A stretch of 64,000 nucleotides of DNA, taken from positions 1,263 to 65,262 of IMG/VR virus record IMGVR_UViG_3300029288_000174. The stretch is one strand, 5' to 3'. Position numbers and translations under genes: made by a program. Below the pieces are notes generated by a model. The model ran no database searches. It had not been told where the DNA came from and worked only from the letters and a program-made list of their open reading frames with translations. Positions 1 through 64,000 of the stretch are shown in pieces (the first letter of the stretch is position 1; each line of letters begins with the position of its first letter). The stretch comes from a virus. Its lineage: Duplodnaviria > Caudoviricetes.

Positions 1-168
1 TACTACGTCGGCTACAACGCGGATCGAACGGCGGAAGCGGCTTGGGCGGCTATCCGTCCGCAGGGTGGCGAGGCTGCCAATGGTTCCGTTCGTGGTTCCG
101 CTGGTTCCGAAAACACCAAAAAGGCGAGTCAACAAGAACACACAACCACAAGTGAAGAAAGCACTTAG
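1..168 (+). CDS. int: Tyrosine integrase, C-terminal fragment (5' end outside window)
   Basis: Frame 1 is open from base 1 to TAG at 166-168. YYVGYNADRTAEAAWAA resembles the catalytic-Tyr C-terminal helix of phage integrases. It lies directly beside a tRNA-derived att core. Confidence 0.7.
   Translation, partial: YYVGYNADRTAEAAWAAIRPQGGEAANGSVRGSAGSENTKKASQQEHTTTSEEST
81..109 (+). repeat. Integrase arm-type sites, left (TGGTTCCG x3)
   Basis: TGGTTCCG at 81-88, 93-100 and 102-109. Confidence 0.7.
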
Positions 169-175
169 AGCATTT

Positions 176-218
176 CGGGGCGTGGCGCAGTCTGGCTAGC
201 GCGTCTGAATGGGGTTCA
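176..218 (+). pseudogene. 5' half of tRNA-Pro(GGG), att core
   Basis: CGGGGCG acceptor 5' strand, D-arm GCGCAGTCTGGCTAGCGC, anticodon arm TCTGA-ATGGGGT-TCA. tRNA similarity stops at 218 and there is no T-arm or 3' acceptor strand. Confidence 0.85.
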
Positions 219-312
219 TGGCTATCCCGATCGTGCCTGCCGGTTTTCTCGCAAAAACATCACTGTTTCCGGTGTTTATCCTAGTCCGTCCTATTTGCCG
301 TTGTTCGTAAAT

Positions 313-321
313 TGTGGATAA
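313..321 (-). promoter_or_regulatory. DnaA-box consensus (TTATCCACA)
   Basis: TGTGGATAA on + strand; a near-match TGTGGATAG is at 636-644. Confidence 0.3.
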
Positions 322-331
322 CTGGCGGAAA

Positions 332-350
332 TGGTTCCGTTTTGGTTCCG
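332..350 (+). repeat. Integrase arm-type sites, right (TGGTTCCG x2)
   Basis: TGGTTCCG at 332-339 and 343-350, same orientation as the left set. Confidence 0.7.
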
Positions 351-382
351 TTCGGCCGCATCATCCTGAGCCTGTCCTATAC

Positions 383-559
383 CTATATATTAGGGACGAT
401 AACGGCCCGATGATCTGGCCACGCCTTGCGGATGCGACGATTGAAGTGCCGGATGAATGATCGGCAGTGCTGGCGGGATGCCTCTTGGATCAGTAGTCCA
501 ATCGGGCGGTTTGTGTTAGCATCAACGAGAACGACAGCATAGCCCCTGGTGTGAAACAT
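383..559 (-). CDS. Small basic hypothetical protein beside attP
   Basis: ATG at 559 gives a 58-aa Arg-rich ORF; its position would suit a directionality factor but no motif was recognised. Confidence 0.3.
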   Translation of the reverse strand: MFHTRGYAVVLVDANTNRPIGLLIQEASRQHCRSFIRHFNRRIRKAWPDHRAVIVPNI

Positions 560-707
560 GGTGAAGAAACTCCCGAGAATCGAGAGGCTGAGGGTCGGCC
601 TCAGCACCGGCGGGCACCCTGGCCCGATCAAAGATTGTGGATAGTATACAGCCGTATATATGGATGTCAAGGGGCATGGCCGCCATTACTCAAAAAAGGG
701 GACAGAA

Positions 708-1505
708 ATGCGAACCACGACTCTGACGGTTGCGATTGTGTTGGTGCTGCTCGCGTCGGCTGGACAGTTGCACGGCCAGAATACGAGCGACACGATAAAG
801 TCGTATCTGGATTTCCGACGTAGCAATTTTCAGCATGACAGGCGAGTGGTGGAAGCCGGAGAGACCGGCGCGGAACTTCTGGGACGCGATGAACGCTGCG
901 GGAAGAAAGAATTCGCGGGCACGCTGCGGGGGAAGATTCCCAAGGACTACAAAATCGGCGACTGGGGATGTTACCATTCGTCGTTGCGGGTTATCAGCGC
1001 GGTAAGCAGTACATCCTGCATCGTCATGCCGACAAACCGAACGCATGGTGGCCCGTTCCTGGTGCGTGGATTGGATATGTCCAAGATGGTGGACAATGTT
1101 GAATTCACGCTCCAACATCCATTCATAATTCTCGGCACCTATCGCTATTCGTCGGCATCCGGTGCGTCGAGAACGATATTGGCGTTCGACTGCGGATCGA
1201 AGTTCAATGAATTCATCGCCGAGAAAACCAAGCGGGACCGCCAGTTGGCAGACGAAAAAGAGAAGGCTGACGCGGAAGAGCGGGCGAGACTCGACGAAGC
1301 ACGCTGGCACACCTGGACCATTGCGAAAAGCGGAGAGAGGATAGACGGTAAGTTTTCCAAGGTGGTAAGCGGTGTGGTGTACGTGACCACACGAAGCGGC
1401 GAAAAGACCACGCTGCAATTGGATGAATTGAGCGAAGGCGACCACGTGTGGATCAAGGATCGGTGTTGGAAGAAGCCGTCAGGAAATTCGTCCACAACAA
1501 AATAA
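708..1505 (+). CDS. Exported protein with C-terminal SHD1-like domain
   Basis: Signal peptide MRTTTLTVAIVLVLLASAGQLHG. The C-terminal WHTWT...IDGKF...GVVYVTTRSGEK...LDELSEGDHVWI matches the SHD1 pattern common in Planctomycetes. Confidence 0.7.
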   Translation: MRTTTLTVAIVLVLLASAGQLHGQNTSDTIKSYLDFRRSNFQHDRRVVEAGETGAELLGRDERCGKKEFAGTLRGKIPKDYKIGDWGCYHSSLRVISAVSSTSCIVMPTNRTHGGPFLVRGLDMSKMVDNVEFTLQHPFIILGTYRYSSASGASRTILAFDCGSKFNEFIAEKTKRDRQLADEKEKADAEERARLDEARWHTWTIAKSGERIDGKFSKVVSGVVYVTTRSGEKTTLQLDELSEGDHVWIKDRCWKKPSGNSSTTK

Positions 1506-1540
1506 CGAGCGACAATTGCGTATTTCGGGGAGAGTGTAAC

Positions 1541-1966
1541 ATGGACAAAAAAGACATTTGGCCTGGCACGTTTGACCTGAACGATGGAAATGCAGACACG
1601 GGCAACCGCAATCCAGTTTCCGGCAGTCGATCCGCCGAAAGTAAAGTCGCATCGGAAAGCGGCTCTCTGTTCGCAGCACTGTTGGGCACGTTAGTCATAT
1701 CGTGCATTCTCGTCGTTTTGATTTCGGCTGTTGTGATGGCCATCGAAAACCCGTCGAGGCTCATGGAAATCGCAGCAACAGTCGTTATTCCGGCGATTGC
1801 TGTTATAGTATCCATTGTGCTTTACTTTCTCCCGGCAGGCATTGCTATTCGCCGATCCCACCGGAACGACTTGGCGATTTTCGTGCTGAATCTCTTTCTC
1901 GGCTGGACGTTTCTGGGCTGGGTAGTAGCCCTGGTGTGGGCATTTACCAACGACGTTCGGAAATGA
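1541..1966 (+). CDS. Superinfection immunity membrane protein (T4 Imm-like)
   Basis: C-terminal LYFLPAGIAIRRSHRNDLAIFVLNLFLGWTFLGWVVALVWA is the Imm_superinfect signature. Confidence 0.85.
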   Translation: MDKKDIWPGTFDLNDGNADTGNRNPVSGSRSAESKVASESGSLFAALLGTLVISCILVVLISAVVMAIENPSRLMEIAATVVIPAIAVIVSIVLYFLPAGIAIRRSHRNDLAIFVLNLFLGWTFLGWVVALVWAFTNDVRK

Positions 1967-1984
1967 CATGGGAGGCCAATCATC

Positions 1985-2407
1985 ATGTCAGAAAATAACG
2001 CCGTGCTGGCCGTAGCGATCGCGGTAATCGTCTGCGTGGCCTGCGGGTTCATCGGCTACTTCGTTGCCGACAGAAAGAACATGGGGCCAGTCGGCGCCAT
2101 TCTCGGCGTGCTGCTTGGTCCGGTCGGCGTGTTGATCGCGGCCGTTGCATTGGACGCTCGGCAACAGTGCCCCAAATGCCGAGAGCGAATCAATGAGGGT
2201 GCGACGATATGCCCGCACTGCAAAGCCGAACTGAAAATCAACCGCACTGCGGCCGCCTCCCGTAGAACCGAAACGTGCCCAACGTGCGGCAGACTACTGT
2301 TTGAGGGTGCGCCTCTGTGCAATCGCTGCAACACTGAGGTATTTTGGCTTGGGAATCAGGCGATGACGCGAGCCGAGCTTGAGCAAATTGCCATTCTCCG
2401 AAAATGA
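1985..2407 (+). CDS. Membrane-anchored double zinc-ribbon protein
   Basis: Two N-terminal TM segments followed by four CxxC pairs (CPKC, CPHC, CPTC, CNRC). Confidence 0.7.
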   Translation: MSENNAVLAVAIAVIVCVACGFIGYFVADRKNMGPVGAILGVLLGPVGVLIAAVALDARQQCPKCRERINEGATICPHCKAELKINRTAAASRRTETCPTCGRLLFEGAPLCNRCNTEVFWLGNQAMTRAELEQIAILRK

Positions 2408-2416
2408 TCGCCAATC

Positions 2417-2782
2417 ATGTGCGCCCTTGTTCATGCCATCAATCAGGCCGTCGCGTTCGTCAAGCAACGCTCCGTCAAGATGACGCGGGCCGAGGTGATT
2501 GAGTTTCGCCGCATCGCGGATGAGATTTACAATCTGGCCGAACGATCGGAACTGATTGACATTCTCCCCGGTGTGCCACGATCGCGGAACAATTCCGACA
2601 ACACGGCAGTCCCGTTTGAGTCGCGGTTGCACCTGCCCGGCGACTGGTTCGACCTTGACGGAAACGGCACGTACTGGTTTGTTCCGGCTCGATTGCCGCG
2701 ATGGTTCGCCAAAATGGAAACGCTGCGGATGATTGCCGTGCTACAACCGGATGACGAAGATAGTGTACGTCAGTCGAGTTAA
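2417..2782 (+). CDS. Hypothetical protein
   Basis: 121-aa ORF continuing the + strand cassette. Confidence 0.5.
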   Translation: MCALVHAINQAVAFVKQRSVKMTRAEVIEFRRIADEIYNLAERSELIDILPGVPRSRNNSDNTAVPFESRLHLPGDWFDLDGNGTYWFVPARLPRWFAKMETLRMIAVLQPDDEDSVRQSS

Positions 2783-2834
2783 ACTAGGCAAACCCACCCC
2801 CTCTAGATATTTTTCGGATTTTGGCTCGCCCCGC

Positions 2835-2862
2835 TTGACTCCTATAACCGATTGGCTATAAT
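2835..2862 (+). promoter_or_regulatory. Sigma70-like promoter with overlapping imperfect palindrome
   Basis: TTGACT(2835-40)-N16-TATAAT(2857-62); TATAACCGATTGGCTATA dyad in the spacer; GGAGAG RBS before ATG 2887. Confidence 0.6.
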
Positions 2863-2886
2863 AGAGGCAGTGACGGAGAGAAAACA

Positions 2887-3249
2887 ATGAACGAAAACGA
2901 AACGATCTACTGTGTGGAATGTGGCGAGCGAACCGTCGAGTTTGACGGTGGCTGCTGCGAAAAATGTACATGGTACGCATGGCTCGAAAAAACAGAATCG
3001 GCCGTTGAGGAAATCGCAAAATCGCTCGGCTGGACGTGTGAGTTTGAGTCTCAGGCGAGCGGCGGTCGGTCCAGATATTACGACCTGTGGCGCGAACCAG
3101 AGAGCGAGGAGAGCGACGAGGAATTTGAGCACCTGAAACTCAGGATCAGCGACCACTCGCAATGCTACGATGCTGATATTTCTATCGACCAGTGCGGCGG
3201 CGCGTCGGTCGATCAGTTTGCGGCGTGGCTGAAAAAAAGGGCTCGATAG
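2887..3249 (+). CDS. Hypothetical protein with N-terminal CxxC/CCxxC motifs
   Basis: Good RBS; YCVECG...GCCEKCTW. Confidence 0.6.
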   Translation: MNENETIYCVECGERTVEFDGGCCEKCTWYAWLEKTESAVEEIAKSLGWTCEFESQASGGRSRYYDLWREPESEESDEEFEHLKLRISDHSQCYDADISIDQCGGASVDQFAAWLKKRAR

Positions 3250-3318
3250 ACTGACATTCGCTCCGCGCTGCCCTCCCCGCCGGGGCACGCGGATTCAACC
3301 GGCGGGAGGCAAAGAGAA

Positions 3319-3681
3319 ATGAAAATGAAAACGACACTGAAAATCGACCGCAACAGTTTGGCCAATGTGATTCGTGAATTGATTGAGGACGACGCCCACG
3401 GCCCGATGGACCCGCGGCTGATCTACGATTCCCAGACGGGTGAATTTTCGATCGAGAGCAGTCTGAATTCTCTCGACGAAACGGAGCATGTCATCGCCGC
3501 CCGCGTGGGGGATTCGTTTCTCGAATCGGATGCTGCCGAAACTCGCAGCGAAATCGAATCGGCCACGGAAAAACTGCGAGAAAAAATGATTGCTGACGCC
3601 GTTGCAGCAGCGATGGCCGGAATGGACGACGATTACATCGCGGAGTATGTGATTGGCGATTTGACGGAGGCGGCTGAGTAG
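3319..3681 (+). CDS. Acidic hypothetical protein
   Basis: GGAGG RBS upstream; 120-aa ORF. Confidence 0.55.
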   Translation: MKMKTTLKIDRNSLANVIRELIEDDAHGPMDPRLIYDSQTGEFSIESSLNSLDETEHVIAARVGDSFLESDAAETRSEIESATEKLREKMIADAVAAAMAGMDDDYIAEYVIGDLTEAAE

Positions 3682-3841
3682 CATTTCTCCGCGCTGCCCG
3701 GCTCTGCGAAAGCATCCGGGCGGCGTGCCTTTTGGAAAAACTTTCGCCTGCACGGTCCGGGCTTTCAACCCGGCAATCAGGGATCCGATCGAGTACGCCT
3801 GATCTAAGCGGCCCGTTAAGCACGCGAGTCGGCGAAGTGCA

Positions 3842-4054
3842 ATGCGGGCATTATCAATCATGCAATTCGCCAAAAACCTAAAATCCCGCCGCCTCGCTCT
3901 TGGCCTGACCCAGCGACAGGTGGCCGATCTAGCCGCCATGCCGCAGCCTGCCTACGCACGCCTGGAATCCGGTGGCCGCGAGAATCCACGGATTGATACG
4001 CTGCAACGGCTGGCGAAGGCACTTCGCACCACGCCGGACAAACTGCTAAAATAA
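3842..4054 (+). CDS. XRE-family helix-turn-helix regulator
   Basis: LKSRRLALGLTQRQVADLAAMPQPAYARLESGGRENPRIDTLQRLAKAL. Confidence 0.9.
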   Translation: MRALSIMQFAKNLKSRRLALGLTQRQVADLAAMPQPAYARLESGGRENPRIDTLQRLAKALRTTPDKLLK

Positions 4055-4058
4055 GATT

Positions 4059-4133
4059 CCGCCGCTGTACCGTTGCCAATCGTGGGAGCGAATCACGCGG
4101 CAGTCGCGTCCGTGCGACTCGGTACAGCGGCGG
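4059..4133. terminator. Inverted repeat at the convergent XRE / late-operon junction
   Basis: 14-bp perfect IR CCGCCGCTGTACCG (4059-72) / CGGTACAGCGGCGG (4120-33) with an inner AGTCGC/GCGACT hairpin. Confidence 0.4.
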
Positions 4134-5094
4134 CAATTTCTCTCGCGGCCATCGTCGCAATGGCTGCTGCCTGTTGTTCGGTAATTGTCGGGTCGGCCGG
4201 CAGATAGAAAACCTCCCGAGCGAACAGGTTCGCTTTCAGGTGAAAATGCGGTTTGCGGTATTCCTGTTGCGAACTCATCGGCTTGAACGCATGGCGGGCC
4301 GCGACGCCGGCGGCATTCAGATTGGCGATGATCTGCGACTGCTGGGCCGCGTTCATTCCCGGAACTCGTAAATCGTAAACCCAACACGCCTCGCGTTTCG
4401 GAAGTCGATATTGCTCCGGGATAGCGCGGTTGTATGCCGCCTCGATTCGCGTTCGCCGTCGCAAGTTTTCGTTGACGTTGTGTAAACTGCCGAGGATGAT
4501 CGACGCGAGAGCGTTCGCCAACCGATAATTGCAGCCGCGTGGCACGTGGCTGAAATCGTGGGCCGCCGTAAATCCCTGCGACCGCAATTTCTTGGCGAGT
4601 TTTGCGTGGTGGGGATTCTTAAACGCGATCATTCCGCCCTCTTCTCCGGCGACGATCTTATTTCGGTAGAACGACCAGCAGGCGGCGTCGGTGTCTTTGT
4701 GCGGCCTGACGCCGTGGGCCTCGGCCAAATCCTCGACAACGCGACAATCGTAATACCTCGCGGTAGCATGAATGGCCGTCATGTTGCACCGCCTGCCGTA
4801 AATATGCACCGGCATGATGGCCTTGATGCGTTGTGCCGCTCTTCGTTCCACCAGCACCGGGTCAAGCAGCATCGTATCGTCGCAGTCCACGAATACCGGC
4901 TCCAAGCCGGCCATCGTCACCGCTCTGGCGCAAGCGACCATCGTAAACTCAGGAACGATGACGCGACTCTCGGGCCGTAATTCTAACGCCTCCAATGCGA
5001 GGTGTAGGGCGGCCGTGCCGCTGTTGCAAGCAACGGTGTTTGGGTTGCCTATCCACTCGCCAAACTCTTTTTCGAGCCGTTCGTATGCGTCCAT
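4093..5094 (-). CDS. DegT/DnrJ/EryC1/StrS PLP-dependent sugar aminotransferase (perosamine-synthase-like)
   Basis: NSGTAALHLAL, VIVPEFTM, PVHIYG, VVEDLAEAHG, SFYRNK (PLP lysine), GCNYRL. Confidence 0.92.
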   Translation of the reverse strand: MDAYERLEKEFGEWIGNPNTVACNSGTAALHLALEALELRPESRVIVPEFTMVACARAVTMAGLEPVFVDCDDTMLLDPVLVERRAAQRIKAIMPVHIYGRRCNMTAIHATARYYDCRVVEDLAEAHGVRPHKDTDAACWSFYRNKIVAGEEGGMIAFKNPHHAKLAKKLRSQGFTAAHDFSHVPRGCNYRLANALASIILGSLHNVNENLRRRTRIEAAYNRAIPEQYRLPKREACWVYDLRVPGMNAAQQSQIIANLNAAGVAARHAFKPMSSQQEYRKPHFHLKANLFAREVFYLPADPTITEQQAAAIATMAAREIAAAVPSRTDATAA

Positions 5095-5095
5095 G

Positions 5096-6052
5096 TCACC
5101 AGTCCCAGCGGCTCCCGTTCTGCTGATAGTAGTTGATGGTTCGTCGTAACGCCTCACGCAGCGGCACGGCTGGCCGTGTGTCGATGACGCCGTAGAGCTT
5201 GCTGTTGTCGCTCTGCAAGTGCCAGATCTCCCACGGCCGCCGCTTGGCTTCTGTCGGCACGATCGTAATCGATTCGTGGCCCATTAATTCGCCAATGAGT
5301 TTTGCCAAATCGTAAATCGTGACGCATTCTTCCGAACCCATGTTGTAGACTTCGCCGAACTGGCCGCACTCCAGCAATGCGACCGCCATCCGCACGGCAT
5401 CGCCGGCGTACTGAAAATCTCGCGTGCTGTTGTTGCCGAGGCGAATCGTCGGGCCATTCTCGGCAATCTGGCTGATAATCTCGGGAATCACGTATTCATG
5501 CGTTTCCCGCTCGCCGACACAATTGAACTGCCGCATGGCAATGGCCGGGACTTTTGCCTCTCGCCAACGGACTTGCACCAAGCCGTCGGCGGCCATCTTG
5601 CTGACACCATAAGTGCTGTGCGGGCAAACCGGATCGGATTCCTTGATCGCGCCTTTCATGTCGCCGTAGATTTCGGCCGAACTGACTTGCAGCAGTCCCT
5701 CTACTTCCGCCAACTTGCAGGCATTCAGCACCGACAGCACGGCCGTAGCATTGATGGTAAAGAAGTGCGTCGGCCGCTCGAAACATTCCGGGATGTACGG
5801 CTCGGCGGCGTAGTTGAACACGTAGCGAACGCCATGCTGCTGTAGCAGGCGGGCCGTTTCGTGTTCACCTTCGCGGATATCGTGCCATACGAAAGTTGCA
5901 TCCCGATGAATGTGCTTGGTGTGTCCGTTAATCAGGTTGTCCAACACCAATACGTCGCAGCCGCGATCGTCAATGAGGTGGTCAACCAGATGGCTTCCCA
6001 AAAAACCAGCGCCGCCAATGACGCACGCCTTGCAGTTCTTTATCGTTCGCAT
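5096..6052 (-). CDS. NAD-dependent nucleotide-sugar epimerase/4,6-dehydratase (extended SDR)
   Basis: GGAGFLGS Rossmann motif, SSAEIYG, YGVSK (YxxxK), RQFNCVG, TRDF, GEVYNMGS; overall LegB/RmlB-like. Confidence 0.92.
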   Translation of the reverse strand: MRTIKNCKACVIGGAGFLGSHLVDHLIDDRGCDVLVLDNLINGHTKHIHRDATFVWHDIREGEHETARLLQQHGVRYVFNYAAEPYIPECFERPTHFFTINATAVLSVLNACKLAEVEGLLQVSSAEIYGDMKGAIKESDPVCPHSTYGVSKMAADGLVQVRWREAKVPAIAMRQFNCVGERETHEYVIPEIISQIAENGPTIRLGNNSTRDFQYAGDAVRMAVALLECGQFGEVYNMGSEECVTIYDLAKLIGELMGHESITIVPTEAKRRPWEIWHLQSDNSKLYGVIDTRPAVPLREALRRTINYYQQNGSRWDW

Positions 6053-6061
6053 AATTCGCTC

Positions 6062-6943
6062 CTAAGTGTGAACATCCGCCACGCCGCGCAGTTCGCCGAC
6101 TGTTGTCGGATGGCATTGCTTGTAGGCCATGACGGCATCCGTGCCACGATAGAATCCCGGCAACGGGACCAACGAGAACCCCAGCCACTGGTAGATTTTC
6201 TGCATCGGCTTGTTGTCTCCGCGCATGAATCCGTAGCACGTTCCCACGGTGCTGCCGATGACCTTTTGTAGAATGTTGATGCTCCCATTCATGGCCGCCA
6301 GCCCGCCACGCCCGCGTACTTCGTCGCTGGTAGCTAGTTCGTAAAACTCCACCGTGCCATCGTGACCGGCCCGATAAATCAGCGTGACACCATCCTGGAC
6401 GATGGTATTGTGTGTGAAGTCTTCCGCATCATGCACGGCATCGATCATGCGATAGCAGGTCGGAACGGTATACGACAGCAGCAATAGACGATCCGCCACG
6501 CGAAGCAATTCTGTTTCCATGAGTCGCCACGTCGCCGTGCCGAGTCTGTCCTTTACCATGCCGTCAAGTGAGCGGGCAATGCACATATCGAAGCTGCGAT
6601 CGGGAAACGGTAGCTTTCGCAGGTCGGCCACGTCGAACGCTTTCCCGGGATTCCGCTTTCTGGCTTCCTGGATAAAGTCCGGCGACAGGTCGATTCCAAC
6701 GTACTCTGCTTGCGGCAGAACCTCGCAAAGCGCCCCGTATCCACACCCGGCGTCAAGTAAACGAGTCCCCGGCGGGATTAGTTTGGCCAGCAGTTCGCGG
6801 TGCGTCGCCTGAATGTTGTCCCATGCGCCTTGATTCACGTCGTAAACAGAGCGGTGGATTTCGTTCTGTGCCAACGCTCTACGTAGCCGTGGCCGCCAGA
6901 ATTGCGGATCGTCGATGTTGGTTTCACGCGACTTTAGATTCAT
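6062..6943 (-). CDS. Class I SAM methyltransferase fused to a GNAT-like domain
   Basis: LLDAGCGYG, YVGIDLSPDFI, VADLRKLPFPDRSFD; C-terminal EVRGRGG and DNKPMQKIYQWLGF resemble GNAT motifs A and B. Confidence 0.7.
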   Translation of the reverse strand: MNLKSRETNIDDPQFWRPRLRRALAQNEIHRSVYDVNQGAWDNIQATHRELLAKLIPPGTRLLDAGCGYGALCEVLPQAEYVGIDLSPDFIQEARKRNPGKAFDVADLRKLPFPDRSFDMCIARSLDGMVKDRLGTATWRLMETELLRVADRLLLLSYTVPTCYRMIDAVHDAEDFTHNTIVQDGVTLIYRAGHDGTVEFYELATSDEVRGRGGLAAMNGSINILQKVIGSTVGTCYGFMRGDNKPMQKIYQWLGFSLVPLPGFYRGTDAVMAYKQCHPTTVGELRGVADVHT

Positions 6944-7793
6944 GCTGAAAAATCTCCGGTATCGGACCATGATAATCAACCACCGATGCCCGCCACGGCA
7001 ATTCGTCGCCTGGCTGCCACGTCTCAAAGGCGGCTCGGCAGTTGACGTACCTTTGCCGTTGGTCCCTCACGCCTTCGCCACGCGCTACGTAATAGCGATG
7101 CTTGGCGCTTCGCATGAGTTGGGATGATGCGAACCCAAGATGGACGCACTGCGGGGCCTGGTCGTAGTTGTCGTAACGCTGAATGGCCTTGTCCAGCGAA
7201 CGGCCCGCAATGTCCGCTGGCGTGTTGTGGTTGTTCGCGTAGTGCAAACCATGCGACCACCGCCAGCCGCGACAGTGTGGTATGGCCCAGTAGCCGCCGA
7301 CCACTTCCCGCCGAAACAGCGGCTCATGGAGGATGCTTGTCGGCCGCCAGATATGCCGCTGCTTGAGAAGAAAGCCACGATAGCGTTCGTTGGCCGCCTT
7401 CATGGTTTCCGCAAATAGCTTCTGGTGATGGTGCGTGTAGTATTCGTCGGCGTCCAAGACCGCAATAAAGTCGGGCCGCGTCAACTCCGCGACTTTCATA
7501 TATTCCTGTCGAGAGGCGACCTTGCCTTGGGCCGGGTCGGTGTGTTTCGACAGGCCATAGGGAACATACACAACGCGGTGATCGTTGGCGGCCAAGTTCT
7601 GCAAATACTGCGAAGTGCCGTCGGTGGACAGTCCGGCGTCAGTCACCAGCGACAGATTCGCCTTGGCGTACATCGAATCGGCCGACTCGACAAACACCCA
7701 CCTATCGAGCCACGGCCAATCGTAATGCTGGGCGTAAAGTCTCGGCAAATGCTCCATCTCATTTAAGCAGAGCGTAGCCAGTAGAATCTTCAT
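6924..7793 (-). CDS. Glycosyltransferase, GT2-like (GT-A fold)
   Basis: LCLNEMEHLPRL, STDGT, DFIAVLDADEYY (DxD motif). Confidence 0.85.
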   Translation of the reverse strand: MKILLATLCLNEMEHLPRLYAQHYDWPWLDRWVFVESADSMYAKANLSLVTDAGLSTDGTSQYLQNLAANDHRVVYVPYGLSKHTDPAQGKVASRQEYMKVAELTRPDFIAVLDADEYYTHHHQKLFAETMKAANERYRGFLLKQRHIWRPTSILHEPLFRREVVGGYWAIPHCRGWRWSHGLHYANNHNTPADIAGRSLDKAIQRYDNYDQAPQCVHLGFASSQLMRSAKHRYYVARGEGVRDQRQRYVNCRAAFETWQPGDELPWRASVVDYHGPIPEIFQHESKVA

Positions 7794-8773
7794 GGCGACT
7801 TCTCCAGCGATTGCAGGTAGAGCGGCTTGAGGGCGTCCCAACTCATGGACTCGGCCCACGCCCGCCCGCGTTGCGAGTAGGCCGTTATGTCGCGTTCATA
7901 CCATTCGTCGATCGTGCGGGCGATTATGCGGGGATCAAGTACCGCCCGGTCAACCGTCACGGCGATCTTCGTTTTTTCGACGCCCGTGATCGGTATCAGC
8001 GGCTCGGCGGGCAGCCACTCCGTCATGGGGAATCGCTTGCTGGCCATTACCAGCATCCCGCTGGCGTAGGCTTCCTGGAGCGGCAGCGAAAGGCCGTTGA
8101 ATTTCTCGGGAAAGACAAACACGTCGCCATCGTAGAGCTTGTCGGCGGGCACGTTGTCAAGCACAAACGTAATGCGTTTGTCGCGGTTGCCGCGATACTT
8201 GTCGAACAGTCGCAGTATCTGTCGTTCGTCCGGCTGTCCGCGTACCGTTAAGTGGATCGGGCTTTGCACGTATCGCATCGCCTCCAATAGTTCCGGCGTG
8301 CCGTTGCGGTAGTTCGTGCCGCCGTGTCCAGCGTTGTGGATGAATTGCTTGGCGACCGTCCGCTGCTTCCACGGCACGTCAACGGGGACCGGCACAAACA
8401 GCGATGGCAAGTCTTTGTAGTATTGCAGGTCGAGCATCGACGGGCACAGATACACGTCGGCCGGAACCGGCAGAGGCATCGGCGTCCATTCGTACATCGG
8501 CATCATGGCAATGCGGATTCCCTGCCGCCGTGCCGCTCTGACGATATTCCAGTCAAAGGCGTTTTCAAGCAGGAATAGCACGTCCAGCCCGTGAAGAAAG
8601 TCACGGTGAGTTTCCACCGTGAAGCGGTTCTCTGACGGATACCACTCGGGATGGTTTTGGTAATGCGGGTGGCGAATCAGCAGGATGCGATTGACAATGC
8701 CGTGGTCGTAGAAAGACTTGGCGAGAATACCAAGCCCCGATTGCGTTGCGTAGCTGATGGCTCCGATATTCAT
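7790..8773 (-). CDS. Glycosyltransferase, GT4-like (GT-B fold)
   Basis: DVFVFPEKFNGLSLPLQEAYASGMLVMAS signature; ATGA-coupled to its neighbours. Confidence 0.88.
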   Translation of the reverse strand: MNIGAISYATQSGLGILAKSFYDHGIVNRILLIRHPHYQNHPEWYPSENRFTVETHRDFLHGLDVLFLLENAFDWNIVRAARRQGIRIAMMPMYEWTPMPLPVPADVYLCPSMLDLQYYKDLPSLFVPVPVDVPWKQRTVAKQFIHNAGHGGTNYRNGTPELLEAMRYVQSPIHLTVRGQPDERQILRLFDKYRGNRDKRITFVLDNVPADKLYDGDVFVFPEKFNGLSLPLQEAYASGMLVMASKRFPMTEWLPAEPLIPITGVEKTKIAVTVDRAVLDPRIIARTIDEWYERDITAYSQRGRAWAESMSWDALKPLYLQSLEKSP

Positions 8774-9447
8774 GTCAGCAACTCCCGCGCGTCAAACTGT
8801 TCGCCGCGAAATGATAACGCTAGCGGCTGTAGCCGATTACCTACCGAGCTTTCGGTGCCGGTGTGTTGCACCAGGCTCGGATTGTGGACGTATTCCTTCC
8901 AGCCAACCAGCTTAAACGCCGTAACGATGCCGCCATCAACCCACTTGTACCCACGGTTTACATCCTTGGGGCGATTAACCATGTAGGGACTGCTGAGAAG
9001 AGTCACTACGGCCTCATTGGTAAACACCAAGGCGACGGCGCCCTTGCCGAGTTGGTCCGACAAGTACCAGCCGTTGCGGCCGTTTGCCATCGCTTGGTTT
9101 TTCGGGAACGTGTAGAGATTTAGATACCCACGTTGCGGTTGCTGGCATTGTTCCAGGTATTCGCGCAGGTGCCGATACGTAACGAAATCATCCTGAAAAA
9201 TCGCGTAGCGGTCGGCCAGCGGGTCGCGAACGTACAGTTCCCACAGCGATGCCACCCAATTGCCGTAGCATCGCAAGGGCGGATCGTGAAATGTAGACTC
9301 CAGGCCGAACCGCTCGAACCCCTGCCCGCTGCCGTCGATGAATAGACGCGGCTGCTCGAATCCTGCCAGTGCCAACGAGGCAAGCGTGCGGGGCAGCAAA
9401 TCGTCCCGCCGCTTGGGCACGGTAGTAACTCCATAACTCCATCTCAT
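8770..9447 (-). CDS. Glycosyltransferase, GT-A fold (GT25-like)
   Basis: YAIFQDDF (acidic motif) and YVHNPSLVQHTG; ATGA overlap at 9444-9447. Confidence 0.7.
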   Translation of the reverse strand: MRWSYGVTTVPKRRDDLLPRTLASLALAGFEQPRLFIDGSGQGFERFGLESTFHDPPLRCYGNWVASLWELYVRDPLADRYAIFQDDFVTYRHLREYLEQCQQPQRGYLNLYTFPKNQAMANGRNGWYLSDQLGKGAVALVFTNEAVVTLLSSPYMVNRPKDVNRGYKWVDGGIVTAFKLVGWKEYVHNPSLVQHTGTESSVGNRLQPLALSFRGEQFDARELLT

Positions 9448-9719
9448 CGCATCACCCTTAATTTGTACTTGGCGTTTCGTATAGCCATCAACACCACAAA
9501 CTTGGCGGCACATTCCACAAATACCATGCCGCGTTTTTCGGCTTCCTCTTTCATCCACCCGATGATGGTGTCGATGTTTTGCAGGCACCACTCGGGGCCT
9601 TGCACGTCCATGAGCAAAGCCCGCTGGTCACAGTTGCAGCCCGCCGTGGAAGTGATTCCATAGCGGCGCAGCATCCGCTTCAGTTCCGTTCCAGCCCCGA
9701 TTGTCGCCTGCTGTTTCAC
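9444..9719 (-). CDS. Small CxC-motif hypothetical protein
   Basis: GAGTELKRML...GCNCDQRA.LMD..GPEWC..NIDTIIGWM.EEA; coupled to the GT locus. Confidence 0.7.
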   Translation of the reverse strand: MKQQATIGAGTELKRMLRRYGITSTAGCNCDQRALLMDVQGPEWCLQNIDTIIGWMKEEAEKRGMVFVECAAKFVVLMAIRNAKYKLRVMR

Positions 9720-9720
9720 G

Positions 9721-10212
9721 TTATGGCGTCCCTGAGCCGGTCAGTTCTTCGGGGATTCCGTAGAACTCAAGGTTGAGCGCAAATGGAATGCGGGTGTTCG
9801 ATCCCGAGTCTGGATTGAACGGCACTCCCCAATCCTCGACTCGATAGAATATCGAGGTGATGTCCGTTGTGATCGGGCACGGTTCGTTTCCGCCGTGATG
9901 CCAGAACACCGGCCGACTAGGAGTGACAATCAGCTCGCCGAAGTTCCAATCGTTGAAGCTGACGATAACTTGCGGCTTGGTTCCCGGCAGCAACGGCAGA
10001 TAATAGTCGGTTTCCATGTTGATAAACATGGCGTGCAGATTATCCAGGAAAATTGAATAATCAAATCGCGACTGCCACCAGCCACCAGCAGCCATTTCGG
10101 GAGGAACCACGTGAATTTTCAGGCGGCCAAGGATGCTCGCATCGTAGGTGAATGTGTTCACCTTTGCGGCCTCGGCTCCGCTTTTCCATGATTGAGTTAT
10201 TTGTAACGCCAT
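9721..10212 (-). CDS. Hypothetical, possibly virion-associated protein
   Basis: Beta-rich 163-aa ORF within the late operon. Confidence 0.55.
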   Translation of the reverse strand: MALQITQSWKSGAEAAKVNTFTYDASILGRLKIHVVPPEMAAGGWWQSRFDYSIFLDNLHAMFINMETDYYLPLLPGTKPQVIVSFNDWNFGELIVTPSRPVFWHHGGNEPCPITTDITSIFYRVEDWGVPFNPDSGSNTRIPFALNLEFYGIPEELTGSGTP

Positions 10213-10253
10213 GATCTAAACTCCAATTGTGTTGTGTGGTGATTGCTTGGTAA

Positions 10254-11093
10254 TTAGTTCGGCCGCGCTATCCGCATCGGTGGCGGAATGATACCGGCCT
10301 GACGCATTTCTTCCGCCGACAACGGGCCGCCCATCATCGGTTGCCCAGGGCCCATCGGCGGCCGGGCAAACTGTTGTGTCTGCGGCGGCCCCGCAAACGT
10401 GTCGGCTTCCGGCAAGTCAATGGCCCCTTCGGCCTTGAGTACGTTGGCAACTGCCGAAATAGCCCGGCTCTGTTGTACGCTCATTACGATGCCATCGGGC
10501 ACGGCCTCGGTAAGGGCCTTGATGGCTTCCGTAGCGTTGGGGGCGATGATGGCCCGGCTCTGCGGAATCTGATTGTCTGCGGTCACGAAAACAACTTGGT
10601 AGGCATACGCAATCATGTCACTCGCTCCTTTGGGAACTTCTGCTTTTGCGCCCCACTTGCCGACGGGGCACGATTCGGTCGCCATCTTGATCTTGTTCAA
10701 GACAGTGAGTTTAGAAAGGTTTACATTGCAGCCGCATTTCGAGCATTTGCCGTCTACGAAATATTGGCAGGGCCTCGGCTTCGGGCGGCAGAACGTGTTG
10801 TAGATTTGCTCGACTTCCTCTTGGCTTCGCTTCGGCCGACCGGCCTTGTACCATCGCAGCAGGGCCTTGATGTAGGTCTTTGCCGTCTCGAAGGACACGC
10901 CCAGGTCGGCCGCCGCTTCCTTCGTCTGTTCCTCTGCTTCCGCCGTCATGGGAATCTCTTGCGGCGGCAGATAGCCGGGCCGCTTCATGGGTGGCATGGC
11001 CATCGGCCCCAAGTAGCCGTCGTTCATCGTCAGCGGTCTGCGAATCGAGCCGAGCATCTTGTTGATCGGGTGTGTTGGGTCTTGTGGTCGCAT
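10254..11093 (-). CDS. Hypothetical protein with Cys-rich module (DUF6171-like) and Pro/Met-rich termini
   Basis: IYNTFC..CQYFVDGKCSKCGC....NKIKMATESCPVGKW. Confidence 0.6.
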   Translation of the reverse strand: MRPQDPTHPINKMLGSIRRPLTMNDGYLGPMAMPPMKRPGYLPPQEIPMTAEAEEQTKEAAADLGVSFETAKTYIKALLRWYKAGRPKRSQEEVEQIYNTFCRPKPRPCQYFVDGKCSKCGCNVNLSKLTVLNKIKMATESCPVGKWGAKAEVPKGASDMIAYAYQVVFVTADNQIPQSRAIIAPNATEAIKALTEAVPDGIVMSVQQSRAISAVANVLKAEGAIDLPEADTFAGPPQTQQFARPPMGPGQPMMGGPLSAEEMRQAGIIPPPMRIARPN

Positions 11094-11094
11094 A

Positions 11095-14000
11095 TCATGC
11101 TTCCCCAATGTGGTGCGGAGTTAGTGAGTATTTCGAGCCGTCAACCAGTCCGCACGATTGCCAGTAATCGTCAATGATACATTCCAGTTTCTCTGGCACC
11201 ACGCCCGATGCGATGCAGAAACTGTATCGCCAATTATCGTCGCTGCCCTGCCAGCACCAATCGAACAGCAGGCGAATGATGCAAGCGTTCTGCCTGCCAA
11301 GATTCGGCGTTGCCGACACAGCAATGGGGTAATGCTCGTTGACCCAGTAGTGCGTTTGCCCCAACACGTTCGGCCGATATTCCTCATAGGTCTGCGGTAC
11401 GTTGGTGTAATTCTCTACCAGCCCGGCGGCAATCAGCCTGATGATCCATTCGCCGTTATCCTGGTCGATCTGGAACCAGTCTTTCGGCGTCATGTCGATG
11501 GTGGCGAACGTAAACCCGACGCCGGTAATGCTGGTGCTGGTGTTCCACGCAAAGGTGATTTCGCCGAACAGCACGCTCTCGCCTTGGATGTCGATGTACA
11601 GCAGGATGCTATCGGTAGACTGCGTGGCGAGTACGTTTAGGTCTGGGTGCTGGTTGATCTTGCGAACGAGGATATTGATGGTTGCCGCCAGCGTAGCTTG
11701 CACGGGCACCGTATCGTCCCCGGTGTCCTGGTCTGAGGCGACGAAGGTAAACGGGACCGGCTCGTCAAATCCATTGGCGATAGAGAACTGTTCACCCGCT
11801 TGTACCTGCGTGGTGGCCGCCTGCGAATTGGCCAAGTCCACGATTTGCATTTCCACGTCGTAAACGAGGATGCAGCTTTCATCCATCGGATCGTTGGGAA
11901 TGGCCCGCACGTTCAATACGTCGCTGTCGCATAGCTCATTGACTTGCGTCACGATGCCGCGAATCTTCTCAGTTTGATTGGCGGCAAGCTGGACGCTGGA
12001 GCCGTTGCTTACGCCCGATATAAACGTAATCGTGGCCGTGTGATCGTCGTCAACCTCAATAACAAACTCCGACCCAATCTGCGGTTCAATGACTTGCGTA
12101 GTGCTGTGTAATACGTCGTGGTACGTGAGCGTGCAACCATTGAACCAAGGCGCGATAACATACATGCGGCCCGCGTTACAGAACGTATCCCCGGCGGCCG
12201 TAACCACCGCTTGCATTACTTGGCCTTCCCACGGCAAATCAAAGTCAATCGCGTCGCACCACGCATCGGAGAAGGCAATTGGCGGCTGGTGCTTGATCGT
12301 GGTGAGGCCGATCATGTTGCCTTGCGGCTCTTGTTCCCAAGCGTGAATCTTGAATACCGGCTCTAGCAATCCCTCCTGTTTGCAAACGTCCGTCATAAAG
12401 GCCGTGTTGATGGCGTCGTGAATCGCTTCGATCTGGCGGATGTCATCGTCGATGATCGGAACGATAACGATTTCGGAAGCGGAGCCGGCCCCCAGCGTTG
12501 CGTCGCAGCCACCGTCCATTCCGTAAATCGTCAGCGGTTGCGTGGTGTCCATCGGGGCCGTCACCCACTCCTCGAATATCCGAGTGGTGAGGCTGGCGAC
12601 GATGGCAATGTTTCCTTGCGGGCCGATGTGCTGGTTGATTAGCGTGAGGCGGCTACTACGTGTCCCCGCTCTCCTAACGTCGATGTCCAAGTCCCTGTCT
12701 GGTTCGGTGCCGTTGGCCATCCCGGTAGCGACGATGAACTGCGACGAATAGCCCAACGGTACATTGTTGTCACCCAGCAGCAGATTCGTCAGGTCGCACG
12801 TGGTTTCAGGACCGCCGCCGACGGCCGCCGACATGTAGAAGTTGGGAGTGCCGTTGACCGCCGCAACCAAGTTTGCCGCAGCGGCGTCCACGTCGGCGCC
12901 CATATCCACTTCAATGTAGCCTTCGGGAACACCGCCGCCCGTCGAGAACTGGTAGTTTTTGGTGGTGAAGCCATCGTTGATAAACACCCGGTCGCCTTCG
13001 CTGACTTGATGCGTGAACCAAAACGATCCCGTCGAGTGTGTGCCGGACGTGGGATCGACGCCGCCGCTCATGCCAGTAGCGTAAATGGTGGCTGGGGTGC
13101 CCGATCCCACGCAATCCACGGTGATGTCATGGTTCCCGATGACGCCCGCGATGTTGTGCATCAGGCAGCACGTGCCGTCATTGTTGCCGAGCGAAGCCGT
13201 TACGCTGAGCGGGTTTGCGTTCGTGTTGACAGCTAAGATTAGCCGCTTGATCGTATCCTGTAGGTCGAAGCCGACCGCCACGCCCACGCGACTGACGGGC
13301 GTACCCGGCAATGACGATGATGGATCAAGCCCGCCGCTCATGCCGGTAATTGTAAAGCTGCCGCCAACGTGTTCGATGTCCACGTTTCCGGCTGCCAGCT
13401 TGCGGTCGTTCGTCAAGTGGACCGTGGCGTCGGCAAGGTACGTGTCTGGATCGGTGCCCGTACCGGACGCGATGGTGTCCGTCGAAGTAATATCTAGCAG
13501 GCGGCTTGTGTCGTTGATCGCAAAGGCCAGATTCGCCGCTGTTTCCTCTTTGTTTTCGCTACTGATCTCGACGGCCACATTTCCCGGCTGAGCGATGCCG
13601 TCGATAACCACAAACTCGAATGTGATCCAGGGATGCTTGGGGTTGCCATCCCACATTCGCAAGATCGTGCCGACGGTAGGCTGGCCGGTGAATTGGATTG
13701 TCCCCGTCGCGGCCGTGCCATCGTCGGTGAACTCGAATATCGAATCAAAGTGCGTTGGGATACCATCGTCGATGGTGATCGTGTCGCCCGGCTCGGGCTG
13801 TGCAGTGAATGTCAGTTTGCCTACCGCGTGCCGCCCGCTGGCTGAGTTGATTGCCGTTTCAATGGCCGCCGCCGTTTCGCTGTTGCCCCAGCCCAGCGTT
13901 ACACCGATGTTGCCCGGCGTAATATCATCGCCGCCGTCTTCGCCGTCCACCATACCGTAGACGATGATATTGTCACCCGTTGTGCTGATCGCCTGATTAC

Positions 14001-16770
14001 AAAGGGCAGACTTATGCAGACTGGTCAACACACAGAAGTCATCCGGCGGCACGCTGGCCGTTGCTGAGATGCCGATTCCCGTCAGGCCGTTAAGCTGGAA
14101 TACAAAGTTGGCCATCGTTTCCACGCGGTCGATGCCAATAACGACGCCGACGTTTCCAGACAACAATGAACCGCTTGGGCCGTCCAGTCCGCCGACCATC
14201 CCGAGAACCTCGAAGGGCGGCCCGGCGTCCGGGTCAGGGTCCGTGAAACTCGGCCCACCGAACTGAATCGCGTGATTGCCTACGGTGCTGGCGTGGATGT
14301 TGACCAGCAAGAACCAATCGACTTCGCCGTTTGCCGTCCCCGTTCCCGTGCCTGTCCCCGTGCCGGTGCCGGTGCCCACCAGCGAAAAGTCATCCGCCAC
14401 GATGTCCATATCGGCTGCGCTGTTGATGGCGTTGTAGAGGCTGGTGGCCGTGTCGCGTTGGGTCGCGCCGATAGGTATTTTGATGAACCTGTCCGACGCT
14501 ACGATACCGATGTCGCCGAATGAGAATGTTTTGCGAGTATGGATGCCATCGTCCAAAACAATGAAGTCACCGGCTCGCGGCTGATCGAATACCTTGACCC
14601 AACCGTGGGCCGACGTGCCTGTTGTGAGTTCCAGCGTGAGTTGCTTGCGGCCGTCGTGGAGCGTAATCGTATCGCCGGATGCCGGGTTGTCGATAAACTG
14701 GACCGTGCCCCATGATGCCCGGCCTTGGTCAAACTCAAACGTAACGGGGCCGTGGCCGGTCACGCCGTCGGCCAGTCGGAACCAGTCGCCGTCGGCGGGC
14801 GGATACTCGACGGTGATCGAACCGCGTGCGGGAGCGCCGTTGCCGACGAATTGGAACGTAGCAACGCACCCGTTGCTGTCGTTCATTTCCCAGCTAACGC
14901 CGTCGCGGATTGGTAGAATCCACCGCTGGTAGGTCGGGTTGGAATTTCCCTCCCCGTCGATTTCGTCGTGGAAATCGAAGTAGTAGAGGGAGCGTTGGTA
15001 AGTGGGCGTGACTCGCAGTTCCCAGTAGTCGATGTCTGCCGTGCCGCATCCTGTGTCTAGGCATTCATTTTCCAGATAACCCTGCGCGTTCGTGTTCCCC
15101 ATCGACGCGCCATAGCAGTTTTGGCAGTCGGCGTAGCTCGCTCTCTTTATCAAGTTGACTTGGGCGTAGGAGTTAGTGAAGTCGGCGGAATGGCCGGTGT
15201 CGAGGCCGGTTGACCACGTGGGGTCGAACGGCAGCAGTTGATTGATTTGGTCGGATGTCGGCTTGATGGCCCCCGGCACCGACCACGATTTCTGATAGGT
15301 CAGCACGCGCCAACGCGGTTCGGCCCCTAGCGGCCCGAGAATATAGGACAGGTCTGCACCGGTAACATAGACCTGAATCAGCGTGTCAATGCACCCAGTG
15401 CCGCGTGTCGGATTGTTGACCCATGACCAACGCCAGCCGAAGTAGCTCGGGAACGGGGCAATACAGCTTGTTGGCTTGGCGTAGAACATCGCCGTATTGA
15501 GGTAGCGATAATTCACCGTGACTTGATCGTGCTGCGGATCGACTTCCATCGGTGACTGCGCCAGAGTGCAATAGCATTCCTCGGGGCTGGTGATACCGAC
15601 GAAGTTGACTTGAGCACAACAGATTCCATACGAAGGGATGTCGATGTCGGCCAGATTGTTGTCGCAAAACCGCTCCGGTGGGAAGCAGCAATCCATTCGC
15701 GGTTGCCGACGTTTCGACCACGAAATGCCGTAAGTGTAGTCGAGATAGTACCACCCATTAGGAAATGCCGGCTCGCCCGTGCATGGCTTTGTCTCACCTC
15801 GGCAGTCGTAGTTGTAGTTCCACGGCATCAACGGGCCGGGGTCGCCGTGCGGGTAGCCTTCCGCAGTGTAGTAGAAGTTCTCCCAGCAGCAGTCGAACGC
15901 ATCGTACTTGGAGCATTCGCCAGTCCAGCACGGCTGTTCGGACAGCAGATTTGGCGCGGGCGGGTCATACCAACCGGGAATTTCTGGTGCCAGCAAAACT
16001 TGCCCGTAGCCGCAACATGACCAACACCACGGATAGGGATTGTCGCCCAGCCATGCGTCCTTGACGCATTGCGGTATCCCATTTGGATAGCTGGAAATTA
16101 CGTAGACGCCGTGCTGTTGCGAAATGGAACCGCTTTGCAATGACGGCAGTGTTTCGTAGACCTCAAAATATCCAACCACCGGATCATCCGTGGCGATGGT
16201 GTAGCGATAGTTGTCGCAGCCAGTGAACCACGTCCGACGAAACTCAGTGGTATAGCCGGGTCCATAGGGGCTGCCGTCAAACGTGTACACGTCTCCATAG
16301 GGTGCTGAACTGTGAACCAGATTCCCCTGGTAGACGCCGGTGAACAAGTTGCCTTTCGAGGGCTGGCAGGGTGGGCTTGGACATTGGTAAACATCTTCGT
16401 ACCCTGACACCACTACCCAAATGCTGAGCGGTATCGAATCACCACCAAAGGCTGAGATGCAACTATCGGGGTCGCTGGGGTCTTCTTCAATCCAGCAGGT
16501 TTCAATGTACTCCTGCGATTCGGGGTCGTTGGGGTCGTAGAGAGGATTCAGTTCATACCAACACTCAAACCACTCGTTGTAGTCGGCATACCAAAACAGC
16601 GTACCGACCGCCTCGCACGTGCGGATGTTGGTCTGGTAGTAGCAGAGCGAACCCCAGAAGCTGTAAAGCGGAATTGATAGCAGCAATTCAAAGACACTCT
16701 TGAACCGCCGCCCGCTCGCGTGCGGTGGCGTGAATGCGTGTCGGAGAAGTCTGCGGAGTAGGTTCAACAT
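11095..16770 (-). CDS. Giant (1,891 aa) putative tail fibre/adhesin with Cys-rich N-terminus and nested repeat domains
   Basis: TAATG-coupled start at 16770, downstream of the tape-measure and tail-tip genes. Recurrent G.I.F..QP..GD.I.I.DG....FEF / V.IG....TA..L..AIN / L.N...G..GN..I / GM.GG modules. Confidence 0.75.
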   Translation of the reverse strand: MLNLLRRLLRHAFTPPHASGRRFKSVFELLLSIPLYSFWGSLCYYQTNIRTCEAVGTLFWYADYNEWFECWYELNPLYDPNDPESQEYIETCWIEEDPSDPDSCISAFGGDSIPLSIWVVVSGYEDVYQCPSPPCQPSKGNLFTGVYQGNLVHSSAPYGDVYTFDGSPYGPGYTTEFRRTWFTGCDNYRYTIATDDPVVGYFEVYETLPSLQSGSISQQHGVYVISSYPNGIPQCVKDAWLGDNPYPWCWSCCGYGQVLLAPEIPGWYDPPAPNLLSEQPCWTGECSKYDAFDCCWENFYYTAEGYPHGDPGPLMPWNYNYDCRGETKPCTGEPAFPNGWYYLDYTYGISWSKRRQPRMDCCFPPERFCDNNLADIDIPSYGICCAQVNFVGITSPEECYCTLAQSPMEVDPQHDQVTVNYRYLNTAMFYAKPTSCIAPFPSYFGWRWSWVNNPTRGTGCIDTLIQVYVTGADLSYILGPLGAEPRWRVLTYQKSWSVPGAIKPTSDQINQLLPFDPTWSTGLDTGHSADFTNSYAQVNLIKRASYADCQNCYGASMGNTNAQGYLENECLDTGCGTADIDYWELRVTPTYQRSLYYFDFHDEIDGEGNSNPTYQRWILPIRDGVSWEMNDSNGCVATFQFVGNGAPARGSITVEYPPADGDWFRLADGVTGHGPVTFEFDQGRASWGTVQFIDNPASGDTITLHDGRKQLTLELTTGTSAHGWVKVFDQPRAGDFIVLDDGIHTRKTFSFGDIGIVASDRFIKIPIGATQRDTATSLYNAINSAADMDIVADDFSLVGTGTGTGTGTGTGTANGEVDWFLLVNIHASTVGNHAIQFGGPSFTDPDPDAGPPFEVLGMVGGLDGPSGSLLSGNVGVVIGIDRVETMANFVFQLNGLTGIGISATASVPPDDFCVLTSLHKSALCNQAISTTGDNIIVYGMVDGEDGGDDITPGNIGVTLGWGNSETAAAIETAINSASGRHAVGKLTFTAQPEPGDTITIDDGIPTHFDSIFEFTDDGTAATGTIQFTGQPTVGTILRMWDGNPKHPWITFEFVVIDGIAQPGNVAVEISSENKEETAANLAFAINDTSRLLDITSTDTIASGTGTDPDTYLADATVHLTNDRKLAAGNVDIEHVGGSFTITGMSGGLDPSSSLPGTPVSRVGVAVGFDLQDTIKRLILAVNTNANPLSVTASLGNNDGTCCLMHNIAGVIGNHDITVDCVGSGTPATIYATGMSGGVDPTSGTHSTGSFWFTHQVSEGDRVFINDGFTTKNYQFSTGGGVPEGYIEVDMGADVDAAAANLVAAVNGTPNFYMSAAVGGGPETTCDLTNLLLGDNNVPLGYSSQFIVATGMANGTEPDRDLDIDVRRAGTRSSRLTLINQHIGPQGNIAIVASLTTRIFEEWVTAPMDTTQPLTIYGMDGGCDATLGAGSASEIVIVPIIDDDIRQIEAIHDAINTAFMTDVCKQEGLLEPVFKIHAWEQEPQGNMIGLTTIKHQPPIAFSDAWCDAIDFDLPWEGQVMQAVVTAAGDTFCNAGRMYVIAPWFNGCTLTYHDVLHSTTQVIEPQIGSEFVIEVDDDHTATITFISGVSNGSSVQLAANQTEKIRGIVTQVNELCDSDVLNVRAIPNDPMDESCILVYDVEMQIVDLANSQAATTQVQAGEQFSIANGFDEPVPFTFVASDQDTGDDTVPVQATLAATINILVRKINQHPDLNVLATQSTDSILLYIDIQGESVLFGEITFAWNTSTSITGVGFTFATIDMTPKDWFQIDQDNGEWIIRLIAAGLVENYTNVPQTYEEYRPNVLGQTHYWVNEHYPIAVSATPNLGRQNACIIRLLFDWCWQGSDDNWRYSFCIASGVVPEKLECIIDDYWQSCGLVDGSKYSLTPHHIGEA
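14335..14376 (-). repeat. (Gly-Thr)n run in the giant fibre
   Basis: About seven GT dipeptides encoded with mixed codons (GGC/GGG/GGA; ACC/ACG/ACA). Confidence 0.85.
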
Positions 16771-17639
16771 TATGACAACAAGCACGGTGCCCCAACAACG
16801 AAGAACTTTCTCGCATTCGGCCAGTAGTCAACGATGACCGGCGTAAAAGGCGGAATCGTCTGGCCTGGTGCCAACAGGTGATCGTGGGCCGTTTTGATTG
16901 TCAGCCCGGCACTATTGATAAGCAGCGCCACGGCCGCCGATTGGCCGTAAGGCATTCCGCCGCGGCGCATAATGAAGCCTGGAAAACTCAACTGCTGCGA
17001 CATGCGATGCGTTATCATCACGTACTTAGGGCCACCGACTAGCCCTTCGTAGCCGTTGGTGTCGGAGTAGCCGTCCACGGCCACGGATGAACACTGAACA
17101 ATGTCACCGGCCCACGCGGGTAGTTGCAGGCTCGGGTCGATAACAATCACCGTCGAGGTTGTATTGACTTGACCTTCTTCGGGGTCGTATAGAAATCCGG
17201 CGTCCAGCAGTTCCAGCGGATTAGCCAAGGATGAATAGGTGTCATCATCCATGTCCCGCAGCATCAGGTAATAGTTCGTGCTGACGGAACCGCCCGCGAC
17301 GGCCAGCCACTTGCCGAACTTGTCGCGGTTCACCTGGAACCAGCCGCTGGTAATGGCGGTTGCCGAGAGGTTGTAAATCGCTCGCATGATGCCGGCGGAA
17401 ATCAGCGTTGGTACGCCGGTCACTTCGACGATCTTGTAAATGTCGCACTCCGCTTGGCCCGGCGTGGTGCCGCTTAACGCCGGTAGGCCGCCGCTCGGAG
17501 CCTGAGCCACGTACACATCCGGCGTCTGGCCCGGTAGACTGAGGCTCGTTGACGCAGCTCTATTTTGTGGACGGGCACGCCACTGGGCGAGGATGCGCCG
17601 CAAGTCGCGATGGTCTTCCTCAGTCAGAAATTTGGCCAT
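16770..17639 (-). CDS. Tail-tip region protein, paralog B
   Basis: Shares PD(V/I)YVA...C/ADxYKIV...WFQ(V/I)NRDKFG(K/R)WL and RMSQQL.FPG with 17639-19000. Confidence 0.7.
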   Translation of the reverse strand: MAKFLTEEDHRDLRRILAQWRARPQNRAASTSLSLPGQTPDVYVAQAPSGGLPALSGTTPGQAECDIYKIVEVTGVPTLISAGIMRAIYNLSATAITSGWFQVNRDKFGKWLAVAGGSVSTNYYLMLRDMDDDTYSSLANPLELLDAGFLYDPEEGQVNTTSTVIVIDPSLQLPAWAGDIVQCSSVAVDGYSDTNGYEGLVGGPKYVMITHRMSQQLSFPGFIMRRGGMPYGQSAAVALLINSAGLTIKTAHDHLLAPGQTIPPFTPVIVDYWPNARKFFVVGAPCLLS

Positions 17640-19000
17640 TACCGACACCCCGCATGGTTGCCGTACCACTGAGCTAGGTTTGACCAATGGGTCGCCAGAA
17701 ACTTGGTGCCTGTCGGAATGCACTGGGGCGACGTGGAGGCCGGAATCAGGTAATTGAGAATCGCGTGCTTTCTGCTTTCCTCCATTACCGGAAATACCAA
17801 CTCTTCATTTTCTTCGTCCCAGCCTATTGTGTCGGTGTAAACCGTAGAAATCGGCGGCACGGCCCCGATGACGTACTGACACTCCGGCCCGCAATACTCG
17901 ATAAGGTCGCCGCACATCGGGCCGCCAAGCACGCCGGGAAACCGCAACTGCTGCGACATCCGGCTGGTGAGCCGGCAGAACTTTCGTTGCCCGGTACTTG
18001 GCGCCAGCCCTAGCGGGTCTTCGATACCGGCTTCACCACCCGCCATGCCGCTGACCAGCACGCGGTCTTCGCAACTGGAAACGATTGGCTTGTTGCCCCA
18101 CGGCCCGTAGACTAGATTGATAAGGTGGACCGTGTTGACGGCACCCAGCTCGGCATAGATGAACAGATTCAGGTCCAAGTCCACGGCATAAATGAAACTG
18201 TTCACAATCGTCGCCAGCGGCGTTGGGTCGGCAATGTCCGGCAACGCCACCTTGATATTCCCGTTCGCCAAAAGCTGGCCGTTAGCAACGCCCAACTCGT
18301 TATCATCAAACTCGAATATCGTCGAGGGGATGTGCCCGCCATCGTCCAGGATGATTTGCATTCCGTCCAGCGGCAATTCGTAGAAGGTAATGTCGCCGGT
18401 CGGCGGGGTGCCAGCGAATCGTGTTTCCTCTTCGGCAATAACGATGTCGCCACGCCAACACGGAGACATCGTTGACACGTCTACGATTATGACAGTAGTG
18501 CCTACTGTGACCTCTCCGTCGAACGAGTCCACCCAGCGGCCATCAACCATCGCCACCGGATTCGCTCGACCCATCGGCAGGTACATGGGATTCCCGGCCT
18601 GCGCCTCCATATCGTCCAAGACCTTGAAAAACGACACGCTCGCGCTTCCGGTTGCCACCAGCCAGCGGCCAAACTTGTCGCGGTTGATTTGGAACCACGT
18701 ATCCGGCTGGATGGCATTGGCGGAAATGTTGTACACGTCCCGGTCGGTTCCCGCCTGAATCAGCGTTGCCGCCCCGGTTTCGTCCGGCACGATCTTGTAC
18801 ACGTCGGCCTTGGCCCGGCTCGGCACGCCACCAGCAGCACCGTCCAGCGTTTGGCCGTCTTGCAGCTTGGCGACATAGATGTCCGGCGTAACGGTTTCCT
18901 GCTGAGGTGTCTCGGGCTGTTGGGGATTGAACTCGCCCGCCCGGTACGACTTCACCAGCCGTTGCAATTCGTGTTGATCTTTCTCACTGAGGTAGAACAT
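17639..19000 (-). CDS. Tail-tip region protein, paralog A, with one inserted fibre-type module
   Basis: Paralogous to 16770-17639; internal TGDITF...LDDGG....IFEFD...GNIKV...LINLVYGPWGNKPI...SGMAGG. Confidence 0.7.
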   Translation of the reverse strand: MFYLSEKDQHELQRLVKSYRAGEFNPQQPETPQQETVTPDIYVAKLQDGQTLDGAAGGVPSRAKADVYKIVPDETGAATLIQAGTDRDVYNISANAIQPDTWFQINRDKFGRWLVATGSASVSFFKVLDDMEAQAGNPMYLPMGRANPVAMVDGRWVDSFDGEVTVGTTVIIVDVSTMSPCWRGDIVIAEEETRFAGTPPTGDITFYELPLDGMQIILDDGGHIPSTIFEFDDNELGVANGQLLANGNIKVALPDIADPTPLATIVNSFIYAVDLDLNLFIYAELGAVNTVHLINLVYGPWGNKPIVSSCEDRVLVSGMAGGEAGIEDPLGLAPSTGQRKFCRLTSRMSQQLRFPGVLGGPMCGDLIEYCGPECQYVIGAVPPISTVYTDTIGWDEENEELVFPVMEESRKHAILNYLIPASTSPQCIPTGTKFLATHWSNLAQWYGNHAGCR

Positions 19001-19002
19001 AG

Positions 19003-19458
19003 CTAGCGCGGCATGAGGCAGAGCGAAGCACGGATATTGCCGTGGAGACTGCGAATTGACAGGCGGCTTGCATTGCGTGGCACGGCCCGCATGGATTCGC
19101 CCGGCATGATAAGCCAACTGGCGTCGGAATCGTTTGCATCGAAGGCCACCTGGATAATCCGCTGGGCCAGCTCACTCGCCTCCGCTGGCGTTGGGATTTT
19201 GCCCGGCGTGTCGCCTTCTTTGTTGCGAATCAGCAGCAGGCCGGGGTTGTTGACCCAGCCGCAATCCAAGGCCATCCATTTTTCCGTGATAAGCAGTTCG
19301 CGGATGTAGGGCTGTTCGTCGCTGTTGAGTTTGCGACTGCAACGGGTGACAAACTCAACCGGCTCCCCTCCCTGCCGCTGATGGTAGACGTGTTCGACGA
19401 TGGTAACGCGATTTCGAGACGCGGGGCTTTCCGCCGTGATAGTCTTTGCGCCCAGCAT
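19003..19458 (-). CDS. Hypothetical tail-region protein
   Basis: 151-aa ORF within the late operon. Confidence 0.55.
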   Translation of the reverse strand: MLGAKTITAESPASRNRVTIVEHVYHQRQGGEPVEFVTRCSRKLNSDEQPYIRELLITEKWMALDCGWVNNPGLLLIRNKEGDTPGKIPTPAEASELAQRIIQVAFDANDSDASWLIMPGESMRAVPRNASRLSIRSLHGNIRASLCLMPR

Positions 19459-19496
19459 GATTTCGCTCCTCTGGTGCTACGTGCTGATGAAAACAA

Positions 19497-20537
19497 TCAA
19501 AGGGTGATCGGCACTCCCAACAATAGGAAGTTGCTTTCGTGGAATAATTCTTCGACCCAGATAACCGGCTCTTCATCCTCGAACAGCGGCCGACCGTTGA
19601 TGTCCAGATAAGTGCGGGCCAAGTTGCCGTCGCGGTCCACGTACCGCTTGAAGTGCAAGGGATTGGCCGGATTCGGATCGGGGCCGACGGTCGGATAAAA
19701 CAATTCGTCGTACCATATCCACGGAGCGTTAGAACTGGCTTGCTCCCAATGCCCCGCCAGAACCATTTCCCCCTGGTTGACATACTGCCGGTCGAAGCCG
19801 ATGTAGTTGCCGTCCTTGTCCCGCGTCTCGTTGTCAATCTCAAACTCGAATGTGCGGGTGTAGTAGTACGTGCATTTGCCGTACATCTTGCGTTCCCACG
19901 GAGCATTCACCAGCTTGATGAACCGCTTGGGAAGGCCCCAAAGCGTATCGTCGTTGACCGTGTTAATCATGGTCGAGAACGTGGACAGGCCGAGGGTCAA
20001 CACGTTCTGCTGGATAGACACGGTTGGCAGGCCGACATCGACTTCCGTGCCTTCGGGTACTTCCCAACTGCTGGTGCGAATCATTTCGCCTTGCCGGTTG
20101 TGCGTCAGCTTCTTCGAGCGGGTAGTAAACCCGCCGCTGATCTTCGGCGGCTCCAAGCACGGGTCGCCAATCTCTAGGTCTTGGCATCGCTGGTTGAACT
20201 TCGCCGCGTTGGTGCTGTACTTGCACTCGACGGTGTAGAACCGCGACGCTTCGCCTTCCTTCGCTTCGTGCGGGCGGATTTTCAACTCGGGCAAGCAAAA
20301 CGCCCATTCGTCGATTTCACCGGAGCCGTCGGACGTACCGGAAACAGCCCCCGAAAAACCAGCGTTGCCGAAGTCCCACTCGGATCCGACTTCCGGCAGC
20401 CCCGGCGTGTGCATGATGTTATACGGGCCGTCCATCGGCTCCGCTTCCACCAGGAACGAGAGCGTATATTCCCGGTGGCCCTCGGCCGTTCTGCCGCCGC
20501 CGAATGATCGTGGCCCGCCACGTAGTTTGCATGTCAT
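19497..20537 (-). CDS. Putative distal tail/hub protein
   Basis: Immediately follows the tape measure; beta-rich. Confidence 0.55.
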   Translation of the reverse strand: MTCKLRGGPRSFGGGRTAEGHREYTLSFLVEAEPMDGPYNIMHTPGLPEVGSEWDFGNAGFSGAVSGTSDGSGEIDEWAFCLPELKIRPHEAKEGEASRFYTVECKYSTNAAKFNQRCQDLEIGDPCLEPPKISGGFTTRSKKLTHNRQGEMIRTSSWEVPEGTEVDVGLPTVSIQQNVLTLGLSTFSTMINTVNDDTLWGLPKRFIKLVNAPWERKMYGKCTYYYTRTFEFEIDNETRDKDGNYIGFDRQYVNQGEMVLAGHWEQASSNAPWIWYDELFYPTVGPDPNPANPLHFKRYVDRDGNLARTYLDINGRPLFEDEEPVIWVEELFHESNFLLLGVPITL

Positions 20538-20538
20538 G

Positions 20539-22416
20539 TTACGACAACTCCGATGGCTCGATAGTGACGGCCGATCCTGTCCAATAATCCTGAGCGATGC
20601 CAAGCAGCTTGGTGAGCGCCACCGTCTGCTGCTTCACTTCGTTCTTCATTTCGTCCTTTTCGCTCGAATCTTCCTGCAGATACTTTGCGCCTTGGATGGG
20701 ATCGTACTCAAGCTCTGGGTGTGCATTGCGTTCCTGGTTGGCGTGCGTCATTTGCCAATACTGGTCAGCAGACGATGTATGCCCGGAAATCTCAAACGCC
20801 GGTTCCGCCGTAGTCGGCATGGACCGTGGAAGGTTTGCATTCGCTACACTTCTCTGGTGCTGCCAGAAGGAAGTGAGAATTGAACCTACATCATCGCCGC
20901 GAACGCGGATATTGTTTACGGCGTTTTTGGCCTCTTTCGTTTCTTCCAGTGATTCATTCAGCGCCTGCACGGCCCGGTCGTATGTTTCCGAACTTATGGC
21001 ATCGAACACCAATAGCGTGCCCAACCGCTCCATTTCGTCGTTGTATTTTTCCAACTCCGTGCGGGTGTCGGCGTAAACGCTCGCCCCCTGGCTCTCTAGG
21101 TCGCTCATCAACGATTCGGATTCCCTCTGCGATTCGGCAAGTGCCTCCTGTTCCGCCCTGGCCGCCGCCGTTGCCGCTGCAATGTCCCCTAATGCTCCGG
21201 CATCTTTGTGTGGCAGCGGTCTGGTTCGTTTTATGCGGGCCTCTTCGTCTGCCGCCCAATTGTCCAACTCTGCCTGTGCCTTCGCTCGTTGGCGGGCCGC
21301 CTCTTCTCCCGTCAGACCAATGAGACTCAATTCATTTTCGCGTGCCTTCAATTCTCTCTGATTGGCAAGCTCCGTCAGACCAACTAATTCAAGGCGGCGG
21401 GCTTCTGCTTCTGCTGCCTGCTCGGAAAAATCCGCCTGTCGCCTCAGTTGATCGGCAATAGACGCCTGCTGAGCGGTTGTAACCGCCAAGTCCCCCGCGT
21501 CTTTTCTGGCCTGTTCCGCCTTGGCGAGATTTTTCTCTGCATCCTCTAGCTCTTTATATAGCCCGGTTGACCTGGTACCTGTAGGATCTTTGGAACCAAG
21601 TTGTTCGCGGCGAAAATCGGTGTCCCACGGATTTCCTCTTGCGATATTCGCCTTGATTGCTTCGACTTTTTGCTGTTGCGCATAGGCCGCATCAGCCGCC
21701 TTGTCGAATTCCGCTTGGGCGGCTTTCGCGTATGCGTCGGCATCACTCGCCTCAACTGTGCGGTTTGGCTTTCCGCCTTTTCCCAGACTGGTAACATGGC
21801 CGGCAGCGCCTGCCAGTCGCGTCTGCCTTTCGATTTCCTCGTTGACTTTTGCTAGTTCGTCCTTGAGTTGCTCTTGTGCCGCCTTGATCGTGTTTGTGTG
21901 ATCTTCCCATAGGGCAAAACCAGCGGCGATAGCCGGTAAGGCAACAAACGCCAGCGGCGTGTAGGCGCTGGAAACGACACTTATTAGCGAGCGCTCAAGT
22001 CCGTGATAGGCGTGTTCTGCCGCTGACACGTACCGAACCGCTTCCCCCATAGACACAAGCGACTCGCCCATTCCCGCGTTGACCTGCCCAACTGCAACCC
22101 CCAGCATTTGTAGGCCGTGCCCGACAGCACGGTGGGCACGCGAAAGATTTTGTCCGCTCGCCGCCAATGCGTTTTCGTGAGCGTTTAGGTCTTCCAATGC
22201 GGGCGCAGCCGTGTCACTGCTAATTGCGGCCGCATCGGCCATCGATTCTTTCACGGAATCGAGGGGGTGGTTGTTGTTCAATCGACTTAACTCAGATTCG
22301 ATGGCGTTTACCGACTGTTGCGCTTGGGTTTTCGCGTCGTTCATCATGGCCAGATACGACTCACCTTCGCCGATAAGCCGCACCACCAGCCGTTCCAGTT
22401 CCACTTCATTGGCCAT
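20539..22416 (-). CDS. Tape measure protein (625 aa)
   Basis: ELERLVVRLIGEGESY N-terminus, Ala/Glu/Gln-rich helical body with a hydrophobic patch; follows the frameshifted chaperone. Confidence 0.85.
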   Translation of the reverse strand: MANEVELERLVVRLIGEGESYLAMMNDAKTQAQQSVNAIESELSRLNNNHPLDSVKESMADAAAISSDTAAPALEDLNAHENALAASGQNLSRAHRAVGHGLQMLGVAVGQVNAGMGESLVSMGEAVRYVSAAEHAYHGLERSLISVVSSAYTPLAFVALPAIAAGFALWEDHTNTIKAAQEQLKDELAKVNEEIERQTRLAGAAGHVTSLGKGGKPNRTVEASDADAYAKAAQAEFDKAADAAYAQQQKVEAIKANIARGNPWDTDFRREQLGSKDPTGTRSTGLYKELEDAEKNLAKAEQARKDAGDLAVTTAQQASIADQLRRQADFSEQAAEAEARRLELVGLTELANQRELKARENELSLIGLTGEEAARQRAKAQAELDNWAADEEARIKRTRPLPHKDAGALGDIAAATAAARAEQEALAESQRESESLMSDLESQGASVYADTRTELEKYNDEMERLGTLLVFDAISSETYDRAVQALNESLEETKEAKNAVNNIRVRGDDVGSILTSFWQHQRSVANANLPRSMPTTAEPAFEISGHTSSADQYWQMTHANQERNAHPELEYDPIQGAKYLQEDSSEKDEMKNEVKQQTVALTKLLGIAQDYWTGSAVTIEPSELS

Positions 22417-22750
22417 CGTTGGACCTCTTGATTTTCAGAAAGCCAAACCACTTCGACTTAGCGCGTGCCGCTACCTGTGCGGCGTCCCGTTTGGCCTTCG
22501 GTTGCGGCGACTCAAACTTCAGTCGCATGTCTTTTACTTCCAACTTGCTGGGGTTTTTCAGATTTCCTCGACGCACTTCGGCGGCAATTTGCATCAGGTA
22601 GTTGTCGGTTCTGTCCGGCTGGTTCCACTGCTTATCCAGCCACGCCATCCAAGCTCGATACTGACGGTAGGTGTGTTTCCTCTGGCACTCGTCCAGCGGC
22701 ATCCGCAAATGTGACGCCAAGCGAAACCAGCCGTCGTATCGAGCTAGGAG
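22406..22750 (-). CDS. Tail assembly chaperone, -1 frameshift extension (GT)
   Basis: The -1 frame after A AAA AAC reads LLARYDGWFRLASHLRMPLDE... and is open to 22406. Confidence 0.8.
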   Translation of the reverse strand, partial: LLARYDGWFRLASHLRMPLDECQRKHTYRQYRAWMAWLDKQWNQPDRTDNYLMQIAAEVRRGNLKNPSKLEVKDMRLKFESPQPKAKRDAAQVAARAKSKWFGFLKIKRSNDGQ

Positions 22751-23169
22751 TTTTTTTCGGTTTCCTCCGCCTTGTCCAGTTCCGCCAGTTGCCTATCGAT
22801 GTTGGTACGCATGGCCAGCAGTTCGTCCCGCGAATTGCCGCCATCAAGTCCGCTGATGGACTTAGCCTTGGCGTACAGCGGCTTCAGCACGCGGTACGAC
22901 ATCTTGCGGACATCCTCTTCCGCGACAGGCTCGCCGGTCTGTGTGAACAGGCACCCGGCCACCAGCAACGGCTCCAGGTCCGCAATGCCGTCCATGCTGA
23001 GCGGCTTTCCGTCCGGCCCCAACTTCGTGCATCGCATCAACGCATTGCGATAGGCACACGCCGTCGCTCCGTCGGCCTCTCGCAAGACATACTTTTTGTC
23101 GCCGATGGAAACGGGCAACTCGACGATGGTCAAGTCGCTGAAGTCCAATTCGTTTTCTTTTGCTGGCAC
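22744..23169 (-). CDS. Tail assembly chaperone (G)
   Basis: Between tail tube and tape measure; ends GAA AAA AAC TCC TAG. Confidence 0.8.
   Translation of the reverse strand: MPAKENELDFSDLTIVELPVSIGDKKYVLREADGATACAYRNALMRCTKLGPDGKPLSMDGIADLEPLLVAGCLFTQTGEPVAEEDVRKMSYRVLKPLYAKAKSISGLDGGNSRDELLAMRTNIDRQLAELDKAEETEKNS
22750..22756 (-). promoter_or_regulatory. -1 programmed frameshift slippery site A AAA AAC
   Basis: X XXY YYZ heptamer in correct phase just before the stop codon. Confidence 0.8.
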
Positions 23170-23270
23170 GATTCGCTCCGAGTGTTGAGGTGGTTAAAGA
23201 TAGCCGACCGAGCTGGGGGCGTCCCGCTGGTTAGCAAGGCGGCCCCCAACATCGGCCAACAATGTGAACG

Positions 23271-23762
23271 TCACGCAACGGCGGTTCCCGTGCCCACCGG
23301 AGCGTGGTACACCGGCGGCTCTTCGTCGCCTGTTATCGGGTCGGCGTTGGTCACAGTGATCGTGACCTTGGCCTCTGGCATCTTGCCCTCTTCCGTCGAA
23401 TCCGGCTCAAACTTTTGCAGGAAGCCATAGAACACGATGTACGAATCGTCCGGGAATCGCAGCGTGATCGACGTTTCGACGTTGACCAATGCCAAGATGC
23501 TGTCGTACACGGCCGGGTCGTAGCCGCAAGACATCTGCGAATCGGTCATTTCCAGCAGTCGGCGAGCCGCCTTCGATCGCCACGTGGCGTTAATCATCGT
23601 GGTGGTGTCGATCGGAGAGCCGCCGTCGATCCCCGGCGGCTGGACGGTCTTTTCCCACAGTTCGATGGACGGATCGGCGGCGAACGCCACCAGCGTCTGG
23701 TATCCATCCTCCAGCATGGTGCCGGACGGAAACTGTCTGGCAGTTGCGGTTGGTGCTGACAT
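23271..23762 (-). CDS. Major tail (tube) protein
   Basis: Position and size; EKTVQPPGIDGGSPIDTTTM...W...FYGFLQKF; no sheath gene nearby. Confidence 0.75.
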   Translation of the reverse strand: MSAPTATARQFPSGTMLEDGYQTLVAFAADPSIELWEKTVQPPGIDGGSPIDTTTMINATWRSKAARRLLEMTDSQMSCGYDPAVYDSILALVNVETSITLRFPDDSYIVFYGFLQKFEPDSTEEGKMPEAKVTITVTNADPITGDEEPPVYHAPVGTGTAVA

Positions 23763-23783
23763 GATTCGATATCTCCTACTTGG

Positions 23784-24230
23784 TTACTGTGTTTGCCGCA
23801 GTGACACCACGGCGTTGATGGTGAACAATCGTCGGCCCGTGTTCGGCTCCTCTCCGATGTCGAACACGTCGCCGATGTGAGCGAAGCAATGCACGCTGTA
23901 CTGGCTGCTTTCAATGGTCACTGTCGCACGCCGGATGTCCTTGGCCAGCGTCGCGCGGATAGCATCGGCCTTGCGGTATCCGGTCTTGGGGTCGCTGTCC
24001 CGCACGGAAATCTGGATACCGTAATGGCCCAGCATTTCGCCGCTCTGCATGTCGCGGCCGTCGCCGGTCCCCGCAGTGTTGTAAACGACAATCAGCTTGT
24101 CTGGTTGGTCTGGCGACAGCGTTGCGAAAATCGGCCAGTCGCCACCGACCGACGGAAGAACGCCGAGATTCACGGCAATCAACAGATTCCGCGTAACATC
24201 CGCCGGTGAGTGGGTTAGTCCGTTGCTCAT
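23784..24230 (-). CDS. Tail terminator / neck protein
   Basis: PDQPDKLIVVYNTAG...YGIQISVR...RRLFTIN pattern; directly upstream of the tail tube. Confidence 0.7.
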   Translation of the reverse strand: MSNGLTHSPADVTRNLLIAVNLGVLPSVGGDWPIFATLSPDQPDKLIVVYNTAGTGDGRDMQSGEMLGHYGIQISVRDSDPKTGYRKADAIRATLAKDIRRATVTIESSQYSVHCFAHIGDVFDIGEEPNTGRRLFTINAVVSLRQTQ

Positions 24231-24592
24231 TCTTTTCGCGTAAAGGCGCTGCCGCGTAGGTTCCCCGTGTCAACTGGCACGATTGCTTGGCTGGCCCGCT
24301 GAATGCGAAGGCCGGCAAGGTAAAGTGCCTGCTGCATGGTACTGCCGTTTGCCACGGCCTCGGTTACGATGGCGGGCAGTTCATTGGTGGCCAATTCGCG
24401 GGCCGGTTGCTCCAGGTATTTCCACTGCTTTCCCGGTTTGTGTGCGGCGTTTCGTTCGTGGACGTGCAAGGCGTAAGCCGCCGTGTAGCCGACGATCACG
24501 CTCGTGCCCTTGACGGCATTGGGAGAGTCGAAATACCGACTCGCCGCCTGCTGCAAGGCACGCTTCAGTCGTTCTACGCCTTCGACTTTCAT
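24227..24592 (-). CDS. Neck/tail-completion protein (HK97 gp10-like)
   Basis: VGYTAAYALHVHE...QWKYLEQP and VPVDTGNLRGS. Confidence 0.7.
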   Translation of the reverse strand: MKVEGVERLKRALQQAASRYFDSPNAVKGTSVIVGYTAAYALHVHERNAAHKPGKQWKYLEQPARELATNELPAIVTEAVANGSTMQQALYLAGLRIQRASQAIVPVDTGNLRGSAFTRKE

Positions 24593-24600
24593 GCTGTCTG

Positions 24601-27081
24601 TTATCCGAATACGTTGGCCATCGCGTGCGGACTGGTAGCCGTGCTTGGTATGCTGTAGTTTTTCCATGTCCCGGTTGTGCCGCGTCGAACTCGATAGGAA
24701 CAGCCGGTAGGCAGATTTGCAAACGTGACCAGTCCGGCAGCGTCACTTACTTCGCTGCGGGTTGCGGCGTCGTAGCAGGCGCCAGTCCCCGCCACGTTGA
24801 TGATTTGGAGTTGCACGGTCACGCCGCTTTCGACAACACCTTGCGTGCTGTAGCAGTACAGATAGCCGGTAACGAAGCCAGCCTCGCTGTCGGGAAGGGT
24901 GACGGCCGATACCGCGTAGGTATGCGACGTATCGGCAGATACGGCCAGCGTGGTTGGCGTGAAGCTGCAACCCGAAGCAGTGATTGACACGGCCCACGTA
25001 CCATCATCGACGGAGAAGGTAACAACGCCGGATGCGTTGGTGGCCCCCACGTAGGATTCCGCGCCTTTGGTCAGGCGTACCGTGGCGTTTTCGACAGGAT
25101 TCGTGCCATCGGTTACGGTGATCGTGACGGTACGCGCCCCAGTGCCGAGCAATGCGGTTCCAATCGCGTTCGCCAGCGTGGTCCGCTCTCCACTGGTCAG
25201 CGCCATTGCGTCGCCAGCCCTGGCTGGTGCGTAGTTCGGCTGTGTTGCGGCCAGCGTCACGTCGCCTGTCTGGCCACCGTATCCGTCTGGTGCGACGGTC
25301 GGCAGCGTCACGGCCACGGATCGCTGTTGGTAGTCGGTGGGTATTGTCGCCCCGTCCAGTCCAGCCACGTCAGCGGCGATGGTGTCGAGGGTGGTCTTGT
25401 CGGCCACCGTTCCCGGCACTCGACTTAGCAGCGTGGAGATGTTCGTTCCGAGCGATGCGACGGCCGACGCTACTTCATCCTCGGTCAGCACGGCCGTCCC
25501 CGCGATTCCGTTGGCAGCACCGAAGAACGCCGACGCCGCCACCAATGCCGCATCCCCAGTGTCCCAATGTGCTTCGTCCTCCGGCCCAGCGTTCGGCAAC
25601 CGAAGGTCGCCAACAATGTCATCAACCGTTTTGCCGTATCGCAGGTCAGTGGTCACAAGATCGTCCGTTCCTGTCGCCGTCCCAATGTTTGACGCGCGGA
25701 GCGTGCCGGTCTCGCCGTCGCCACGATCAACGCCGTATCTAACGTCGCCAACAGCCGCTAGCGGATAGGCGTTGGCCTCGTTTGTTGTCCACCCGCCAGC
25801 TACAGACGTACTATTGGCCAGCCAGGCAGCAATCAGGTTGGCGCGCGTTTCCGGCGAAACCGTTGTCCCGAGGATATACCCGCTGCCACTTCCTGCCAGG
25901 CTATACTCGTTCTCGTCGAACACTAAATGGCCGGTGCTGTCGGCGGTTTCGGCCGAAATTGCAAGGGCGGTCCCGGTGGTGACAAAACGATTTGACGTTA
26001 CCGAGACGTTTTTGCAGAGCTTGTTGGAGTCGGCATCGTTGGCGTAGACGCGAATCCCCTTTGCCCCCGCTCCGCTCACGTACACGCGGTTTCTGAAATA
26101 GCTGGCCTCCGTCACGCCCTTGACGATCAGGCCGGTGGAGGTCGTGGATTCCGCGTAAATGTCGTTGTCATAGACCTGATAGCCTGTGCCCCACTTGCAA
26201 ACAATCGCCATCCCGCCACTGCCGGCCGCTCCCGTGTGGACCACATTTCTCCTGCACACAACGCCATCGCCATCGAGCATCAATACGTGCATTGACCCAG
26301 TGCTGCTTATCGTGATGTCCTCCACGATGACATTCGTGTTGCGAGCGGATTTTGTATCGCCGCTATTGCCAACGGACACGGACATATCCGTCCCGCTCCA
26401 CGTTCCGCCCGATACCCGCACCACATTTGCCGGTCCCCTGAACCACACACCCTTGCCAACGAATGTACCGTTGCAATCCACCACGCGCACGTTGCTCATG
26501 GTGCCAGTCGATCCAGAGCCAAGCATAACGGCATAGTCAATGCTATTAGGAGTCAGGAACGTGCATCGCGTGAACAACAGCGATGTGACAACCGCCGTTG
26601 ATGCGTGTTGAACCAGTCGCCCGGTGCCATTCGCGTTCGTCAGCGTACAATCGCGCATCTCAAACCCGGTGAGTGCCTGTTCGGCGAAATAGAAGCACGT
26701 AGATATGCTGGTTGGCGCAAACGTGCAATTTTCAAATCTCCAGTTCGATCCGGCAGCCGAATAGTGTCGGATTAGCGAGCCGCCGGTCCCCGCGCCAGTG
26801 ATCGTAAATCCGCTCTGGTAATCGCCCGGGTTGGTGACGGGTTGGATTACCACGGTGCCTGCTGCATTCAGGCGATTGAGATTCAGGTACGCTGCTGGAG
26901 TGAGCGTTTTGCCATTCGTAACTTTGATGTAGCATGATACTCCGCTGCCGTCTGCGACTGCCGTGTTGTCGCATGTGGTCATAGCCTTGCCGAGCGATGC
27001 CCACGGGGTCGCGGGTGACTGCGCCTGCGCTTCGCTGTTGGAATCGCTTCCGGTGTCTGGATCAACGTAATAGGTTTTCAT
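24601..27081 (-). CDS. Right-handed beta-helix (pectin-lyase-like) protein with C-terminal carboxypeptidase-regulatory-like domains
   Basis: YYVDPDTGSDSN...PWASLGKA start, repeated CTF/NVIVEDITI/RNRVY strands, TNPVENATVRL...TNASGVVTF. Confidence 0.7.
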   Translation of the reverse strand: MKTYYVDPDTGSDSNSEAQAQSPATPWASLGKAMTTCDNTAVADGSGVSCYIKVTNGKTLTPAAYLNLNRLNAAGTVVIQPVTNPGDYQSGFTITGAGTGGSLIRHYSAAGSNWRFENCTFAPTSISTCFYFAEQALTGFEMRDCTLTNANGTGRLVQHASTAVVTSLLFTRCTFLTPNSIDYAVMLGSGSTGTMSNVRVVDCNGTFVGKGVWFRGPANVVRVSGGTWSGTDMSVSVGNSGDTKSARNTNVIVEDITISSTGSMHVLMLDGDGVVCRRNVVHTGAAGSGGMAIVCKWGTGYQVYDNDIYAESTTSTGLIVKGVTEASYFRNRVYVSGAGAKGIRVYANDADSNKLCKNVSVTSNRFVTTGTALAISAETADSTGHLVFDENEYSLAGSGSGYILGTTVSPETRANLIAAWLANSTSVAGGWTTNEANAYPLAAVGDVRYGVDRGDGETGTLRASNIGTATGTDDLVTTDLRYGKTVDDIVGDLRLPNAGPEDEAHWDTGDAALVAASAFFGAANGIAGTAVLTEDEVASAVASLGTNISTLLSRVPGTVADKTTLDTIAADVAGLDGATIPTDYQQRSVAVTLPTVAPDGYGGQTGDVTLAATQPNYAPARAGDAMALTSGERTTLANAIGTALLGTGARTVTITVTDGTNPVENATVRLTKGAESYVGATNASGVVTFSVDDGTWAVSITASGCSFTPTTLAVSADTSHTYAVSAVTLPDSEAGFVTGYLYCYSTQGVVESGVTVQLQIINVAGTGACYDAATRSEVSDAAGLVTFANLPTGCSYRVRRGTTGTWKNYSIPSTATSPHAMANVFG

Positions 27082-27374
27082 CCTTTCGCCTCCTCTCGCC
27101 GCTCGGCCTGCCGCATTTCTAGCTCATGCCTAGCGGCCAATTCGTCCCACCGTAGCATCGATTCCTCTCGGGCCGCGTTATTCGTGGCTTCCTCTCGCCG
27201 CTCGGCCCGCCGCGTGGCCGCCGCCTCAAGTTCCGCTATCGCGGAATCAATGAACAATCGGAATCGGCCCTGGTTCACTTCGCTACACTCTTTCGCATAG
27301 GATTTCGATTCGAGCAACTTCGCCCTCGCCTGGTACTCGTATTCGTCCATTCCGCTGCGTGCAAGTGGTGCCAT
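27078..27374 (-). CDS. Hypothetical helical protein
   Basis: 98-aa coupled ORF. Confidence 0.5.
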   Translation of the reverse strand: MAPLARSGMDEYEYQARAKLLESKSYAKECSEVNQGRFRLFIDSAIAELEAAATRRAERREEATNNAAREESMLRWDELAARHELEMRQAERREEAKG

Positions 27375-27389
27375 AACATCGACTCCTAC

Positions 27390-27743
27390 TTATCGCCCAG
27401 GTTCCTTGGCGGCCAAGCGCGTCAATGTCGCGTTCATCTCATCCTGCTTGCGGCTGACCGACTGCATCCACGAATCCATCTTGTCGAGCTGCCGCTCCAG
27501 CGACTTCCGAAATTCGCCTTCACGGGCCTGCTGGACTTCGCACGCTCGCAATGCTTGGTCGGCCGTGGCCTGAGCGTTGCGGGCGTCGTTTATTGCCCAG
27601 CCGATGGCCCCGCCGCCAAAGCAAAATATGAACAGTGCGAGAAATCCGAACTTCTGATTCACGCTACCGATACGGTCACCAATAGCCTTGTGCTTTTCCT
27701 TGCAGGCGTCAGCATCAAACTCGTTTTCTTCATGTGGTGCCAC
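27390..27743 (-). CDS. Single-TM coiled-coil protein (lysis accessory candidate)
   Basis: FGFLALFIFCFGGGAIGW TM segment followed by a coiled coil; start uncertain (GTG 27743 or 27803). Confidence 0.5.
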   Translation of the reverse strand: MAPHEENEFDADACKEKHKAIGDRIGSVNQKFGFLALFIFCFGGGAIGWAINDARNAQATADQALRACEVQQAREGEFRKSLERQLDKMDSWMQSVSRKQDEMNATLTRLAAKEPGR

Positions 27744-27756
27744 GTTGCGGCTTCCT

Positions 27757-28152
27757 TTAGTGATTGCCGAGATACGGCGGGTTACTACTGCCCGAACCGC
27801 CAAAGTAGACGGGCTGGTCGGTGATTGTCCTCAACAGAATCGATACCAAGTTGCTTACGGTCATTCCTCCGCCCGCCCCCATCATCATCCCACTTTCACT
27901 GCCGCCGCTGAATTTTCCCCAGACGATCATGCCGACGCCCACGGCCGCTAATATGCCGGCCACCTGGATTGTCTTGCTCTTCCACCACACCTTTCCGGCC
28001 TTGCCTTCCTTGACGGCCGCCGCGAACCCGTCCGCCCATTGGTCCCGATCGTCCGTGTCCTCTGCTTGGTCTTCGGAGTATTTGCACGGCTGCCGTGTCT
28101 GAGCGGCAAGCCAGCCTTCCCAATACGCTGCGGTTTTTCGTTTGGCCATCAT
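27757..28152 (-). CDS. Holin-like two-TM protein with N-terminal Rmf-like motif
   Basis: AYWEGW.A...C.Y...RDQWADGF, then WWKSKT and two hydrophobic segments. Confidence 0.5.
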   Translation of the reverse strand: MMAKRKTAAYWEGWLAAQTRQPCKYSEDQAEDTDDRDQWADGFAAAVKEGKAGKVWWKSKTIQVAGILAAVGVGMIVWGKFSGGSESGMMMGAGGGMTVSNLVSILLRTITDQPVYFGGSGSSNPPYLGNH

Positions 28153-28215
28153 GGTTGTTTTGAGAATGCCCGGCCGGCGGTCTGATTCCACCGGCCGGGC
28201 CGTCAAGAGGATCGC

Positions 28216-28557
28216 TCATCGCCTACAGGCCACGCGATGGCAAACCAGCCGCACCCCCTGCGCAGCGTGCAAGAGCGGCGTTCGTTCGCGCTCGCGGAGT
28301 CTGGTAGCGATGGCCTTCAGTCCTTTAGCGGGTAGTGTCGCCGCCTTGACGGTTAAGCTGGCCACGGTGCCAACGGACCTCCCGGCCGTGGCGATTATCG
28401 GCCGTTCCGGTACGGCCAAAACGGTTACGGAAGTTGTCGTCTCGATAGTCTTGGTCACGCACTTTTCGCCGTCGCACGGACAGCCGGCCATTGCGGGCGA
28501 TACAAACAGCATCGCCACGGCGGCCAGCGAAAACAGAAGCAACACAAACGGTCTCAT
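28216..28557 (-). CDS. Small exported basic protein
   Basis: Signal peptide, CPCDGEKC, basic C-terminus. Confidence 0.55.
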   Translation of the reverse strand: MRPFVLLLFSLAAVAMLFVSPAMAGCPCDGEKCVTKTIETTTSVTVLAVPERPIIATAGRSVGTVASLTVKAATLPAKGLKAIATRLRERERTPLLHAAQGVRLVCHRVACRR

Positions 28558-28589
28558 CGTTCGTTCCTCCAGGGGTTAAAGAAAACTCT

Positions 28590-30017
28590 TTAGCGGCGTC
28601 GTTGTCGAGGGTGAAAATATCCGTCGTTCGTTTGCGGCATTGGTTCCCAATCGTTTGGTTCGCGGCAATCGACGGCCGACGGTTCGGGCTGTTGGATGTC
28701 CCGCGTGATGATGCACGCATACCACACGCCGCGTCGGCTCCTGGCCATGCCGCTGCCGTACTCGCTGTGCTTGCGGCTGGCGACCGACCAATGGCCGGGC
28801 GACTGACGCCAGCAATCAAACATTTCCGCCCACAATTCCGCCGGCGGATCCTCGGCCTGTCGCGGCCAGCTTTCCGCACAGATTTCGCGGTAGTCGCCCG
28901 GGCCGATGCTGTTGAGCATCTGCTGCCGCCGCTGGTCGAAATTTTGATGGCCCTGCTTGTCGGCTTCCGCCTGATAGTTCGCGTGAGACTGGGCAAAAGA
29001 ACATAGCGAAGCGTTCACCTTCGACTTCAGCACGTCGGCCGATTGGCCGTCTTTGCTTGCGTAACTGAAACCTTCGGGCACCTGGCCGCCGACTTGCGGC
29101 TTCTCCGGCTCGGCTCGTTTCGTGCTGAACGCATAGGCGTGAATTTCCGTCGTACTGACATAAACCGCCTTCGTCCACCGGCTACGGTCGCCGTTCTGGC
29201 AGGTGAACACGGCCATTCGCGGGATCGACCCCGGGCCGGTCAACTGATTGGCAAACGCCTGTTCGCGGTCCAAATTGACACATGCGACATGGCCCTTCCG
29301 CCGCAACTGCGGCAACCACTCATGGACCTGCTTGCACGGCGTACACCAGTCGGCCGTAACGATCACCAGCAACGGCCGGCCGTCCCGCTTGGCCGCATCG
29401 CTGGCCAATGAGTATCGTTCGGTCGGTAAAAAGTCCCTGTCGATCGACTCGGGCTGCGTCATGCTCGACTTTGGCAGACCATCGTCTTTCGGCTGCTTGA
29501 CCGTCTCGGCCGGCTTCGGCTTCTCCGGTTGCGGTTTCGCTTTTGGCGGTTCTGCCTTTGGCGGTTCGGACAGCTTCTCGACCCGCTGCTTTAATGCGTC
29601 GATGGCCGATTGGCTTGCGGCAAACGCCTGATGCAATTTTGCCCCAGACTGTTCAAGTCGAATCATCCGCTGGCCCAATTCCTCGATGCCGTCGATCTTC
29701 GCTACGGCTCCGTCGATGCGGCCAACGAGCGAATCAATCTTCGTCGAAAGTTTTCCGACGTCGGCCGATGTCGCTGCCACTCGCTTATCCACGTCGCTGA
29801 TGGCCAGCGTCATGCACTTATCCAAGTCGGCGACGTGCCTCTGGACGGCCTCCACGGGATCGGGTTTCGCGGCCGGCGTCGGCTGCGGTTCGGGCGCCTG
29901 CGACTCTACCTGTGCATTCCAGATTGCGGGGTTCAGCCGCAATTCACTGTCCGGCTGGTTGCATCCGACCAAGAACATCGAAAATATAATTACTACATTT
30001 CGCATTACTTCGCTCAC
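28590..30017 (-). CDS. Lipoprotein: coiled coil + thioredoxin (WCTPC) + CAP domain
   Basis: Lipobox LVGC; VTADWCTPCKQ; FAQSHANYQA...GHQ...REICAE...WRQSPGHW...YGSGMA....WYAC. Confidence 0.75.
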   Translation of the reverse strand: MSEVMRNVVIIFSMFLVGCNQPDSELRLNPAIWNAQVESQAPEPQPTPAAKPDPVEAVQRHVADLDKCMTLAISDVDKRVAATSADVGKLSTKIDSLVGRIDGAVAKIDGIEELGQRMIRLEQSGAKLHQAFAASQSAIDALKQRVEKLSEPPKAEPPKAKPQPEKPKPAETVKQPKDDGLPKSSMTQPESIDRDFLPTERYSLASDAAKRDGRPLLVIVTADWCTPCKQVHEWLPQLRRKGHVACVNLDREQAFANQLTGPGSIPRMAVFTCQNGDRSRWTKAVYVSTTEIHAYAFSTKRAEPEKPQVGGQVPEGFSYASKDGQSADVLKSKVNASLCSFAQSHANYQAEADKQGHQNFDQRRQQMLNSIGPGDYREICAESWPRQAEDPPAELWAEMFDCWRQSPGHWSVASRKHSEYGSGMARSRRGVWYACIITRDIQQPEPSAVDCREPNDWEPMPQTNDGYFHPRQRRR

Positions 30018-30020
30018 CTC

Positions 30021-30833
30021 CTAAACAACGTTCAGGTTGTAGGTAGTTGCCCGAATCACGTACAGTTCGCTCGGAATCGCCTTGCTACCGAACAGCGTCC
30101 AATCATTTCCCGGCCCGTGAGTGTTCGGCGTATGCACTCCAATGCGATTGCCGTCAAGTACCAGTCCATCGAGCCATACGGCGTGTCTTGCCCAGTTGTA
30201 GGCCGCATAGCAGCCGTGACCATCGACCAATGCCGTAATCGTTTCCGCCCAAATATCCCGTGCTCCGCCATCGAAGCCCTCCAGGGGCATGTATTGCAGA
30301 GCGTCTTGTTCGTATCCAGGCTTCCAGCGGTTTCGGTTGTACTCATGTTGCGGGACGTATTCACTTGATGCAATTCCGTACTTCAGCATCCACGTCAGGG
30401 CTTTGTCGAGATAGTAACCTTGAATTCTCCCGCCTGTTACACCGATCAATGATTCGCCCTGAAGTTGTACAAACGGAAGGCCGGCGTTGAATCTCGCCCC
30501 CATTACCGCCTGTGCTGCGGATTTTGCCCAACACGTCGGAAAACCGTTTTGATAGTCGGATCGAGACTGTAGCCCAAGCCGCTGACCGATGAAACCTCCC
30601 CTCGCCAGCGTATCGCGCACGACGTCAGGCCATCGCGACTCAGGAAGCAACTCGATTCGCTCCGCAAAAACCGGCACACCCTCAAGTCCGCCGATTTCGC
30701 TTTCTCGCGGTAGTGCTCCCGGAAAAAAGCCACCGACGGCTTCGGCTGATTCGATCACCTGCTGCCAATTGGAGTCGTCAATGATGGTGCTCACTTTATG
30801 GCCTCCACGAGCTTCTCTTCGCTGTTTGGACAT
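30021..30833 (-). CDS. Papain-like (C1-type) cysteine peptidase
   Basis: QNGFPTCWA (oxyanion Q and catalytic C), WARHAVWL (H), PNTHG (N). Confidence 0.75.
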   Translation of the reverse strand: MSKQRREARGGHKVSTIIDDSNWQQVIESAEAVGGFFPGALPRESEIGGLEGVPVFAERIELLPESRWPDVVRDTLARGGFIGQRLGLQSRSDYQNGFPTCWAKSAAQAVMGARFNAGLPFVQLQGESLIGVTGGRIQGYYLDKALTWMLKYGIASSEYVPQHEYNRNRWKPGYEQDALQYMPLEGFDGGARDIWAETITALVDGHGCYAAYNWARHAVWLDGLVLDGNRIGVHTPNTHGPGNDWTLFGSKAIPSELYVIRATTYNLNVV

Positions 30834-31186
30834 GGTTGCGAAGAGTACGAATCTTCGCCCCGACAGGTAATAAGTTGCGGATGCACACGATCAACACACG
30901 CTTTCAGAAACGGAACCAAAATATCCGGCGTGGTCTTTCCGCCCGGTCCTCTTACGTCAAAATCGAGCGTTTTGATTTTGTGTTTGGGAGCGATGGTATC
31001 AATCACCGCCTTGACGTTGTCTGGTAAGCTGCGTTTTGTCTTCGTCTCGTAGAAGATCACGGCAGCCGTAACTGGTTTTCGGACTTGCGGTATTGGAAGG
31101 CCGGCGAACTGCCCATAGCGGCCAGCAAGCCCGACTACCAGCAACGCCACGGCCACAACGGGAATCGCGTATCGGATCGCTTTCAT
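30791..31186 (-). CDS. Exported/membrane-anchored hypothetical protein
   Basis: N-terminal hydrophobic segment, alpha/beta body. Confidence 0.55.
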   Translation of the reverse strand: MKAIRYAIPVVAVALLVVGLAGRYGQFAGLPIPQVRKPVTAAVIFYETKTKRSLPDNVKAVIDTIAPKHKIKTLDFDVRGPGGKTTPDILVPFLKACVDRVHPQLITCRGEDSYSSQPCPNSEEKLVEAIK

Positions 31187-31189
31187 GGC

Positions 31190-31369
31190 CTACTTCGCCT
31201 CCGTGTCGAACCCGAACGTCACCTTGACCGACAGGCCGCCGGTATCATCGAGCCTCGCCGACAGCATTTTGCCCAGCGATTCAGCCGCGTTCACCCGTTC
31301 TTTGGCGGCCGGCACCAGAAGTTCGGTCACTTCCTTCGCCGACAGCTCCACGCTCATTGTCGTTTTCAT
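31190..31369 (-). CDS. Small hypothetical protein (59 aa, not in ORF track)
   Basis: ATG 31369 to TAG 31190, GAGG RBS; MKTTMSVELSAKEV...FDTEAK. Confidence 0.55.
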   Translation of the reverse strand: MKTTMSVELSAKEVTELLVPAAKERVNAAESLGKMLSARLDDTGGLSVKVTFGFDTEAK

Positions 31370-31385
31370 GGTCGAGTGCCTCTTG

Positions 31386-31847
31386 CTATGTGGCCTTTCC
31401 GGTCACAGGATCGAATGTGAGAGATTCGGCGTGTTCGTCGGCGGCCGGCGGAACGGCGGGAATGAGTCCAGGCGACTCTTGTCCGACGGGCTGCGGCGTG
31501 TTTACCGACGTGATTACGATCGGCGGCGTGACGCCTGGCAGGGTGACTGCGGTGGCAGGGGCTGGGGTCGCTACTGACGGCGCCTTGCCTTTCACGGCCA
31601 CCGTCCAGAGATAATTCCACGCCTCGATGGCCTTCGGGTCGGCCTCAATTGGGTCGTATTCGCGGAGTGCGTAGAGGGCCGCCTTGACGGTCCACTGCTG
31701 CGTCACGTCAACCACCGTACCGACCGTCTTGCCGGCCTGGTTGTCGGTCGCCGCCGGCCATACCCAGCGAATCAACGCCCAGAGGCCCCAAAGGGCAACG
31801 AGCAACAGTCCCGCAACAATCAACCAGTCGAATAGTCCGAAAATCAT
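31386..31847 (-). CDS. N-terminally anchored membrane protein with Pro/Thr-rich tail
   Basis: WLIVAGLLLVALWGLWALIRW TM segment. Confidence 0.6.
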   Translation of the reverse strand: MIFGLFDWLIVAGLLLVALWGLWALIRWVWPAATDNQAGKTVGTVVDVTQQWTVKAALYALREYDPIEADPKAIEAWNYLWTVAVKGKAPSVATPAPATAVTLPGVTPPIVITSVNTPQPVGQESPGLIPAVPPAADEHAESLTFDPVTGKAT

Positions 31848-31851
31848 CGCG

Positions 31852-32103
31852 TTACCCTTTCGCCTTCACGGGGTCGGCCCCGTAGGTAAACTCATGTTCG
31901 ATCGTCCCATTTCGCAAATGGATCACTACTTGGCCGATGTGCCGCCGCGACCTCGCCTTGGAACATGCCGTCTTGACGGCCGTGGTCTTTAACTTGCTTC
32001 TCCGCACAACGCGGTGAGCGTAGTTCTTTCCAGTGATCTCCAACACTTGCCAGCGGCGGAGCACAGCCGACCATGTTACGTGAAACACTTTTCTGGTCGC
32101 CAT
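31852..32103 (-). CDS. DUF2188-like protein
   Basis: VFHV...RWQV...TAV..A...A.....QVVIH.RNGTIEHEFTYG.DP...KG. Confidence 0.75.
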   Translation of the reverse strand: MATRKVFHVTWSAVLRRWQVLEITGKNYAHRVVRRSKLKTTAVKTACSKARSRRHIGQVVIHLRNGTIEHEFTYGADPVKAKG

Positions 32104-32106
32104 AGT

Positions 32107-32625
32107 TCACCCCGCCGCCGCTGGTGTGCTACTACCGCCTTGCACCATTACACCGTGCCGGTTCCTCGCCTCCGTGACGGCCTGGTCGAGGATCGCCGTT
32201 ACGCTTCGCACGCCCTCGATGCCGGCCAGCGTCCAAGTCGGATCGCTTCTGTCGTTCGATTGCACGATGATCGACCCGATGCCGAATGCTCGATCAAGGC
32301 CCGACTGCTTGCATCGCACGTCCTCGACCATCAGCAGCTCTACGCGGTCGATGGTCGCCGTCAACAGCCCCGCTTCGCACACCAGCCGCCGCGTGGTCAA
32401 CGTGTAACGAATTGTGGCGTGACGATAGATCGCGACGGCAACGCACCAAAGGCCCGGCAACGCGGACAACAGCGATACCGCCAAGATCACTCGCCAATTT
32501 CCCGTCGCCATCGACGCAAACGAGCACGCCGCGAAGATGATCGCAGAAATGACCCACGCCCCGGCCATCGCCTTCGTGCTGTACGTGCCCGACCAGAGTT
32601 GTTTTTCCGCTTCATCGACCATCAA
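32107..32625 (-). CDS. Membrane protein with bacterial PH domain (bPH_2)
   Basis: Two TM segments, then YTLTTRRL...GLL....DRVEL...QSGLDRAFGIGSI. Confidence 0.85.
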   Translation of the reverse strand: MMVDEAEKQLWSGTYSTKAMAGAWVISAIIFAACSFASMATGNWRVILAVSLLSALPGLWCVAVAIYRHATIRYTLTTRRLVCEAGLLTATIDRVELLMVEDVRCKQSGLDRAFGIGSIIVQSNDRSDPTWTLAGIEGVRSVTAILDQAVTEARNRHGVMVQGGSSTPAAAG

Positions 32626-32856
32626 TCATCCTGCCAGAAATCGAACCACAAACCGCAAACCGATCATCGCCAAACCGAAAAAGCCCGCCATCGTGCAAAT
32701 TGTCGCTCCCAGCCAAAACAGCAGCAGCATTGGCGGCCCGCCGATGCCCGGCCAACCGCTGTAGATCGACACCATCGTGGCACAAACACACCACACGATA
32801 CTGCCGCAAAGCAGCATCATCATCCAAAGCCACCACAGTTCGACCACCGCGTACAT
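32626..32856 (-). CDS. Small membrane protein
   Basis: Two hydrophobic segments; TGATG coupling. Confidence 0.5.
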   Translation of the reverse strand: MYAVVELWWLWMMMLLCGSIVWCVCATMVSIYSGWPGIGGPPMLLLFWLGATICTMAGFFGLAMIGLRFVVRFLAG

Positions 32857-32862
32857 TGTCGA

Positions 32863-33042
32863 TCAGCCTCCGCCAAGCAGGAGTTTGATAAGCCGGAGCG
32901 GCCAGAGTACGGCTCCGATGATCGGCCGCTGGGCCTCGTGGTTAATCAGGTAGATCAGCATGATGATGGCCGGAACAACGTAGGCCGCCACGCCGCCGAT
33001 CGCAAACAGGTACGCATTGCCGCGTCGGATAATCTCACGCAT
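32863..33042 (-). CDS. Small membrane protein (59 aa, not in ORF track)
   Basis: MREIIRRGNAYLFAIGGVAAYVVPAIIMLIYL...LLGGG; AAGAAGG RBS. Confidence 0.5.
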   Translation of the reverse strand: MREIIRRGNAYLFAIGGVAAYVVPAIIMLIYLINHEAQRPIIGAVLWPLRLIKLLLGGG

Positions 33043-33055
33043 GGATCACCTTCTT

Positions 33056-33196
33056 TCAACCGAACAAGATGTGACACACAAAACAAAACACGGCACCCGC
33101 GATGATGCAACGCAACACGACCGACGGCAACTTAAGGAACGTCAGAACCAGCAGGCCGATTAGGAAAAACTCAAATAACTTCCAGAGGATCAACAT
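33056..33196 (-). CDS. Tiny membrane protein
   Basis: MLILWKLFEFFLIGLLVLTFLKLPSVVLRCIIAGAVFCFVCHILFG. Confidence 0.4.
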   Translation of the reverse strand: MLILWKLFEFFLIGLLVLTFLKLPSVVLRCIIAGAVFCFVCHILFG

Positions 33197-33201
33197 GGCC
33201 G

Positions 33202-33300
33202 TCAGTTCGATAAATCGAAAAACCACTGAATGAATTTGTTTATCAGGATCATCGCCACAACCACACCCAACATCGCCAACATGCCGCCGACGAATCCCAT
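33202..33300 (-). CDS. Tiny membrane peptide (32 aa)
   Basis: MGFVGGMLAMLGVVVAMILINKFIQWFFDLSN, 3 nt after the upstream stop codon. Confidence 0.35.
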   Translation of the reverse strand: MGFVGGMLAMLGVVVAMILINKFIQWFFDLSN

Positions 33301-33303
33301 AGA

Positions 33304-34245
33304 TCACCGTTTTTTCTCCGACCACAAGCCCCGCTTTTCCTGCTGTGCCTTGAACTGCTCGACGGTCCAGGCGTTCGGTGCCCCTTCGCGGCACGTCGCC
33401 AGCCCGGCCCGTACTTGCTCTAAGTTGAGACTGGCACCCGACTGGCCGAACACTTCGCCGATGATCGGACCACGGGCCGCTTCATACACAATCAACGTCC
33501 CGCTGCCTCGGCAGTACGGACAGGTTTCTTCGGCGGGCACGAAGTCCTTTAACTCACTGCTTAATCGCTGCCATCGTGACCGAAACTCTGGACAGAACGC
33601 TGCTAGCCTTGCGTTGTCGTGCAGCGCCTTGCGGCACTGTTCACATTTTGGCAAATGCCCGTCACAGTATACGGACATCGACGCGTAAATCATGTCCTGC
33701 CGCGTCGCGGTGTGCTTGCCAGTCCCTTTACAAAGACTGCAAGCCGCTTCCTTGCCATCATCCAAAACGGAGCCGCCGTTTTCACCTACCGGGGTTTCCG
33801 GTTCCTCTGCCGCCGACGGCTCGGCTACGGGGAGGCTCGACTGGCCGCTGGAGTCGCTCCGAAAGATACCGTGCTTTTCGCACGTGACGGTAACGCTACT
33901 TCCTGCTACCTGTTCAAGGTGCTTGCGTGCCTCGTCGGCCCATTTGCCAGCGGGCGGTTGGTCGATGCCGGCCAATTGCACAACCGCCGTTCGCCGGCGG
34001 CCGGTCTTCACGGTCATGCTGTTGCCGCTCTCGACCGACACGACCTCATATGGCCCGACCGTGACATATCGCGGTGGCCTGGGCGGACGTGGCGGCCGTG
34101 GCCCGCGGCATGACCAGTTGCGGGCGATAATCGCCAAGCAAATCAGGCAGACCACCGCGACGGCCGCCAGCACGTAAAGCGATATGAAGCCCTGCTTGCG
34201 TGTGTGCCGTGACCTTACCATGCTTTTGATTCCGAAAATATCCAC
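33304..34245 (-). CDS. Membrane-anchored thermonuclease (SNase)-fold protein with Zn-finger insertion
   Basis: TM anchor; YEVVSVESGNSM...VQLAGIDQP...ADEARKHL; SLNLEQVRAGLA...AQQEKRGLWS; inserted CSLCKGTG/CPYCRGSG. Confidence 0.7.
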   Translation of the reverse strand: MDIFGIKSMVRSRHTRKQGFISLYVLAAVAVVCLICLAIIARNWSCRGPRPPRPPRPPRYVTVGPYEVVSVESGNSMTVKTGRRRTAVVQLAGIDQPPAGKWADEARKHLEQVAGSSVTVTCEKHGIFRSDSSGQSSLPVAEPSAAEEPETPVGENGGSVLDDGKEAACSLCKGTGKHTATRQDMIYASMSVYCDGHLPKCEQCRKALHDNARLAAFCPEFRSRWQRLSSELKDFVPAEETCPYCRGSGTLIVYEAARGPIIGEVFGQSGASLNLEQVRAGLATCREGAPNAWTVEQFKAQQEKRGLWSEKKR

Positions 34246-34248
34246 CGT

Positions 34249-34629
34249 TCAGCTCCACGATCCTGCTTGCAGTGCCGGCAATGCGTTGCTGTAGTTTTTC
34301 AGTCCCACGGTACGATAGATGTTGCGACCCTTAATGTCCGGCGTCTCCGTGTAGTCAACCACACGCTTTAGATTCGTCGGTTGCGCCGGCATTTCGTCCA
34401 TGCGGCCCAACCACATAATGCTGTCGATGGGAATCTCCCGATCGACAACCACCAACGCATCCAAGTCCACAACGCGACCTCTCGCGTCCGCGACGTTGTG
34501 CATCAGGCGATTCCAGCGAACAAACAACTCGACCGGCTCCAGTACGGTTGGATTGCCGTAATCGTCCGTTCCGGCGGATTCCCACAATACGGCTGATTGA
34601 TGTCGAAATTGACGCTCTAAGCTGGCCAT
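34249..34629 (-). CDS. Head-closure / head-tail adaptor
   Basis: GTDDYGNP...VRW; follows the connector gene. Confidence 0.7.
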   Translation of the reverse strand: MASLERQFRHQSAVLWESAGTDDYGNPTVLEPVELFVRWNRLMHNVADARGRVVDLDALVVVDREIPIDSIMWLGRMDEMPAQPTNLKRVVDYTETPDIKGRNIYRTVGLKNYSNALPALQAGSWS

Positions 34630-35045
34630 TACGCCCGATCCTCATAATCAATCTGTTGACTCGGAACCTTCCCCAACCACGCCGCCCCGGCCTTCGGTCG
34701 CATCGGCATGTCGATCCTCGCCAGATACCCCGTCACGTCCATTCGCTTGGCGGTTTGGCCATAGAGTGTGCCGTCATAGCCCATATCCGTCCGACCTTGA
34801 AACTGCCCGCTCGCCCCGCCCGTTGATTTGCTCTGCAATAGCTGGTCGGCGTGTGCGTAGAAGTGAGCAGCCAAGTACCGTTCGATCATTTCCAAATCCG
34901 CCGCCGTCAATTCACTGCCGGAATCGTTCGCGGCGATCTTATCGACCACTAGCGTTGCCGTGTCGATAAAAGGCGTCAGGCTGGACTCGCCATCGTAGTG
35001 GTCCAGCAGGATGCCTTGAACGGCGGTGGTGTCTGTTCGCGGCAA
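34629..35045 (-). CDS. Head-tail connector
   Basis: FIDTA..VVD....IERYLAAHF.....TLYGQ; TAATG coupling. Confidence 0.75.
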   Translation of the reverse strand: MPRTDTTAVQGILLDHYDGESSLTPFIDTATLVVDKIAANDSGSELTAADLEMIERYLAAHFYAHADQLLQSKSTGGASGQFQGRTDMGYDGTLYGQTAKRMDVTGYLARIDMPMRPKAGAAWLGKVPSQQIDYEDRA

Positions 35046-35048
35046 CGG

Positions 35049-35258
35049 CTACGCTCCCTTGCGTTGTGCCGGTTCGGCGGTTTGCCTCGGCCGATCTTCC
35101 TTGCTGGCAGGAGTGGGCGCGTTCACTCGCTCGAACTTGCACGCACCCTTAGAGGAGTTGAACTTGAGCAGGTCGAGGCTCGATTCCACCACGTCGCCGC
35201 GGCTGTAGGTGCGGCCACCGTGGTTATAGCTGCCTCGCAGAAGTTTGTAGGACGCCAT
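35049..35258 (-). CDS. Small head-associated protein
   Basis: Directly after the capsid gene; GGAG RBS. Confidence 0.6.
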   Translation of the reverse strand: MASYKLLRGSYNHGGRTYSRGDVVESSLDLLKFNSSKGACKFERVNAPTPASKEDRPRQTAEPAQRKGA

Positions 35259-35300
35259 GATTTCGCTCCGCGTACATTGTTGATTGGCCCCATTATTCAG

Positions 35301-35351
35301 GCCCGGCTCCCCTGCCTAGTGGGGCTGTAGGCAGGGGAGCGATGCACGGGC
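35301..35351 (-). terminator. Stem-loop after the major capsid gene
   Basis: 13-bp stem GCTCCCCTGCCTA / TAGGCAGGGGAGC (35306-18 / 35328-40); no clear U-tract. Confidence 0.5.
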
Positions 35352-35356
35352 TTTTC

Positions 35357-36523
35357 CTACGCCGTGGTGGCGTGACAGATTCCGCAGTTGCCGTTGTAGT
35401 CGCTGCGGAGTTGCGGAACTTGGATGGCCATCACCTTGAAGTTCAGTTGCATTCCGCCCTTGCTCTCCCACTGGACCGTGGTGATGTCCATGCCGTTGAC
35501 GGCGCGGGCCACGTCGCTGGTCATCTGGACGAAGATCAGCGTGAACGTGTCGGAGAGGAAATCGAGTTGGCGAACGTCTTGGATTCCCTCGATGGCCCGC
35601 AATCGCTGCCGCAGCGTTTGCGTCGGTGCCGTTGCGCCGGACGTGGACAAGACGTAGTAGTCGTTGTCCAGGTACTGCGCCCAGTCTGGCGAATGGTAGA
35701 CCATGAACGGTCCGTAGAACTTTTTGTCAGCCATCAACTTGATGATTGCCAAAAAGTCGGTCACGGTCTTGTCCGGGTTGGCGCCGGTGGGCACCGTCAC
35801 ATCGGTTTTGATAACACGATCAGGGTGATTCGTGTATCCAAACACCGTCGGGGCGTTGCTGTAGTCGGACGCCTTGCCGTAAGTGACGCCGGTCTCGACG
35901 CCGATCAGCGTCTTTTCGATCATTTCGGCAACACGTCGGCCAGCGGCTTCGGCCATCGTGGTGTCCAGCGGCGTCCCGCTGTTCCGGCTCACCGCCATGC
36001 GGCGACTGGAAAACTGGAAGTCGCTATGAGTGATCGGCAGAGGCAGTCCCTCAAGCTGATACTTGGGGCTGTCGGTGCGGCCTTCGGTCAATCCGTCCAT
36101 GTCCACCACGGCCTCGCCGGGGTCAGACATGGTTTCATGCTCCAGGATCATCTTGGCCATGCCGTTGAACCCGCCAAACGTATTGGCGGCGGCCAAGTCG
36201 GACCACGCCTTTAGTCGCTGCCGTGCGGCTCGCAGGACCACCCGGTCAAGCTCGATCCATTCCTGCTTTCGCAGGCTGGTGGCATTGAAGACCGGGCTGA
36301 AAATGCCATTTTCCATGAGATTGGAAATCAGGCAGTTTTCGTAAACCGGCGCATACATGCCGGTCTTTTCGTTGAACGCCATGCGTCCGGTGTTGACGGT
36401 CGCACACTTGCGACCATTGTCGTCAACGTAAGGCCGAAGCAGGCCGGGATCAAAGCGGCAGTTTCCCAACATTTGAGCAACGTCGCCGTGCCCTTGTCCG
36501 TTGAGGATGAAGTCCGTGAACAT
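35357..36523 (-). CDS. Major capsid protein (HK97-fold, encapsulin/Linocin-like)
   Basis: Position after scaffold and decoration; EWIELDRVVLRAARQRL, PLPITHSDFQFSSR, VFGYTNHPDR, FKVMAIQVPQLRSD. Confidence 0.85.
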   Translation of the reverse strand: MFTDFILNGQGHGDVAQMLGNCRFDPGLLRPYVDDNGRKCATVNTGRMAFNEKTGMYAPVYENCLISNLMENGIFSPVFNATSLRKQEWIELDRVVLRAARQRLKAWSDLAAANTFGGFNGMAKMILEHETMSDPGEAVVDMDGLTEGRTDSPKYQLEGLPLPITHSDFQFSSRRMAVSRNSGTPLDTTMAEAAGRRVAEMIEKTLIGVETGVTYGKASDYSNAPTVFGYTNHPDRVIKTDVTVPTGANPDKTVTDFLAIIKLMADKKFYGPFMVYHSPDWAQYLDNDYYVLSTSGATAPTQTLRQRLRAIEGIQDVRQLDFLSDTFTLIFVQMTSDVARAVNGMDITTVQWESKGGMQLNFKVMAIQVPQLRSDYNGNCGICHATTA

Positions 36524-36591
36524 TGTGTATTCTCCTGTGTGTTTTGCGTAGTGCGGACGTTTGTGTCGCCCGATGGATGGTGTTGCCCGGC

Positions 36592-37074
36592 TTAGTGGCC
36601 GGTGTACATGCAGTGAACGAGCGAACCAGCCGCCACCAAGTCGGCAACGGCCTCCAACGCGATGAACGGTTCGCTTTCCGGCGTGCTGGCCGTGGCAATC
36701 AGGATGCCATCGCCATCGTTGACGATCAGCAAGGCGCCGATGGCCAGTGCATCGCCCGTGCCCGTGCCCGCAGCGGCCACAAGCATGTTCAACTCTTCAC
36801 CAGCAATCGGACAGTAGAGGAAGCAGCGGTCGCCATCGACATAGGCGTCCGTCGCAGTTTTTCCCTGCAAGTTGTCGGGAAGCAAGACGGCGATCAGTCG
36901 TTGATTGCCGTCGGCATCGGCGTTGAACACTTCCCACGTGTGCCGCCCGCCAACCGCCGCCGTCGCTGCCTTGATTTGCATGACGGTTCCCGGCTTCGGC
37001 GTCCCACTCACAATCCCCTCAAGGTACACGCCCTTCGGGTTTGCGCTCAGAACGATTTCGTTTCCTTTGGCCAT
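36592..37074 (-). CDS. Capsid decoration/cement protein
   Basis: Between scaffold and capsid genes; small and beta-rich. Confidence 0.65.
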   Translation of the reverse strand: MAKGNEIVLSANPKGVYLEGIVSGTPKPGTVMQIKAATAAVGGRHTWEVFNADADGNQRLIAVLLPDNLQGKTATDAYVDGDRCFLYCPIAGEELNMLVAAAGTGTGDALAIGALLIVNDGDGILIATASTPESEPFIALEAVADLVAAGSLVHCMYTGH

Positions 37075-37135
37075 TGGATTATCTCCGAACAGAATTTTGT
37101 TTGATGGTTTGTGAACGAAAGAAGCGGCCCGTCAA

Positions 37136-38518
37136 TCAGGCCCGCTTTTCATTGCTCCAGTCGATGGTCGGAAGCGGAAGGATGTCTCCGGCGTTCACCG
37201 TCGCTTGGTTGCGCGTTTGCGGTGCCGCCATGCCGGTGTAGAGCGGCAGCGGATCGGCCTGCTGATTGGCGACCGGCGCCAACGCCAACAGGTCTCGCAG
37301 TTCGTCCAGCGGCTTGTCCTTCAGCCGGTTGACGATCACTTCCTTGCGTTCGGCAGCGACGTTGGCCGTCAGACGTTCGATCAACGCGGAACGCTCCCGC
37401 TGTTCGATGGCCTTGGCGTTGGTGATCGCCGAGCGAATGCTGGCCGGAGCCTGCTTCATCCAGTCCTCTTCGGACATCTCGTTGCACGTCGCCTTGCCCT
37501 TGCCTGTGTCTTCTTCGTCTTCCTTACCGGCCTTCTTTTTGTCGAGGGCCTCTTGCAGGGCCGCCGGCATGGCGTTGATGGTGACGGTTTCGGGAATGCC
37601 AAACCCCTTGCGGGCCGCGTTGACAACGGCGTCACGCTCGGCAATCTTCGCCTTTTGCTCCGTGATCGTCTTGGCGTTGGCCTGCAATTTGGTCAACGCT
37701 TCGTCGCCGAGGTTGGTCAGCAATTCGCGGTCGGTTTCCTTCCATCCGCAATCGCCGCAGTTGGCAATCAGGTTATCCACGATCGCCTTTTTCTGGTCAA
37801 CGGTAAGTGCCATTGTGTGGCCTCCTCGATTCGTATTGTTCGTCGGCTGGCCGCCATCCGGCCCGCCCTGGTTACTTGTTTGGTCACTGGCAATGCCAAG
37901 CATGTTGCCGAGCATTTGCCACAAAGAGCGTTTGGTTGCGTCCGTCGCGTTGTCGGAATTTACCAACACGCCGCACCCGTCGCGGATGCTGCACGCCCCA
38001 ACTTGGTCCGGCAGAATCGCCAAGTGGTCCGGCCGATAGTTGCGAGCGATGAACTGATACGGCTTGCCGTTGTGGACCGCGCCTTCCGGGGCCGCTTCAT
38101 TATCCGTAAACAGGCCCGTACTCAGTTCGATCGGCTTGCCCGCTTCGAGATTGGCGAGGATTCGCGGCTCGACCTTACGCACAAGGTCGATGTCAATCCA
38201 GCCTTCGCTAACGAGCTTGTCTTTGTATTGCGTGTTGAATACAAAGCCGATGCCGAACTTGTTCAACACGGCGGGATTGCGGGCGCTGATTGCCGAGCCG
38301 TCGCCCGCCGTGGGATGGTTCACCACGATGGGCATGATGTTCCATGCGTCGGCGTTGCGACTGATTTCCTCGGGCGGATAGTACAACGCACCCTTGGAGC
38401 CGTTCAACACGCCCGGCACGATCGTCGTCAGCGGGACAACGAGAAACTCGCGGCCGTGCATCGTGTCGCGGCGAACTTTGCCCGTAGCATTGGAAACAAT
38501 TCGTTCCATGCCGGACAT
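37136..38518 (-). CDS. DUF2213 prohead protease/scaffold
   Basis: PIVVNHP, IELSTG, YRPDHLAILPDQVGACS; helical scaffold C-terminus. Confidence 0.85.
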   Translation of the reverse strand: MSGMERIVSNATGKVRRDTMHGREFLVVPLTTIVPGVLNGSKGALYYPPEEISRNADAWNIMPIVVNHPTAGDGSAISARNPAVLNKFGIGFVFNTQYKDKLVSEGWIDIDLVRKVEPRILANLEAGKPIELSTGLFTDNEAAPEGAVHNGKPYQFIARNYRPDHLAILPDQVGACSIRDGCGVLVNSDNATDATKRSLWQMLGNMLGIASDQTSNQGGPDGGQPTNNTNRGGHTMALTVDQKKAIVDNLIANCGDCGWKETDRELLTNLGDEALTKLQANAKTITEQKAKIAERDAVVNAARKGFGIPETVTINAMPAALQEALDKKKAGKEDEEDTGKGKATCNEMSEEDWMKQAPASIRSAITNAKAIEQRERSALIERLTANVAAERKEVIVNRLKDKPLDELRDLLALAPVANQQADPLPLYTGMAAPQTRNQATVNAGDILPLPTIDWSNEKRA

Positions 38519-38588
38519 TGTGCCAACTCAATACGCGAGTTGTAAAGAAGAAACCGGGCAGGACTAACCCTATAGGCGAAGGCAAATA

Positions 38589-38612
38589 AAACCGTAGAAA
38601 TTTCTACGGTTT
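38589..38612. promoter_or_regulatory. Perfect 24-bp palindrome (operator candidate)
   Basis: AAACCGTAGAAA|TTTCTACGGTTT with no loop, in the AT-rich intergenic gap. Confidence 0.6.
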
Positions 38613-38615
38613 GCG

Positions 38616-38876
38616 TTACTCGACAGCCGCCGCTAGCAACCGCACGTGCCGATAGCAGAGCTTCCTTTTCGTGCCGCACGCCTGAGAGAACTCACAGATT
38701 ACGTCTTCGCCGATCAGTCGCAGCACCTTCCTGATTCCCGTCAGGTGCCAGCGGACGGCGCTTTCCCCGCTCAGTTCGTCCGGCAGGCAAGCGTGAAGCT
38801 CGCACAGAAGATGGGGGCGGCCATCCGACAAGATTTTCAGAATGGCCCGCTGTGTTGCGGTGAATCGTTCTTCCAT
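38616..38876 (-). CDS. Winged-helix DNA-binding protein
   Basis: FTATQRAILKILSDGRPH....LH..L......AVRWHLTGIRKVL. Confidence 0.65.
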   Translation of the reverse strand: MEERFTATQRAILKILSDGRPHLLCELHACLPDELSGESAVRWHLTGIRKVLRLIGEDVICEFSQACGTKRKLCYRHVRLLAAAVE

Positions 38877-38890
38877 GATTGCGTTCGACG

Positions 38891-40006
38891 TTATTTCGCG
38901 TCGAGTATGCTTTCGGGACGATCGTCGTCGATCGTTACTCCTGCCCCACTCCAATTACTCCGGTCCCGCTGTTCGGCCAGTGTTCGCTTGGCCGGTGCCC
39001 TCGCCATCAGGCTTTCCTTGATTGATTCCCTGATGTCGCGTGGCTCGCGCGTTTGCCCCTTCTTCGGTTCCCCTACGTTCGCGGGGGTCCATGCGCAGCG
39101 GCAGCGCGGGTGCCTTGGCAACATGCCTCGGGCCTCTTCTATGGTCAATACGACGGTTTCCAGCGATGAACATTCCTCGCATACTTTTTCATCACCAGCC
39201 GTCAGCCACTCGACCATGACACCCACTTCCTCGACCCCCATTTCTTCCAGGGCGTCAAGCTGGCCCTCGGCGTGGCAACGAATGATTTCCGTGCGGGCGA
39301 TAACGTCGGCCCGCGTGCGGTCGATGCCGTCAACCACCTTGGCGATGGTCCGGCCGATGTCGCGTGGACTCTGCCCTTGTACCAGCCCGTCGGCCAGCGT
39401 GCGGGTGAGCTTCGTTGACATGCTCTCCGTCACGCCCTTCAGTTCCGTGAAGACGCGGCCAGCCAGCAGCTTGACTTTCTCGACAGCCACCGGGCGGGCA
39501 AAACTACTCCGCAAAAACTCTTCTTTCGTGCCACGATAGAAGCCCCGCGTGCTGTCATCCTCGGCGTATCCCTTCGCGTAGGGCTTGCGAGCGTCATCGA
39601 AGGCCCGACCGGCCCCCTTCGCGTATCCGTCTTGCACGTACCGCACAAACCATTGATCGGACAAATCGGCAATTCGATCCTCGATGATGTCGAGGGCGAT
39701 TTGCGACCTCAGCCACTTGCGGAATGCCTCGACCTTCTTAAACGACGAATCGGGATCGAACAGGCCCGCGTTATCGGTCACGTTGAACGCCAATCGCGGC
39801 CCGATCCCCAACGCATCATCCTCAACGATCAACTTTAGCATCGCACGCTTCAGCCGCGTGAACCGCCGGTTCAATTCGGCGGTGAACTGCCGCCGGATCG
39901 TTCCGGTTCGCGTCGGATCGACCCGCAGCGGGTTCGGCTTGCGGGCGTTGCGAACGGTCGAATTGTGGCAAAGACAGCTTGGCATGGTGTCGATTCCTTG
40001 CGTCAC
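38891..40006 (-). CDS. Minor head protein (Mu F / SPP1 gp7-like)
   Basis: RADVIARTEIIRCHAEG, VEWLTAGDEKVC..C, PRHPRCRC. Confidence 0.9.
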   Translation of the reverse strand: MTQGIDTMPSCLCHNSTVRNARKPNPLRVDPTRTGTIRRQFTAELNRRFTRLKRAMLKLIVEDDALGIGPRLAFNVTDNAGLFDPDSSFKKVEAFRKWLRSQIALDIIEDRIADLSDQWFVRYVQDGYAKGAGRAFDDARKPYAKGYAEDDSTRGFYRGTKEEFLRSSFARPVAVEKVKLLAGRVFTELKGVTESMSTKLTRTLADGLVQGQSPRDIGRTIAKVVDGIDRTRADVIARTEIIRCHAEGQLDALEEMGVEEVGVMVEWLTAGDEKVCEECSSLETVVLTIEEARGMLPRHPRCRCAWTPANVGEPKKGQTREPRDIRESIKESLMARAPAKRTLAEQRDRSNWSGAGVTIDDDRPESILDAK

Positions 40007-41541
40007 GGCGTTGTTGGCGGTTGCGGGGTTCCGTCACCATCCACGGCTGGCGGCAGCGGATCTGCGTTGGCGTCGGTCCCGCCGCCCGTCAGTGCATCGT
40101 GAATATCGCCGGCGTCTTTGTCTTCCTTCCGCAGCATGTCGAGCGTGGACTCCAAAATCTGCCGTGCCTCGGTATCGGGAATACCCAGTATCCTGGTCAG
40201 GAAGTAGAGCGGCGTAATCAGCGACTCGACGCCACCCTGTACGTACTTGACCAGAGCGTCCGTTCTGGATACCGCCACCGTGGCCTGCTCTTGCAGCGTC
40301 AGGCGTTCGGTGTCCGACCACACGACGGAATACTGGTCCGGCGCTGGAAGCACCCCGAGCGATATCAGTCGGTCCACCAGCGGGACGATCAGCCGTGACG
40401 TGAGATAGCGATTACGCCGCGACTGGAGCCGGTCACTCCACGCCTGAGCGTCTTGCGTGCTGGCCAGTTCGCCCCGTTCGCTACCCAAAAATATTCGCTT
40501 GGGGACGCCCCGATTGATGCAAATGGCGTCGAGGTGGACATTGATCTGCGGCGTTGGGTCAACCACCGTAGGGGACAGCGTTTTGGCCGTCATTCCCATC
40601 AGCGACAAGTATCGCTGCAAGCCGTTCATGTAGTTTTCCATCGTGTCTTGCAACGCACTCTGGTCGATGGCCACGTCGCCGCCTAACTGCGGGTGCGTTT
40701 CCAAGCTGACGCCGGGGAAGGCACCACGCCAGTACATTTCGGCCGACCCACCGTAGAGCTTGCGTAGGTCCATGAGCCGATTGAACACCGGCCGCATCCT
40801 CGGCACGCCGAAAATCTCACTGCTGCCAAGGTCGCCAGCCACGTGAATCACTCGGGTCCAGTGAACATTCACAGTGGCGGTTTGCGCTCCGATGCCGCCC
40901 TTGTTGCCGTCGGACGGATCGGACAGGGACACCTGATACATCGTCGGCTGGCCGTACCGTGGGCTGTTTTTGTCGGTCTCGTAACTGAGAATCGGTGCCA
41001 TCGCTTCGTCGAACGGCCGCAAGTACAGTAGCTTGCGAGTTGGCGATTGCTTTTCGCCCAGTTCTGCCGGTTGGTCGAGTGGCTTCCCATCGTCGATCCC
41101 CATCAACAAGATGCCGTAGCTGCCGATCCCGCTCAGTTCGTCGAGACGACATAGGTAATCCCACAACGGGTTCTGCTCGCCCTCCGCCTGATACCAACTC
41201 TTGCCCCGCAGCGAATTGCACACTGCATCGAATGTCTGCTCGAATGGCGTTTCTGTATCGACATCCTCATCCTCATAGACTTCCGGCAGCACCTTCCACG
41301 ATTCGTGGGGCATGATGGCGACCACCTGGGCCGCAACCGGGTCGCGGTCGTACCAGTCGCGGTACTGTTGCGGCGTGATGTTGGCCGTGTCAGGGTAGCC
41401 GCACTCTTGATCGTAGTCGCGTCGCGGGTCGATCAGCTTTTGCAGCAGTTGCGACCGCGACGAAGAGGCGTTGTCAACAATCTCGCGGAACTGATTCAGT
41501 GCGATGGGGTCGGTAAACGCGAAGCCGCCAGTCGTTGCCAT
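40003..41541 (-). CDS. Portal protein (DUF1073/anti-CBASS Acb1-like family)
   Basis: Follows terL; LSGIGSYGILLMG, HWTRVIH, GVPKRIFLGSERGELAST. Confidence 0.85.
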   Translation of the reverse strand: MATTGGFAFTDPIALNQFREIVDNASSSRSQLLQKLIDPRRDYDQECGYPDTANITPQQYRDWYDRDPVAAQVVAIMPHESWKVLPEVYEDEDVDTETPFEQTFDAVCNSLRGKSWYQAEGEQNPLWDYLCRLDELSGIGSYGILLMGIDDGKPLDQPAELGEKQSPTRKLLYLRPFDEAMAPILSYETDKNSPRYGQPTMYQVSLSDPSDGNKGGIGAQTATVNVHWTRVIHVAGDLGSSEIFGVPRMRPVFNRLMDLRKLYGGSAEMYWRGAFPGVSLETHPQLGGDVAIDQSALQDTMENYMNGLQRYLSLMGMTAKTLSPTVVDPTPQINVHLDAICINRGVPKRIFLGSERGELASTQDAQAWSDRLQSRRNRYLTSRLIVPLVDRLISLGVLPAPDQYSVVWSDTERLTLQEQATVAVSRTDALVKYVQGGVESLITPLYFLTRILGIPDTEARQILESTLDMLRKEDKDAGDIHDALTGGGTDANADPLPPAVDGDGTPQPPTTP

Positions 41542-41544
41542 GAT

Positions 41545-42039
41545 CTATTCTCCCTTGTGTATGGTTGGTGGCGTTTCGGACAATTCCGTCAACGCCGATT
41601 CGCAATCGTGTAATTCCTGCCGAAAAAGTTCTACTTGCTGAGTCAAGGTATCTAGGTCGATGTCAGTCGAAACCGTGTGGGCCATGCCCGCTTCGTCCGA
41701 TTGCCGAAATGCCTGCTGTAGCGGCAGGCTCTTGGCGTCCTGCCATCGTTGTAGGCCGGTCAATCGCCGTTCGGCATACAGTAGTCGCTGCCGTGCGTTT
41801 TCGTGGCGGATCGACCAATATGCGTGCTTCCGTGTGGCCAGTTCGCTTGGCGACTCTGCCGGCGGCCACTCGGGTCCGGCGTAGTCGGTCGCACTGTATT
41901 GCCAGCCATCGCTAAACAGCAGCCGCCCGGCGTGCATTACCGGCTCGCCGTGTGCTTGGCAGAATCGCAGAAAATACGCCCGCCAGTCGAGGCGAATCTT
42001 GATCGTGCCGTCGTTGGCGTTGTGGATTGCCACTAACAC
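41545..42039 (-). CDS. Hypothetical protein
   Basis: Between terL and portal. Confidence 0.55.
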   Translation of the reverse strand: MLVAIHNANDGTIKIRLDWRAYFLRFCQAHGEPVMHAGRLLFSDGWQYSATDYAGPEWPPAESPSELATRKHAYWSIRHENARQRLLYAERRLTGLQRWQDAKSLPLQQAFRQSDEAGMAHTVSTDIDLDTLTQQVELFRQELHDCESALTELSETPPTIHKGE

Positions 42040-43610
42040 ACCCCTGCCGTCGCTTGGTGACGTTTTCGCGTGCGATGGAATTCGGCCATTGCCACGGAAT
42101 CGGCTTCGTCCGGGCTACAGCCGATCAGTTCCGTCAGAGACTTTTCGTTGCTGTCTGGATTGTTTTTGTACTTCGGCAGCAATCGCATCCTACCCTCGCT
42201 GTCGTAGGTCAACGGTATCGGCGATAACTGTTCCCGCAACGACGCCTTGCTGTCCAGGCGCCGACGATTCAGCAGACCAGCAGGCAGTGCGAAACTGCCA
42301 ACCAGCCTACCGTTTTGATCGACGGTTTTCAATCGCAGTCGCAGCACGCCATACATCTCGGCCCGCCTGTTTTTGTAGACGTACCGAACCTCGGCATCTT
42401 CCTTGCGACTGGCGAGTGGCTTGACACCATGACGGATTTCCGGCGTGGCCGACTCGCCGAAGGCCACGGTCGCCACCTTGTAGCCCATCAGTCGCAACCG
42501 GTCGGCATGTTGCTTGCCGCCGCCGCCGATGTCGAACAGTATGTTTTCCGGCATGAGGTGGTATTCACGCATCAATGCTAGCGTCCGGCCGACAATTTCC
42601 GTGGTGTCGGGCGTTTTCTTCGATTCCAGGTGCAATAGGCCGCGTTCGTCCACAATGGCCCATGCCGTGTTGTCGCCGCCTTGTGCCGAATCGACCGCCA
42701 TCGACGCGCCCCGCGTCCTGGTCGGCAGCGTGGCCGCATAGGCTTCGGCCGCGTCTAGCCACGCCGGCGGGAACATGAGCAATTCCGCACCCTCATAGAA
42801 TCTCGCGTCGAGACATACGCACTGCTGGATTTCGTCCCACTGACTGCGGTTTTTCAGGTAGTCGGGGTACGACTTCACGCCCGGAACGACAATCTCGTTG
42901 GTTACTGGCACGCCCGCCTTGACCTGATTCATGGCCAGCCGCACGTTCGGCGAATCCTCGGCACGAATACGAATCACGCGGCGGTAGCATCGCGTCCCAT
43001 CCTCGGAAAACTTGTCGCCGCCCTTCACGCCGCGATGGAAGAAGTTGCGGCACGGCCACGTATTGCCGATAATCAAGGCCCGGTTGAACCAGGTCGAGGC
43101 CATCGTATAGTAGGAATCGGACACGCTGCTGGATTCGTCGCACACAAACAGCGTGCGGGGAACGCCGTCGCCCGTGTTGGCAATATGGTGCCCCTGCATG
43201 GCCGCAATGCTGTCGCGGCTCGCCACCAGGCCCGTGACGTAGCTGAGCGGACACTGCTGTCCCGCCCGTATCTTGCGAAGATCGTGATGGTTGACCACCA
43301 GCGGCCCGCCCGATTTGGCGTCGAGCGGGTACTTCGCCTTCTGAATGAAGTGGCCGATTTCGCCCCACAACACGCGAAGATGGTCATCTTTTGCACTGGT
43401 GGTTACGATTCGGCACGGGTGGCGAGTGAGAAAGAAGCAAAGCACGATGAACGCGGCCACGAAATCCTTGCCGAGCATGTTACCGGCCGGCACTACGGTT
43501 TCATCGTCGTTCCACACAGATTCGATGATTTGCCGCTGCTCACGGTAGAACGTGACATCCGGCCAAAGCCACTGCTTGAACGCCAGCGGGTTGACGATTC
43601 TCTTCGTCAT
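42033..43610 (-). CDS. terL: Terminase large subunit
   Basis: Walker A PAGNMLGKD, Walker B FVCDES, nuclease AVDSAQGGDNT, CSPDEADS. Confidence 0.9.
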   Translation of the reverse strand: MTKRIVNPLAFKQWLWPDVTFYREQRQIIESVWNDDETVVPAGNMLGKDFVAAFIVLCFFLTRHPCRIVTTSAKDDHLRVLWGEIGHFIQKAKYPLDAKSGGPLVVNHHDLRKIRAGQQCPLSYVTGLVASRDSIAAMQGHHIANTGDGVPRTLFVCDESSSVSDSYYTMASTWFNRALIIGNTWPCRNFFHRGVKGGDKFSEDGTRCYRRVIRIRAEDSPNVRLAMNQVKAGVPVTNEIVVPGVKSYPDYLKNRSQWDEIQQCVCLDARFYEGAELLMFPPAWLDAAEAYAATLPTRTRGASMAVDSAQGGDNTAWAIVDERGLLHLESKKTPDTTEIVGRTLALMREYHLMPENILFDIGGGGKQHADRLRLMGYKVATVAFGESATPEIRHGVKPLASRKEDAEVRYVYKNRRAEMYGVLRLRLKTVDQNGRLVGSFALPAGLLNRRRLDSKASLREQLSPIPLTYDSEGRMRLLPKYKNNPDSNEKSLTELIGCSPDEADSVAMAEFHRTRKRHQATAGVC

Positions 43611-44218
43611 AGTGCCTTTTCATCCCGCTCCATGAGCAGTGGGGCCATTACCCGCTGTTCAACCACGTCCACGTCAATCGGCTGTTCGCAGAGCTTATCC
43701 CACGGCGATACTTCCACCCGGACGCTGCTCTTGTCGGGTGCGAACAGACCCTTGTGCTTCATGGCCATGTCAATGGCGGCTGCCTTCGGACTGAGCTTTA
43801 ACTGCGTCGTAATCGTTCGCTCGCCAGTCTCGGGATCAACCGTTACCGTCTGCTTAAAGCCGTCAACGGCCGCCCGGGCACGGTCGGGGAGCTTATTGAT
43901 TGGCAGCAATTCGCCCGTATCGTCCACAAACTCCAGCACGTCGCGGGTGGCAACGTAGTAGAGCTGCTTCAGCACCTCCCGGCGTGACAGTCTAAGTACC
44001 CGCACATCGCCCCGCTGGAGGATTTCCATATACTCACGGAGTAGCGGAATCTTGAGCAAATTGGTCGCGTGCGTGCTGGCGCTACGCGCACTGTAGCCGG
44101 CCCGAATGGCGGCTTGCATACCGTTGAAATCAATCAGGTACTCAGCCGCGAATCGCTTCTGGCGTTCGTTGAGCCGGTTCTCGGCACGCATCAGCTTTTT
44201 GGTTCTCTTTTTGGCCAT
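43607..44218 (-). CDS. terS: Terminase small subunit
   Basis: LNERQKRFAAEYLIDFNGMQAAIRAGYS. Confidence 0.92.
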   Translation of the reverse strand: MAKKRTKKLMRAENRLNERQKRFAAEYLIDFNGMQAAIRAGYSARSASTHATNLLKIPLLREYMEILQRGDVRVLRLSRREVLKQLYYVATRDVLEFVDDTGELLPINKLPDRARAAVDGFKQTVTVDPETGERTITTQLKLSPKAAAIDMAMKHKGLFAPDKSSVRVEVSPWDKLCEQPIDVDVVEQRVMAPLLMERDEKAL

Positions 44219-44451
44219 AACCGCTTATGGGCTTGCGACAATCAAGCCACATTATAGCAAATGGGGTACGTTGATTTCCTAGTTGTCGTTGTGCTTTCCG
44301 CTCCCAACATGGCAGAGCATATCGAACAGACATCCGCACTGTCTTTTCCACCGCCGCCTCTCGGCCCGGTCAATCAACCAGACCGGCAGCCAGAATGTCG
44401 TGGCTGTGAGTAAGCCGATGATGAAGCCAAGCGTAAACCATTGGTCAGGTG

Positions 44452-44718
44452 TCATTGGCCTGTTTCTCCAGTCGCTAGTCTCTCCGTTTCGGCGTCGTAG
44501 GCTGCATCCTCGTCATAGTCAGTGCTACATGGTCCCTCTCCCGCTGGAAATCCCGGTGGGTGCCACGTTGCCGGGCGTTTACCTCGAAGCTGCCGAATCA
44601 CCGTCTCACGCCTGTCGAGTTCGGCAAGCACAACTTTCTCTGCGCAGCAGACATCGCATTGGCAAAAAACGCTCTTACATTCATTCAGCAAAATCTCTTT
44701 CGCTTCGTCAATCGTCAT
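44452..44718 (-). CDS. Hypothetical protein
   Basis: Coupled small early gene; CQCDVCC motif. Confidence 0.5.
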   Translation of the reverse strand: MTIDEAKEILLNECKSVFCQCDVCCAEKVVLAELDRRETVIRQLRGKRPATWHPPGFPAGEGPCSTDYDEDAAYDAETERLATGETGQ

Positions 44719-44911
44719 TGGATTTTTCCTCTTCTTTAGCCCACGCCAATATCCGCAACTGCCAGTCGCCGAATACTTCCAGCCATTCGAGTGCCGTCAG
44801 TTCGCCGACCTTCTTTGTTGCCCGGTCCATTGCCTCGGTGATTTCCATCCTGGCGAACAGTATCCTCTTGCGGCTCTCCATTTCGGCGTTGGTGATTGTG
44901 CGTTTGCTCAT
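44708..44911 (-). CDS. Hypothetical protein
   Basis: GGAGG RBS; overlaps the next gene. Confidence 0.55.
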   Translation of the reverse strand: MSKRTITNAEMESRKRILFARMEITEAMDRATKKVGELTALEWLEVFGDWQLRILAWAKEEEKSNDD

Positions 44912-44914
44912 TGT

Positions 44915-45199
44915 CTAATCCTCCGCTCTCACGTACCGCACGGTGCCGATGCAGCCGATGCCCCTGAAACTCTCGGCTGAATCCCTAGTCATGTACATAG
45001 GCGCAAACCCGTTGTCGTAGAAGTTCACCCAGCCCTCTTTCGGCCAGACCGGCTTCTGCTCGGGCTTTGTCGGCCCCGCAATCTTGGCCTCCAGTTCGCG
45101 GACTTCCGCTTCCAGTTTTCCGATGCGGCAGTCGCAGGTACGATTCATCATGGCTCTTTTTCCTTTCTTTGGGTTGTAATGAACACTCACTCCGGCCAA
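44915..45199 (-). CDS. Hypothetical protein
   Basis: Small early gene; start uncertain. Confidence 0.45.
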   Translation of the reverse strand: MAGVSVHYNPKKGKRAMMNRTCDCRIGKLEAEVRELEAKIAGPTKPEQKPVWPKEGWVNFYDNGFAPMYMTRDSAESFRGIGCIGTVRYVRAED

Positions 45200-45462
45200 C
45201 TCACCACAACATTGCTGCCGACATGCTCGTCGGCGGAGCCGCGTGCGATGCGTATCACCAGGTAGTCGTAGCCATCGTCTAGGTTGTTTTTGCTGCCCGG
45301 CGGCAGTCCAAACGATGCGCCGACAAGTTTTCCAGTCTTAGCCCGCTGATCAAGCGATGCGAGTTTCGCCTCCAGTTCGCGGGCGCGGCACCAGGGGCAG
45401 CTATTGTTATTCGGACGGCAATCAAGCCAACGCCCGCCGCACTTTTCACAAACCAGGTTCAT
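45187..45462 (-). CDS. Hypothetical protein with CxxC motifs
   Basis: ATGA coupling. Confidence 0.55.
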   Translation of the reverse strand: MNLVCEKCGGRWLDCRPNNNSCPWCRARELEAKLASLDQRAKTGKLVGASFGLPPGSKNNLDDGYDYLVIRIARGSADEHVGSNVVVSWPE

Positions 45463-46049
45463 GGTTTCTTCCTTTCTTCAATCTCGGCAATGATCGACGC
45501 CACGGACGGACGGTACTTTCCGTGCGTCCACGACAGCGGTTCATTGGCCTTTAGATAATCATTGACCGCTTTTTCTGCCGCCTCATAGTCGCCTGGAAGC
45601 TCGGCATCACCAGAGATGTAGTTACTCAAATGCTCGGACAAATCAAAGAACCCGGGGTGGTGCGGCTCGGCAAACAGCAGCCGCAAGTCCTCGATCTGCT
45701 CGGCAGTTGGCGTGTCTGTCTCCATGTGGTCAAGTAGATCGTCTAGACTCCAAAACCACTTGTCGTCATTGTCGCAACACAGGGGAGCCTTGCCGTCCCA
45801 CTCCCGTTCCTCGCGGGCGTAGTAGCGTTCGGTGTCGGCTTTTGCGCGACAGGCGTCACACTTCACGTAATGCTTGTCGACGCGGCCTCCACACTCACAC
45901 GGTCGTGTCGTACAGCAGCAGTAGCTCGCCATGTGCTTGGCACTGTCATCATACCCGTACCATCGCTTGCACGTCTTGCAAATCCATCCCGTGACGGTTG
46001 CTTGCTCGGCGTTGTCCTCGTACCGAATCACTGTATCAGGCGTTTTCAT
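45459..46049 (-). CDS. Hypothetical Cys-rich protein
   Basis: CKTCK, CCCTTRPCECG, CDAC; flanked by 21-bp direct repeats. Confidence 0.6.
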   Translation of the reverse strand: MKTPDTVIRYEDNAEQATVTGWICKTCKRWYGYDDSAKHMASYCCCTTRPCECGGRVDKHYVKCDACRAKADTERYYAREEREWDGKAPLCCDNDDKWFWSLDDLLDHMETDTPTAEQIEDLRLLFAEPHHPGFFDLSEHLSNYISGDAELPGDYEAAEKAVNDYLKANEPLSWTHGKYRPSVASIIAEIEERKKP

Positions 46050-46070
46050 GGTTTCTTCCTTTCTTTTCGC

Positions 46071-46712
46071 TTACCGTAACGTCAGCATCGCCGGGTTTAG
46101 TACACTGCCTCTCTCGTTGGCCTTTTCGCCTTCGGTCCCAATCTGCACATCAAGATTGTGCCAACGTCGCAACTCCTCGCCATGTTGCCAGCAATCCGCT
46201 AGCACCCGCACAGCAAAGCCGTACATGGCCCCAGTGATGCCCTCGTCGTCGGCAATGCGTGAGGCTTCCTCGGCACATTCGGCGATTGCGGACCCTACCG
46301 CAATTCGCGTCTGCATGATACGCGCCCACTTCTCTGCGTAATCGACGACCGCCTTGCCGTAGCCGTCCTGGTTGGCCAGTTCCCGTGATTTCCATTTCAG
46401 TTCATTGCGTAGCATGATCGGCGGCGCATCCGCCAAGATCGCCGCCAACGTCGCACGCTTCTCGGCTTCCTTCCTCGCCCACTCCGCACGCTGGGCAATC
46501 ACCTCCGGGCGGGCGTTGTATTCTTCGCTGCGCCGCCTTGATTCTGTGTCGTAGTGGAGCGTGATGTCCTCGGCAGCGCAGCCTGGTACTGCTGTCAGTT
46601 CGATTTCATTGAATGAACACGTGACCTGTTCGCCGGTGTCGTTGGCTAGCTGCACCATACGTCTGGCGGTTTCGCTGACATGTTCGCCGCAATGTGCTTC
46701 AAGTGTTCGCAT
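46071..46712 (-). CDS. Hypothetical protein
   Basis: AAGGAG RBS before ATG 46712. Confidence 0.6.
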   Translation of the reverse strand: MRTLEAHCGEHVSETARRMVQLANDTGEQVTCSFNEIELTAVPGCAAEDITLHYDTESRRRSEEYNARPEVIAQRAEWARKEAEKRATLAAILADAPPIMLRNELKWKSRELANQDGYGKAVVDYAEKWARIMQTRIAVGSAIAECAEEASRIADDEGITGAMYGFAVRVLADCWQHGEELRRWHNLDVQIGTEGEKANERGSVLNPAMLTLR

Positions 46713-46908
46713 TTTGGCTCCTTTCTTCTTCGACTTCATCCACCACGATTCGCACCTTGACGGACCGCTCGTTCTCTGTAGCGTTAATTCCCGCGTCCTC
46801 GGCGGTTGGATACAGCACTGGAGAATCCACAAACGTAGTGAACGAATCAACGTGACCACGCTCATCCACCAGAATCCAGTAGTGGTTGGCAAGTTTTGGT
46901 TTGGTCAT
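46699..46908 (-). CDS. Hypothetical protein
   Basis: ATGA coupling. Confidence 0.5.
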   Translation of the reverse strand: MTKPKLANHYWILVDERGHVDSFTTFVDSPVLYPTAEDAGINATENERSVKVRIVVDEVEEERSQNANT

Positions 46909-47633
46909 TGACTTCCCTCCGTTTCCTTTACCGCATCAACGATCTTCTCGGCCGTTTCGCGGATATGTCGCAGCCACGACAACTCGCGATTATGCTCTCC
47001 GTTCAGCACTGCGCGGACGGCGTTGCCGATGTTCTCGGCACCTTTCCATCCGTCGATTTTAATACCGCTCGCCTTCTGAAATGCAATAATATCGCGTTCC
47101 TTTTCGGCCAGTTGCTCACGAATACGACTGCTGGTTCTTTCCGAGGACTCAAATCCCAACTTGTAGCCGTCATCATGTGCTTTTTTTAGCAACTCTGCGT
47201 CGGCACCCTGTTCGGCCACTCGCCGCATGATGGCGGCCAAGAAGCCACGATCAATTGGTTTTGGATTCAGCCGCTCGGGTTTTACTTTTATTTTTAGGCC
47301 AGAGCCGTTCGGAACCAGTAGCCCCCAACCCTCGGGCAGTTCACCGTCACGAATGATTGACCTATCGCCAACTACCATGTACCAATGATCGCAGTATCGC
47401 AAAACGGACTCCGCTTTCTCTGGGTCTTTCAGTTCCTTCAGCCAATCTGTGCGGCTGACCTTAATCTCGACTCCCGCGAGAGTAAGGCCACGACTCGGCC
47501 ACAGGGACATTACTAATGCGTCAGCGTGGCGACTACAATTCATGCCCGTCCCATTTCCAACTTCCCAGAGCAGGGCATAGGCGCGAGAATCGAAGTGAAA
47601 CCTCAATGCGTTTTTGACTTCGTGAGTATTCAT
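46905..47633 (-). CDS. MmcB-like PD-(D/E)XK nuclease-fold protein
   Basis: LWEV...RHADAL.MSLWPSRG....GVEIKVSRTDW..EL..PEK. Confidence 0.75.
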   Translation of the reverse strand: MNTHEVKNALRFHFDSRAYALLWEVGNGTGMNCSRHADALVMSLWPSRGLTLAGVEIKVSRTDWLKELKDPEKAESVLRYCDHWYMVVGDRSIIRDGELPEGWGLLVPNGSGLKIKVKPERLNPKPIDRGFLAAIMRRVAEQGADAELLKKAHDDGYKLGFESSERTSSRIREQLAEKERDIIAFQKASGIKIDGWKGAENIGNAVRAVLNGEHNRELSWLRHIRETAEKIVDAVKETEGSQ

Positions 47634-47953
47634 GGCTTTCCCTCCGCTTCGACAACCGCCGCCACGGCAAGGCACACCGCGTGCGCGATGGTGTCGCCGT
47701 AGATATACTCACGTTCCTCACCGAGTACAACATACACTCGCCATTGGTTTGTAGATGGCTGCGGCTCTAGGCAATACAGCGTTTTGTCCCGCAGCCACGT
47801 CATAATCTGGCAGAACTGCTCGAAGCTTGGCGTCGTGCTGACTCGCGGCGAAACCAAATCGCCGCTAGGTAATAGCATGACGGCGTGCGGTATATGCACG
47901 GCCTTGCAAACGATTTCGTCAAGCTCGGGACCGGGTTGTAGGGGTTTGGTCAT
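47630..47953 (-). CDS. Hypothetical protein
   Basis: ATGA coupling. Confidence 0.55.
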   Translation of the reverse strand: MTKPLQPGPELDEIVCKAVHIPHAVMLLPSGDLVSPRVSTTPSFEQFCQIMTWLRDKTLYCLEPQPSTNQWRVYVVLGEEREYIYGDTIAHAVCLAVAAVVEAEGKP

Positions 47954-48126
47954 GGCTTCTTATCCTTCCTTTTCAGTGCCGCCCTGAGTGACGACCAGCG
48001 AATACGTGCTATTGTGTGCTGCCCAGACTCATAGACGACCACCATGATGCCTTCCGGTTCTTCGTACCACCACCCATCCCGGTTCTTAAAACGGTGCGGC
48101 TTCAATTGCAGATGTTTGTTGCTCAT
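47950..48126 (-). CDS. Hypothetical protein
   Basis: ATGA coupling at both ends. Confidence 0.5.
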   Translation of the reverse strand: MSNKHLQLKPHRFKNRDGWWYEEPEGIMVVVYESGQHTIARIRWSSLRAALKRKDKKP

Positions 48127-48485
48127 GGCGTTGGCTCCTGTTCTATCTCTGCTACTATCTTTGACGAACGTAGATACCCATTCAGGTCCAGCCACATCTT
48201 CCTGCTCGCGTCGGCCAGCCACGCCAAGTAATCCAGCGGCACGCAATTAACTGGTTCACCTGCGAACTTTCCGAACGGCATCTTATCCTCGCCAAACCGC
48301 GTTGCTTCGATGTCAGTCATGGGCTGCGGCGCAAACGGTAGAGCCTGTTTGACTTCAATCCACGATTCAATGGCCGCCCTAACGCGATTGGCAATAATCC
48401 GCTGCTCAATCTCGTTTCGCTCGGCCATACCTTCACGGATCAGGTCCGCCAGTACGTTGCCTACGTCGTTGGCGTTTTCACTCAT
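48123..48485 (-). CDS. DUF3820-like protein
   Basis: KMPFGKFAGEPV..VPLDYLAWL. Confidence 0.7.
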   Translation of the reverse strand: MSENANDVGNVLADLIREGMAERNEIEQRIIANRVRAAIESWIEVKQALPFAPQPMTDIEATRFGEDKMPFGKFAGEPVNCVPLDYLAWLADASRKMWLDLNGYLRSSKIVAEIEQEPTP

Positions 48486-48871
48486 GGCTTCGGCTCCTTA
48501 GACAGCCTATGTTCAACGATACCAATAGATGAGCGTGGTCCATTGTAATGCTCGTTGGCATAGGTTTGCTGTTGAATCTGAAAATCAATAGGCAGTCCAG
48601 TTATTCCCCGCCCCAGCGTCGAAAACGCCATAACGAACGCACACCACTTGTCGCATAGATGCTCATTGCGAGGGTCGCAGCCGGGAAACATCGCAGCATA
48701 TTCGGCATCGGACAAGATGATGCGAATGTCAACGTCCCGCCACGCTCGCTCTTTATCTCCGGGCAGCGACGATCCTACTTGGTATGCGAACGTACCAAAG
48801 GCATCAAACAAAATCTCGCCGAAGTAGTTAAGTTTCAACGCCTCCGGCATTCCGACTCCAGCCCGTCCCAT
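48482..48871 (-). CDS. Minimal pol-beta-like nucleotidyltransferase
   Basis: YQVGSS, WRDVDIR (DxD) and LPIDFQ third carboxylate. Confidence 0.7.
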   Translation of the reverse strand: MGRAGVGMPEALKLNYFGEILFDAFGTFAYQVGSSLPGDKERAWRDVDIRIILSDAEYAAMFPGCDPRNEHLCDKWCAFVMAFSTLGRGITGLPIDFQIQQQTYANEHYNGPRSSIGIVEHRLSKEPKP

Positions 48872-48911
48872 TATGGTTCTCCAAATTCATTCCAACACTA
48901 CTCGCAGATGC

Positions 48912-49109
48912 CTACTCGAACAGCACCTTATGAATAGCATTCCAATCAATTTCTGACTCAGCAATCAAACGCTCGAACGCCGCTTCATCGTATGCGAGTG
49001 CCTTGCCCTCGATTCGCCGCAACCAGTTTTCCATTATCATGCCCGTCATACGAATCATCGCCGTTGCACATCGGGCGTTCATAACGGCAGATTTTTGTTC
49101 GGCTGTCAT
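48912..49109 (-). CDS. Hypothetical protein
   Basis: AAGG RBS. Confidence 0.5.
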   Translation of the reverse strand: MTAEQKSAVMNARCATAMIRMTGMIMENWLRRIEGKALAYDEAAFERLIAESEIDWNAIHKVLFE

Positions 49110-49125
49110 GTCATTTTCCTTTCGG

Positions 49126-49350
49126 TTACTTCTTTAATTCAGTAATCTGAGTCACTCCCCGCACCCTCCAACAGTAACCACACTTACGACAGGACGCCAA
49201 AACGTGAACTGGCTTACCCGCACTGGTATATCCTTCTTCCGCCGGGAATCCACGCTCGTCCGCATCAAACGATAGACCGTGGCCGGACCACACCTCTAGG
49301 TATTCGTTGGGCAAGTTGCCGCACTTCGGACATCGCGGGATTGTTTTCAT
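49126..49350 (-). CDS. Zinc-ribbon protein
   Basis: CPKCG...CRKCG. Confidence 0.6.
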   Translation of the reverse strand: MKTIPRCPKCGNLPNEYLEVWSGHGLSFDADERGFPAEEGYTSAGKPVHVLASCRKCGYCWRVRGVTQITELKK

Positions 49351-49378
49351 TTCCTTTTTGGCTTCCAGCCCATCATGG

Positions 49379-49603
49379 CTATTGCAATCGAATCACGCCC
49401 ATTGGCTTTTCGCCGATGCTTACGAGATATCCATTCAATCGCCAGTTTTTCTCAGCACGCATAGCATAGCCCGCATCCCAACCCGCCAGCCAGTGTGTTG
49501 TTTCATCGGTGGTGTCGTGGCAGGAAGCGAGTATGCCTGAGATGAATCCTGCGGAAAACTGGTTGGCAATAACGTATTTGTTCTCATCGCGTGGCTTCAT
49601 CAT
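49379..49603 (-). CDS. Hypothetical protein
   Basis: ATGA coupling. Confidence 0.5.
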   Translation of the reverse strand: MMKPRDENKYVIANQFSAGFISGILASCHDTTDETTHWLAGWDAGYAMRAEKNWRLNGYLVSIGEKPMGVIRLQ

Positions 49604-49770
49604 AACTCCCTAACGTCTGAGCAGTCACATTCCATTTCCGCGACCTCAAACTCGGCACCACACTCGGGACAAAGATCGTCGGCCAGCACAAGGGAATTGA
49701 TCGATGGATCATCCTCGATTACACGCGAACCAAAACCATGTCCATTGGTACACTTGCATAAAGCGATCAT
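49600..49770 (-). CDS. Zinc-ribbon protein
   Basis: CKCTNGH...CPECG; ATGA coupling. Confidence 0.55.
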   Translation of the reverse strand: MIALCKCTNGHGFGSRVIEDDPSINSLVLADDLCPECGAEFEVAEMECDCSDVREL

Positions 49771-50219
49771 TGTTCTTTCTCCTTCGGTTTCCAATCCGCT
49801 GGCGGCACGCGGTCGGGTTTTGCAGGGTCGGCAAGAACCATCAAGTCATAGGCTGAGTAGATGCTGGTACTCGTCCACGAAGTATAGCCACTCGTATAAA
49901 ACTTCCCAATGCCCGCGTAATGCCTGCGAGTCCATTCGATACCCTGTCGCACCCACACCTTCGCATCAATCGGCGTCGATTCATCCGGCTCACGCCAATC
50001 ATACGGTCGCTCGATCAGCGATTCTCGCCAGTGGTCGGCGGGAGGGAGGTCGATGATGTCGAAAAGATAGAACGACAACCAACCATCCCAACTACACCCA
50101 CCCGCTGTTGGTCTTTGGCGGCGACGATGAAATCCAACCGGGTCACCGCAAGCGTTAATAGCGGCAAAATCTCCACAGTACGCCGCCCAAAACTCGGGGC
50201 TGTTCCATCGTATGCTCAT
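49767..50219 (-). CDS. Hypothetical protein
   Basis: AAAGGA RBS. Confidence 0.55.
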   Translation of the reverse strand: MSIRWNSPEFWAAYCGDFAAINACGDPVGFHRRRQRPTAGGCSWDGWLSFYLFDIIDLPPADHWRESLIERPYDWREPDESTPIDAKVWVRQGIEWTRRHYAGIGKFYTSGYTSWTSTSIYSAYDLMVLADPAKPDRVPPADWKPKEKEQ

Positions 50220-50231
50220 GGATTGGTTCCT

Positions 50232-50435
50232 TTAGTGCCAGATTTCAGTAATTACAAGGTCCGGTCGCGTTTTCTTGAGCCGGATATGTTGCAATCGGCC
50301 TTCGATGGCTGGCAGAAGTCCCGCCAACCATTGCTTTTCACCCTCGGTGTCTGCCGTTAGCGTCAACTTATAGACCTGTTCGCACAGGCTGACCGACTTC
50401 GGCGCTCTGCCTACTGATGCGTCAATTCTCATCAC
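50232..50435 (-). CDS. Hypothetical protein
   Basis: GTGATG coupling. Confidence 0.45.
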   Translation of the reverse strand: MMRIDASVGRAPKSVSLCEQVYKLTLTADTEGEKQWLAGLLPAIEGRLQHIRLKKTRPDLVITEIWH

Positions 50436-50806
50436 TTCTCTCCTTTCGCTGCCTCGGCAGCCTCGCGGGTGCTGTAGGTTCGTTCGCCGGAACTGTAGAC
50501 AATATCTGGAATCGAGCTATCTGTGCGAAAGTACACCGCCCCATAGTCCAGTGATTGCACATAGCCTGTTGGGTCAACGTAGTAGTATTTGTTGCCTCGA
50601 ATGATCGGCACACCATCCGCCGTCTTTGGCAGCCGCTCCACGATCTCGCGGAGGCGTCGAATCTCGGCCACCGCCAGCCGCATTGCCGCTGGCATTTCGT
50701 ACAGCGAGTTCGCTTCGACCTCAAATGCGGTTCCTCCCAAGTCAATGATGCGACTCAGCCGTTCCTCCCACAACTCCTGCATTTCGTCGGTCCATTGGTC
50801 GCTCAT
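50432..50806 (-). CDS. Hypothetical protein
   Basis: AVAEIRRLREIVERL motif. Confidence 0.55.
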   Translation of the reverse strand: MSDQWTDEMQELWEERLSRIIDLGGTAFEVEANSLYEMPAAMRLAVAEIRRLREIVERLPKTADGVPIIRGNKYYYVDPTGYVQSLDYGAVYFRTDSSIPDIVYSSGERTYSTREAAEAAKGEK

Positions 50807-51081
50807 GTCGATGCTCCCTTCGGTGATTCAGCCGCAACTCTACGGGTGTCTTGGCTGCCACATTTGTCGCACAAACAGTACGGCCGTATCGAGTCGGCAT
50901 AGTAGCCGTGGTGGCCGCAGTCGTGACATCGCCGCATGTGGAGCTTACGTCCCACGATCTCGCGGAGGCGTTTCAGTTCGACCAGCACATGCCTGATCGC
51001 CACAACATCATTCGGCGACAAGTCCCACGTTTGCTGCCGGGGGTCGATCATCGCTTCCAGTCGTTCAATATGTTCGCTCAT
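50803..51081 (-). CDS. Hypothetical zinc-ribbon protein
   Basis: RLREIV motif, CHDCG...CDKCG. Confidence 0.55.
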   Translation of the reverse strand: MSEHIERLEAMIDPRQQTWDLSPNDVVAIRHVLVELKRLREIVGRKLHMRRCHDCGHHGYYADSIRPYCLCDKCGSQDTRRVAAESPKGAST

Positions 51082-51416
51082 GGCTTCTCCTTCGCAATCT
51101 GAATGGAATACCACGGGTGCCACTCCGAACCGAGCCACGTCCTAACCAGCACGCTAGGCGTCGGTTCCCAAAACGGCCACCCGTCGTACATGCCAACTGC
51201 CAATACGTCGTGTCCCTCGCCGTACAGCGACACCATGACTTGCTTGCCAGCGTCCAGCAGTTCAACCACTTGGCGTAAGGTTGCCACGGCGTTGCGGGCG
51301 ATTTCCGGGTTTACGCCGCCGCGACCGTTCGCCCAATCGTGCTTGGTGAAGTCATAGGACCAATCGACAGGCCCAAGCAACTCACCCACTCGCTCTGTCT
51401 TTGTGATAGTTTTCAT
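51078..51416 (-). CDS. Hypothetical protein
   Basis: Flanked by 16-bp direct repeats. Confidence 0.55.
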   Translation of the reverse strand: MKTITKTERVGELLGPVDWSYDFTKHDWANGRGGVNPEIARNAVATLRQVVELLDAGKQVMVSLYGEGHDVLAVGMYDGWPFWEPTPSVLVRTWLGSEWHPWYSIQIAKEKP

Positions 51417-51649
51417 GGCTTCTCCTTCCCGTGTTCGAGTGATTCTTTCAGCGTAGTAATGAGTGACTCAAAGGACACGGATTCGATACTGTTCGGCCAG
51501 TTCCGCCAGTAATCGACCACCGACCGCGCCGCAATCTCGATTCGCTGGAGACGCTCCAGTTCCCGCTCCGCTTCCTCGAATAGACAATACCGCCCGTTTA
51601 TGGTTTCGGACATGAACTGGCCATCGGTCGTGTCGGTGAATCGTCGCAT
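51413..51649 (-). CDS. Hypothetical protein
   Basis: TAATG coupling. Confidence 0.5.
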   Translation of the reverse strand: MRRFTDTTDGQFMSETINGRYCLFEEAERELERLQRIEIAARSVVDYWRNWPNSIESVSFESLITTLKESLEHGKEKP

Positions 51650-52230
51650 TAGATGGTTTCCTTTAACCGCTTTTCCCATCGCATTCTCGGTGAGACAGAT
51701 TGGTTTGTTCTGCCCATTCGGCACTTTGCCCCTCCACATCCAGCAGCCCAGCCGCGACTGCGACTAATATAGTTTTCCGCTTGTTTCCAACCTGACGCCC
51801 TGTAGATCGCGCCAGTGTGAACATCGCAATCCTGGTAGGAAATCAGCATTTCCACTTCTGGAAAACGCTTGCGAATGTCGCGTACCATCCATCCAATCAT
51901 TCGTGATGCTGTGTTTTTTGGTGCGTTGCTTGCAATCGCCATTCTTCGCAATTCAAGCCACGTTCGTTGCGGCAGCAGTCGCGCGACAGGGTTAGACCAC
52001 GCTGCCGTCGCATAATACCGACCATCGTATTCTGCCGTGTAACACACTCGGAATTGCGATGCACCAATTTTTGGTAGTCTGGAATGCCACAGCAGATTGA
52101 GTTGAGCAAACGTCATCCTATTGGTCGTGTCGAATAGCAACGAAAGCGCCGAGGTCGGAATCGAACCGCCTCCTTCCGCCTGGAAAAGCGGACGTGCAAC
52201 CAGTACACTATCGGCGCGACTATACTCCAT
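51649..52230 (-). CDS. Mom-like (GNAT-fold) DNA adenine-modification protein
   Basis: GGSIPTSAL, AAWSNPVAR, LELRRMA....PKNTASRMI, LISYQD...HTGAIYRASGW. Confidence 0.75.
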   Translation of the reverse strand: MEYSRADSVLVARPLFQAEGGGSIPTSALSLLFDTTNRMTFAQLNLLWHSRLPKIGASQFRVCYTAEYDGRYYATAAWSNPVARLLPQRTWLELRRMAIASNAPKNTASRMIGWMVRDIRKRFPEVEMLISYQDCDVHTGAIYRASGWKQAENYISRSRGWAAGCGGAKCRMGRTNQSVSPRMRWEKRLKETI

Positions 52231-52411
52231 GCTAATCCACTTTCTTAGTCCACGTCCCCAGTCCCATCACACGATAAGCAGTCGGTTTCCCCGCTTCCCT
52301 TGCACACCAGGCACGTACCATCCATCTGGCCGCAGCAGGGACATACATATTCGCCCGTGCCATCGCAATCAGCACATTCCTCTTTTCCGGTCCCGTCGCA
52401 TTGTCGGCACT

Positions 52412-52693
52412 TCATGGGGTTCTCGCTTTCTCGGTGTCGCTACCATCTGGCGGCAGCAAGTCGCCAACGGCCACGACTTCGGAGCCAAGATATTCATTGC
52501 CATCAAACACCAGCAGCAGCGCAGGCGTGTTGACATACGCCTCACATTCGGCCATCGTGCCGATGCGGGCCAGCTTGGAAAACATGCCACTGCTGCCACG
52601 GTACATCGAAACGGCCACCGCCTCTGATTGCAGGATGCGGTCGTATTGCTCACGGTCTACGTTCAGCGGAAGTGTTTGTCGTTCGTCGGTCAT
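52412..52693 (-). CDS. Hypothetical protein
   Basis: AAAGGA RBS. Confidence 0.5.
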   Translation of the reverse strand: MTDERQTLPLNVDREQYDRILQSEAVAVSMYRGSSGMFSKLARIGTMAECEAYVNTPALLLVFDGNEYLGSEVVAVGDLLPPDGSDTEKARTP

Positions 52694-52828
52694 GGACTTT
52701 CCTTTACGCTAAATGCCTTGCCGCTTCCCATGCGGTTTTCAATCGTACCCAGCCCCAATAGTCCCGGTTGCACTTGTGGACGTTGCCGCTCCAAATGATC
52801 CAGGTGTAGCGGATGCGGCGTAGTAGTT

Positions 52829-53599
52829 TCATTGCTTCCCTTTCTCGGCTTCTAGGATTTGCTCTCCGATCCATTGGACGACTTGCGGGACAACGGCGTT
52901 GCCGACTGCGCGGTATCTGTCCAGTTCACCGGGAAGCCCATCAACCATTCGACAAACTGCGGCGTCGGGACACCACCGTACTCGATCTGGCAATGCAGGA
53001 CTATGTTGGCACTGGCCGGGCCAGCACCGTGTCCTAGCCGCCTGTTTCTCGCTTGTTGTTTTAGGTGGGCGTGTACCGAAAACCCCATCCGCATGGCATC
53101 GCTCGCTTGCGGTGCTGGCCACAACGAAAAGTCGATCTCTTGTGATTGGCGAACCAATCGCTTGTGCCGATATAGTCTGCCATTCCGCATCGTACCCGAG
53201 CGTGGAAAGGTCGCCGAGAACGGTATCGAGTCCACGAAAAGTGAGGGCTGGCACGTTTTCAATGATGACCCATCTTGGACGAAGTACGCGAAGCACTCTC
53301 GCGTATTCGCTCCACAATCCGCTACGCTCGTCGGCAAGTCCGGTTGCACGGAAGTTTGCCGCACTAATTCCTTGACATGGAAATCCCCCGCAGATAACGT
53401 CACACTTCCATCGCTTGATTGGCTCTGGCGGGAAGGTTCGCACGTCGTCCCATCGGGGCACGTCGGGCCAGTGTTTTGCGAGAACTCGTTTTGCATACGG
53501 ATCGATTTCGCACTGCCAGACAGTCTGAAAGCCTCCGGTCCATTCGAGTCCAAGTTCAATCCCTCCTATCCCAGCGAACAGACTGCCAACCGTTAGCAT
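52829..53599 (-). CDS. DNA cytosine-5 methyltransferase, large (alpha) subunit
   Basis: Motifs I FAGIGG, IV GGFPCQ, VI IIENV, VIII RDRLF, X RYRAVGNAVVP; motif IX not evident. Confidence 0.9.
   Translation of the reverse strand: MLTVGSLFAGIGGIELGLEWTGGFQTVWQCEIDPYAKRVLAKHWPDVPRWDDVRTFPPEPIKRWKCDVICGGFPCQGISAANFRATGLADERSGLWSEYARVLRVLRPRWVIIENVPALTFRGLDTVLGDLSTLGYDAEWQTISAQAIGSPITRDRLFVVASTASERCHADGVFGTRPPKTTSEKQAARTRCWPGQCQHSPALPDRVRWCPDAAVCRMVDGLPGELDRYRAVGNAVVPQVVQWIGEQILEAEKGKQ
52852..53559 (-). CDS. Overlapping out-of-frame C5-MTase small (beta) subunit
   Basis: Same-strand alternative frame nested in the MTase gene; SLKTCQPSLF, FPRSGTMRNG, LWPAP.ASD, PQFVEWLMGFPVNWT (motif IX-like). True start is probably internal. 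Confidence 0.7.
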   Translation of the reverse strand: MNLDSNGPEAFRLSGSAKSIRMQNEFSQNTGPTCPDGTTCEPSRQSQSSDGSVTLSAGDFHVKELVRQTSVQPDLPTSVADCGANTRECFAYFVQDGSSLKTCQPSLFVDSIPFSATFPRSGTMRNGRLYRHKRLVRQSQEIDFSLWPAPQASDAMRMGFSVHAHLKQQARNRRLGHGAGPASANIVLHCQIEYGGVPTPQFVEWLMGFPVNWTDTAQSATPLSRKSSNGSESKS

Positions 53600-53811
53600 C
53601 GCTTCCCTTTCTCGGCTTTCCTCGCCAGCCGCTCGGCACGGCAGCAGTAGCAAATCCCTTCGTCCTCGCCGTTGATGTCCAACTCGCAGCCGTGCCCCGG
53701 CACGCAGTCATGGCCGCACTCCTGGTTGCCGCGACAGTGGCACACCGCGCATCGCGGCTCGGTCTGCCAGATGCGGTGGGCCTGGATTAGTTTGCGTGAT
53801 GGTCGCTTCAT
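53593..53811 (-). CDS. Small Cys-rich protein
   Basis: CAVCHC...CGHDC...CYCC. Confidence 0.55.
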   Translation of the reverse strand: MKRPSRKLIQAHRIWQTEPRCAVCHCRGNQECGHDCVPGHGCELDINGEDEGICYCCRAERLARKAEKGKRC

Positions 53812-53824
53812 GGGGTTGCCTCCG

Positions 53825-54451
53825 TCAACTCGGATCGGCGAACGCTGGTTCATAGTTTTCTGGCCGCACTGGCTCGCGGCCCGCAATCCACTCAGCCAGA
53901 CGCTGTTGGTTGTCACGGTCGCTGGCGCAGCCGACCAGCGGCATGGCCATTTTCGCGTCGAACCGTGGCGACAGCGGAAAACACCTTGCCCACACATCGC
54001 CCGCTCGACACTTGCAGGGAAACACCGCCGCATACAGCGGTTTCGCCGTGATCCCGTTCGCGGCGACCTCGGCGACACTGGCCGGATGCCAACACCGCAC
54101 CCAGCCATCATCGAAGCACGTCAGGCACACAAACATCTGGTTGCCATCGGCGTCGTAACGCGGCGTCTCCGAGTCACGCTGCCGCCTCGCCACGCCGCAC
54201 GCTCTGCGGATCGCCGCCGGGTGTCGATCAAACCCTTTCGGCTCCTCGATCTCGCCCGCGTGCATCTGGTGGCTCGCCGCCTTGGCCGCCGCAAGATCGA
54301 CGTTGCGAAGCACGCCGTACCAAGATTTCATCACGTTGCGAGTCGCCGGCCCGTCGTGCGACGCTTCGAGCTTGGCCATCCAGGCCGGGATGCCAGTGAA
54401 ACACGCGCAATGCTCGGGATACCACTCTAGGCGAAACTCGTCCCACGTCAT
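53825..54451 (-). CDS. Replication accessory protein (helicase loader/inhibitor-like) with Zn motif
   Basis: Immediately after the initiator; SWYGVL..VDL..A..A helical N-domain, CLTCFDDG...CKC. Confidence 0.55.
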   Translation of the reverse strand: MTWDEFRLEWYPEHCACFTGIPAWMAKLEASHDGPATRNVMKSWYGVLRNVDLAAAKAASHQMHAGEIEEPKGFDRHPAAIRRACGVARRQRDSETPRYDADGNQMFVCLTCFDDGWVRCWHPASVAEVAANGITAKPLYAAVFPCKCRAGDVWARCFPLSPRFDAKMAMPLVGCASDRDNQQRLAEWIAGREPVRPENYEPAFADPS

Positions 54452-55335
54452 CGTCGGCCCTCCGCTCGCTTCGCTTCCTCGGCGTGCATCTCATCGTCGA
54501 GGGAATCGAGGGCACGTTTGACCACGCCGTCGCCAGCAGCATCGGCGAATCCATTCGGCTCAAAGATTCCCTGCCAACCGTTCCCGATGCTATGCCGGAT
54601 CGCCGCCACGGCACGAGCCGGTCCCCACTTCGCCAACTCCCGAAGTTTGTTCGCCGTCGCCGTTGGCTTCAGTGGTTTGCGAATCTCCGCTCGATGCTGA
54701 AGCCAGTCCGACCAGGCCGACAAAAACTCCGTCGTTTGCAACTCAGGGGGTAAGGGGGTTTCTTGTACGTTAGTACAAGAACCTCTTCTCTTCTCTTCTC
54801 TCCTCTTCTCTACGTCACCCGTTACGTCACCCGTTACGTCACCCGTTACGTCACCCGTTACGTCACCCGTTACGTCACTATTCTTGCGTTTTTTCGCCCT
54901 GTAGCGAGCTTGTCTTGCAGCCGCCGAAGAGTGCCGTTTTTCTGGAGAGTCCTTGTCAGCAAAGAACTTAGGGAAAGTCCCCGATCCATCCTCGTTCCCG
55001 ACGAACCACCCAACTTCGGACATTGCTACCCCAAATCCAGGTAGGCAACAAATCGCTTCGATGATGTTCACGTCGCACTTATCGACGACCAAATCGTCAC
55101 CAACTCGCCTCCCTTGCTCGCGTGCAATCCCCCAAGTCTCCAACAGTGCCGTAACGCAGAGTGACGCCGTTACGTCACGCGTTACGTGTTCGTGCGCCGA
55201 TTTGTCACACGTCCTTTTGGACGGATTGGTGAGCCAATCCATGAACCGTCGGTCGGTCGCCAGAACGTCGCTCATCCAGACTACGCGGGGGTCGCGGCGA
55301 AGCCAAACTCGCATCTTGATCCAGTCGCCAGCCAT
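54448..55335 (-). CDS. Replication initiator (lambda O / replisome-organiser-like)
   Basis: MAGDWIKMR N-terminus, internal iterons, EKRREEKRR linker, WSDWLQHRAEIRKPL...SIGNGWQGIF C-domain. Confidence 0.8.
   Translation of the reverse strand: MAGDWIKMRVWLRRDPRVVWMSDVLATDRRFMDWLTNPSKRTCDKSAHEHVTRDVTASLCVTALLETWGIAREQGRRVGDDLVVDKCDVNIIEAICCLPGFGVAMSEVGWFVGNEDGSGTFPKFFADKDSPEKRHSSAAARQARYRAKKRKNSDVTGDVTGDVTGDVTGDVTGDVEKRREEKRRGSCTNVQETPLPPELQTTEFLSAWSDWLQHRAEIRKPLKPTATANKLRELAKWGPARAVAAIRHSIGNGWQGIFEPNGFADAAGDGVVKRALDSLDDEMHAEEAKRAEGRR
54811..54878. repeat. Iterons / putative replication origin: TACGTCACCCGT x5.7
   Basis: Five exact 12-bp units plus a partial one inside the initiator gene; related GTTACGTCACGCGTTACG at about 55169-55186. 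Confidence 0.8.
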
Positions 55336-55541
55336 CAGCCTGCCCTCCCGCCAAATCGGTTTCTATCATCCCGAATCCGCTTCGCTACGGCCCTCGCGTT
55401 GGCAACGGCGCTTTTGTAGCTGTCGCCGCTGCCGTGGCAAGAATCGCCGTCGAGCATCGTGGCAGCGGAGTCGAGCGACTGCGTAACGGCAATCGTCATT
55501 CCGTCGCGGATGGAAACAACGGCATACCACACTTGAGCCAT
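55335..55541 (-). CDS. Hypothetical protein
   Basis: TAATG / TGATG coupling. Confidence 0.55.
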   Translation of the reverse strand: MAQVWYAVVSIRDGMTIAVTQSLDSAATMLDGDSCHGSGDSYKSAVANARAVAKRIRDDRNRFGGRAG

Positions 55542-55861
55542 TATGCAGCCCTCCAAACCTTGACCGTCTTGCCGGCCCTCGTCTTCGTCGTCCCGCCCGT
55601 CCAGACGATGGCGCCAAGGCGATGCAGTTGCGTGCAGGCGTGCTCGATGGTCGATTCAGGGTAGCGACACTTGAGCAGCCACACGACGGCAGGAACGGCC
55701 AGGGATCCGCAGCGGGAGCATTTCAGTTGCCGGAAGATTCCGAGAACTGCCCTGGCCGCTGGGCTGCGTCGAACAAATCGGCTTAGCTCCGTGCTCCCTG
55801 CCATGATGATCCTTTTCGGTCCTTCAGTCTCGTGTGGGCAATTCGTGATATTCCAAGCCAT
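55541..55861 (-). CDS. Hypothetical basic (winged-helix-like) protein
   Basis: YPESTIEHACTQL...GAIVWTG.T.KTRAG..V.VW. Confidence 0.5.
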   Translation of the reverse strand: MAWNITNCPHETEGPKRIIMAGSTELSRFVRRSPAARAVLGIFRQLKCSRCGSLAVPAVVWLLKCRYPESTIEHACTQLHRLGAIVWTGGTTKTRAGKTVKVWRAA

Positions 55862-56645
55862 CGAGTACGCAGCCGGCGGCCTTCTTGCCGATCTTGCTCA
55901 TGCCTGGGAACGCACCAAATGAGTCGGCGTCCGCCGTCTCCGGCGCGAACTCCCCCCATTGCTTAAACCACCACGGTACGCCAGCCGCTTGACACTGATC
56001 GCGGACCGAGCGGACCCAATCCGGGTGCATCGGCCGTGCGCCGGGACCGGACTCGCCGCCGACAACGACCCAGTCAATTTCGGGTCTGAAACCGGAGCGC
56101 TCTGTCCCGCCCTCCTTCATGCGTGCGCACTGGAGCCAATCGCAGTTTCTCAGAAGGTCCACCGGACCAAGCATCGGCTCCACGCTCAGCCATCGCACGG
56201 CGGCCAGGCATTTCAGCAGCCCGGGAATGCGATCGTCGGCGGCTCGCTGATCCTCGACAGACACGCCGAGCCACACGTTATGCGGCAACGGATTGCGTAT
56301 TGCCAGATACGCCGCCAGCAGCTTTGGCCGCTTTGTCAGCAGCAAAAACGTGTGCCTTTGTGCCGAGCGCATTGCTCGAACCACAGCGTCGAGCCAGTGT
56401 ATCGGTGCCAGCGCGATATCACCCATAAACGAAACAGCGACCCGTTGCGGCCTCCGCCACTTCTCCGGTTCCCCTAGCCGATCCGGGTGGAACGTCGGCG
56501 TGAATGGAGCGTCCGCGTCGTATCCGTTGCGGCCACGCTGCCGATTGGCCATGCGGCGTGCCCAGCAGCGGTCCCAGCATTGCAGGCCGGAAATGCATCC
56601 TGTGATCGGGTTCCATTGGCGGTCGCAGTATTCGATCTTACCCAC
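55824..56645 (-). CDS. DUF5131 (phage Gp37/Gp68) family protein
   Basis: KIEYCDRQWNPITGC....C...CWA, LLLTKRP, VWLGVSVE, WLSVEPMLGP, IDWVVVGGESGPGARPM, FKQWG. Confidence 0.92.
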   Translation of the reverse strand: MGKIEYCDRQWNPITGCISGLQCWDRCWARRMANRQRGRNGYDADAPFTPTFHPDRLGEPEKWRRPQRVAVSFMGDIALAPIHWLDAVVRAMRSAQRHTFLLLTKRPKLLAAYLAIRNPLPHNVWLGVSVEDQRAADDRIPGLLKCLAAVRWLSVEPMLGPVDLLRNCDWLQCARMKEGGTERSGFRPEIDWVVVGGESGPGARPMHPDWVRSVRDQCQAAGVPWWFKQWGEFAPETADADSFGAFPGMSKIGKKAAGCVLDGLEYHELPTRD

Positions 56646-56646
56646 G

Positions 56647-56877
56647 TCAACCGACCTCCTCTTCGGTAACAGCAGTGCATCCGTTACGGTGCGCGAAGGC
56701 GGCTAGGTCGGCTTCAGCCTCGACGCGAGTGGAGCACATCGGAAGACTCTTCGAGACCAGCCGCTTTAAGGACCCAAACGGTTTTCTGTAGAATGTTCCA
56801 AACGCCTTGCCGCTAGAAATTCCATCCGAAACGAAAAGACGACGGCCCTGTCTATCGACACATGCAAATGATTTCAC
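56647..56877 (-). CDS. Hypothetical protein
   Basis: Coupled small gene. Confidence 0.5.
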   Translation of the reverse strand: MKSFACVDRQGRRLFVSDGISSGKAFGTFYRKPFGSLKRLVSKSLPMCSTRVEAEADLAAFAHRNGCTAVTEEEVG

Positions 56878-57068
56878 CTTCTCACCGCCTTTCTTTTCTC
56901 CCGCCTCTCAGCCCGCTCTGCATGACGTGCCGGATCGCCGTAGCCGGTGATCCCGTCATCCACGCCGTCAAACTCCCGCCGGCAGCCGCCGCAGTAGTAG
57001 TGGCGATGGCCGACCATGCGGACGTGTTTGGCGTGGCCGCACCAGGGGCATTTCGGAACGTCGTTCAT
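56874..57068 (-). CDS. Zinc-ribbon protein
   Basis: CPWCG...YYCGGC. Confidence 0.6.
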   Translation of the reverse strand: MNDVPKCPWCGHAKHVRMVGHRHYYCGGCRREFDGVDDGITGYGDPARHAERAERREKRKAVRR

Positions 57069-57216
57069 TGGCCGTCCTCGCTTTTGAAAAGCATCGTGGC
57101 GACAGGGGGCGCTTTATAGGCCGGTTTGCACCGAATGGCGTTATGGGCAGATTCGGGCACTTCAGCGACCACATCGAATGAACCGACCCGTCGCGGACGA
57201 TGATTCCTTTCTTTGG

Positions 57217-58275
57217 CTACATTCCTGATTCCGTTGCCGAGGGGCCGCCATTGTCCACCAGCGACTTCTGCTTCGCGTTGCTGCGATCGCCTCTAGAACC
57301 GCGAACAGCCGCCTCGCGCATCTCGACGGCGTTGACGATCGCTTGCTGGGCGTCGGCACTAAGCGTCTGTGGGATCGTTCTCCGGGCCTCGGCCAAATCC
57401 GCAAGAAAATTCAACGTGCCGATTTCTTCTTTCCATTGGGCGACCGTGGCGGATTCCGAGTCCGAGAGGACAGGCGCCGCCTCCGACTCTTGCGGCTTCT
57501 TCGTCTCTGTTTTGCTGGGCTGCTGCGTCTCGGCCTTCGCCTTGCTTGGGCCTTCGAGCTGCGGAGCTTGCTCAGACGTAGTATCGATCGCGGCACGCCC
57601 GTTCCAGCGAAAGCCACCCCACTCCTCAAACGATGCCTCGCCGCCGAGCTCCTCGGGGAAGGCAGAGCGCAAAGCGGCTGCCTCGGCACACTTGTCGATC
57701 ATTCCGATCGGACGATCGGTCCACATTGTGTTTGGACAGCCGTTGCGCTTGCAGGCGTAGGTTTCGAGCCAGTATACTTTTGGTCCAGGAAACGCACACC
57801 GATTTCCCTGTACAAGCCTATAGACCGTCATCTGCGCCCATTCTGGAAATTCAACCTCGACCGTCCCGTGACTCTTTCCGCTCTTGTCGGTGTCCTCCCA
57901 TGACTTTCTAATCATCGGGCCATGCGCCACTTCGTCGTGGCCGGCGTAGCTCCCCGTTCGCGCGGCCGTGGTTCGGTATTCGGCGATTCCTGGCCAAACC
58001 GTCTCGACCTCGCAGCCTCGCTCCTTGTCCCAGATCGGAACAATGTGGACCGTCTTCTTGAAGGGGTCAAGGTTGCGTGCCTTGCAGTAGGCTAGCGCGA
58101 GGATCACAGCGCCTACCGATCGGGCGGCAGGAAACGTGGACTCAACGAGTGCTCGCCACTCGGCCTGATCCACGCCGAACCGCTCCTTGAGTCCGGGATG
58201 GTAGGGAAGTCTCGGGCCAGCGATTGCCGGGACGTTTGTTTTTTGGGCTGGTTGAAGTGCTGTGTCAGTGCTCAT
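57217..58275 (-). CDS. bet: Single-strand annealing recombinase (Bet/Red-beta-like)
   Basis: LAYCKARNLDPFKKTVHIVPIW, WTDRP..M..KCAEAAALR.AFPE. Confidence 0.88.
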   Translation of the reverse strand: MSTDTALQPAQKTNVPAIAGPRLPYHPGLKERFGVDQAEWRALVESTFPAARSVGAVILALAYCKARNLDPFKKTVHIVPIWDKERGCEVETVWPGIAEYRTTAARTGSYAGHDEVAHGPMIRKSWEDTDKSGKSHGTVEVEFPEWAQMTVYRLVQGNRCAFPGPKVYWLETYACKRNGCPNTMWTDRPIGMIDKCAEAAALRSAFPEELGGEASFEEWGGFRWNGRAAIDTTSEQAPQLEGPSKAKAETQQPSKTETKKPQESEAAPVLSDSESATVAQWKEEIGTLNFLADLAEARRTIPQTLSADAQQAIVNAVEMREAAVRGSRGDRSNAKQKSLVDNGGPSATESGM

Positions 58276-58296
58276 TGTGCTGTTCCTTGATTGTGA

Positions 58297-59193
58297 TTAC
58301 TCGTAATCGTTAAACTCCGAAAACGGCTGCGACATCGGAAGTCCGAGCGGGTCATCTGTCCATGCCCATTTTGGCAATGACACGGTGTTGAGTTTTCCAA
58401 ACCGGCCACCGTGCCAATTGCCGCACGCCAGGCGAGACTGCAATTCGATCAACGCAACGCGGTTGTGTCGTTTCCCTAGCTCTATATCCAGTTCCGGCAA
58501 CGTCCACGCCACCGCGTTGTATGGCGGCTTGTTGCGGACAAAAACAAAAACAAAATTCAGCGGGCGCTCACCGAACAACAACGTCGCCGCATCCATATAC
58601 GCCGCCGCCTGCTGGTGGTAGCCAAAACTGAAAATCTTCGAGGCAATCTCACGCTCGTCTGTCACGTCGGCCGACGTGCATTTGATGTCGGCAATCTGAT
58701 ATCCGCCGTCAAACCGACATAGCTTGTCGATTCGGCACCGCAACGGAAGCCCTGTTTCTTCGTCCGTCCAAACGATCGTATGCTCGGTTTCCCCTTCCGC
58801 CTCCATCAGCGACCGAACGACCGGGTCTTCCAATCCGCGATCGAGCATATCGCGGATCCTCAGAGAATCCTTTTCGAGAATGCCGTGATCTTCGGGGTGT
58901 TCCTCGCACCACGCTTCCCAGCTCCTCCCGCGCCGCTGTCCGTTCGACGTTAGCGCTGTGTACGGAATAATCAAAAGCTCTTTCTTTTCGAGCCAGACGC
59001 CGTGTAGCTGCGTTCCAAGCTCCATGTCCTCCGTGGCCTTGAACTTCCACCGCTTTTCAATGTCCGGCTCGATGTACATCCCATAGAACAGTTCCGGGTG
59101 GTCGGGCAGAAGTTTCCACTGGCTTTGGCTCCACTCCGGGCGGGCGTGGTATTCGGCGGCCTGGCAGTCGATGTGGATTGCGTTTGCGCTCAT
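58297..59193 (-). CDS. PD-(D/E)XK exonuclease (RecE/ExoVIII-like)
   Basis: EYHA...SQSQWK, LGT.LH, EHTIVWTD..TGLPLRCRIDKL, IADIK, YHQQAAAY. Confidence 0.88.
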   Translation of the reverse strand: MSANAIHIDCQAAEYHARPEWSQSQWKLLPDHPELFYGMYIEPDIEKRWKFKATEDMELGTQLHGVWLEKKELLIIPYTALTSNGQRRGRSWEAWCEEHPEDHGILEKDSLRIRDMLDRGLEDPVVRSLMEAEGETEHTIVWTDEETGLPLRCRIDKLCRFDGGYQIADIKCTSADVTDEREIASKIFSFGYHQQAAAYMDAATLLFGERPLNFVFVFVRNKPPYNAVAWTLPELDIELGKRHNRVALIELQSRLACGNWHGGRFGKLNTVSLPKWAWTDDPLGLPMSQPFSEFNDYE

Positions 59194-60725
59194 GCTGTCG
59201 CCCCCGCATACAATCGCTTATAGTCGTTGGCCGGCTCGTACGGCACGGCTTCGAGCTCGTCCCCGACGGACTCCGCTGTGTACACCGCAACCCCCAACTC
59301 GACGGCAAGATCATGGATCGCGGCACGATTCGCCACGTCCATGCCCTCCCAACACTCCTGGCAAACGCTAATGATGGCAGTAGCGCCCGGGTTGGTTTGG
59401 CGAATGCGCTTGATGATTTCCTCCATCGCCAATCGCCAACGAGTTCCAACCGAACGTTCTGCGAGGTACACCTCTCCTCGCGTTGGGTGTTGCGTTATCA
59501 GTCGGCCTGCACGCACCTTCATGGTGTCGCTGTTGACTGCATCAGAAAGCACCTCGTCGGTGGATCGTGCCGCCTCCCGAAGAGATTCGGCCGCTTCCTG
59601 GTGTTTTGCCGCAGCTTTGGCAAGTTCCTTTGCCTCCGATGCTCTCTCTTTGGCGGCGCGAACGACGGCGGCCTGTTCTACGTCTTGCCGGCATTGCGTC
59701 ACGCGGAATCCAGCGCCGGCAATGGCGGTTTCGCTCGGGCATTCTACCGACTCTGCGGCGGCGATGGTTTCCTGCCAGCCGATTAGCGAGCTTGCGTGAG
59801 CCTTCACTCGCTCAAGGGCACTTTCGGCCGCGTTGAGTTTTTGGATTGCCGCACGCAAAGATTCTTGCGCCAGTCGCAATTGGTCCTCGACATCCGATAC
59901 TCGTTGCTGCGCGTCTTTGTAGCCGCGTATGGCCATTTCAAGCGCCACTTCAGCAGCGAGAACGTCTGGCGCGTTTGGTTCCCTTGCCATTCGCTCCGAG
60001 GCGTCGGCTGCTGCCGCCTTTGCTTTCTTCGCTGCCGCCGCTTTGGCTTCGATAGTTCCCTGGGCATAAATTGCATCTTCGAGTTTTGCTTGCAGTGTTG
60101 CGCAATCCGTTTCAATATCTAGGTCGATGCCTTCCGTGGCAGCCTTACATGCCGCCGCCTTGGCGAGAATCTTTTCGGCCTGCTCTGCCTGCTTGCGAGA
60201 CAACGCCTCAAAATCCCGCTTGGCTCTCGACGCCATTTCCACGAGGTCGTCGGACTTTTCTGTGTCAACGGAAAACACATCCGACGCATTCCAGCCGGAC
60301 GGGACGAGGGGCGTAAACAATGCTAAATCGGCCTTTGCGCCGGTCAATTGCAGCAGCGCCTTGATGCGTGCCCTGTCTGCTGCGACGGGGTCTTTGAGCG
60401 GCGGGGAAACGAGGTCGAGTATCGATGGCTTGCCTTCCAGCGACACGGCTTCGAGTTCGCCAGTGCGCCGCATGGACTGCCTCAGGTTGACGGTAATCCC
60501 CAGCCCTTGGATGGAGCCGGCCGCGGTTCCGTCGCGTTTGGTTAGGTTTGCTGAGCCGCCAACGAGCTTCGATACCGCCTCGAGCGCCTGCGATTTTCCA
60601 GTATCGTTTGGCGCGCGAAAGACGATGATGCCAGGCTGCACGGGAATAGTCAGCTTGCGGATCGGGCCGGCGTCTTCGATGGTGATTGATTCCATTTGTG
60701 GTTGCTCCTTTGCGGTTTCGATCAT
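59190..60725 (-). CDS. SMC/Rad50-like P-loop ATPase with long coiled coil
   Basis: SITIEDAGPI, Walker A APNDTGKS, about 250-aa coiled coil, C-terminal ERSVGTRW / QECWEGMD. Confidence 0.75.
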   Translation of the reverse strand: MIETAKEQPQMESITIEDAGPIRKLTIPVQPGIIVFRAPNDTGKSQALEAVSKLVGGSANLTKRDGTAAGSIQGLGITVNLRQSMRRTGELEAVSLEGKPSILDLVSPPLKDPVAADRARIKALLQLTGAKADLALFTPLVPSGWNASDVFSVDTEKSDDLVEMASRAKRDFEALSRKQAEQAEKILAKAAACKAATEGIDLDIETDCATLQAKLEDAIYAQGTIEAKAAAAKKAKAAAADASERMAREPNAPDVLAAEVALEMAIRGYKDAQQRVSDVEDQLRLAQESLRAAIQKLNAAESALERVKAHASSLIGWQETIAAAESVECPSETAIAGAGFRVTQCRQDVEQAAVVRAAKERASEAKELAKAAAKHQEAAESLREAARSTDEVLSDAVNSDTMKVRAGRLITQHPTRGEVYLAERSVGTRWRLAMEEIIKRIRQTNPGATAIISVCQECWEGMDVANRAAIHDLAVELGVAVYTAESVGDELEAVPYEPANDYKRLYAGATA

Positions 60726-60910
60726 TGCGCACTCGATAAAATCAGTTGTGCCTCTTCCAAGATCGCCCGCTGCTTATTCACGTTGCAGAGCAACTCGTTG
60801 ATCAGCAGACTCAGGCGGCTTCCGCTTGCGTCGATCTCGGCCTGACGGGCAATCGCAGCCTGAACGATAAGGGGCGGCATTGCGCCGCATTGGGCTTCTT
60901 GGATTGTCAT
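60722..60910 (-). CDS. Hypothetical protein
   Basis: ATGA coupling. Confidence 0.5.
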   Translation of the reverse strand: MTIQEAQCGAMPPLIVQAAIARQAEIDASGSRLSLLINELLCNVNKQRAILEEAQLILSSAQ

Positions 60911-61227
60911 GGTTCGTTTGCTCTTTTCTCGACGGCCCTGCCAAGCCTCGATAATTCATCCTGCTCGATAATCTCGACCGCCTTCCCGATGTCCTCCACC
61001 GCCTGAGCCACCGGGCTTTTCGCGCGATGCTCAGGGGCGAGCGAAGCGGCAGAAATCTCATTCGTCACCCGATGGATTGCGCAGTAGACTTCCTCGCGGT
61101 GCACTGGCACCTTGCTGTCGGCGTCGATGCCGATTCGTACCTTGTCGCCGCGAATCTCGACAATCACGATGGAAATATCATCGTTGATGCGGATACGTTC
61201 GTTCTTCTTGCGGGAGAGCACTAACAT
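60907..61227 (-). CDS. csrA: Carbon storage regulator CsrA
   Basis: MLVLSRKKNERIRINDDISIVIVEIRGDKVRIGIDA...VPVHREEV. Confidence 0.93.
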   Translation of the reverse strand: MLVLSRKKNERIRINDDISIVIVEIRGDKVRIGIDADSKVPVHREEVYCAIHRVTNEISAASLAPEHRAKSPVAQAVEDIGKAVEIIEQDELSRLGRAVEKRANEP

Positions 61228-61254
61228 GGTTTGATCCTCCGTGAAAATGTGTTG

Positions 61255-61914
61255 TCATACCGCAACGAACTTTTCGTCTACGAGCGAGTACCAAGTGTCG
61301 GCCTTGATTCGCTTACCGTCGATTCTCTTTGTCCGAACGTCAACGCGACTCCACTTGTCTCCATCCAGCTTCCATTCCGCCAGCGTGAGCCAGCAGCCTA
61401 CAGCGCCTTTTGCTTTTCCTCCGATTCCAAGCGCGGCGGCGCAGCCCTCGGCGCCTAACTCATTTCCGACAATCGTGGCGGTGCCGTAATCGCCGACGGC
61501 AGTAGCAACAGCGAAAACGCCGGTGGCCTGAGCGCCAGCCCGGTCGCCGGTGGCCTGAGCGCCAGCCTGGTCGCCGGTGGCGGACTCTTTTGTTTCGCTA
61601 AAGTCCACCTTGTCGAGAATGAACTTGATTCCAGCGGCGATAATGCCGCGCAGATCAATTTCAGCAGAAATCTTTAATTGCCTGCATACACGCTTGCTAT
61701 CACTGTGGGTTTGATCCGACACACCGTCGGTCTCAACCTCTGCATAGCGCGAGTCGGCTGGCCGGTAGTAGGCAAAGACATCCAGCGGGTTTTCGCAGAA
61801 ATGAAATCCGCTGGCGCACAGGATGACATTGCCGTCGTGCTCGTATGTTCCTCCAACGGCGTATTGAAACTCATTGCATCGCAGATTATTGTCGAATCCC
61901 TTGTAGCCCTTCAT
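61255..61914 (-). CDS. DUF7666-like phage protein with 9-aa repeats
   Basis: GYKGFD..L.C..FQY.VG......LC.SGFHFCENPLDVF.YY; ATGDxAGAQ repeats. Confidence 0.8.
   Translation of the reverse strand: MKGYKGFDNNLRCNEFQYAVGGTYEHDGNVILCASGFHFCENPLDVFAYYRPADSRYAEVETDGVSDQTHSDSKRVCRQLKISAEIDLRGIIAAGIKFILDKVDFSETKESATGDQAGAQATGDRAGAQATGVFAVATAVGDYGTATIVGNELGAEGCAAALGIGGKAKGAVGCWLTLAEWKLDGDKWSRVDVRTKRIDGKRIKADTWYSLVDEKFVAV
61519..61581. repeat. 27-bp tandem repeat x2.3
   Basis: GCCGGTGGCCTGAGCGCCAGCC(C/T)GGTC. Confidence 0.8.
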
Positions 61915-61943
61915 GCGTCACCATCCCTTTCGACCGGGTTTAG

Positions 61944-61999
61944 AAAAAACCCGCCCGCTGCGTTCGTCCCGGTCGAATGGGGCGAATCGCAGGGGCGGG
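61944..61999 (-). terminator. Intrinsic terminator in the early leader
   Basis: About 20-bp GC-rich stem (61950-70 / 61979-99) followed by U6 on the minus strand. Confidence 0.75.
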
Positions 62000-62069
62000 C
62001 GTAGATCGCAAAGCACCCCGCGCCCGATCGCACGACCGGGGAAACGCGGGGGATGCTACTGTTAAGAGT

Positions 62070-62207
62070 GAGGCGGGCCGGAATTGCACCGGCTGGCTTC
62101 CAGCTTGGGGCACCATCGCCCTCTTCCCAGGTAAGGTTCTCTGGTGTTGCAACGCATCAAAGCCACTGAGTTGCCGTTGTGCGTGTCGCTGTCCACGCCG
62201 CCGCCTC
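62070..62207 (-). ncRNA. tRNA-like RNA with enlarged central domain
   Basis: 7-bp acceptor GAGGCGG/CCGCCTC, D-like arm GCGTG/CACGC, T-like arm GCCGG-TGCAATT-CCGGC, central 7-bp stem TGGCTTT/GAAGCCA. Confidence 0.65.
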
Positions 62208-62495
62208 GATGTGCCGGGGCTACGTCGGCATCGCCCCGGCTGTTGCCCTTGCGGGCCGCTCGCGTTGTAGCGGGCTGCATCCCCGTGCTCGCAGCTTTGA
62301 TTTGCGAACGGATCGGCCGACCAATCCGCCGTTAGTTCGGGTATCGCACGGATAGCCCCGAACGCCATGCCTTGGATCACGCACAGCCCTGATGGATTCG
62401 GTAGAAATGCCGGGACTCTCCCCGGCTGGTCACGTCTGTTGTCAACGGTCGCCGTGATATCCCGACGCCATGAGTACGCCTCGGTTTGCGTAAGG

Positions 62496-62545
62496 CCCGC
62501 GTTGCCGAATCGAACGGCGAATACGGCATCCGGTGCCGACGCGGG
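62496..62545 (-). ncRNA. Minimal 50-nt tRNA-like element (no anticodon arm)
   Basis: CCCGCGT/ACGCGGG acceptor, CGGCA-CCGGA-TGCCG hairpin, GCCG-TTCGATT-CGGC T-arm. Confidence 0.55.
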
Positions 62546-62659
62546 GAAAAACAAAAAGCACGCCGGCCGTCGGTTGAGACTCGCCAGAGTGGCCGACGGG
62601 CGCGACGTGCGTTGGTTGGTGAATGAGCGGAACATGGCGAGTCTCTCCCCTAAAGGTTT

Positions 62660-62806
62660 CTATCCTCGACGCCGAACTTGAACTAACGCCATCGGCCAGT
62701 CATGCTGGCACAACTCTTTCACGCGGTCGGCCGCGTAGAAATCATTGGCCGTGAAGTAGATGTTCCACGGCTCAAACGAGTGTCTGCGAAAGACAACTTC
62801 CCACAT
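62660..62806 (-). CDS. Small hypothetical protein (48 aa)
   Basis: AGGAG RBS before ATG 62806. Confidence 0.45.
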   Translation of the reverse strand: MWEVVFRRHSFEPWNIYFTANDFYAADRVKELCQHDWPMALVQVRRRG

Positions 62807-62835
62807 TGGCGAGTCTCCTGAAAAAGTGGTTGAGG

Positions 62836-63093
62836 CTATTTCTTGCTGGCCTTCTCGGCCGCCGCTACCTGCGTTGGGAATCGAGTTACGCCGATCGGCT
62901 TCCGGCCTCGGCACATCGCCCGCGACTCCGCTTCCTTCCAGTCCTTGATTCGCTGGAGCTTGATGAGCCGGGTGATGCAGCGATAGCACGGCTCGCAAAG
63001 CCCCCTGGCGTACTCCACTCCCTTAGAGGGGCAGTCGGGGTTAATGCAGCGGGCCGGGCGACGGGTCGGTTTCTTGGTTGGCTTGCGTTTCAT
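62836..63093 (-). CDS. Basic zinc-finger protein, first gene of the early operon
   Basis: CINPDC...YARGLCEPCY; Lys/Arg-rich. Confidence 0.65.
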   Translation of the reverse strand: MKRKPTKKPTRRPARCINPDCPSKGVEYARGLCEPCYRCITRLIKLQRIKDWKEAESRAMCRGRKPIGVTRFPTQVAAAEKASKK

Positions 63094-63322
63094 AATTCCG
63101 TCCGAATGTTCCTTTTGATGTCCGACACATGTCATAACATCGGATTCTATCAAAGTAAACTTGTGTGTCAATACATGTTCATACATCTGTTCGTACGCAA
63201 GCCCGACATTGGCGTCGTAAGTTCTTTGTAGGAAAACACTTGTTATCACTGGATTTTTTTTGTAAAATCAGGACTTGTGTTGGACTCACTCGGATATTGA
63301 CACCGCATGGGAGAAACTGCCG
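63094..63322. promoter_or_regulatory. Divergent AT-rich control region
   Basis: AC(A/T)TGT at 63127, 63159, 63173, 63238 and 63273. Confidence 0.5.
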
Positions 63323-63610
63323 ATGGCCGATGTCCATGTCACTAAAGGACTTCTGAATCACACGGCGTCTGTGCTGACTGAATCACTCAAGGCAATCCAG
63401 GAAGCCGAGTCCGAAATCCAGGCCCTTTTTGAAGATGGATCGTTTTGGCTGAAGAAAGGGCCTCCCGTTGATGATGCGTTGCCAACGCTCATTGATTTTG
63501 CAGCGTTGGTACAAGCCAGAGTGAAGGTCGCACAGACCGAGAGGTTGTTTGGAAGATCAGAAAAGAGCAAGCGAAACGAAAGACGCAGCAAGAAGGTACC
63601 CGTCAAGTGA
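63323..63610 (+). CDS. Hypothetical protein at the repressor position
   Basis: GGGAG RBS; helical, no HTH recognised. Confidence 0.55.
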   Translation: MADVHVTKGLLNHTASVLTESLKAIQEAESEIQALFEDGSFWLKKGPPVDDALPTLIDFAALVQARVKVAQTERLFGRSEKSKRNERRSKKVPVK

Positions 63611-63663
63611 CCGCGATTTTGGGTAAGTGAAGTTCGTCACCCGACCAATGAAGCGTGATTCTG

Positions 63664-64000
63664 ATGGCGTTCTATCTCCGTAAGTCTTTCAATTTCGGGC
63701 CGCTTCGCATCAACCTATCGAAATCTGGTATAGGGCTGTCGTTTGGTGTCACCGGGTTGCGGGTTGGGGTCAAGCCCGATGGTCAACGGTACGTCCATGC
63801 CGGCCGAAAGGGCATTTACTACAGAAAAAGCCTCGGAAAGCGACACAAACCGGCTCCGGTGCTTGAATCGCCACGACCACGATGGCTGCCGCCGTCGGAC
63901 ATCGAGTTTCCCGAAGAGATTTACCAACCAAAGGAAACAGCCCAAGATTTCGGTGAAGAGCCAATCCGCACCACGTTTGCTTGGCTCTGGGGGAAAATTC
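63664..64000 (+). CDS. DUF4236 domain protein (runs off the window end)
   Basis: MAFYLRKSFNFGPLRINLSKSGIGLSFGVTGLRVG...GIYYRKSL. Confidence 0.9.
   Translation, partial: MAFYLRKSFNFGPLRINLSKSGIGLSFGVTGLRVGVKPDGQRYVHAGRKGIYYRKSLGKRHKPAPVLESPRPRWLPPSDIEFPEEIYQPKETAQDFGEEPIRTTFAWLWGKI

Follow-up and report, generated by a model that had tools for sequence, protein, structure and literature searches.

A cassette of soluble sugar enzymes behind the tail genes of an uncultured tailed phage may glycosylate the phage particle

Six coupled genes on the minus strand, from 4093 to 9447 at the coordinates given by the initial annotation, form the last part of the late operon in the window (the whole stretch of 64,000 nucleotides analysed here, which comes from an integrase-encoding phage contig of 65 kb). 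They encode two GT-A and one GT-B glycosyltransferases, a methyltransferase fused to a GNAT-like domain, an extended SDR acting on nucleotide-sugars and a DegT-family aminotransferase, a gene content that family and fold matches have borne out. The genes are as tightly packed as first described. ATGA overlaps are read from the sequence at 9447/9444, 8773/8770 and 7793/7790, a 20-nt overlap (6943/6924) joins the GT2-like gene to the methyltransferase-GNAT gene, and spacers of 9 nt and 1 nt precede the SDR and DegT genes, respectively. The longest ORFs were rejected as gene starts in two cases, the true starts being 6943 and 5094. As the initial annotation had it, the cassette begins three genes beyond a giant fibre gene (1896 aa); the intervening genes encode proteins of 284, 163 and 91 aa, and the fibre and DegT genes are the two ends of one translationally coupled chain. 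A promoter and terminator scan performed no better than chance, and it is the gene arrangement alone that suggests late expression of the cassette.

The first gene after the fibre (284 aa; 10254..11108, minus strand) encodes a Cys-rich protein with a Pro/Gly/Met-rich tail and a weak DUF6171-like stretch (PF19668, E 0.0031, under the Pfam cut-off). Translation probably begins at an ATG near 11093 that overlaps the fibre stop. In one relative (L079), the equivalent slot holds a GT2-methyltransferase protein with DUF6171 fused to it, and in another the domain lies 3' of the anchor transferase; the 284-aa protein possibly belongs to the sugar module. The second gene (163 aa; 9721..10212, minus strand), for which we have no functional label, gave no Pfam, PHROG or NCBIfam match and no homologue in related loci at E 1e-5; it ends 1 nt upstream of the third. 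The latter (91 aa; 9444..9719, minus strand) encodes a small domain with a conserved Cys-x-Cys...Cys pattern and no Pfam family match, and shares an ATGA with the start of the first transferase gene of the cassette. Its homologues lie immediately 5' of that transferase in many relatives, and in L012, L083, L084, L086 and L091 the two share a reading frame or a stop-to-stop ORF. Judged by this arrangement, the 91-aa protein is the predicted partner of the transferase.

This first enzyme, which we call the anchor transferase (P0001, 225 aa; 8770..9447, minus strand), has a GT-A fold in its AF2 model (pLDDT 91.3). It has no Pfam match, GNT-I and PF01755 included, and the family alignment shows no variation in its DxD motif (FQDDF) or in a C-terminal His. 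The VIA comparison gave Z 18.7 to POMGnT1 (rmsd 3.0 across 211 residues, 19% identity) and 16.8 to GnT-I, whereas other GT-A chains scored about 13. The nearest solved structures for the two GT-A enzymes (GT13 here, SunS/ThuS for the second) stand just 2-5 Z units over the general GT-A background. The anchor shares the DxD motif with these GT13 enzymes but is a minimal catalytic domain of 225 residues, without their stem or lectin domains. The earlier label 'GT25-like' proved unspecific and was replaced by GT13 as the nearest solved fold: PF01755 is not matched, the Z of 13.3 to ColGalT1 equals that of unrelated GT-A chains (GT13, 16.8-18.7), and GT25 labels are carried by just 12-17% of the members among its Atlas neighbours. 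The anchor family spans at least 1761 protein clusters, and no Pfam domain is present in any of them. A search of 185,579 species genomes returned three matches, all on MAG contigs, and tblastn found no match to P0001 among 50,697 phage records. The anchor belongs to an unnamed, virus-dominated and metagenome-only family that has no Pfam model. Its best viral fold match is gp87 of the cluster-F mycobacteriophage Ardmore (E 7e-10, TM 0.60).

The two other transferases had been called GT4-like and GT2-like, and both assignments held. The GT-B enzyme (P0004, 327 aa; 7790..8773, minus strand) matches PF00534 (E 1.7e-5), PF13692 and PHROG 2170 (glycosyltransferase), and its family profile matches, weakly, solely GT4/GT5 structures. 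The second GT-A enzyme (P0002, 289 aa; 6924..7793, minus strand) weakly matches PF00535 and PF13704, has an AF2 model with a pLDDT of 90.9, and carries an invariant D-A-D-E in the family alignment. Its closest folds in the VIA comparison are ThuS (Z 15.8) and SunS (14.3), both of them glycocin peptide S-glycosyltransferases. Among the 26 relatives with enough flank, homologues of P0004 are present in nine and of P0002 in eight.

The next gene (P0003; 6062..6943, minus strand) encodes a class I SAM methyltransferase (residues ~1-175; PF08241 and PF13649, both above cut-off) followed by a small GNAT-like acyltransferase domain (residues ~186-293), and so agrees with the fusion first described. 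For residues 186-293, the best ten structure rows of the Atlas model are all GNAT clusters (TM 0.69-0.73), as are the best ten feature matches (top score 0.94). P0003 matches no GNAT family at E 0.01; its C-terminus aligns at E 1e-9 with a stand-alone GNAT-like ORF of a relative (L016), itself scoring 23.3 bits on PF13508 against a cut-off of 27. The two parts are separate genes in the relatives where both were found, and the sole protein-database match of the fused form is itself.

The extended SDR (5096..6052, minus strand) matches PF01370 (E 2.9e-47) and PF16363 (E 4.4e-43), and its Rossmann motif GGAGFLGS and its YGVSK align with dTDP-glucose 4,6-dehydratase 8shh. The claim of a nucleotide-sugar dehydratase stood only in part, since the extended SDR with its GxxGxxG and YxxxK motifs is clear whereas the canonical T-D-E of RmlB is replaced by S-A-E, the Glu being retained and the Asp changed to Ala. 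The equivalent of this motif in GMD is T-S-E, and the best solved match, a UDP-glucuronate 4-epimerase, has S-S where the window enzyme has A-E. All NCBIfam scores fall far below the equivalog cut-offs, the best being LegB (147.6 bits; cut-off 475) and RmlB (146.2; 365), with GMD at 49 (415). Orthologues occur in L059 (72% identity), L071 (69%) and L001 (49%). The enzyme probably makes a 4-keto sugar, as a 4,6-dehydratase or similar. The last gene, that of the DegT aminotransferase (333 aa; 4093..5094, minus strand), scores 222 bits on PF01041 (cut-off 19.8), and its SFYRNK aligns with the PLP-lysine motif SFFGNK of its best solved relative, the GDP-perosamine synthase 3bn1 (E 6e-47). Its top NCBIfam match is LegC, far under the equivalog cut-off, and equally short orthologues are present in 8 of the 26 relatives. 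In L016-type relatives, the orthologous aminotransferase stands beside an enzyme of the GDP-mannose-4,6-dehydratase family.

None of the nine proteins from the 284-aa protein to DegT contains a 19-residue window with a Kyte-Doolittle value above 1.6, and searches of the same proteins against Pfam, PHROG and NCBIfam returned no GtrA, GtrB or serotype-specific Gtr. No phosphoglycosyl transferase, flippase, polymerase or membrane protein of any kind was found among them. The absence of transmembrane segments and of GtrA/GtrB noted by the initial annotation was confirmed in this way, and supports a cassette predicted to be wholly cytoplasmic and made of soluble enzymes.

A synteny search behind fibre genes, suggested earlier as a check, was run on 32 viral contigs picked solely by homology to a tail/baseplate protein (g368). 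In 31 of them, the anchor transferase gene comes directly 3' of the tail genes and has their orientation; the exception (L079) carries the GT2-methyltransferase-DUF6171 fusion and a second GT2 in the slot. The genes downstream of the anchor vary yet are always sugar-related. About one third of the contigs have downstream genes of the window type, and in many relatives radical SAM enzymes and a SPASM domain are encoded 3' of the anchor gene. Even two genomes that otherwise have no detectable gene in common with the window (G003 and G004) keep the anchor in its position after the distal tail genes. No cultured phage carries a sequence homologue of the anchor, and the lineage is without a cultured member. 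From these comparisons, the cassette is best read as one version of a swappable sugar-gene slot behind the tail genes of uncultured relatives.

Soluble enzymes of this kind might instead act from within the cytoplasm on a polymer of the host envelope (O-antigen, wall polymer, capsule or S-layer glycan). This would mask the receptor, in lysogens or else late in infection, where it would keep progeny from being lost on cell debris. TarP and TarS are among the fold matches; these are soluble GT-A enzymes that act on wall teichoic acid, and TarP is prophage-encoded. Since such transferases also act on cell-wall polymers, the absence of membrane proteins is no proof of a protein target. N-acyl 4-amino sugars are typical components of O-antigens. 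The phage carries an integrase, in agreement with the temperate character first proposed, and the cassette adjoins an integrase-side accessory region with a superinfection-immunity protein and an HTH gene, a neighbourhood in which conversion genes are often located. We nevertheless regard modification of the envelope as improbable, in view of the missing phosphoglycosyl transferase, flippase, polymerase and Gtr, the near absence of the anchor family from bacterial genomes, the coupling to fibre genes via overlapping stops and starts, and the place of the anchor in the tail module of nearly all relatives, most of which lack an integrase. Of 23 related viral records, only two contain a tyrosine integrase, and among the 16 with a completeness of 90% or more the number is one; this rarity argues against lysogenic conversion. 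A serine recombinase was absent from the five related records checked.

Phage glycosyltransferases act classically on DNA, as in T-even phages (PMC9614988), and the early region of this phage encodes a C5 methylase and a Mom-family protein. Glycosylation of phage DNA bases, as a means of evading restriction, is still very unlikely in our view. The Pfam families of 30 early-region ORFs include no thymidylate-synthase-like hydroxymethylase, TET/JBP or other enzyme making a hydroxymethyl or other sugar-accepting base, although the TET_JBP search with its zero matches was silent in control genomes too. The cassette also lies in the tail module, outside the replication module, and three related genomes have the structural module in common with the window but none of its early genes. 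Taken together, the conserved position in 31 of 32 relatives, the near absence of integrases and the lack of a hydroxymethyl-base enzyme among the early-region families favour a role in the lytic cycle linked to the particle over lysogenic conversion or DNA glycosylation.

We favour, on balance, a late-expressed cytoplasmic glycosylation module that most likely decorates the phage's own particle. The gene identities, folds, coupling and conserved slot are direct observations, from which we infer an order of reactions, a class of sugar and, above all, an acceptor. The cassette encodes no nucleotidyltransferase, and the SDR would convert a host nucleotide-sugar to a 4-keto sugar, which DegT would turn into a 4-amino sugar of the perosamine/viosamine/bacillosamine class. 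The GNAT-like domain could then N-acylate the amino sugar, the fused methyltransferase could methylate the sugar or the finished glycan, and the three transferases (two GT-A, one GT-B) would build a short glycan. The anchor transferase may form the conserved core, acting together with the small Cys-rich protein whose gene immediately precedes its own, and the remaining genes would be a swappable set that places different glycans on related phages. Virion glycosylation by an amino-sugar pathway of the phage's own, as originally proposed, agrees with the gene content, the cytoplasmic enzymes and the conserved tail-side slot; the identity of the sugar was not sustained to the same degree, given the S-A-E motif of the SDR and its scores far under every NCBIfam cut-off. 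Among the late and virion proteins, considered as acceptors, we saw no Ser/Thr-rich tract and no terminal extension.

The enzymes might also serve another cytoplasmic target, such as a small molecule or a phage or host protein outside the virion structure, with the tail-side slot reflecting late timing only. The glycocin-type folds closest to P0002 would suit such a role, as would the radical SAM enzymes of many relatives, since these enzymes and the SPASM domain are common in peptide maturation. This too seems unlikely to us: the slot after distal tail genes is fixed across divergent phages, including G003 and G004, and no precursor-peptide-like gene was noticed in passing. A more specific form of the particle-directed reading, which we put forward only tentatively and hold to be rather doubtful, is that the anchor and its Cys-rich adaptor constitute a phage-specific protein glycosylation system that puts a rapidly exchangeable glycan on the fibres or tail tip, and that this glycan, in addition to the protein itself, diversifies host recognition or defence escape across a very large uncultured lineage.

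What is new is the anchor family, together with its slot behind the tail genes, occupied in 31 of 32 relatives. If the particle is indeed the acceptor, virion glycosylation would be a standard and highly variable trait of a large group of uncultured tailed phages (at least 1761 anchor clusters), some of which, the window phage included, would make their own rare amino sugar. The glycan would then affect adsorption, stability and visibility to antibodies, lectins and defence systems. The locus also gives a way to approach the function of three unnamed families (the anchor transferase, the 91-aa domain and DUF6171), and such cassettes could supply soluble enzymes for the synthesis of modified sugars.

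To our knowledge, a few mycobacteriophages are the only phages shown to glycosylate their virions with enzymes of their own. Such glycosylation is described as established for the phage-encoded transferases of Che8, Corndog and Myrna (Freeman et al., 2023, as presented in PMC12363180), and the accounts in PMC12363180 and PMC12619734 place the glycans on the C-termini of capsid and tail-tube proteins, with Che8 gp110 and Corndog gp38 in the cassettes. As far as these accounts go, both systems combine soluble phage glycosyltransferases and methyltransferases beside structural genes, and both occur in temperate and lytic phages alike; in the window, too, the soluble transferases are co-located and co-oriented with virion structural genes. 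The anchor matches Ardmore gp87, a mycobacteriophage protein, at the level of the fold only. Unlike the mycobacteriophage systems, the window cassette has its own amino-sugar pathway, its anchor has no sequence homologue in cultured phages and no Pfam model, and no C-terminal extension is visible on the structural proteins.

The fibril cluster of Mimivirus, to which the initial annotation had drawn a parallel, comprises the dehydratase R141, the aminotransferase L136, the N-acetyltransferase/glycosyltransferase L142, the methyltransferase R132 and the glycosyltransferases L137-L140 (PMC9614988). The parallel holds for the logic of the pathway: a predicted 4,6-dehydratase, a PLP aminotransferase and an N-acetyltransferase, together with a SAM methyltransferase and several transferases, in one cluster and in both cases without the host secretory pathway. 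It does not extend to homology. One is a giant virus and the other a tailed phage, the window SDR lacks the canonical Asp, and its putative acetyltransferase is a small GNAT-like domain on a methyltransferase whereas PglB was the template on which the N-domain of L142 was modelled (PMC9614988). The two clusters are thus analogous and do not share ancestry.

Among bacterial pathways, the window DegT is nearest to the Caulobacter GDP-perosamine synthase, though it and its orthologues lack some 35 residues at the N-terminus; the top NCBIfam matches are LegC for DegT and LegB for the SDR, but all scores are far under the equivalog cut-offs. Flagellin glycosylation islands (FlmG, Maf) offer a further comparison: in Caulobacter, FlmG O-glycosylates flagellin in the cytoplasm (PMC7591256). 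The window has no FlmG, Maf, TPR-type transferase or nonulosonic acid synthase. The cassette resembles these islands in being a hypervariable set of genes with DegT/SDR amino-sugar functions and, as proposed here, in using soluble enzymes to add glycans to the subunits of an extracellular filament prior to its assembly. One relative carries an MptE-like domain, the domain of Maf flagellin glycosyltransferases.

The sugar cassette lies at the distal end of a long late operon, which occupies the minus strand of the window from the terminase genes through the fibre. This operon comprises the small terminase (43607-44218), the large terminase (42033-43610), the portal (40003-41541), a head-morphogenesis protein followed by a scaffold/protease-like protein, the major capsid protein (35357-36523), the tail genes and a 1896-aa fibre (11095-16785). 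Three minus-strand genes of 284, 163 and 91 aa separate the fibre from the cassette, and the sugar module probably starts directly behind the fibre, at 11108. The cassette itself, also on the minus strand, consists of the anchor transferase P0001 (9447-8770), the GT4-like P0004 (8773-7790), the GT2-like P0002 (7793-6924), the methyltransferase-GNAT protein P0003 (6943-6062), an SDR enzyme (6052-5096) and a DegT aminotransferase (5094-4093). Reading the junctions on this strand, we found three ATGA overlaps, one overlap of 20 nt and two gaps (9 and 1 nt), which bears out the gene order and tight packing described in the initial annotation. No hydrophobic segment was found in any of the nine proteins from the 284-aa protein to DegT, and a promoter and terminator scan gave a signal no better than chance.

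On the other side, an XRE-type HTH gene (3842-4054, plus strand) converges on the DegT stop codon (4054/4093) with a gap of 38 nt. Together with the gene of a membrane protein carrying a superinfection-immunity domain (1448-1966, plus strand), which follows the tyrosine integrase at the left end of the contig and is separated from the HTH gene by plus-strand genes for zinc-ribbon proteins, it belongs to an integrase-side accessory region outside the cassette. A 214-aa ORF on the minus strand (3295-3939) is probably no gene: it has no match in any library and overlaps both ORFs of the plus strand and the beginning of the HTH gene.

In IMG/VR, 34 relatives share 43-59% identity with the anchor protein, and at many of these loci the tail genes are followed in turn by the anchor, a GT4-like gene, a GT2-like gene, a methyltransferase, (GNAT) and DegT. 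At least 1761 protein clusters match the anchor profile, all of them 'hypothetical', of metagenomic origin and devoid of any Pfam domain, and 185,579 species genomes yielded only three matches, all on MAG contigs. Neither the cassette DNA nor the anchor protein gave a match when cultured phages were searched by sequence similarity. The initial annotation had proposed that the cassette be sought behind fibre genes of related phages. In the key test, we chose loci independently of the transferase, using the tail/baseplate protein g368. Single-sequence scans of viral contigs with g368 and with the GT2-like protein found nothing; the g368 loci were recovered via an alignment of g368 homologues. 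At least 6 kb of downstream sequence was available at 32 loci, and in 31 of them the anchor gene follows g368 on its own strand at a distance of 2-7 kb. In the sole exception, L079, the anchor gene is truly absent, and the slot directly past the homologous tail protein is filled by a 627-aa fusion (L079:13370-15253) of a GT2, a methyltransferase (Methyltransf_24/rhamnosyl O-methyltransferase-like) and a C-terminal DUF6171, plus a second GT2.

The genes that follow the anchor are far less uniform. At the BLAST level, in 26 distinct contigs that extend 7 kb or more past the anchor, we counted GT4-like genes in nine, GT2-like and DegT genes in eight each, methyltransferases in six, GNAT-like genes in three and the SDR in a single one. 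At 12 loci without the gene set of the window, a scan of 78 downstream ORFs identified radical SAM (nine ORFs), Glycos_transf_2 (six) and Gly_transf_sug (three), several methyltransferase families, Caps_synth, FdtA, GT47, cytidylyltransferase, LicD, TylF, rhamnosyl O-methyltransferase and an MptE-like domain. At two more loci, GT2s occur together with a radical SAM enzyme and two methyltransferases. Given these counts and the families present at the other loci, what follows the tail genes remains the same kind of slot and differs in its content.

P0001 was described initially as 'GT25-like', a label that is apt for its fold and not for its family. Family models gave no match in any library searched. 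In an alignment of 25 members of the P0001 family, the DxD motif (FQDDF) and a C-terminal His are invariant, and the AF2 model (pLDDT 91.3) adopts a GT-A fold. The best chain in VIA-align is the GT13 enzyme human POMGnT1 (Z 18.7, rmsd 3.0, 211 residues, 19% identity), and GnT-I, also of GT13, reaches Z 16.8, whereas the GT25 enzyme ColGalT1 scores Z 13.3, level with the GT-A background. In the Atlas, the neighbours of P0001 form virus-dominated clusters whose minority labels are mixed (GT2, GT25, GNT-I and MGAT2). For P0002, the match to GT2 is weak only, with agreement from PHROGs; its model (pLDDT 90.9) is GT-A, and the best fold matches, ThuS (Z 15.8) and SunS (Z 14.3), are both glycocin peptide S-glycosyltransferases. 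D-A-D-E is invariant in the family. The P0002-family profile obtained only chance-level matches to solved structures. P0004 likewise has only a weak match, to GT1, again in agreement with PHROGs, and its family profile matched, weakly, only GT-B enzymes of GT4/GT5 type among solved structures.

DegT is assigned by PF01041 at 222 bits, and its nearest solved relative is the GDP-perosamine synthase of Caulobacter (E 6e-47), to which the PLP lysine motif aligns; its top NCBIfam match, LegC, falls far under the cut-off. Its short N-terminus is not a truncation, orthologues being of equal length. The SDR matches PF01370 and PF16363, keeps GxxGxxG and YGVSK, and has S-A-E at the positions of T-D-E in dTDP-glucose 4,6-dehydratase. 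UDP-glucuronate 4-epimerase is its best solved match, with dehydratases close behind. Because the Glu is retained and an aminotransferase gene is adjacent, we favour an enzyme that would make a 4-keto sugar; alternatively, the SDR may act on a decarboxylating ArnA-like route leading to a 4-amino pentose. The leading candidate would be a perosamine-type product, judging from L016-type relatives, in which the orthologous aminotransferase lies beside an enzyme of the GDP-mannose-4,6-dehydratase family (PF16363, 230 bits) and a sugar C-methyltransferase. The L016 sugar cassette also contains an HNH/HTH homing-endonuclease-like ORF (12874-13377) between the GDP-mannose-dehydratase-like and GT4-like genes.

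P0003 matches methyltransferase families above their cut-offs. In L016, a stand-alone ORF with a weak GNAT match aligns to residues 188-287 of P0003 (E 1e-9), and residues 186-293 fall among GNATs in the Atlas, both by features and by structure. A MAFFT alignment put the GNAT fragments in the wrong place and was therefore left out of folding. The two parts are separate genes in relatives where both were found, and no methyltransferase-GNAT fusion other than the query itself was detected (protein lengths 161-513).

Homologues of the 91-aa protein, a small Cys-rich domain (Cys-x-Cys...Cys conserved) with no Pfam family, sit upstream of the anchor gene at many loci and share a reading frame or stop-to-stop ORF with the transferase in L012, L083, L084, L086 and L091. 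The domain may be a zinc-binding adaptor. Some relatives have it twice per locus (L060:9618-10164 and L067:8508-10584). The 284-aa protein gives a weak DUF6171 signal, which gains weight from the fusion in L079, by whose predicted domains DUF6171 is tied to glycosyltransferases.

What the cassette modifies is a matter of balance, and we lean slightly towards the virion, as first proposed. The position behind the tail genes, the gene coupling and the precedent of virion glycosylation in mycobacteriophages (Freeman et al. 2023, as summarised in PMC12363180 and PMC12619734) support a target on the particle; Ser/Thr-rich tracts, sought in the late proteins as acceptors, were nowhere striking. Soluble GT-A enzymes can also act on wall polymers, which would make these a rival target. 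A role in lysogenic conversion would sit poorly with the relatives, just 2 of 23 related viral records having a tyrosine integrase (1 of 16 among those at least 90% complete) and none of five records checked having a serine recombinase. Moreover, three of the related genomes have the structural module in common with the window and no early gene. Counting against DNA glycosylation, the Pfam families of 30 early-region ORFs (44915-63610) include no hydroxymethylase; a TET search was empty, its control being equally silent. Among these families are a Mom-family protein, Tad4 (an anti-Thoeris protein), CsrA, RecT, PD-(D/E)XK nucleases, DUF5131, DUF7666 and a C5 DNA methylase (52829-53653), so that the phage carries predicted DNA-modification and anti-defence genes.

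At 65,262 bp, the contig, of which the window covers bases 1263-65262, is the longest of the 508 in the MAG. It is 2.5 times the size of the next in its bin and a composition outlier there. Its G+C content is 57.6%, against 64.8 ± 2.6% across the MAG contigs, and no 20-mer from the putative attachment region (151-420) occurs elsewhere in the MAG, which is 74% complete; we therefore treat the contig as a phage genome without an assigned host, the binning being doubtful as a host assignment. ARAGORN found no tRNA in positions 1-1000.

The likeness to giant viruses seen in the initial annotation holds at the level of pathway logic, which is common to the phage cassette and the fibril cluster of Mimivirus (R141, L136, L142 and R132, with several transferases; PMC9614988). 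It does not extend to the enzymes, which are not orthologous as a cluster, the acetyltransferase differing in fold.

What the first reader, a model, noticed from the sequence alone, without database searches (positions are those of the whole stretch)
12250..14930. Russian-doll architecture: homologous domains nested inside each other in the giant fibre
One ~120-aa module has parts A (G.I.F..QP..GD.I.I.DG...FEF), B (GNV.V.IG....TA..L..AIN) and C (L.N...G..GN..I...GM.GG). The parts appear not as tandem ABC repeats but in nested order: A1 (~14840) A2 (~14712) [A3 B3 C3, 14610-14180] B2 C2 (to ~13935) B1 (to ~13830) A4 [A5 B5 C5, 13715-13320] B4 C4 (to ~13055) [A6 B6 C6, 13040-12705] C1 (to ~12500). 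A further B-like segment follows, possibly closing an outer domain. This is what repeated insertion of a domain into surface loops of its own copies would produce. It predicts a branched (dendritic) rather than linear appendage. Nested insertion is known for sheath proteins and flagellin outer domains, but a self-nested tree of six copies in a phage fibre is unusual. Boundaries are approximate.
Basis: partly seen in the sequence, partly recalled or inferred. Interest (0 to 1): 0.82.

Follow-up and report, generated by a model that had tools for sequence, protein, structure and literature searches.

The report
Self-nested domains in phage tail protein
A giant phage tail protein holds at least six copies of one small surface domain, and three of them appear to be split open with further copies sitting inside their loops; the same recursive layout recurs across a large, unnamed family of phage surface proteins.

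Summary
In the 1896-aa product of window 11095-16785 (-), a profile built only from the three contiguous copies recovers the other pieces. All pieces beat 500 shuffles except C1 (6/500) and the trailing "B-like" segment, which is not significant.

The module has no Pfam or PHROG family of its own. A profile search still finds 1173 protein clusters. Many of these show the palindromic pattern A^n ABC (BC)^n, up to depth 7, including tail sheath and baseplate proteins.

An AlphaFold2 model of aa 688-952 (pLDDT 84.9) contains two copies of one fold. One copy is contiguous. The other is assembled from segments on either side of it. Both match the insertion domain of contractile-tail sheaths (Z 9-10) and FliD D3.

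A homologue has B1 and C1 adjacent where this protein carries three extra domains.

The Russian-doll reading therefore holds. The branch point at D1 rests on sequence only, and the dendritic shape is untested. A depth-2 self-insertion of this fold is already known in a flagellin, so I rate this a striking new variant of a known kind.

The parts
11095..16785 (-). Gene for the 1896-aa giant tail-module protein (P0001). It starts at GTG; an ATG lies at codon 6.
   Evidence: ORF list and translation. No Pfam or PHROG hit. The Atlas holds the protein from residue 6.
14725..14829 (-). A1 (aa 653-687): N-terminal three-strand piece of the outer domain D1.
   Evidence: HMM positions 1-33. 0/500 shuffles reach its score. 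Family A-HMM E 1e-9.
14626..14712 (-). A2 (aa 692-720): N-terminal piece of D2.
   Evidence: In the model it packs with B2C2.
14182..14610 (-). D3 (aa 726-868): contiguous A3-B3-C3 copy, the innermost of the first nest. Its B|C loop holds a (Gly-Thr)7 stretch.
   Evidence: Full-length HMM match. Model range 35-39..176-186 matches Mu sheath 9khy_a with Z 9.0.
13936..14160 (-). B2C2 (aa 876-950): C-terminal two-thirds of D2.
   Evidence: HMM positions 41-125, 0/500 shuffles. Together with A2 it matches 8kee_A residues 91-184 with Z 10.0, rmsd 2.3 A and 91 aligned.
13834..13923 (-). B1 (aa 955-984): strand plus helix piece of D1.
   Evidence: HMM positions 39-66, 0/500 shuffles. It lies within the HSP colinear with P0002 (P0001 aa 104-991 vs P0002 aa 31-839).
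13720..13827 (-). A4 (aa 987-1022): N-terminal piece of D4, the first token of the block inserted between B1 and C1.
   Evidence: HMM positions 1-37, 0/500 shuffles.
13324..13710 (-). D5 (aa 1026-1154): contiguous A5-B5-C5 copy inside D4.
   Evidence: Full-length HMM match.
13054..13302 (-). B4C4 (aa 1162-1244): C-terminal part of D4.
   Evidence: HMM positions 43-125, 0/500 shuffles. B4 alone is weak (E 0.0065); C4 has E 1e-8.
12703..13035 (-). D6 (aa 1251-1361): contiguous A6-B6-C6 copy. It is a sibling of D4 in the B|C loop of D1.
   Evidence: Full-length HMM match.
12508..12648 (-). C1 (aa 1380-1426): proposed closing piece of D1, carrying a 16-aa internal insert.
   Evidence: Weak by HMM (6/500 shuffles; first half E 2e-4). 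It aligns to the C part of 15 lone-domain relatives. It is positionally orthologous to C1 of P0002.
12397..12480 (-). Trailing B-like segment (aa 1436-1463). It is conserved with P0002, but I could not show it to be a B.
   Evidence: 121/500 shuffles reach its score. Family B-HMM score is -3.2. It is part of the alignment to P0002.
11611..11814 (-).
   Evidence: Profile positions 8-76, E 7e-5. P0002 has a counterpart at aa 1013-1061.
17639..19117 (-). Neighbouring 492-aa gene that holds one contiguous copy of the same domain. The shorter paralogue at 16770-17723 lacks it.
   Evidence: Profile positions 2-115, E 5.6e-8. The paralogue alignment shows about 150 extra residues.

Best explanation
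The region encodes six copies, plus a seventh degenerate one downstream, of an alpha/beta 'insertion domain' of about 105-140 aa. Its fold is that of the outer insertion domain of contractile-tail sheaths and of FliD D3.

The domain's two ends lie side by side. It tolerates foreign sequence at two loops: A|B, after the third strand, and B|C, after the helix. Whole copies of the domain have been inserted into these loops of earlier copies.

The resulting last-in-first-out parse is: D1 = A1...B1...C1. D1 carries D2 in its A|B loop, and D2 in turn carries D3. D1 carries D4 (which holds D5) and then D6 in its B|C loop.

The chain therefore runs outward through successive A pieces and returns through the BC pieces. 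Each simple nest should form a monomeric out-and-back stack of globular domains. D1 is a three-way branch point.

By analogy with sheath insertion domains and flagellin outer domains, the assembly is most likely an outward-projecting, non-catalytic surface decoration or adhesion array on a tail-distal virion protein.

What is shown in silico: the token order, the family-wide recurrence, the fold, and a discontinuous D2 around D3.

What is inferred: the D1, D4 and D6 topology, the insertion mechanism, the shape and the function.
For: 1. The token order was recovered by an HMM built only from the contiguous copies, and each fragment hits the correct HMM part. Family part-HMMs confirm it.

2. The domain family is large: 1173 clusters at E<=1e-3. 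Many independent members show balanced palindromic words. Depth reaches 7 in P0003 and P0010 (several B tokens of P0010 go undetected), about 5 in P0004 (one B token undetected), 4 in P0007, and 3 in tail sheath P0009. About a dozen members are two-level. Under a strict parser, 19 of 151 are well-formed nested words and 51 are plain single or tandem copies. A second nest type that uses the B|C loop (A B [ABC] C) occurs in P0031 and P0036; P0103 has a related two-step word with its outermost C undetected.

3. AlphaFold2 of aa 688-952 used an alignment whose 16 rows align one-to-one with the query's two-level nest and gave mean pLDDT 84.9 and pTM 0.64. Of 50 listed matches out of 48,161 PDB representatives, every range falls in one of two classes. 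One is the inner copy at 35-37..159-202. The other is 1-4..256-265 with 64-97 residues aligned (148 in the FliD D2+D3 row). The top row is 8kee_A residues 91-184: Z 10.0, rmsd 2.3 A, 91 of 94 residues aligned. B2C2 has only about 75 residues, so at least 16 aligned residues must come from A2. FliD's own D2+D3 nest (9m67_A, residues 71-268) aligns 148 residues across both domains.

4. P0001 is colinear with P0002 up to B1 (31% identity, E 3e-84). Its C1, trailing segment and following motif align to P0002's C1 and flank with score 107, against shuffles of 30.5 +/- 5.9. So aa 985-1379, which form a balanced block of three domains, lie between pieces that are adjacent in the homologue.

5. The same domain sits as a lone insert in one of two neighbouring paralogues. 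It also sits at the insertion-domain position of tail sheath and baseplate proteins.

6. [quoted passage not shown]
Against: - The first, larger model (aa 640-1470, mixed-architecture alignment) was poor beyond aa ~1000 (pLDDT ~30). Its match ranges (11..307 and 49..228) imply A1 with B2C2 and A2 with B3C3, one register off the last-in-first-out parse. I attribute this to two-level relatives being laid over a three-level query, but I could not verify that.
- Because all A pieces and all BC pieces are homologous, AlphaFold cannot choose partners from covariation.
- No coordinates, PAE or contacts were available. Discontinuity is inferred from first and last aligned residues and from aligned lengths.
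- C1 and B4 are weak by HMM.
- A test for co-inheritance of A and BC similarity was uninformative.
- 81 of the 151 relatives parsed fail the strict parser. By inspection of the strings I judge most of these to be missed tokens, but I did not prove it.
- Function and oligomeric state are entirely inferred.
Confidence: 0.75

Rival explanations
1. Two independent repeat arrays. The A segments form a repeat structure of their own, such as stacked hairpins. The BC segments are separate small domains. No domain is discontinuous.
For: Runs of A followed by runs of BC look like two tandem arrays. Unbalanced words such as AABC or AAABC occur among relatives, although these may be missed tokens.
Against: - Lone-domain proteins always carry A, B and C together.
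- A and BC counts are equal in many independent proteins, up to 7:7.
- In the confident model, A2 plus B2C2 superpose on a contiguous 94-residue sheath domain with Z 10.0 and 91 aligned, which is more residues than B2C2 holds.
Confidence: 0.05
2. Intermolecular complementation. The protein is an oligomer, as tail fibres usually are, and A pieces of one chain complete BC pieces of a neighbouring chain. The subunits would then be interdigitated rather than each forming its own nest.
For: The gene sits in the tail-fibre position, and fibres are typically trimeric (general knowledge). Monomer predictions cannot see swapping. The two models disagree on register, which shows that the A pieces are interchangeable.
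Against: - Sheath proteins with the same nest (P0009, P0012) carry it at the position of a monomeric insertion domain.
- Linkers between successive tokens are only about 5-12 residues, which suits an intramolecular out-and-back path.
- The solved flagellin and FliD nests are intramolecular (PDB rows).
Confidence: 0.1
3. The domains are discontinuous but in another register, shifted or crossed.
For: A partial A-like element lies upstream (aa 632-649, E 0.08).
Against: - A shifted register leaves the innermost A and the outermost BC unpaired in words with equal counts.
- A3-B3 has the normal intradomain linker.
- The higher-confidence model built on an architecture-matched alignment gives only last-in-first-out ranges.
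- Differences between homologues are balanced blocks.
Confidence: 0.07

Closest known systems
Flagellin outer domains D4/D5 of G. thiophilus (cryo-EM; PMC11532411)
   Same: The domain has a FliD-like fold. A duplicate of it sits inside a loop of its parent copy, which is the same principle of self-nesting.
   Different: That case has depth 2, a single insertion, and lies in a flagellin. Here there are three levels, two insertion loops, six or seven copies and a phage tail-module protein. Relatives reach depth 7.
Insertion domain (InD) of contractile-tail sheath proteins (A-1(L) 8kee, Mu 9khy, Milano, Sf14, PhiTE, XM1, E217)
   Same: This is the best structural match for both D2 and D3 (Z 9-10, rmsd 2.3-2.8 A, 91-106 aligned). 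Sequence relatives of the module are themselves sheath proteins that carry it at that position. The XM1 InD was already likened to FliD D3 (PMC10457771).
   Different: The solved sheaths matched here each align through one contiguous stretch (chain ranges of about 94-117 residues). This protein has no sheath core and multiplies the domain recursively.
Flagellar cap FliD D2-D3 (5H5V, 5FHY, 9M67) and H. pylori FliD (6IWY)
   Same: D3 is an insertion into D2. The two-domain nest aligns as a unit (148 residues, Z 6.4), and D3 alone aligns with Z 7-8. Burroughs et al. 2007 linked FliD, FlgK and FlgL domains to Mu-like phage tail proteins (PMC1949818).
   Different: There is no detectable sequence similarity. 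FliD is an axial cap protein with helical D0/D1 domains. Its nest is shallow and fixed.
T4 gp18 sheath (domain I inside II inside III; cited from my own knowledge, not tested here), T4 gp11 finger domain and T7 gp12 nozzle domain
   Same: T4 gp18 shows Russian-doll insertion in a phage tail protein. T4 gp11 (1el6 residues 81-189, Z 7.6) and T7 gp12 (6r21 residues 146-247, Z 7.0) share the fold.
   Different: The nested gp18 domains are not homologous to each other. Gp11 and gp12 each align through a single stretch.

Membership tests
Sheath-InD / FliD-D3-like insertion domain (structural class; no Pfam model found) | A compact alpha/beta fold of about 95-120 aa, with several strands and one helix, that superposes on solved InD and FliD D3 domains. 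| tested here: met
   8kee_A residues 91-184: Z 10.0, rmsd 2.3 A, 91 aligned. 9khy_a: Z 9.0, 106 aligned. 5fhy: Z 8.1. These are the top rows among 48,161 representatives. The match is to a predicted model, not a solved structure.
Sheath-InD / FliD-D3-like insertion domain | It occurs as an insertion in a host domain, which requires adjacent N and C termini. | tested here: met
   There is a lone copy inserted in one of two paralogues. Copies lie between the N- and C-terminal sheath Pfam domains in P0012, and within the full-length sheath PHROG match of P0009. Adjacency of the termini itself was not measured because no coordinates were available.
Sheath-InD / FliD-D3-like insertion domain | Sequence homology to characterised members. 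| tested here: inconclusive
   A profile search against PDB sequences found nothing, and there is no Pfam hit. The only link is a weak match of PHROG tail-sheath profile phrog_165, positions 99-190, to the module in P0009 (E 8.7e-4).
Self-nested (duplicate-in-loop) outer domains, as in G. thiophilus flagellin D4/D5 | A copy of the domain lies inside a loop of a homologous copy, which makes the outer copy discontinuous. | tested here: met
   This is in silico only. D1 and D4 are supported by sequence and by comparison with the homologue.
Phage tail fibre / receptor-binding protein | Recognisable fibre or receptor-binding-protein domains, such as a collar, trimeric beta-helix, C-terminal chaperone or known receptor-binding domain. 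| tested here: inconclusive
   The whole protein has no Pfam or PHROG hit. The Atlas gave no usable hit. Only the gene's position after unannotated ORFs in the tail-distal part of the structural module suggests a fibre role.
Phage tail fibre / receptor-binding protein | Trimeric assembly and receptor binding. | not testable with these tools
   This needs biochemistry or cryo-EM.
Contractile tail sheath protein | Sheath core domains (Gp18_domIII_N, Phage_sheath_1C). | tested here: not met
   They are absent from P0001 but present in relatives P0012, P0030 and P0009.

The most novel reading that the evidence does not exclude
Recursive self-insertion of one insertion domain may be a general, grammar-like growth rule (A^n ABC (BC)^n, plus a second loop that allows branching). 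Phages would use it to build monomeric out-and-back stalks on sheaths, baseplates, neck and tail proteins, without the trimeric fibre architecture. In this protein the rule would yield a truly branched, tree-shaped appendage of six or seven domains on the virion.
Probability: 0.45. Interest if true: 0.8.

Novelty: new variant of a known kind. Interest (0 to 1): 0.66.

Why it matters
Domain insertion is common, but repeated insertion of a domain into its own copies is documented only at depth 2, in one flagellin.

Here the same fold shows balanced palindromic architectures up to seven levels deep in many independent phage proteins. In this gene it forms a branched tree that uses two different loops.

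If this is real, it has four consequences:
- It is a distinct way to make elongated or branched virion appendages from a single chain.
- It explains why these large proteins escape Pfam and PHROG annotation and tandem-repeat finders.
- It offers a natural, evolution-tested scaffold with two permissive loops for domain-insertion engineering.
- It defines an unnamed family of at least 1173 clusters that links sheath insertion domains, T7 nozzle and T4 gp11 domains, and flagellar FliD and flagellin outer domains.

Tried and rejected
- Self-BLASTP of the protein gave no off-diagonal HSPs. Profiles were needed.
- PDB sequence searches with the domain profile and with P0003 found nothing meaningful.
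- tblastn against 50,697 phage records gave no match.
- The ESM Atlas gave no usable hit for the N-terminal 600 aa.
- I searched for more orthologues of the N-terminal region in IMG/VR and JGI metagenomes and found none. P0002 is therefore the only orthologue for the insertion argument.
- Foldseek on the first 831-aa model found only weak FliD and sheath rows (E ~0.01).
- The first AlphaFold2 model (aa 640-1470) had mean pLDDT 62.9, left D4-D6 and C1 unmodelled, and gave a register one step off. I treat it as showing a discontinuous domain but not the pairing.
- Complex prediction with the three fragments A1 + B1 + C1 gave no verdict (score 0.02). This is no evidence either way.
- A Mantel-type test asked whether A-A similarity tracks BC-BC similarity under the proposed pairing. 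It gave r 0.27 and ranked 190 of 720 permutations, which is uninformative because the copies are too diverged.
A partial A-like element upstream (aa 632-649, E 0.08) makes an outermost D0 conceivable but unsupported.
- The idea of contiguous circularly permuted tandem domains is rejected, because three A segments lie in a row.
Full report
**What is there.** The finding lies inside one gene, window 11095-16785 on the minus strand. It encodes 1896 aa from a GTG, with an ATG at codon 6. The window is a phage or prophage structural module on that strand. Large terminase is at 42033-43610, portal at 40003-41541, a MuF-like head protein at 38891-40006 and the major capsid protein at 35357-36523. The giant gene lies near the distal end of that module. 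It follows two paralogous genes of unknown family and precedes a 284-aa ORF and a set of sugar-modifying genes. The whole protein has no Pfam or PHROG match. The assembly is a 2.5-Mb, 74%-complete MAG, and within it the module occurs only in this gene and one neighbour.

For an unbiased test I built an HMM from only the three contiguous copies (aa 726-868, 1026-1154, 1251-1361) and searched the protein. The fragments found were:
- aa 653-687 on HMM positions 1-33
- aa 692-715 on 2-26
- aa 877-950 on 41-125
- aa 956-983 on 39-66
- aa 987-1025 on 1-37
- aa 1167-1244 on 43-125

This reads A A [ABC] BC B A [ABC] BC [ABC].

Each fragment was then scored alone against 500 shuffles of itself. All exceed every shuffle except C1 (6 of 500 reach it) and the trailing B-like segment (121 of 500, not significant). 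Part-HMMs built from 129 full domains (P0001's own three contiguous copies among them) give the same order, with B4 and C1 the weak tokens. C1 aligns well to the C part of 15 lone-domain relatives once a 16-aa internal insert is allowed.

The word AAABCBCBAABCBCABCC is well-formed for a stack parser. Only 1428 of 17.15 million orders of these tokens are well-formed. Its parse tree is D1 -> (D2 -> D3) in the A|B loop, plus (D4 -> D5) and D6 in the B|C loop. A seventh, degenerate contiguous copy lies at aa 1658-1725.

**The module is a large unnamed family, and the palindrome recurs.** A profile of five contiguous copies, searched against 1.84 billion representative proteins, finds 1173 at E<=1e-3 and 317 at E<=1e-10. 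None of the 52 members scanned has a Pfam domain covering the module.

I parsed the listed hits together with P0001 (151 proteins) by HMM part. This shows plain single or tandem copies in 51 proteins. It also shows many balanced palindromic words:
- A^7(BC)^7 in P0003
- depth about 7 in P0010 (with several B tokens undetected)
- depth 5 in P0004 (one B token undetected)
- depth 4 in P0007
- depth 3 in P0009, P0013, P0101 and P0116
- about a dozen A ABC BC proteins

A second type, A B [ABC] C, uses the other loop (P0031, P0036); P0103 has a related two-step word whose outermost C went undetected.

Nineteen words are strictly well-formed nests. Eighty-one fail the strict parser. From reading the strings I judge most of these to be missed tokens, but I did not quantify that.

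Host proteins include tail sheaths (P0009, P0012, P0030) and a baseplate wedge/J protein (P0014), with the copies inside the core fold. P0003 sits between the head-tail adaptor and tail terminator genes of an E217-like myophage.

**Structure.** I ran two AlphaFold2 jobs.

The first covered aa 640-1470 with a 52-row alignment of mixed architectures. It was confident only for aa ~650-1000. Its best structural match already implied a discontinuous domain: cyanophage A-1(L) sheath residues 91-184, a contiguous 94-residue domain, aligned 90 residues at 1.9 A (Z 10.4) over a 297-residue span of the model. The ranges, however, ran from the start of A1 to the end of C2 and from the start of A2 to the end of C3. 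That is one register off. In that alignment most rows were two-level nests, and coverage at A3 dropped to 23 of 51 rows. Their innermost and outer pairings would therefore have been projected one step outward. I regard the register of that model as unreliable, but I could not prove the cause.

The second job was designed to discriminate between registers. It covered aa 688-952 (A2 A3 B3 C3 B2 C2). It used 16 rows, all aligned one-to-one with the query's two-level nest: 14 two-level nests, two nest strings missing one token, and the three-level homologue P0002. A last-in-first-out nest predicts match ranges of about 37..177 and about 5..259. A crossed pairing predicts 5..177 and 37..259.

The model had mean pLDDT 84.9 and pTM 0.64. 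In both the Foldseek-seeded and the exhaustive comparison, with 50 rows each, every range falls in one of two classes:
- 35-39..159-202 (mostly ..176-186), for example Mu sheath 9khy_a with Z 9.0 and 106 aligned, and FliD D3 5fhy with Z 8.1.
- 1-5..256-265, for example A-1(L) sheath 8kee_A residues 91-184 with Z 10.0, rmsd 2.3 A and 91 aligned. Other rows in this class are T7-like nozzle proteins, T4 gp11, FliC and the Bxb1 tail tip.

B2C2 has only about 75 residues, so a 91-residue match to a 94-residue domain must include A2. FliD's own D2+D3 nest aligns 148 residues across both domains.

In this model, then, D3 is a contiguous copy and D2 is a copy of the same fold assembled around it. I had no coordinates or PAE, so this is inferred from ranges and aligned lengths.

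**Comparative evidence for the branch point.** The only orthologue found, P0002 (1205 aa), is colinear with P0001 from the Cys/Trp-rich N-terminal region through B1 (aa 104-991 versus 31-839, 31% identity, E 3e-84). In P0002, B1 is followed directly by C1 and then by a conserved flank. In P0001 the segment C1 plus the same flank (aa ~1365-1488) aligns to it with score 107, against 30.5 +/- 5.9 for shuffles. The intervening aa 985-1379 are exactly A4 A5 B5 C5 B4 C4 A6 B6 C6, which is a balanced block of three domains. This is the best evidence that the B|C loop of D1 carries insertions. The structural model did not reach it.

Independently, the neighbouring gene 17639-19117 carries one contiguous copy (E 5.6e-8). 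Its shorter paralogue 16770-17723 lacks it (38% identity over the shared N-terminal ~200 aa).

**How it most likely works.** The fold is an insertion domain. It enters and leaves its host at one pole and has two permissive loops at the other. Copy-and-insert events into those loops give a chain that travels outward through A pieces and returns through BC pieces. A simple nest is therefore a single-chain stack of globules, not a trimeric fibre. D1 here is a three-way branch.

By analogy with sheath insertion domains and flagellin outer domains, the role is probably surface decoration or adhesion on the tail. That step is inference. 'Dendritic' is a topological statement for now.

**What is known.**
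- The XM1 phage paper already likened a sheath insertion domain to FliD D3 (PMC10457771).
- Burroughs et al. linked FliD, FlgK and FlgL domains to Mu-like phage tail proteins (PMC1949818).
- crAss001 gp36 has a FliD-like domain (PMC10172136).

The principle therefore exists at depth 2. What I did not find described is the recursion to 3-7 levels, the balanced-palindrome rule across a large phage family, or a branched six- or seven-copy tree. My literature searches were limited to the open-access library.

**Verdict.** The nested-insertion interpretation is supported, firmly at sequence level for all six copies and by a confident model for D2 and D3. Branching at D1 is supported only by sequence and by the orthologue. 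Shape and function are untested. I rate it a new variant of a known kind, of real interest to people who study protein architecture and phage structure.

Noticed in passing
window 16770-17723 (-) and 17639-19117 (-): These are two adjacent paralogous genes (38% identity over about 200 aa, E 3e-37, and a shared C-terminal motif). The longer one has about 150 extra residues that contain one contiguous copy of the same domain (E 5.6e-8). It is a clean natural example of the module as a lone insert.
   Followed up: yes
window 14332-14377 (-), aa ~804-817: An imperfect 6-nt DNA repeat encodes a (Gly-Thr)7 stretch in the low-confidence B|C loop of D3. D5 has a shorter Gly-Thr-rich loop at the same place. 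Glycosyltransferase genes lie just downstream of the structural module, so these Thr-rich loops might be glycosylation sites or length-variable. I did not test this.
   Followed up: no
window 14866-16665 (-), aa ~40-640: The N-terminal 600 aa are unusually rich in Cys, Trp, Tyr and Pro. P0002 is the only homologue found in any library. The last ~130 aa are also conserved with P0002 (E 8e-16). The N- and C-terminal regions may together form the base that carries the whole nest, as in flagellin, but I did not test this.
   Followed up: partly
P0002 has one counterpart (aa 1013-1061).
   Followed up: partly
L001 10001-13201 (P0003): A 1066-aa protein with a seven-level nest (7 A then 7 BC) lies between the head-tail adaptor (E217_gp27-like) and tail terminator genes of an E217-like myophage. 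This is a neck or head-proximal position rather than the tail tip.
   Followed up: partly
P0009, P0013, P0101 (metagenomic tail sheath proteins, ~870-890 aa): P0009 is a tail sheath protein (P0013 and P0101, of similar length and token layout, were not scanned) about 380 aa longer than the usual ~490 aa, because a three-level nest spans aa ~107-446, about where solved sheaths carry their insertion domain. This predicts tails with long radial spikes.
   Followed up: partly
window 52145-52217 (-): ARAGORN reports a tRNA-like gene with an undetermined two-base anticodon ('tc'). It is possibly a degenerate or unusual tRNA.
   Followed up: no
window 24601-27081 (-): An 826-aa protein with a right-handed beta-helix region (Pfam Beta_helix, E 1e-6) sits between the head and tail genes. 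It may be a depolymerase-like or tailspike-like protein.
   Followed up: no
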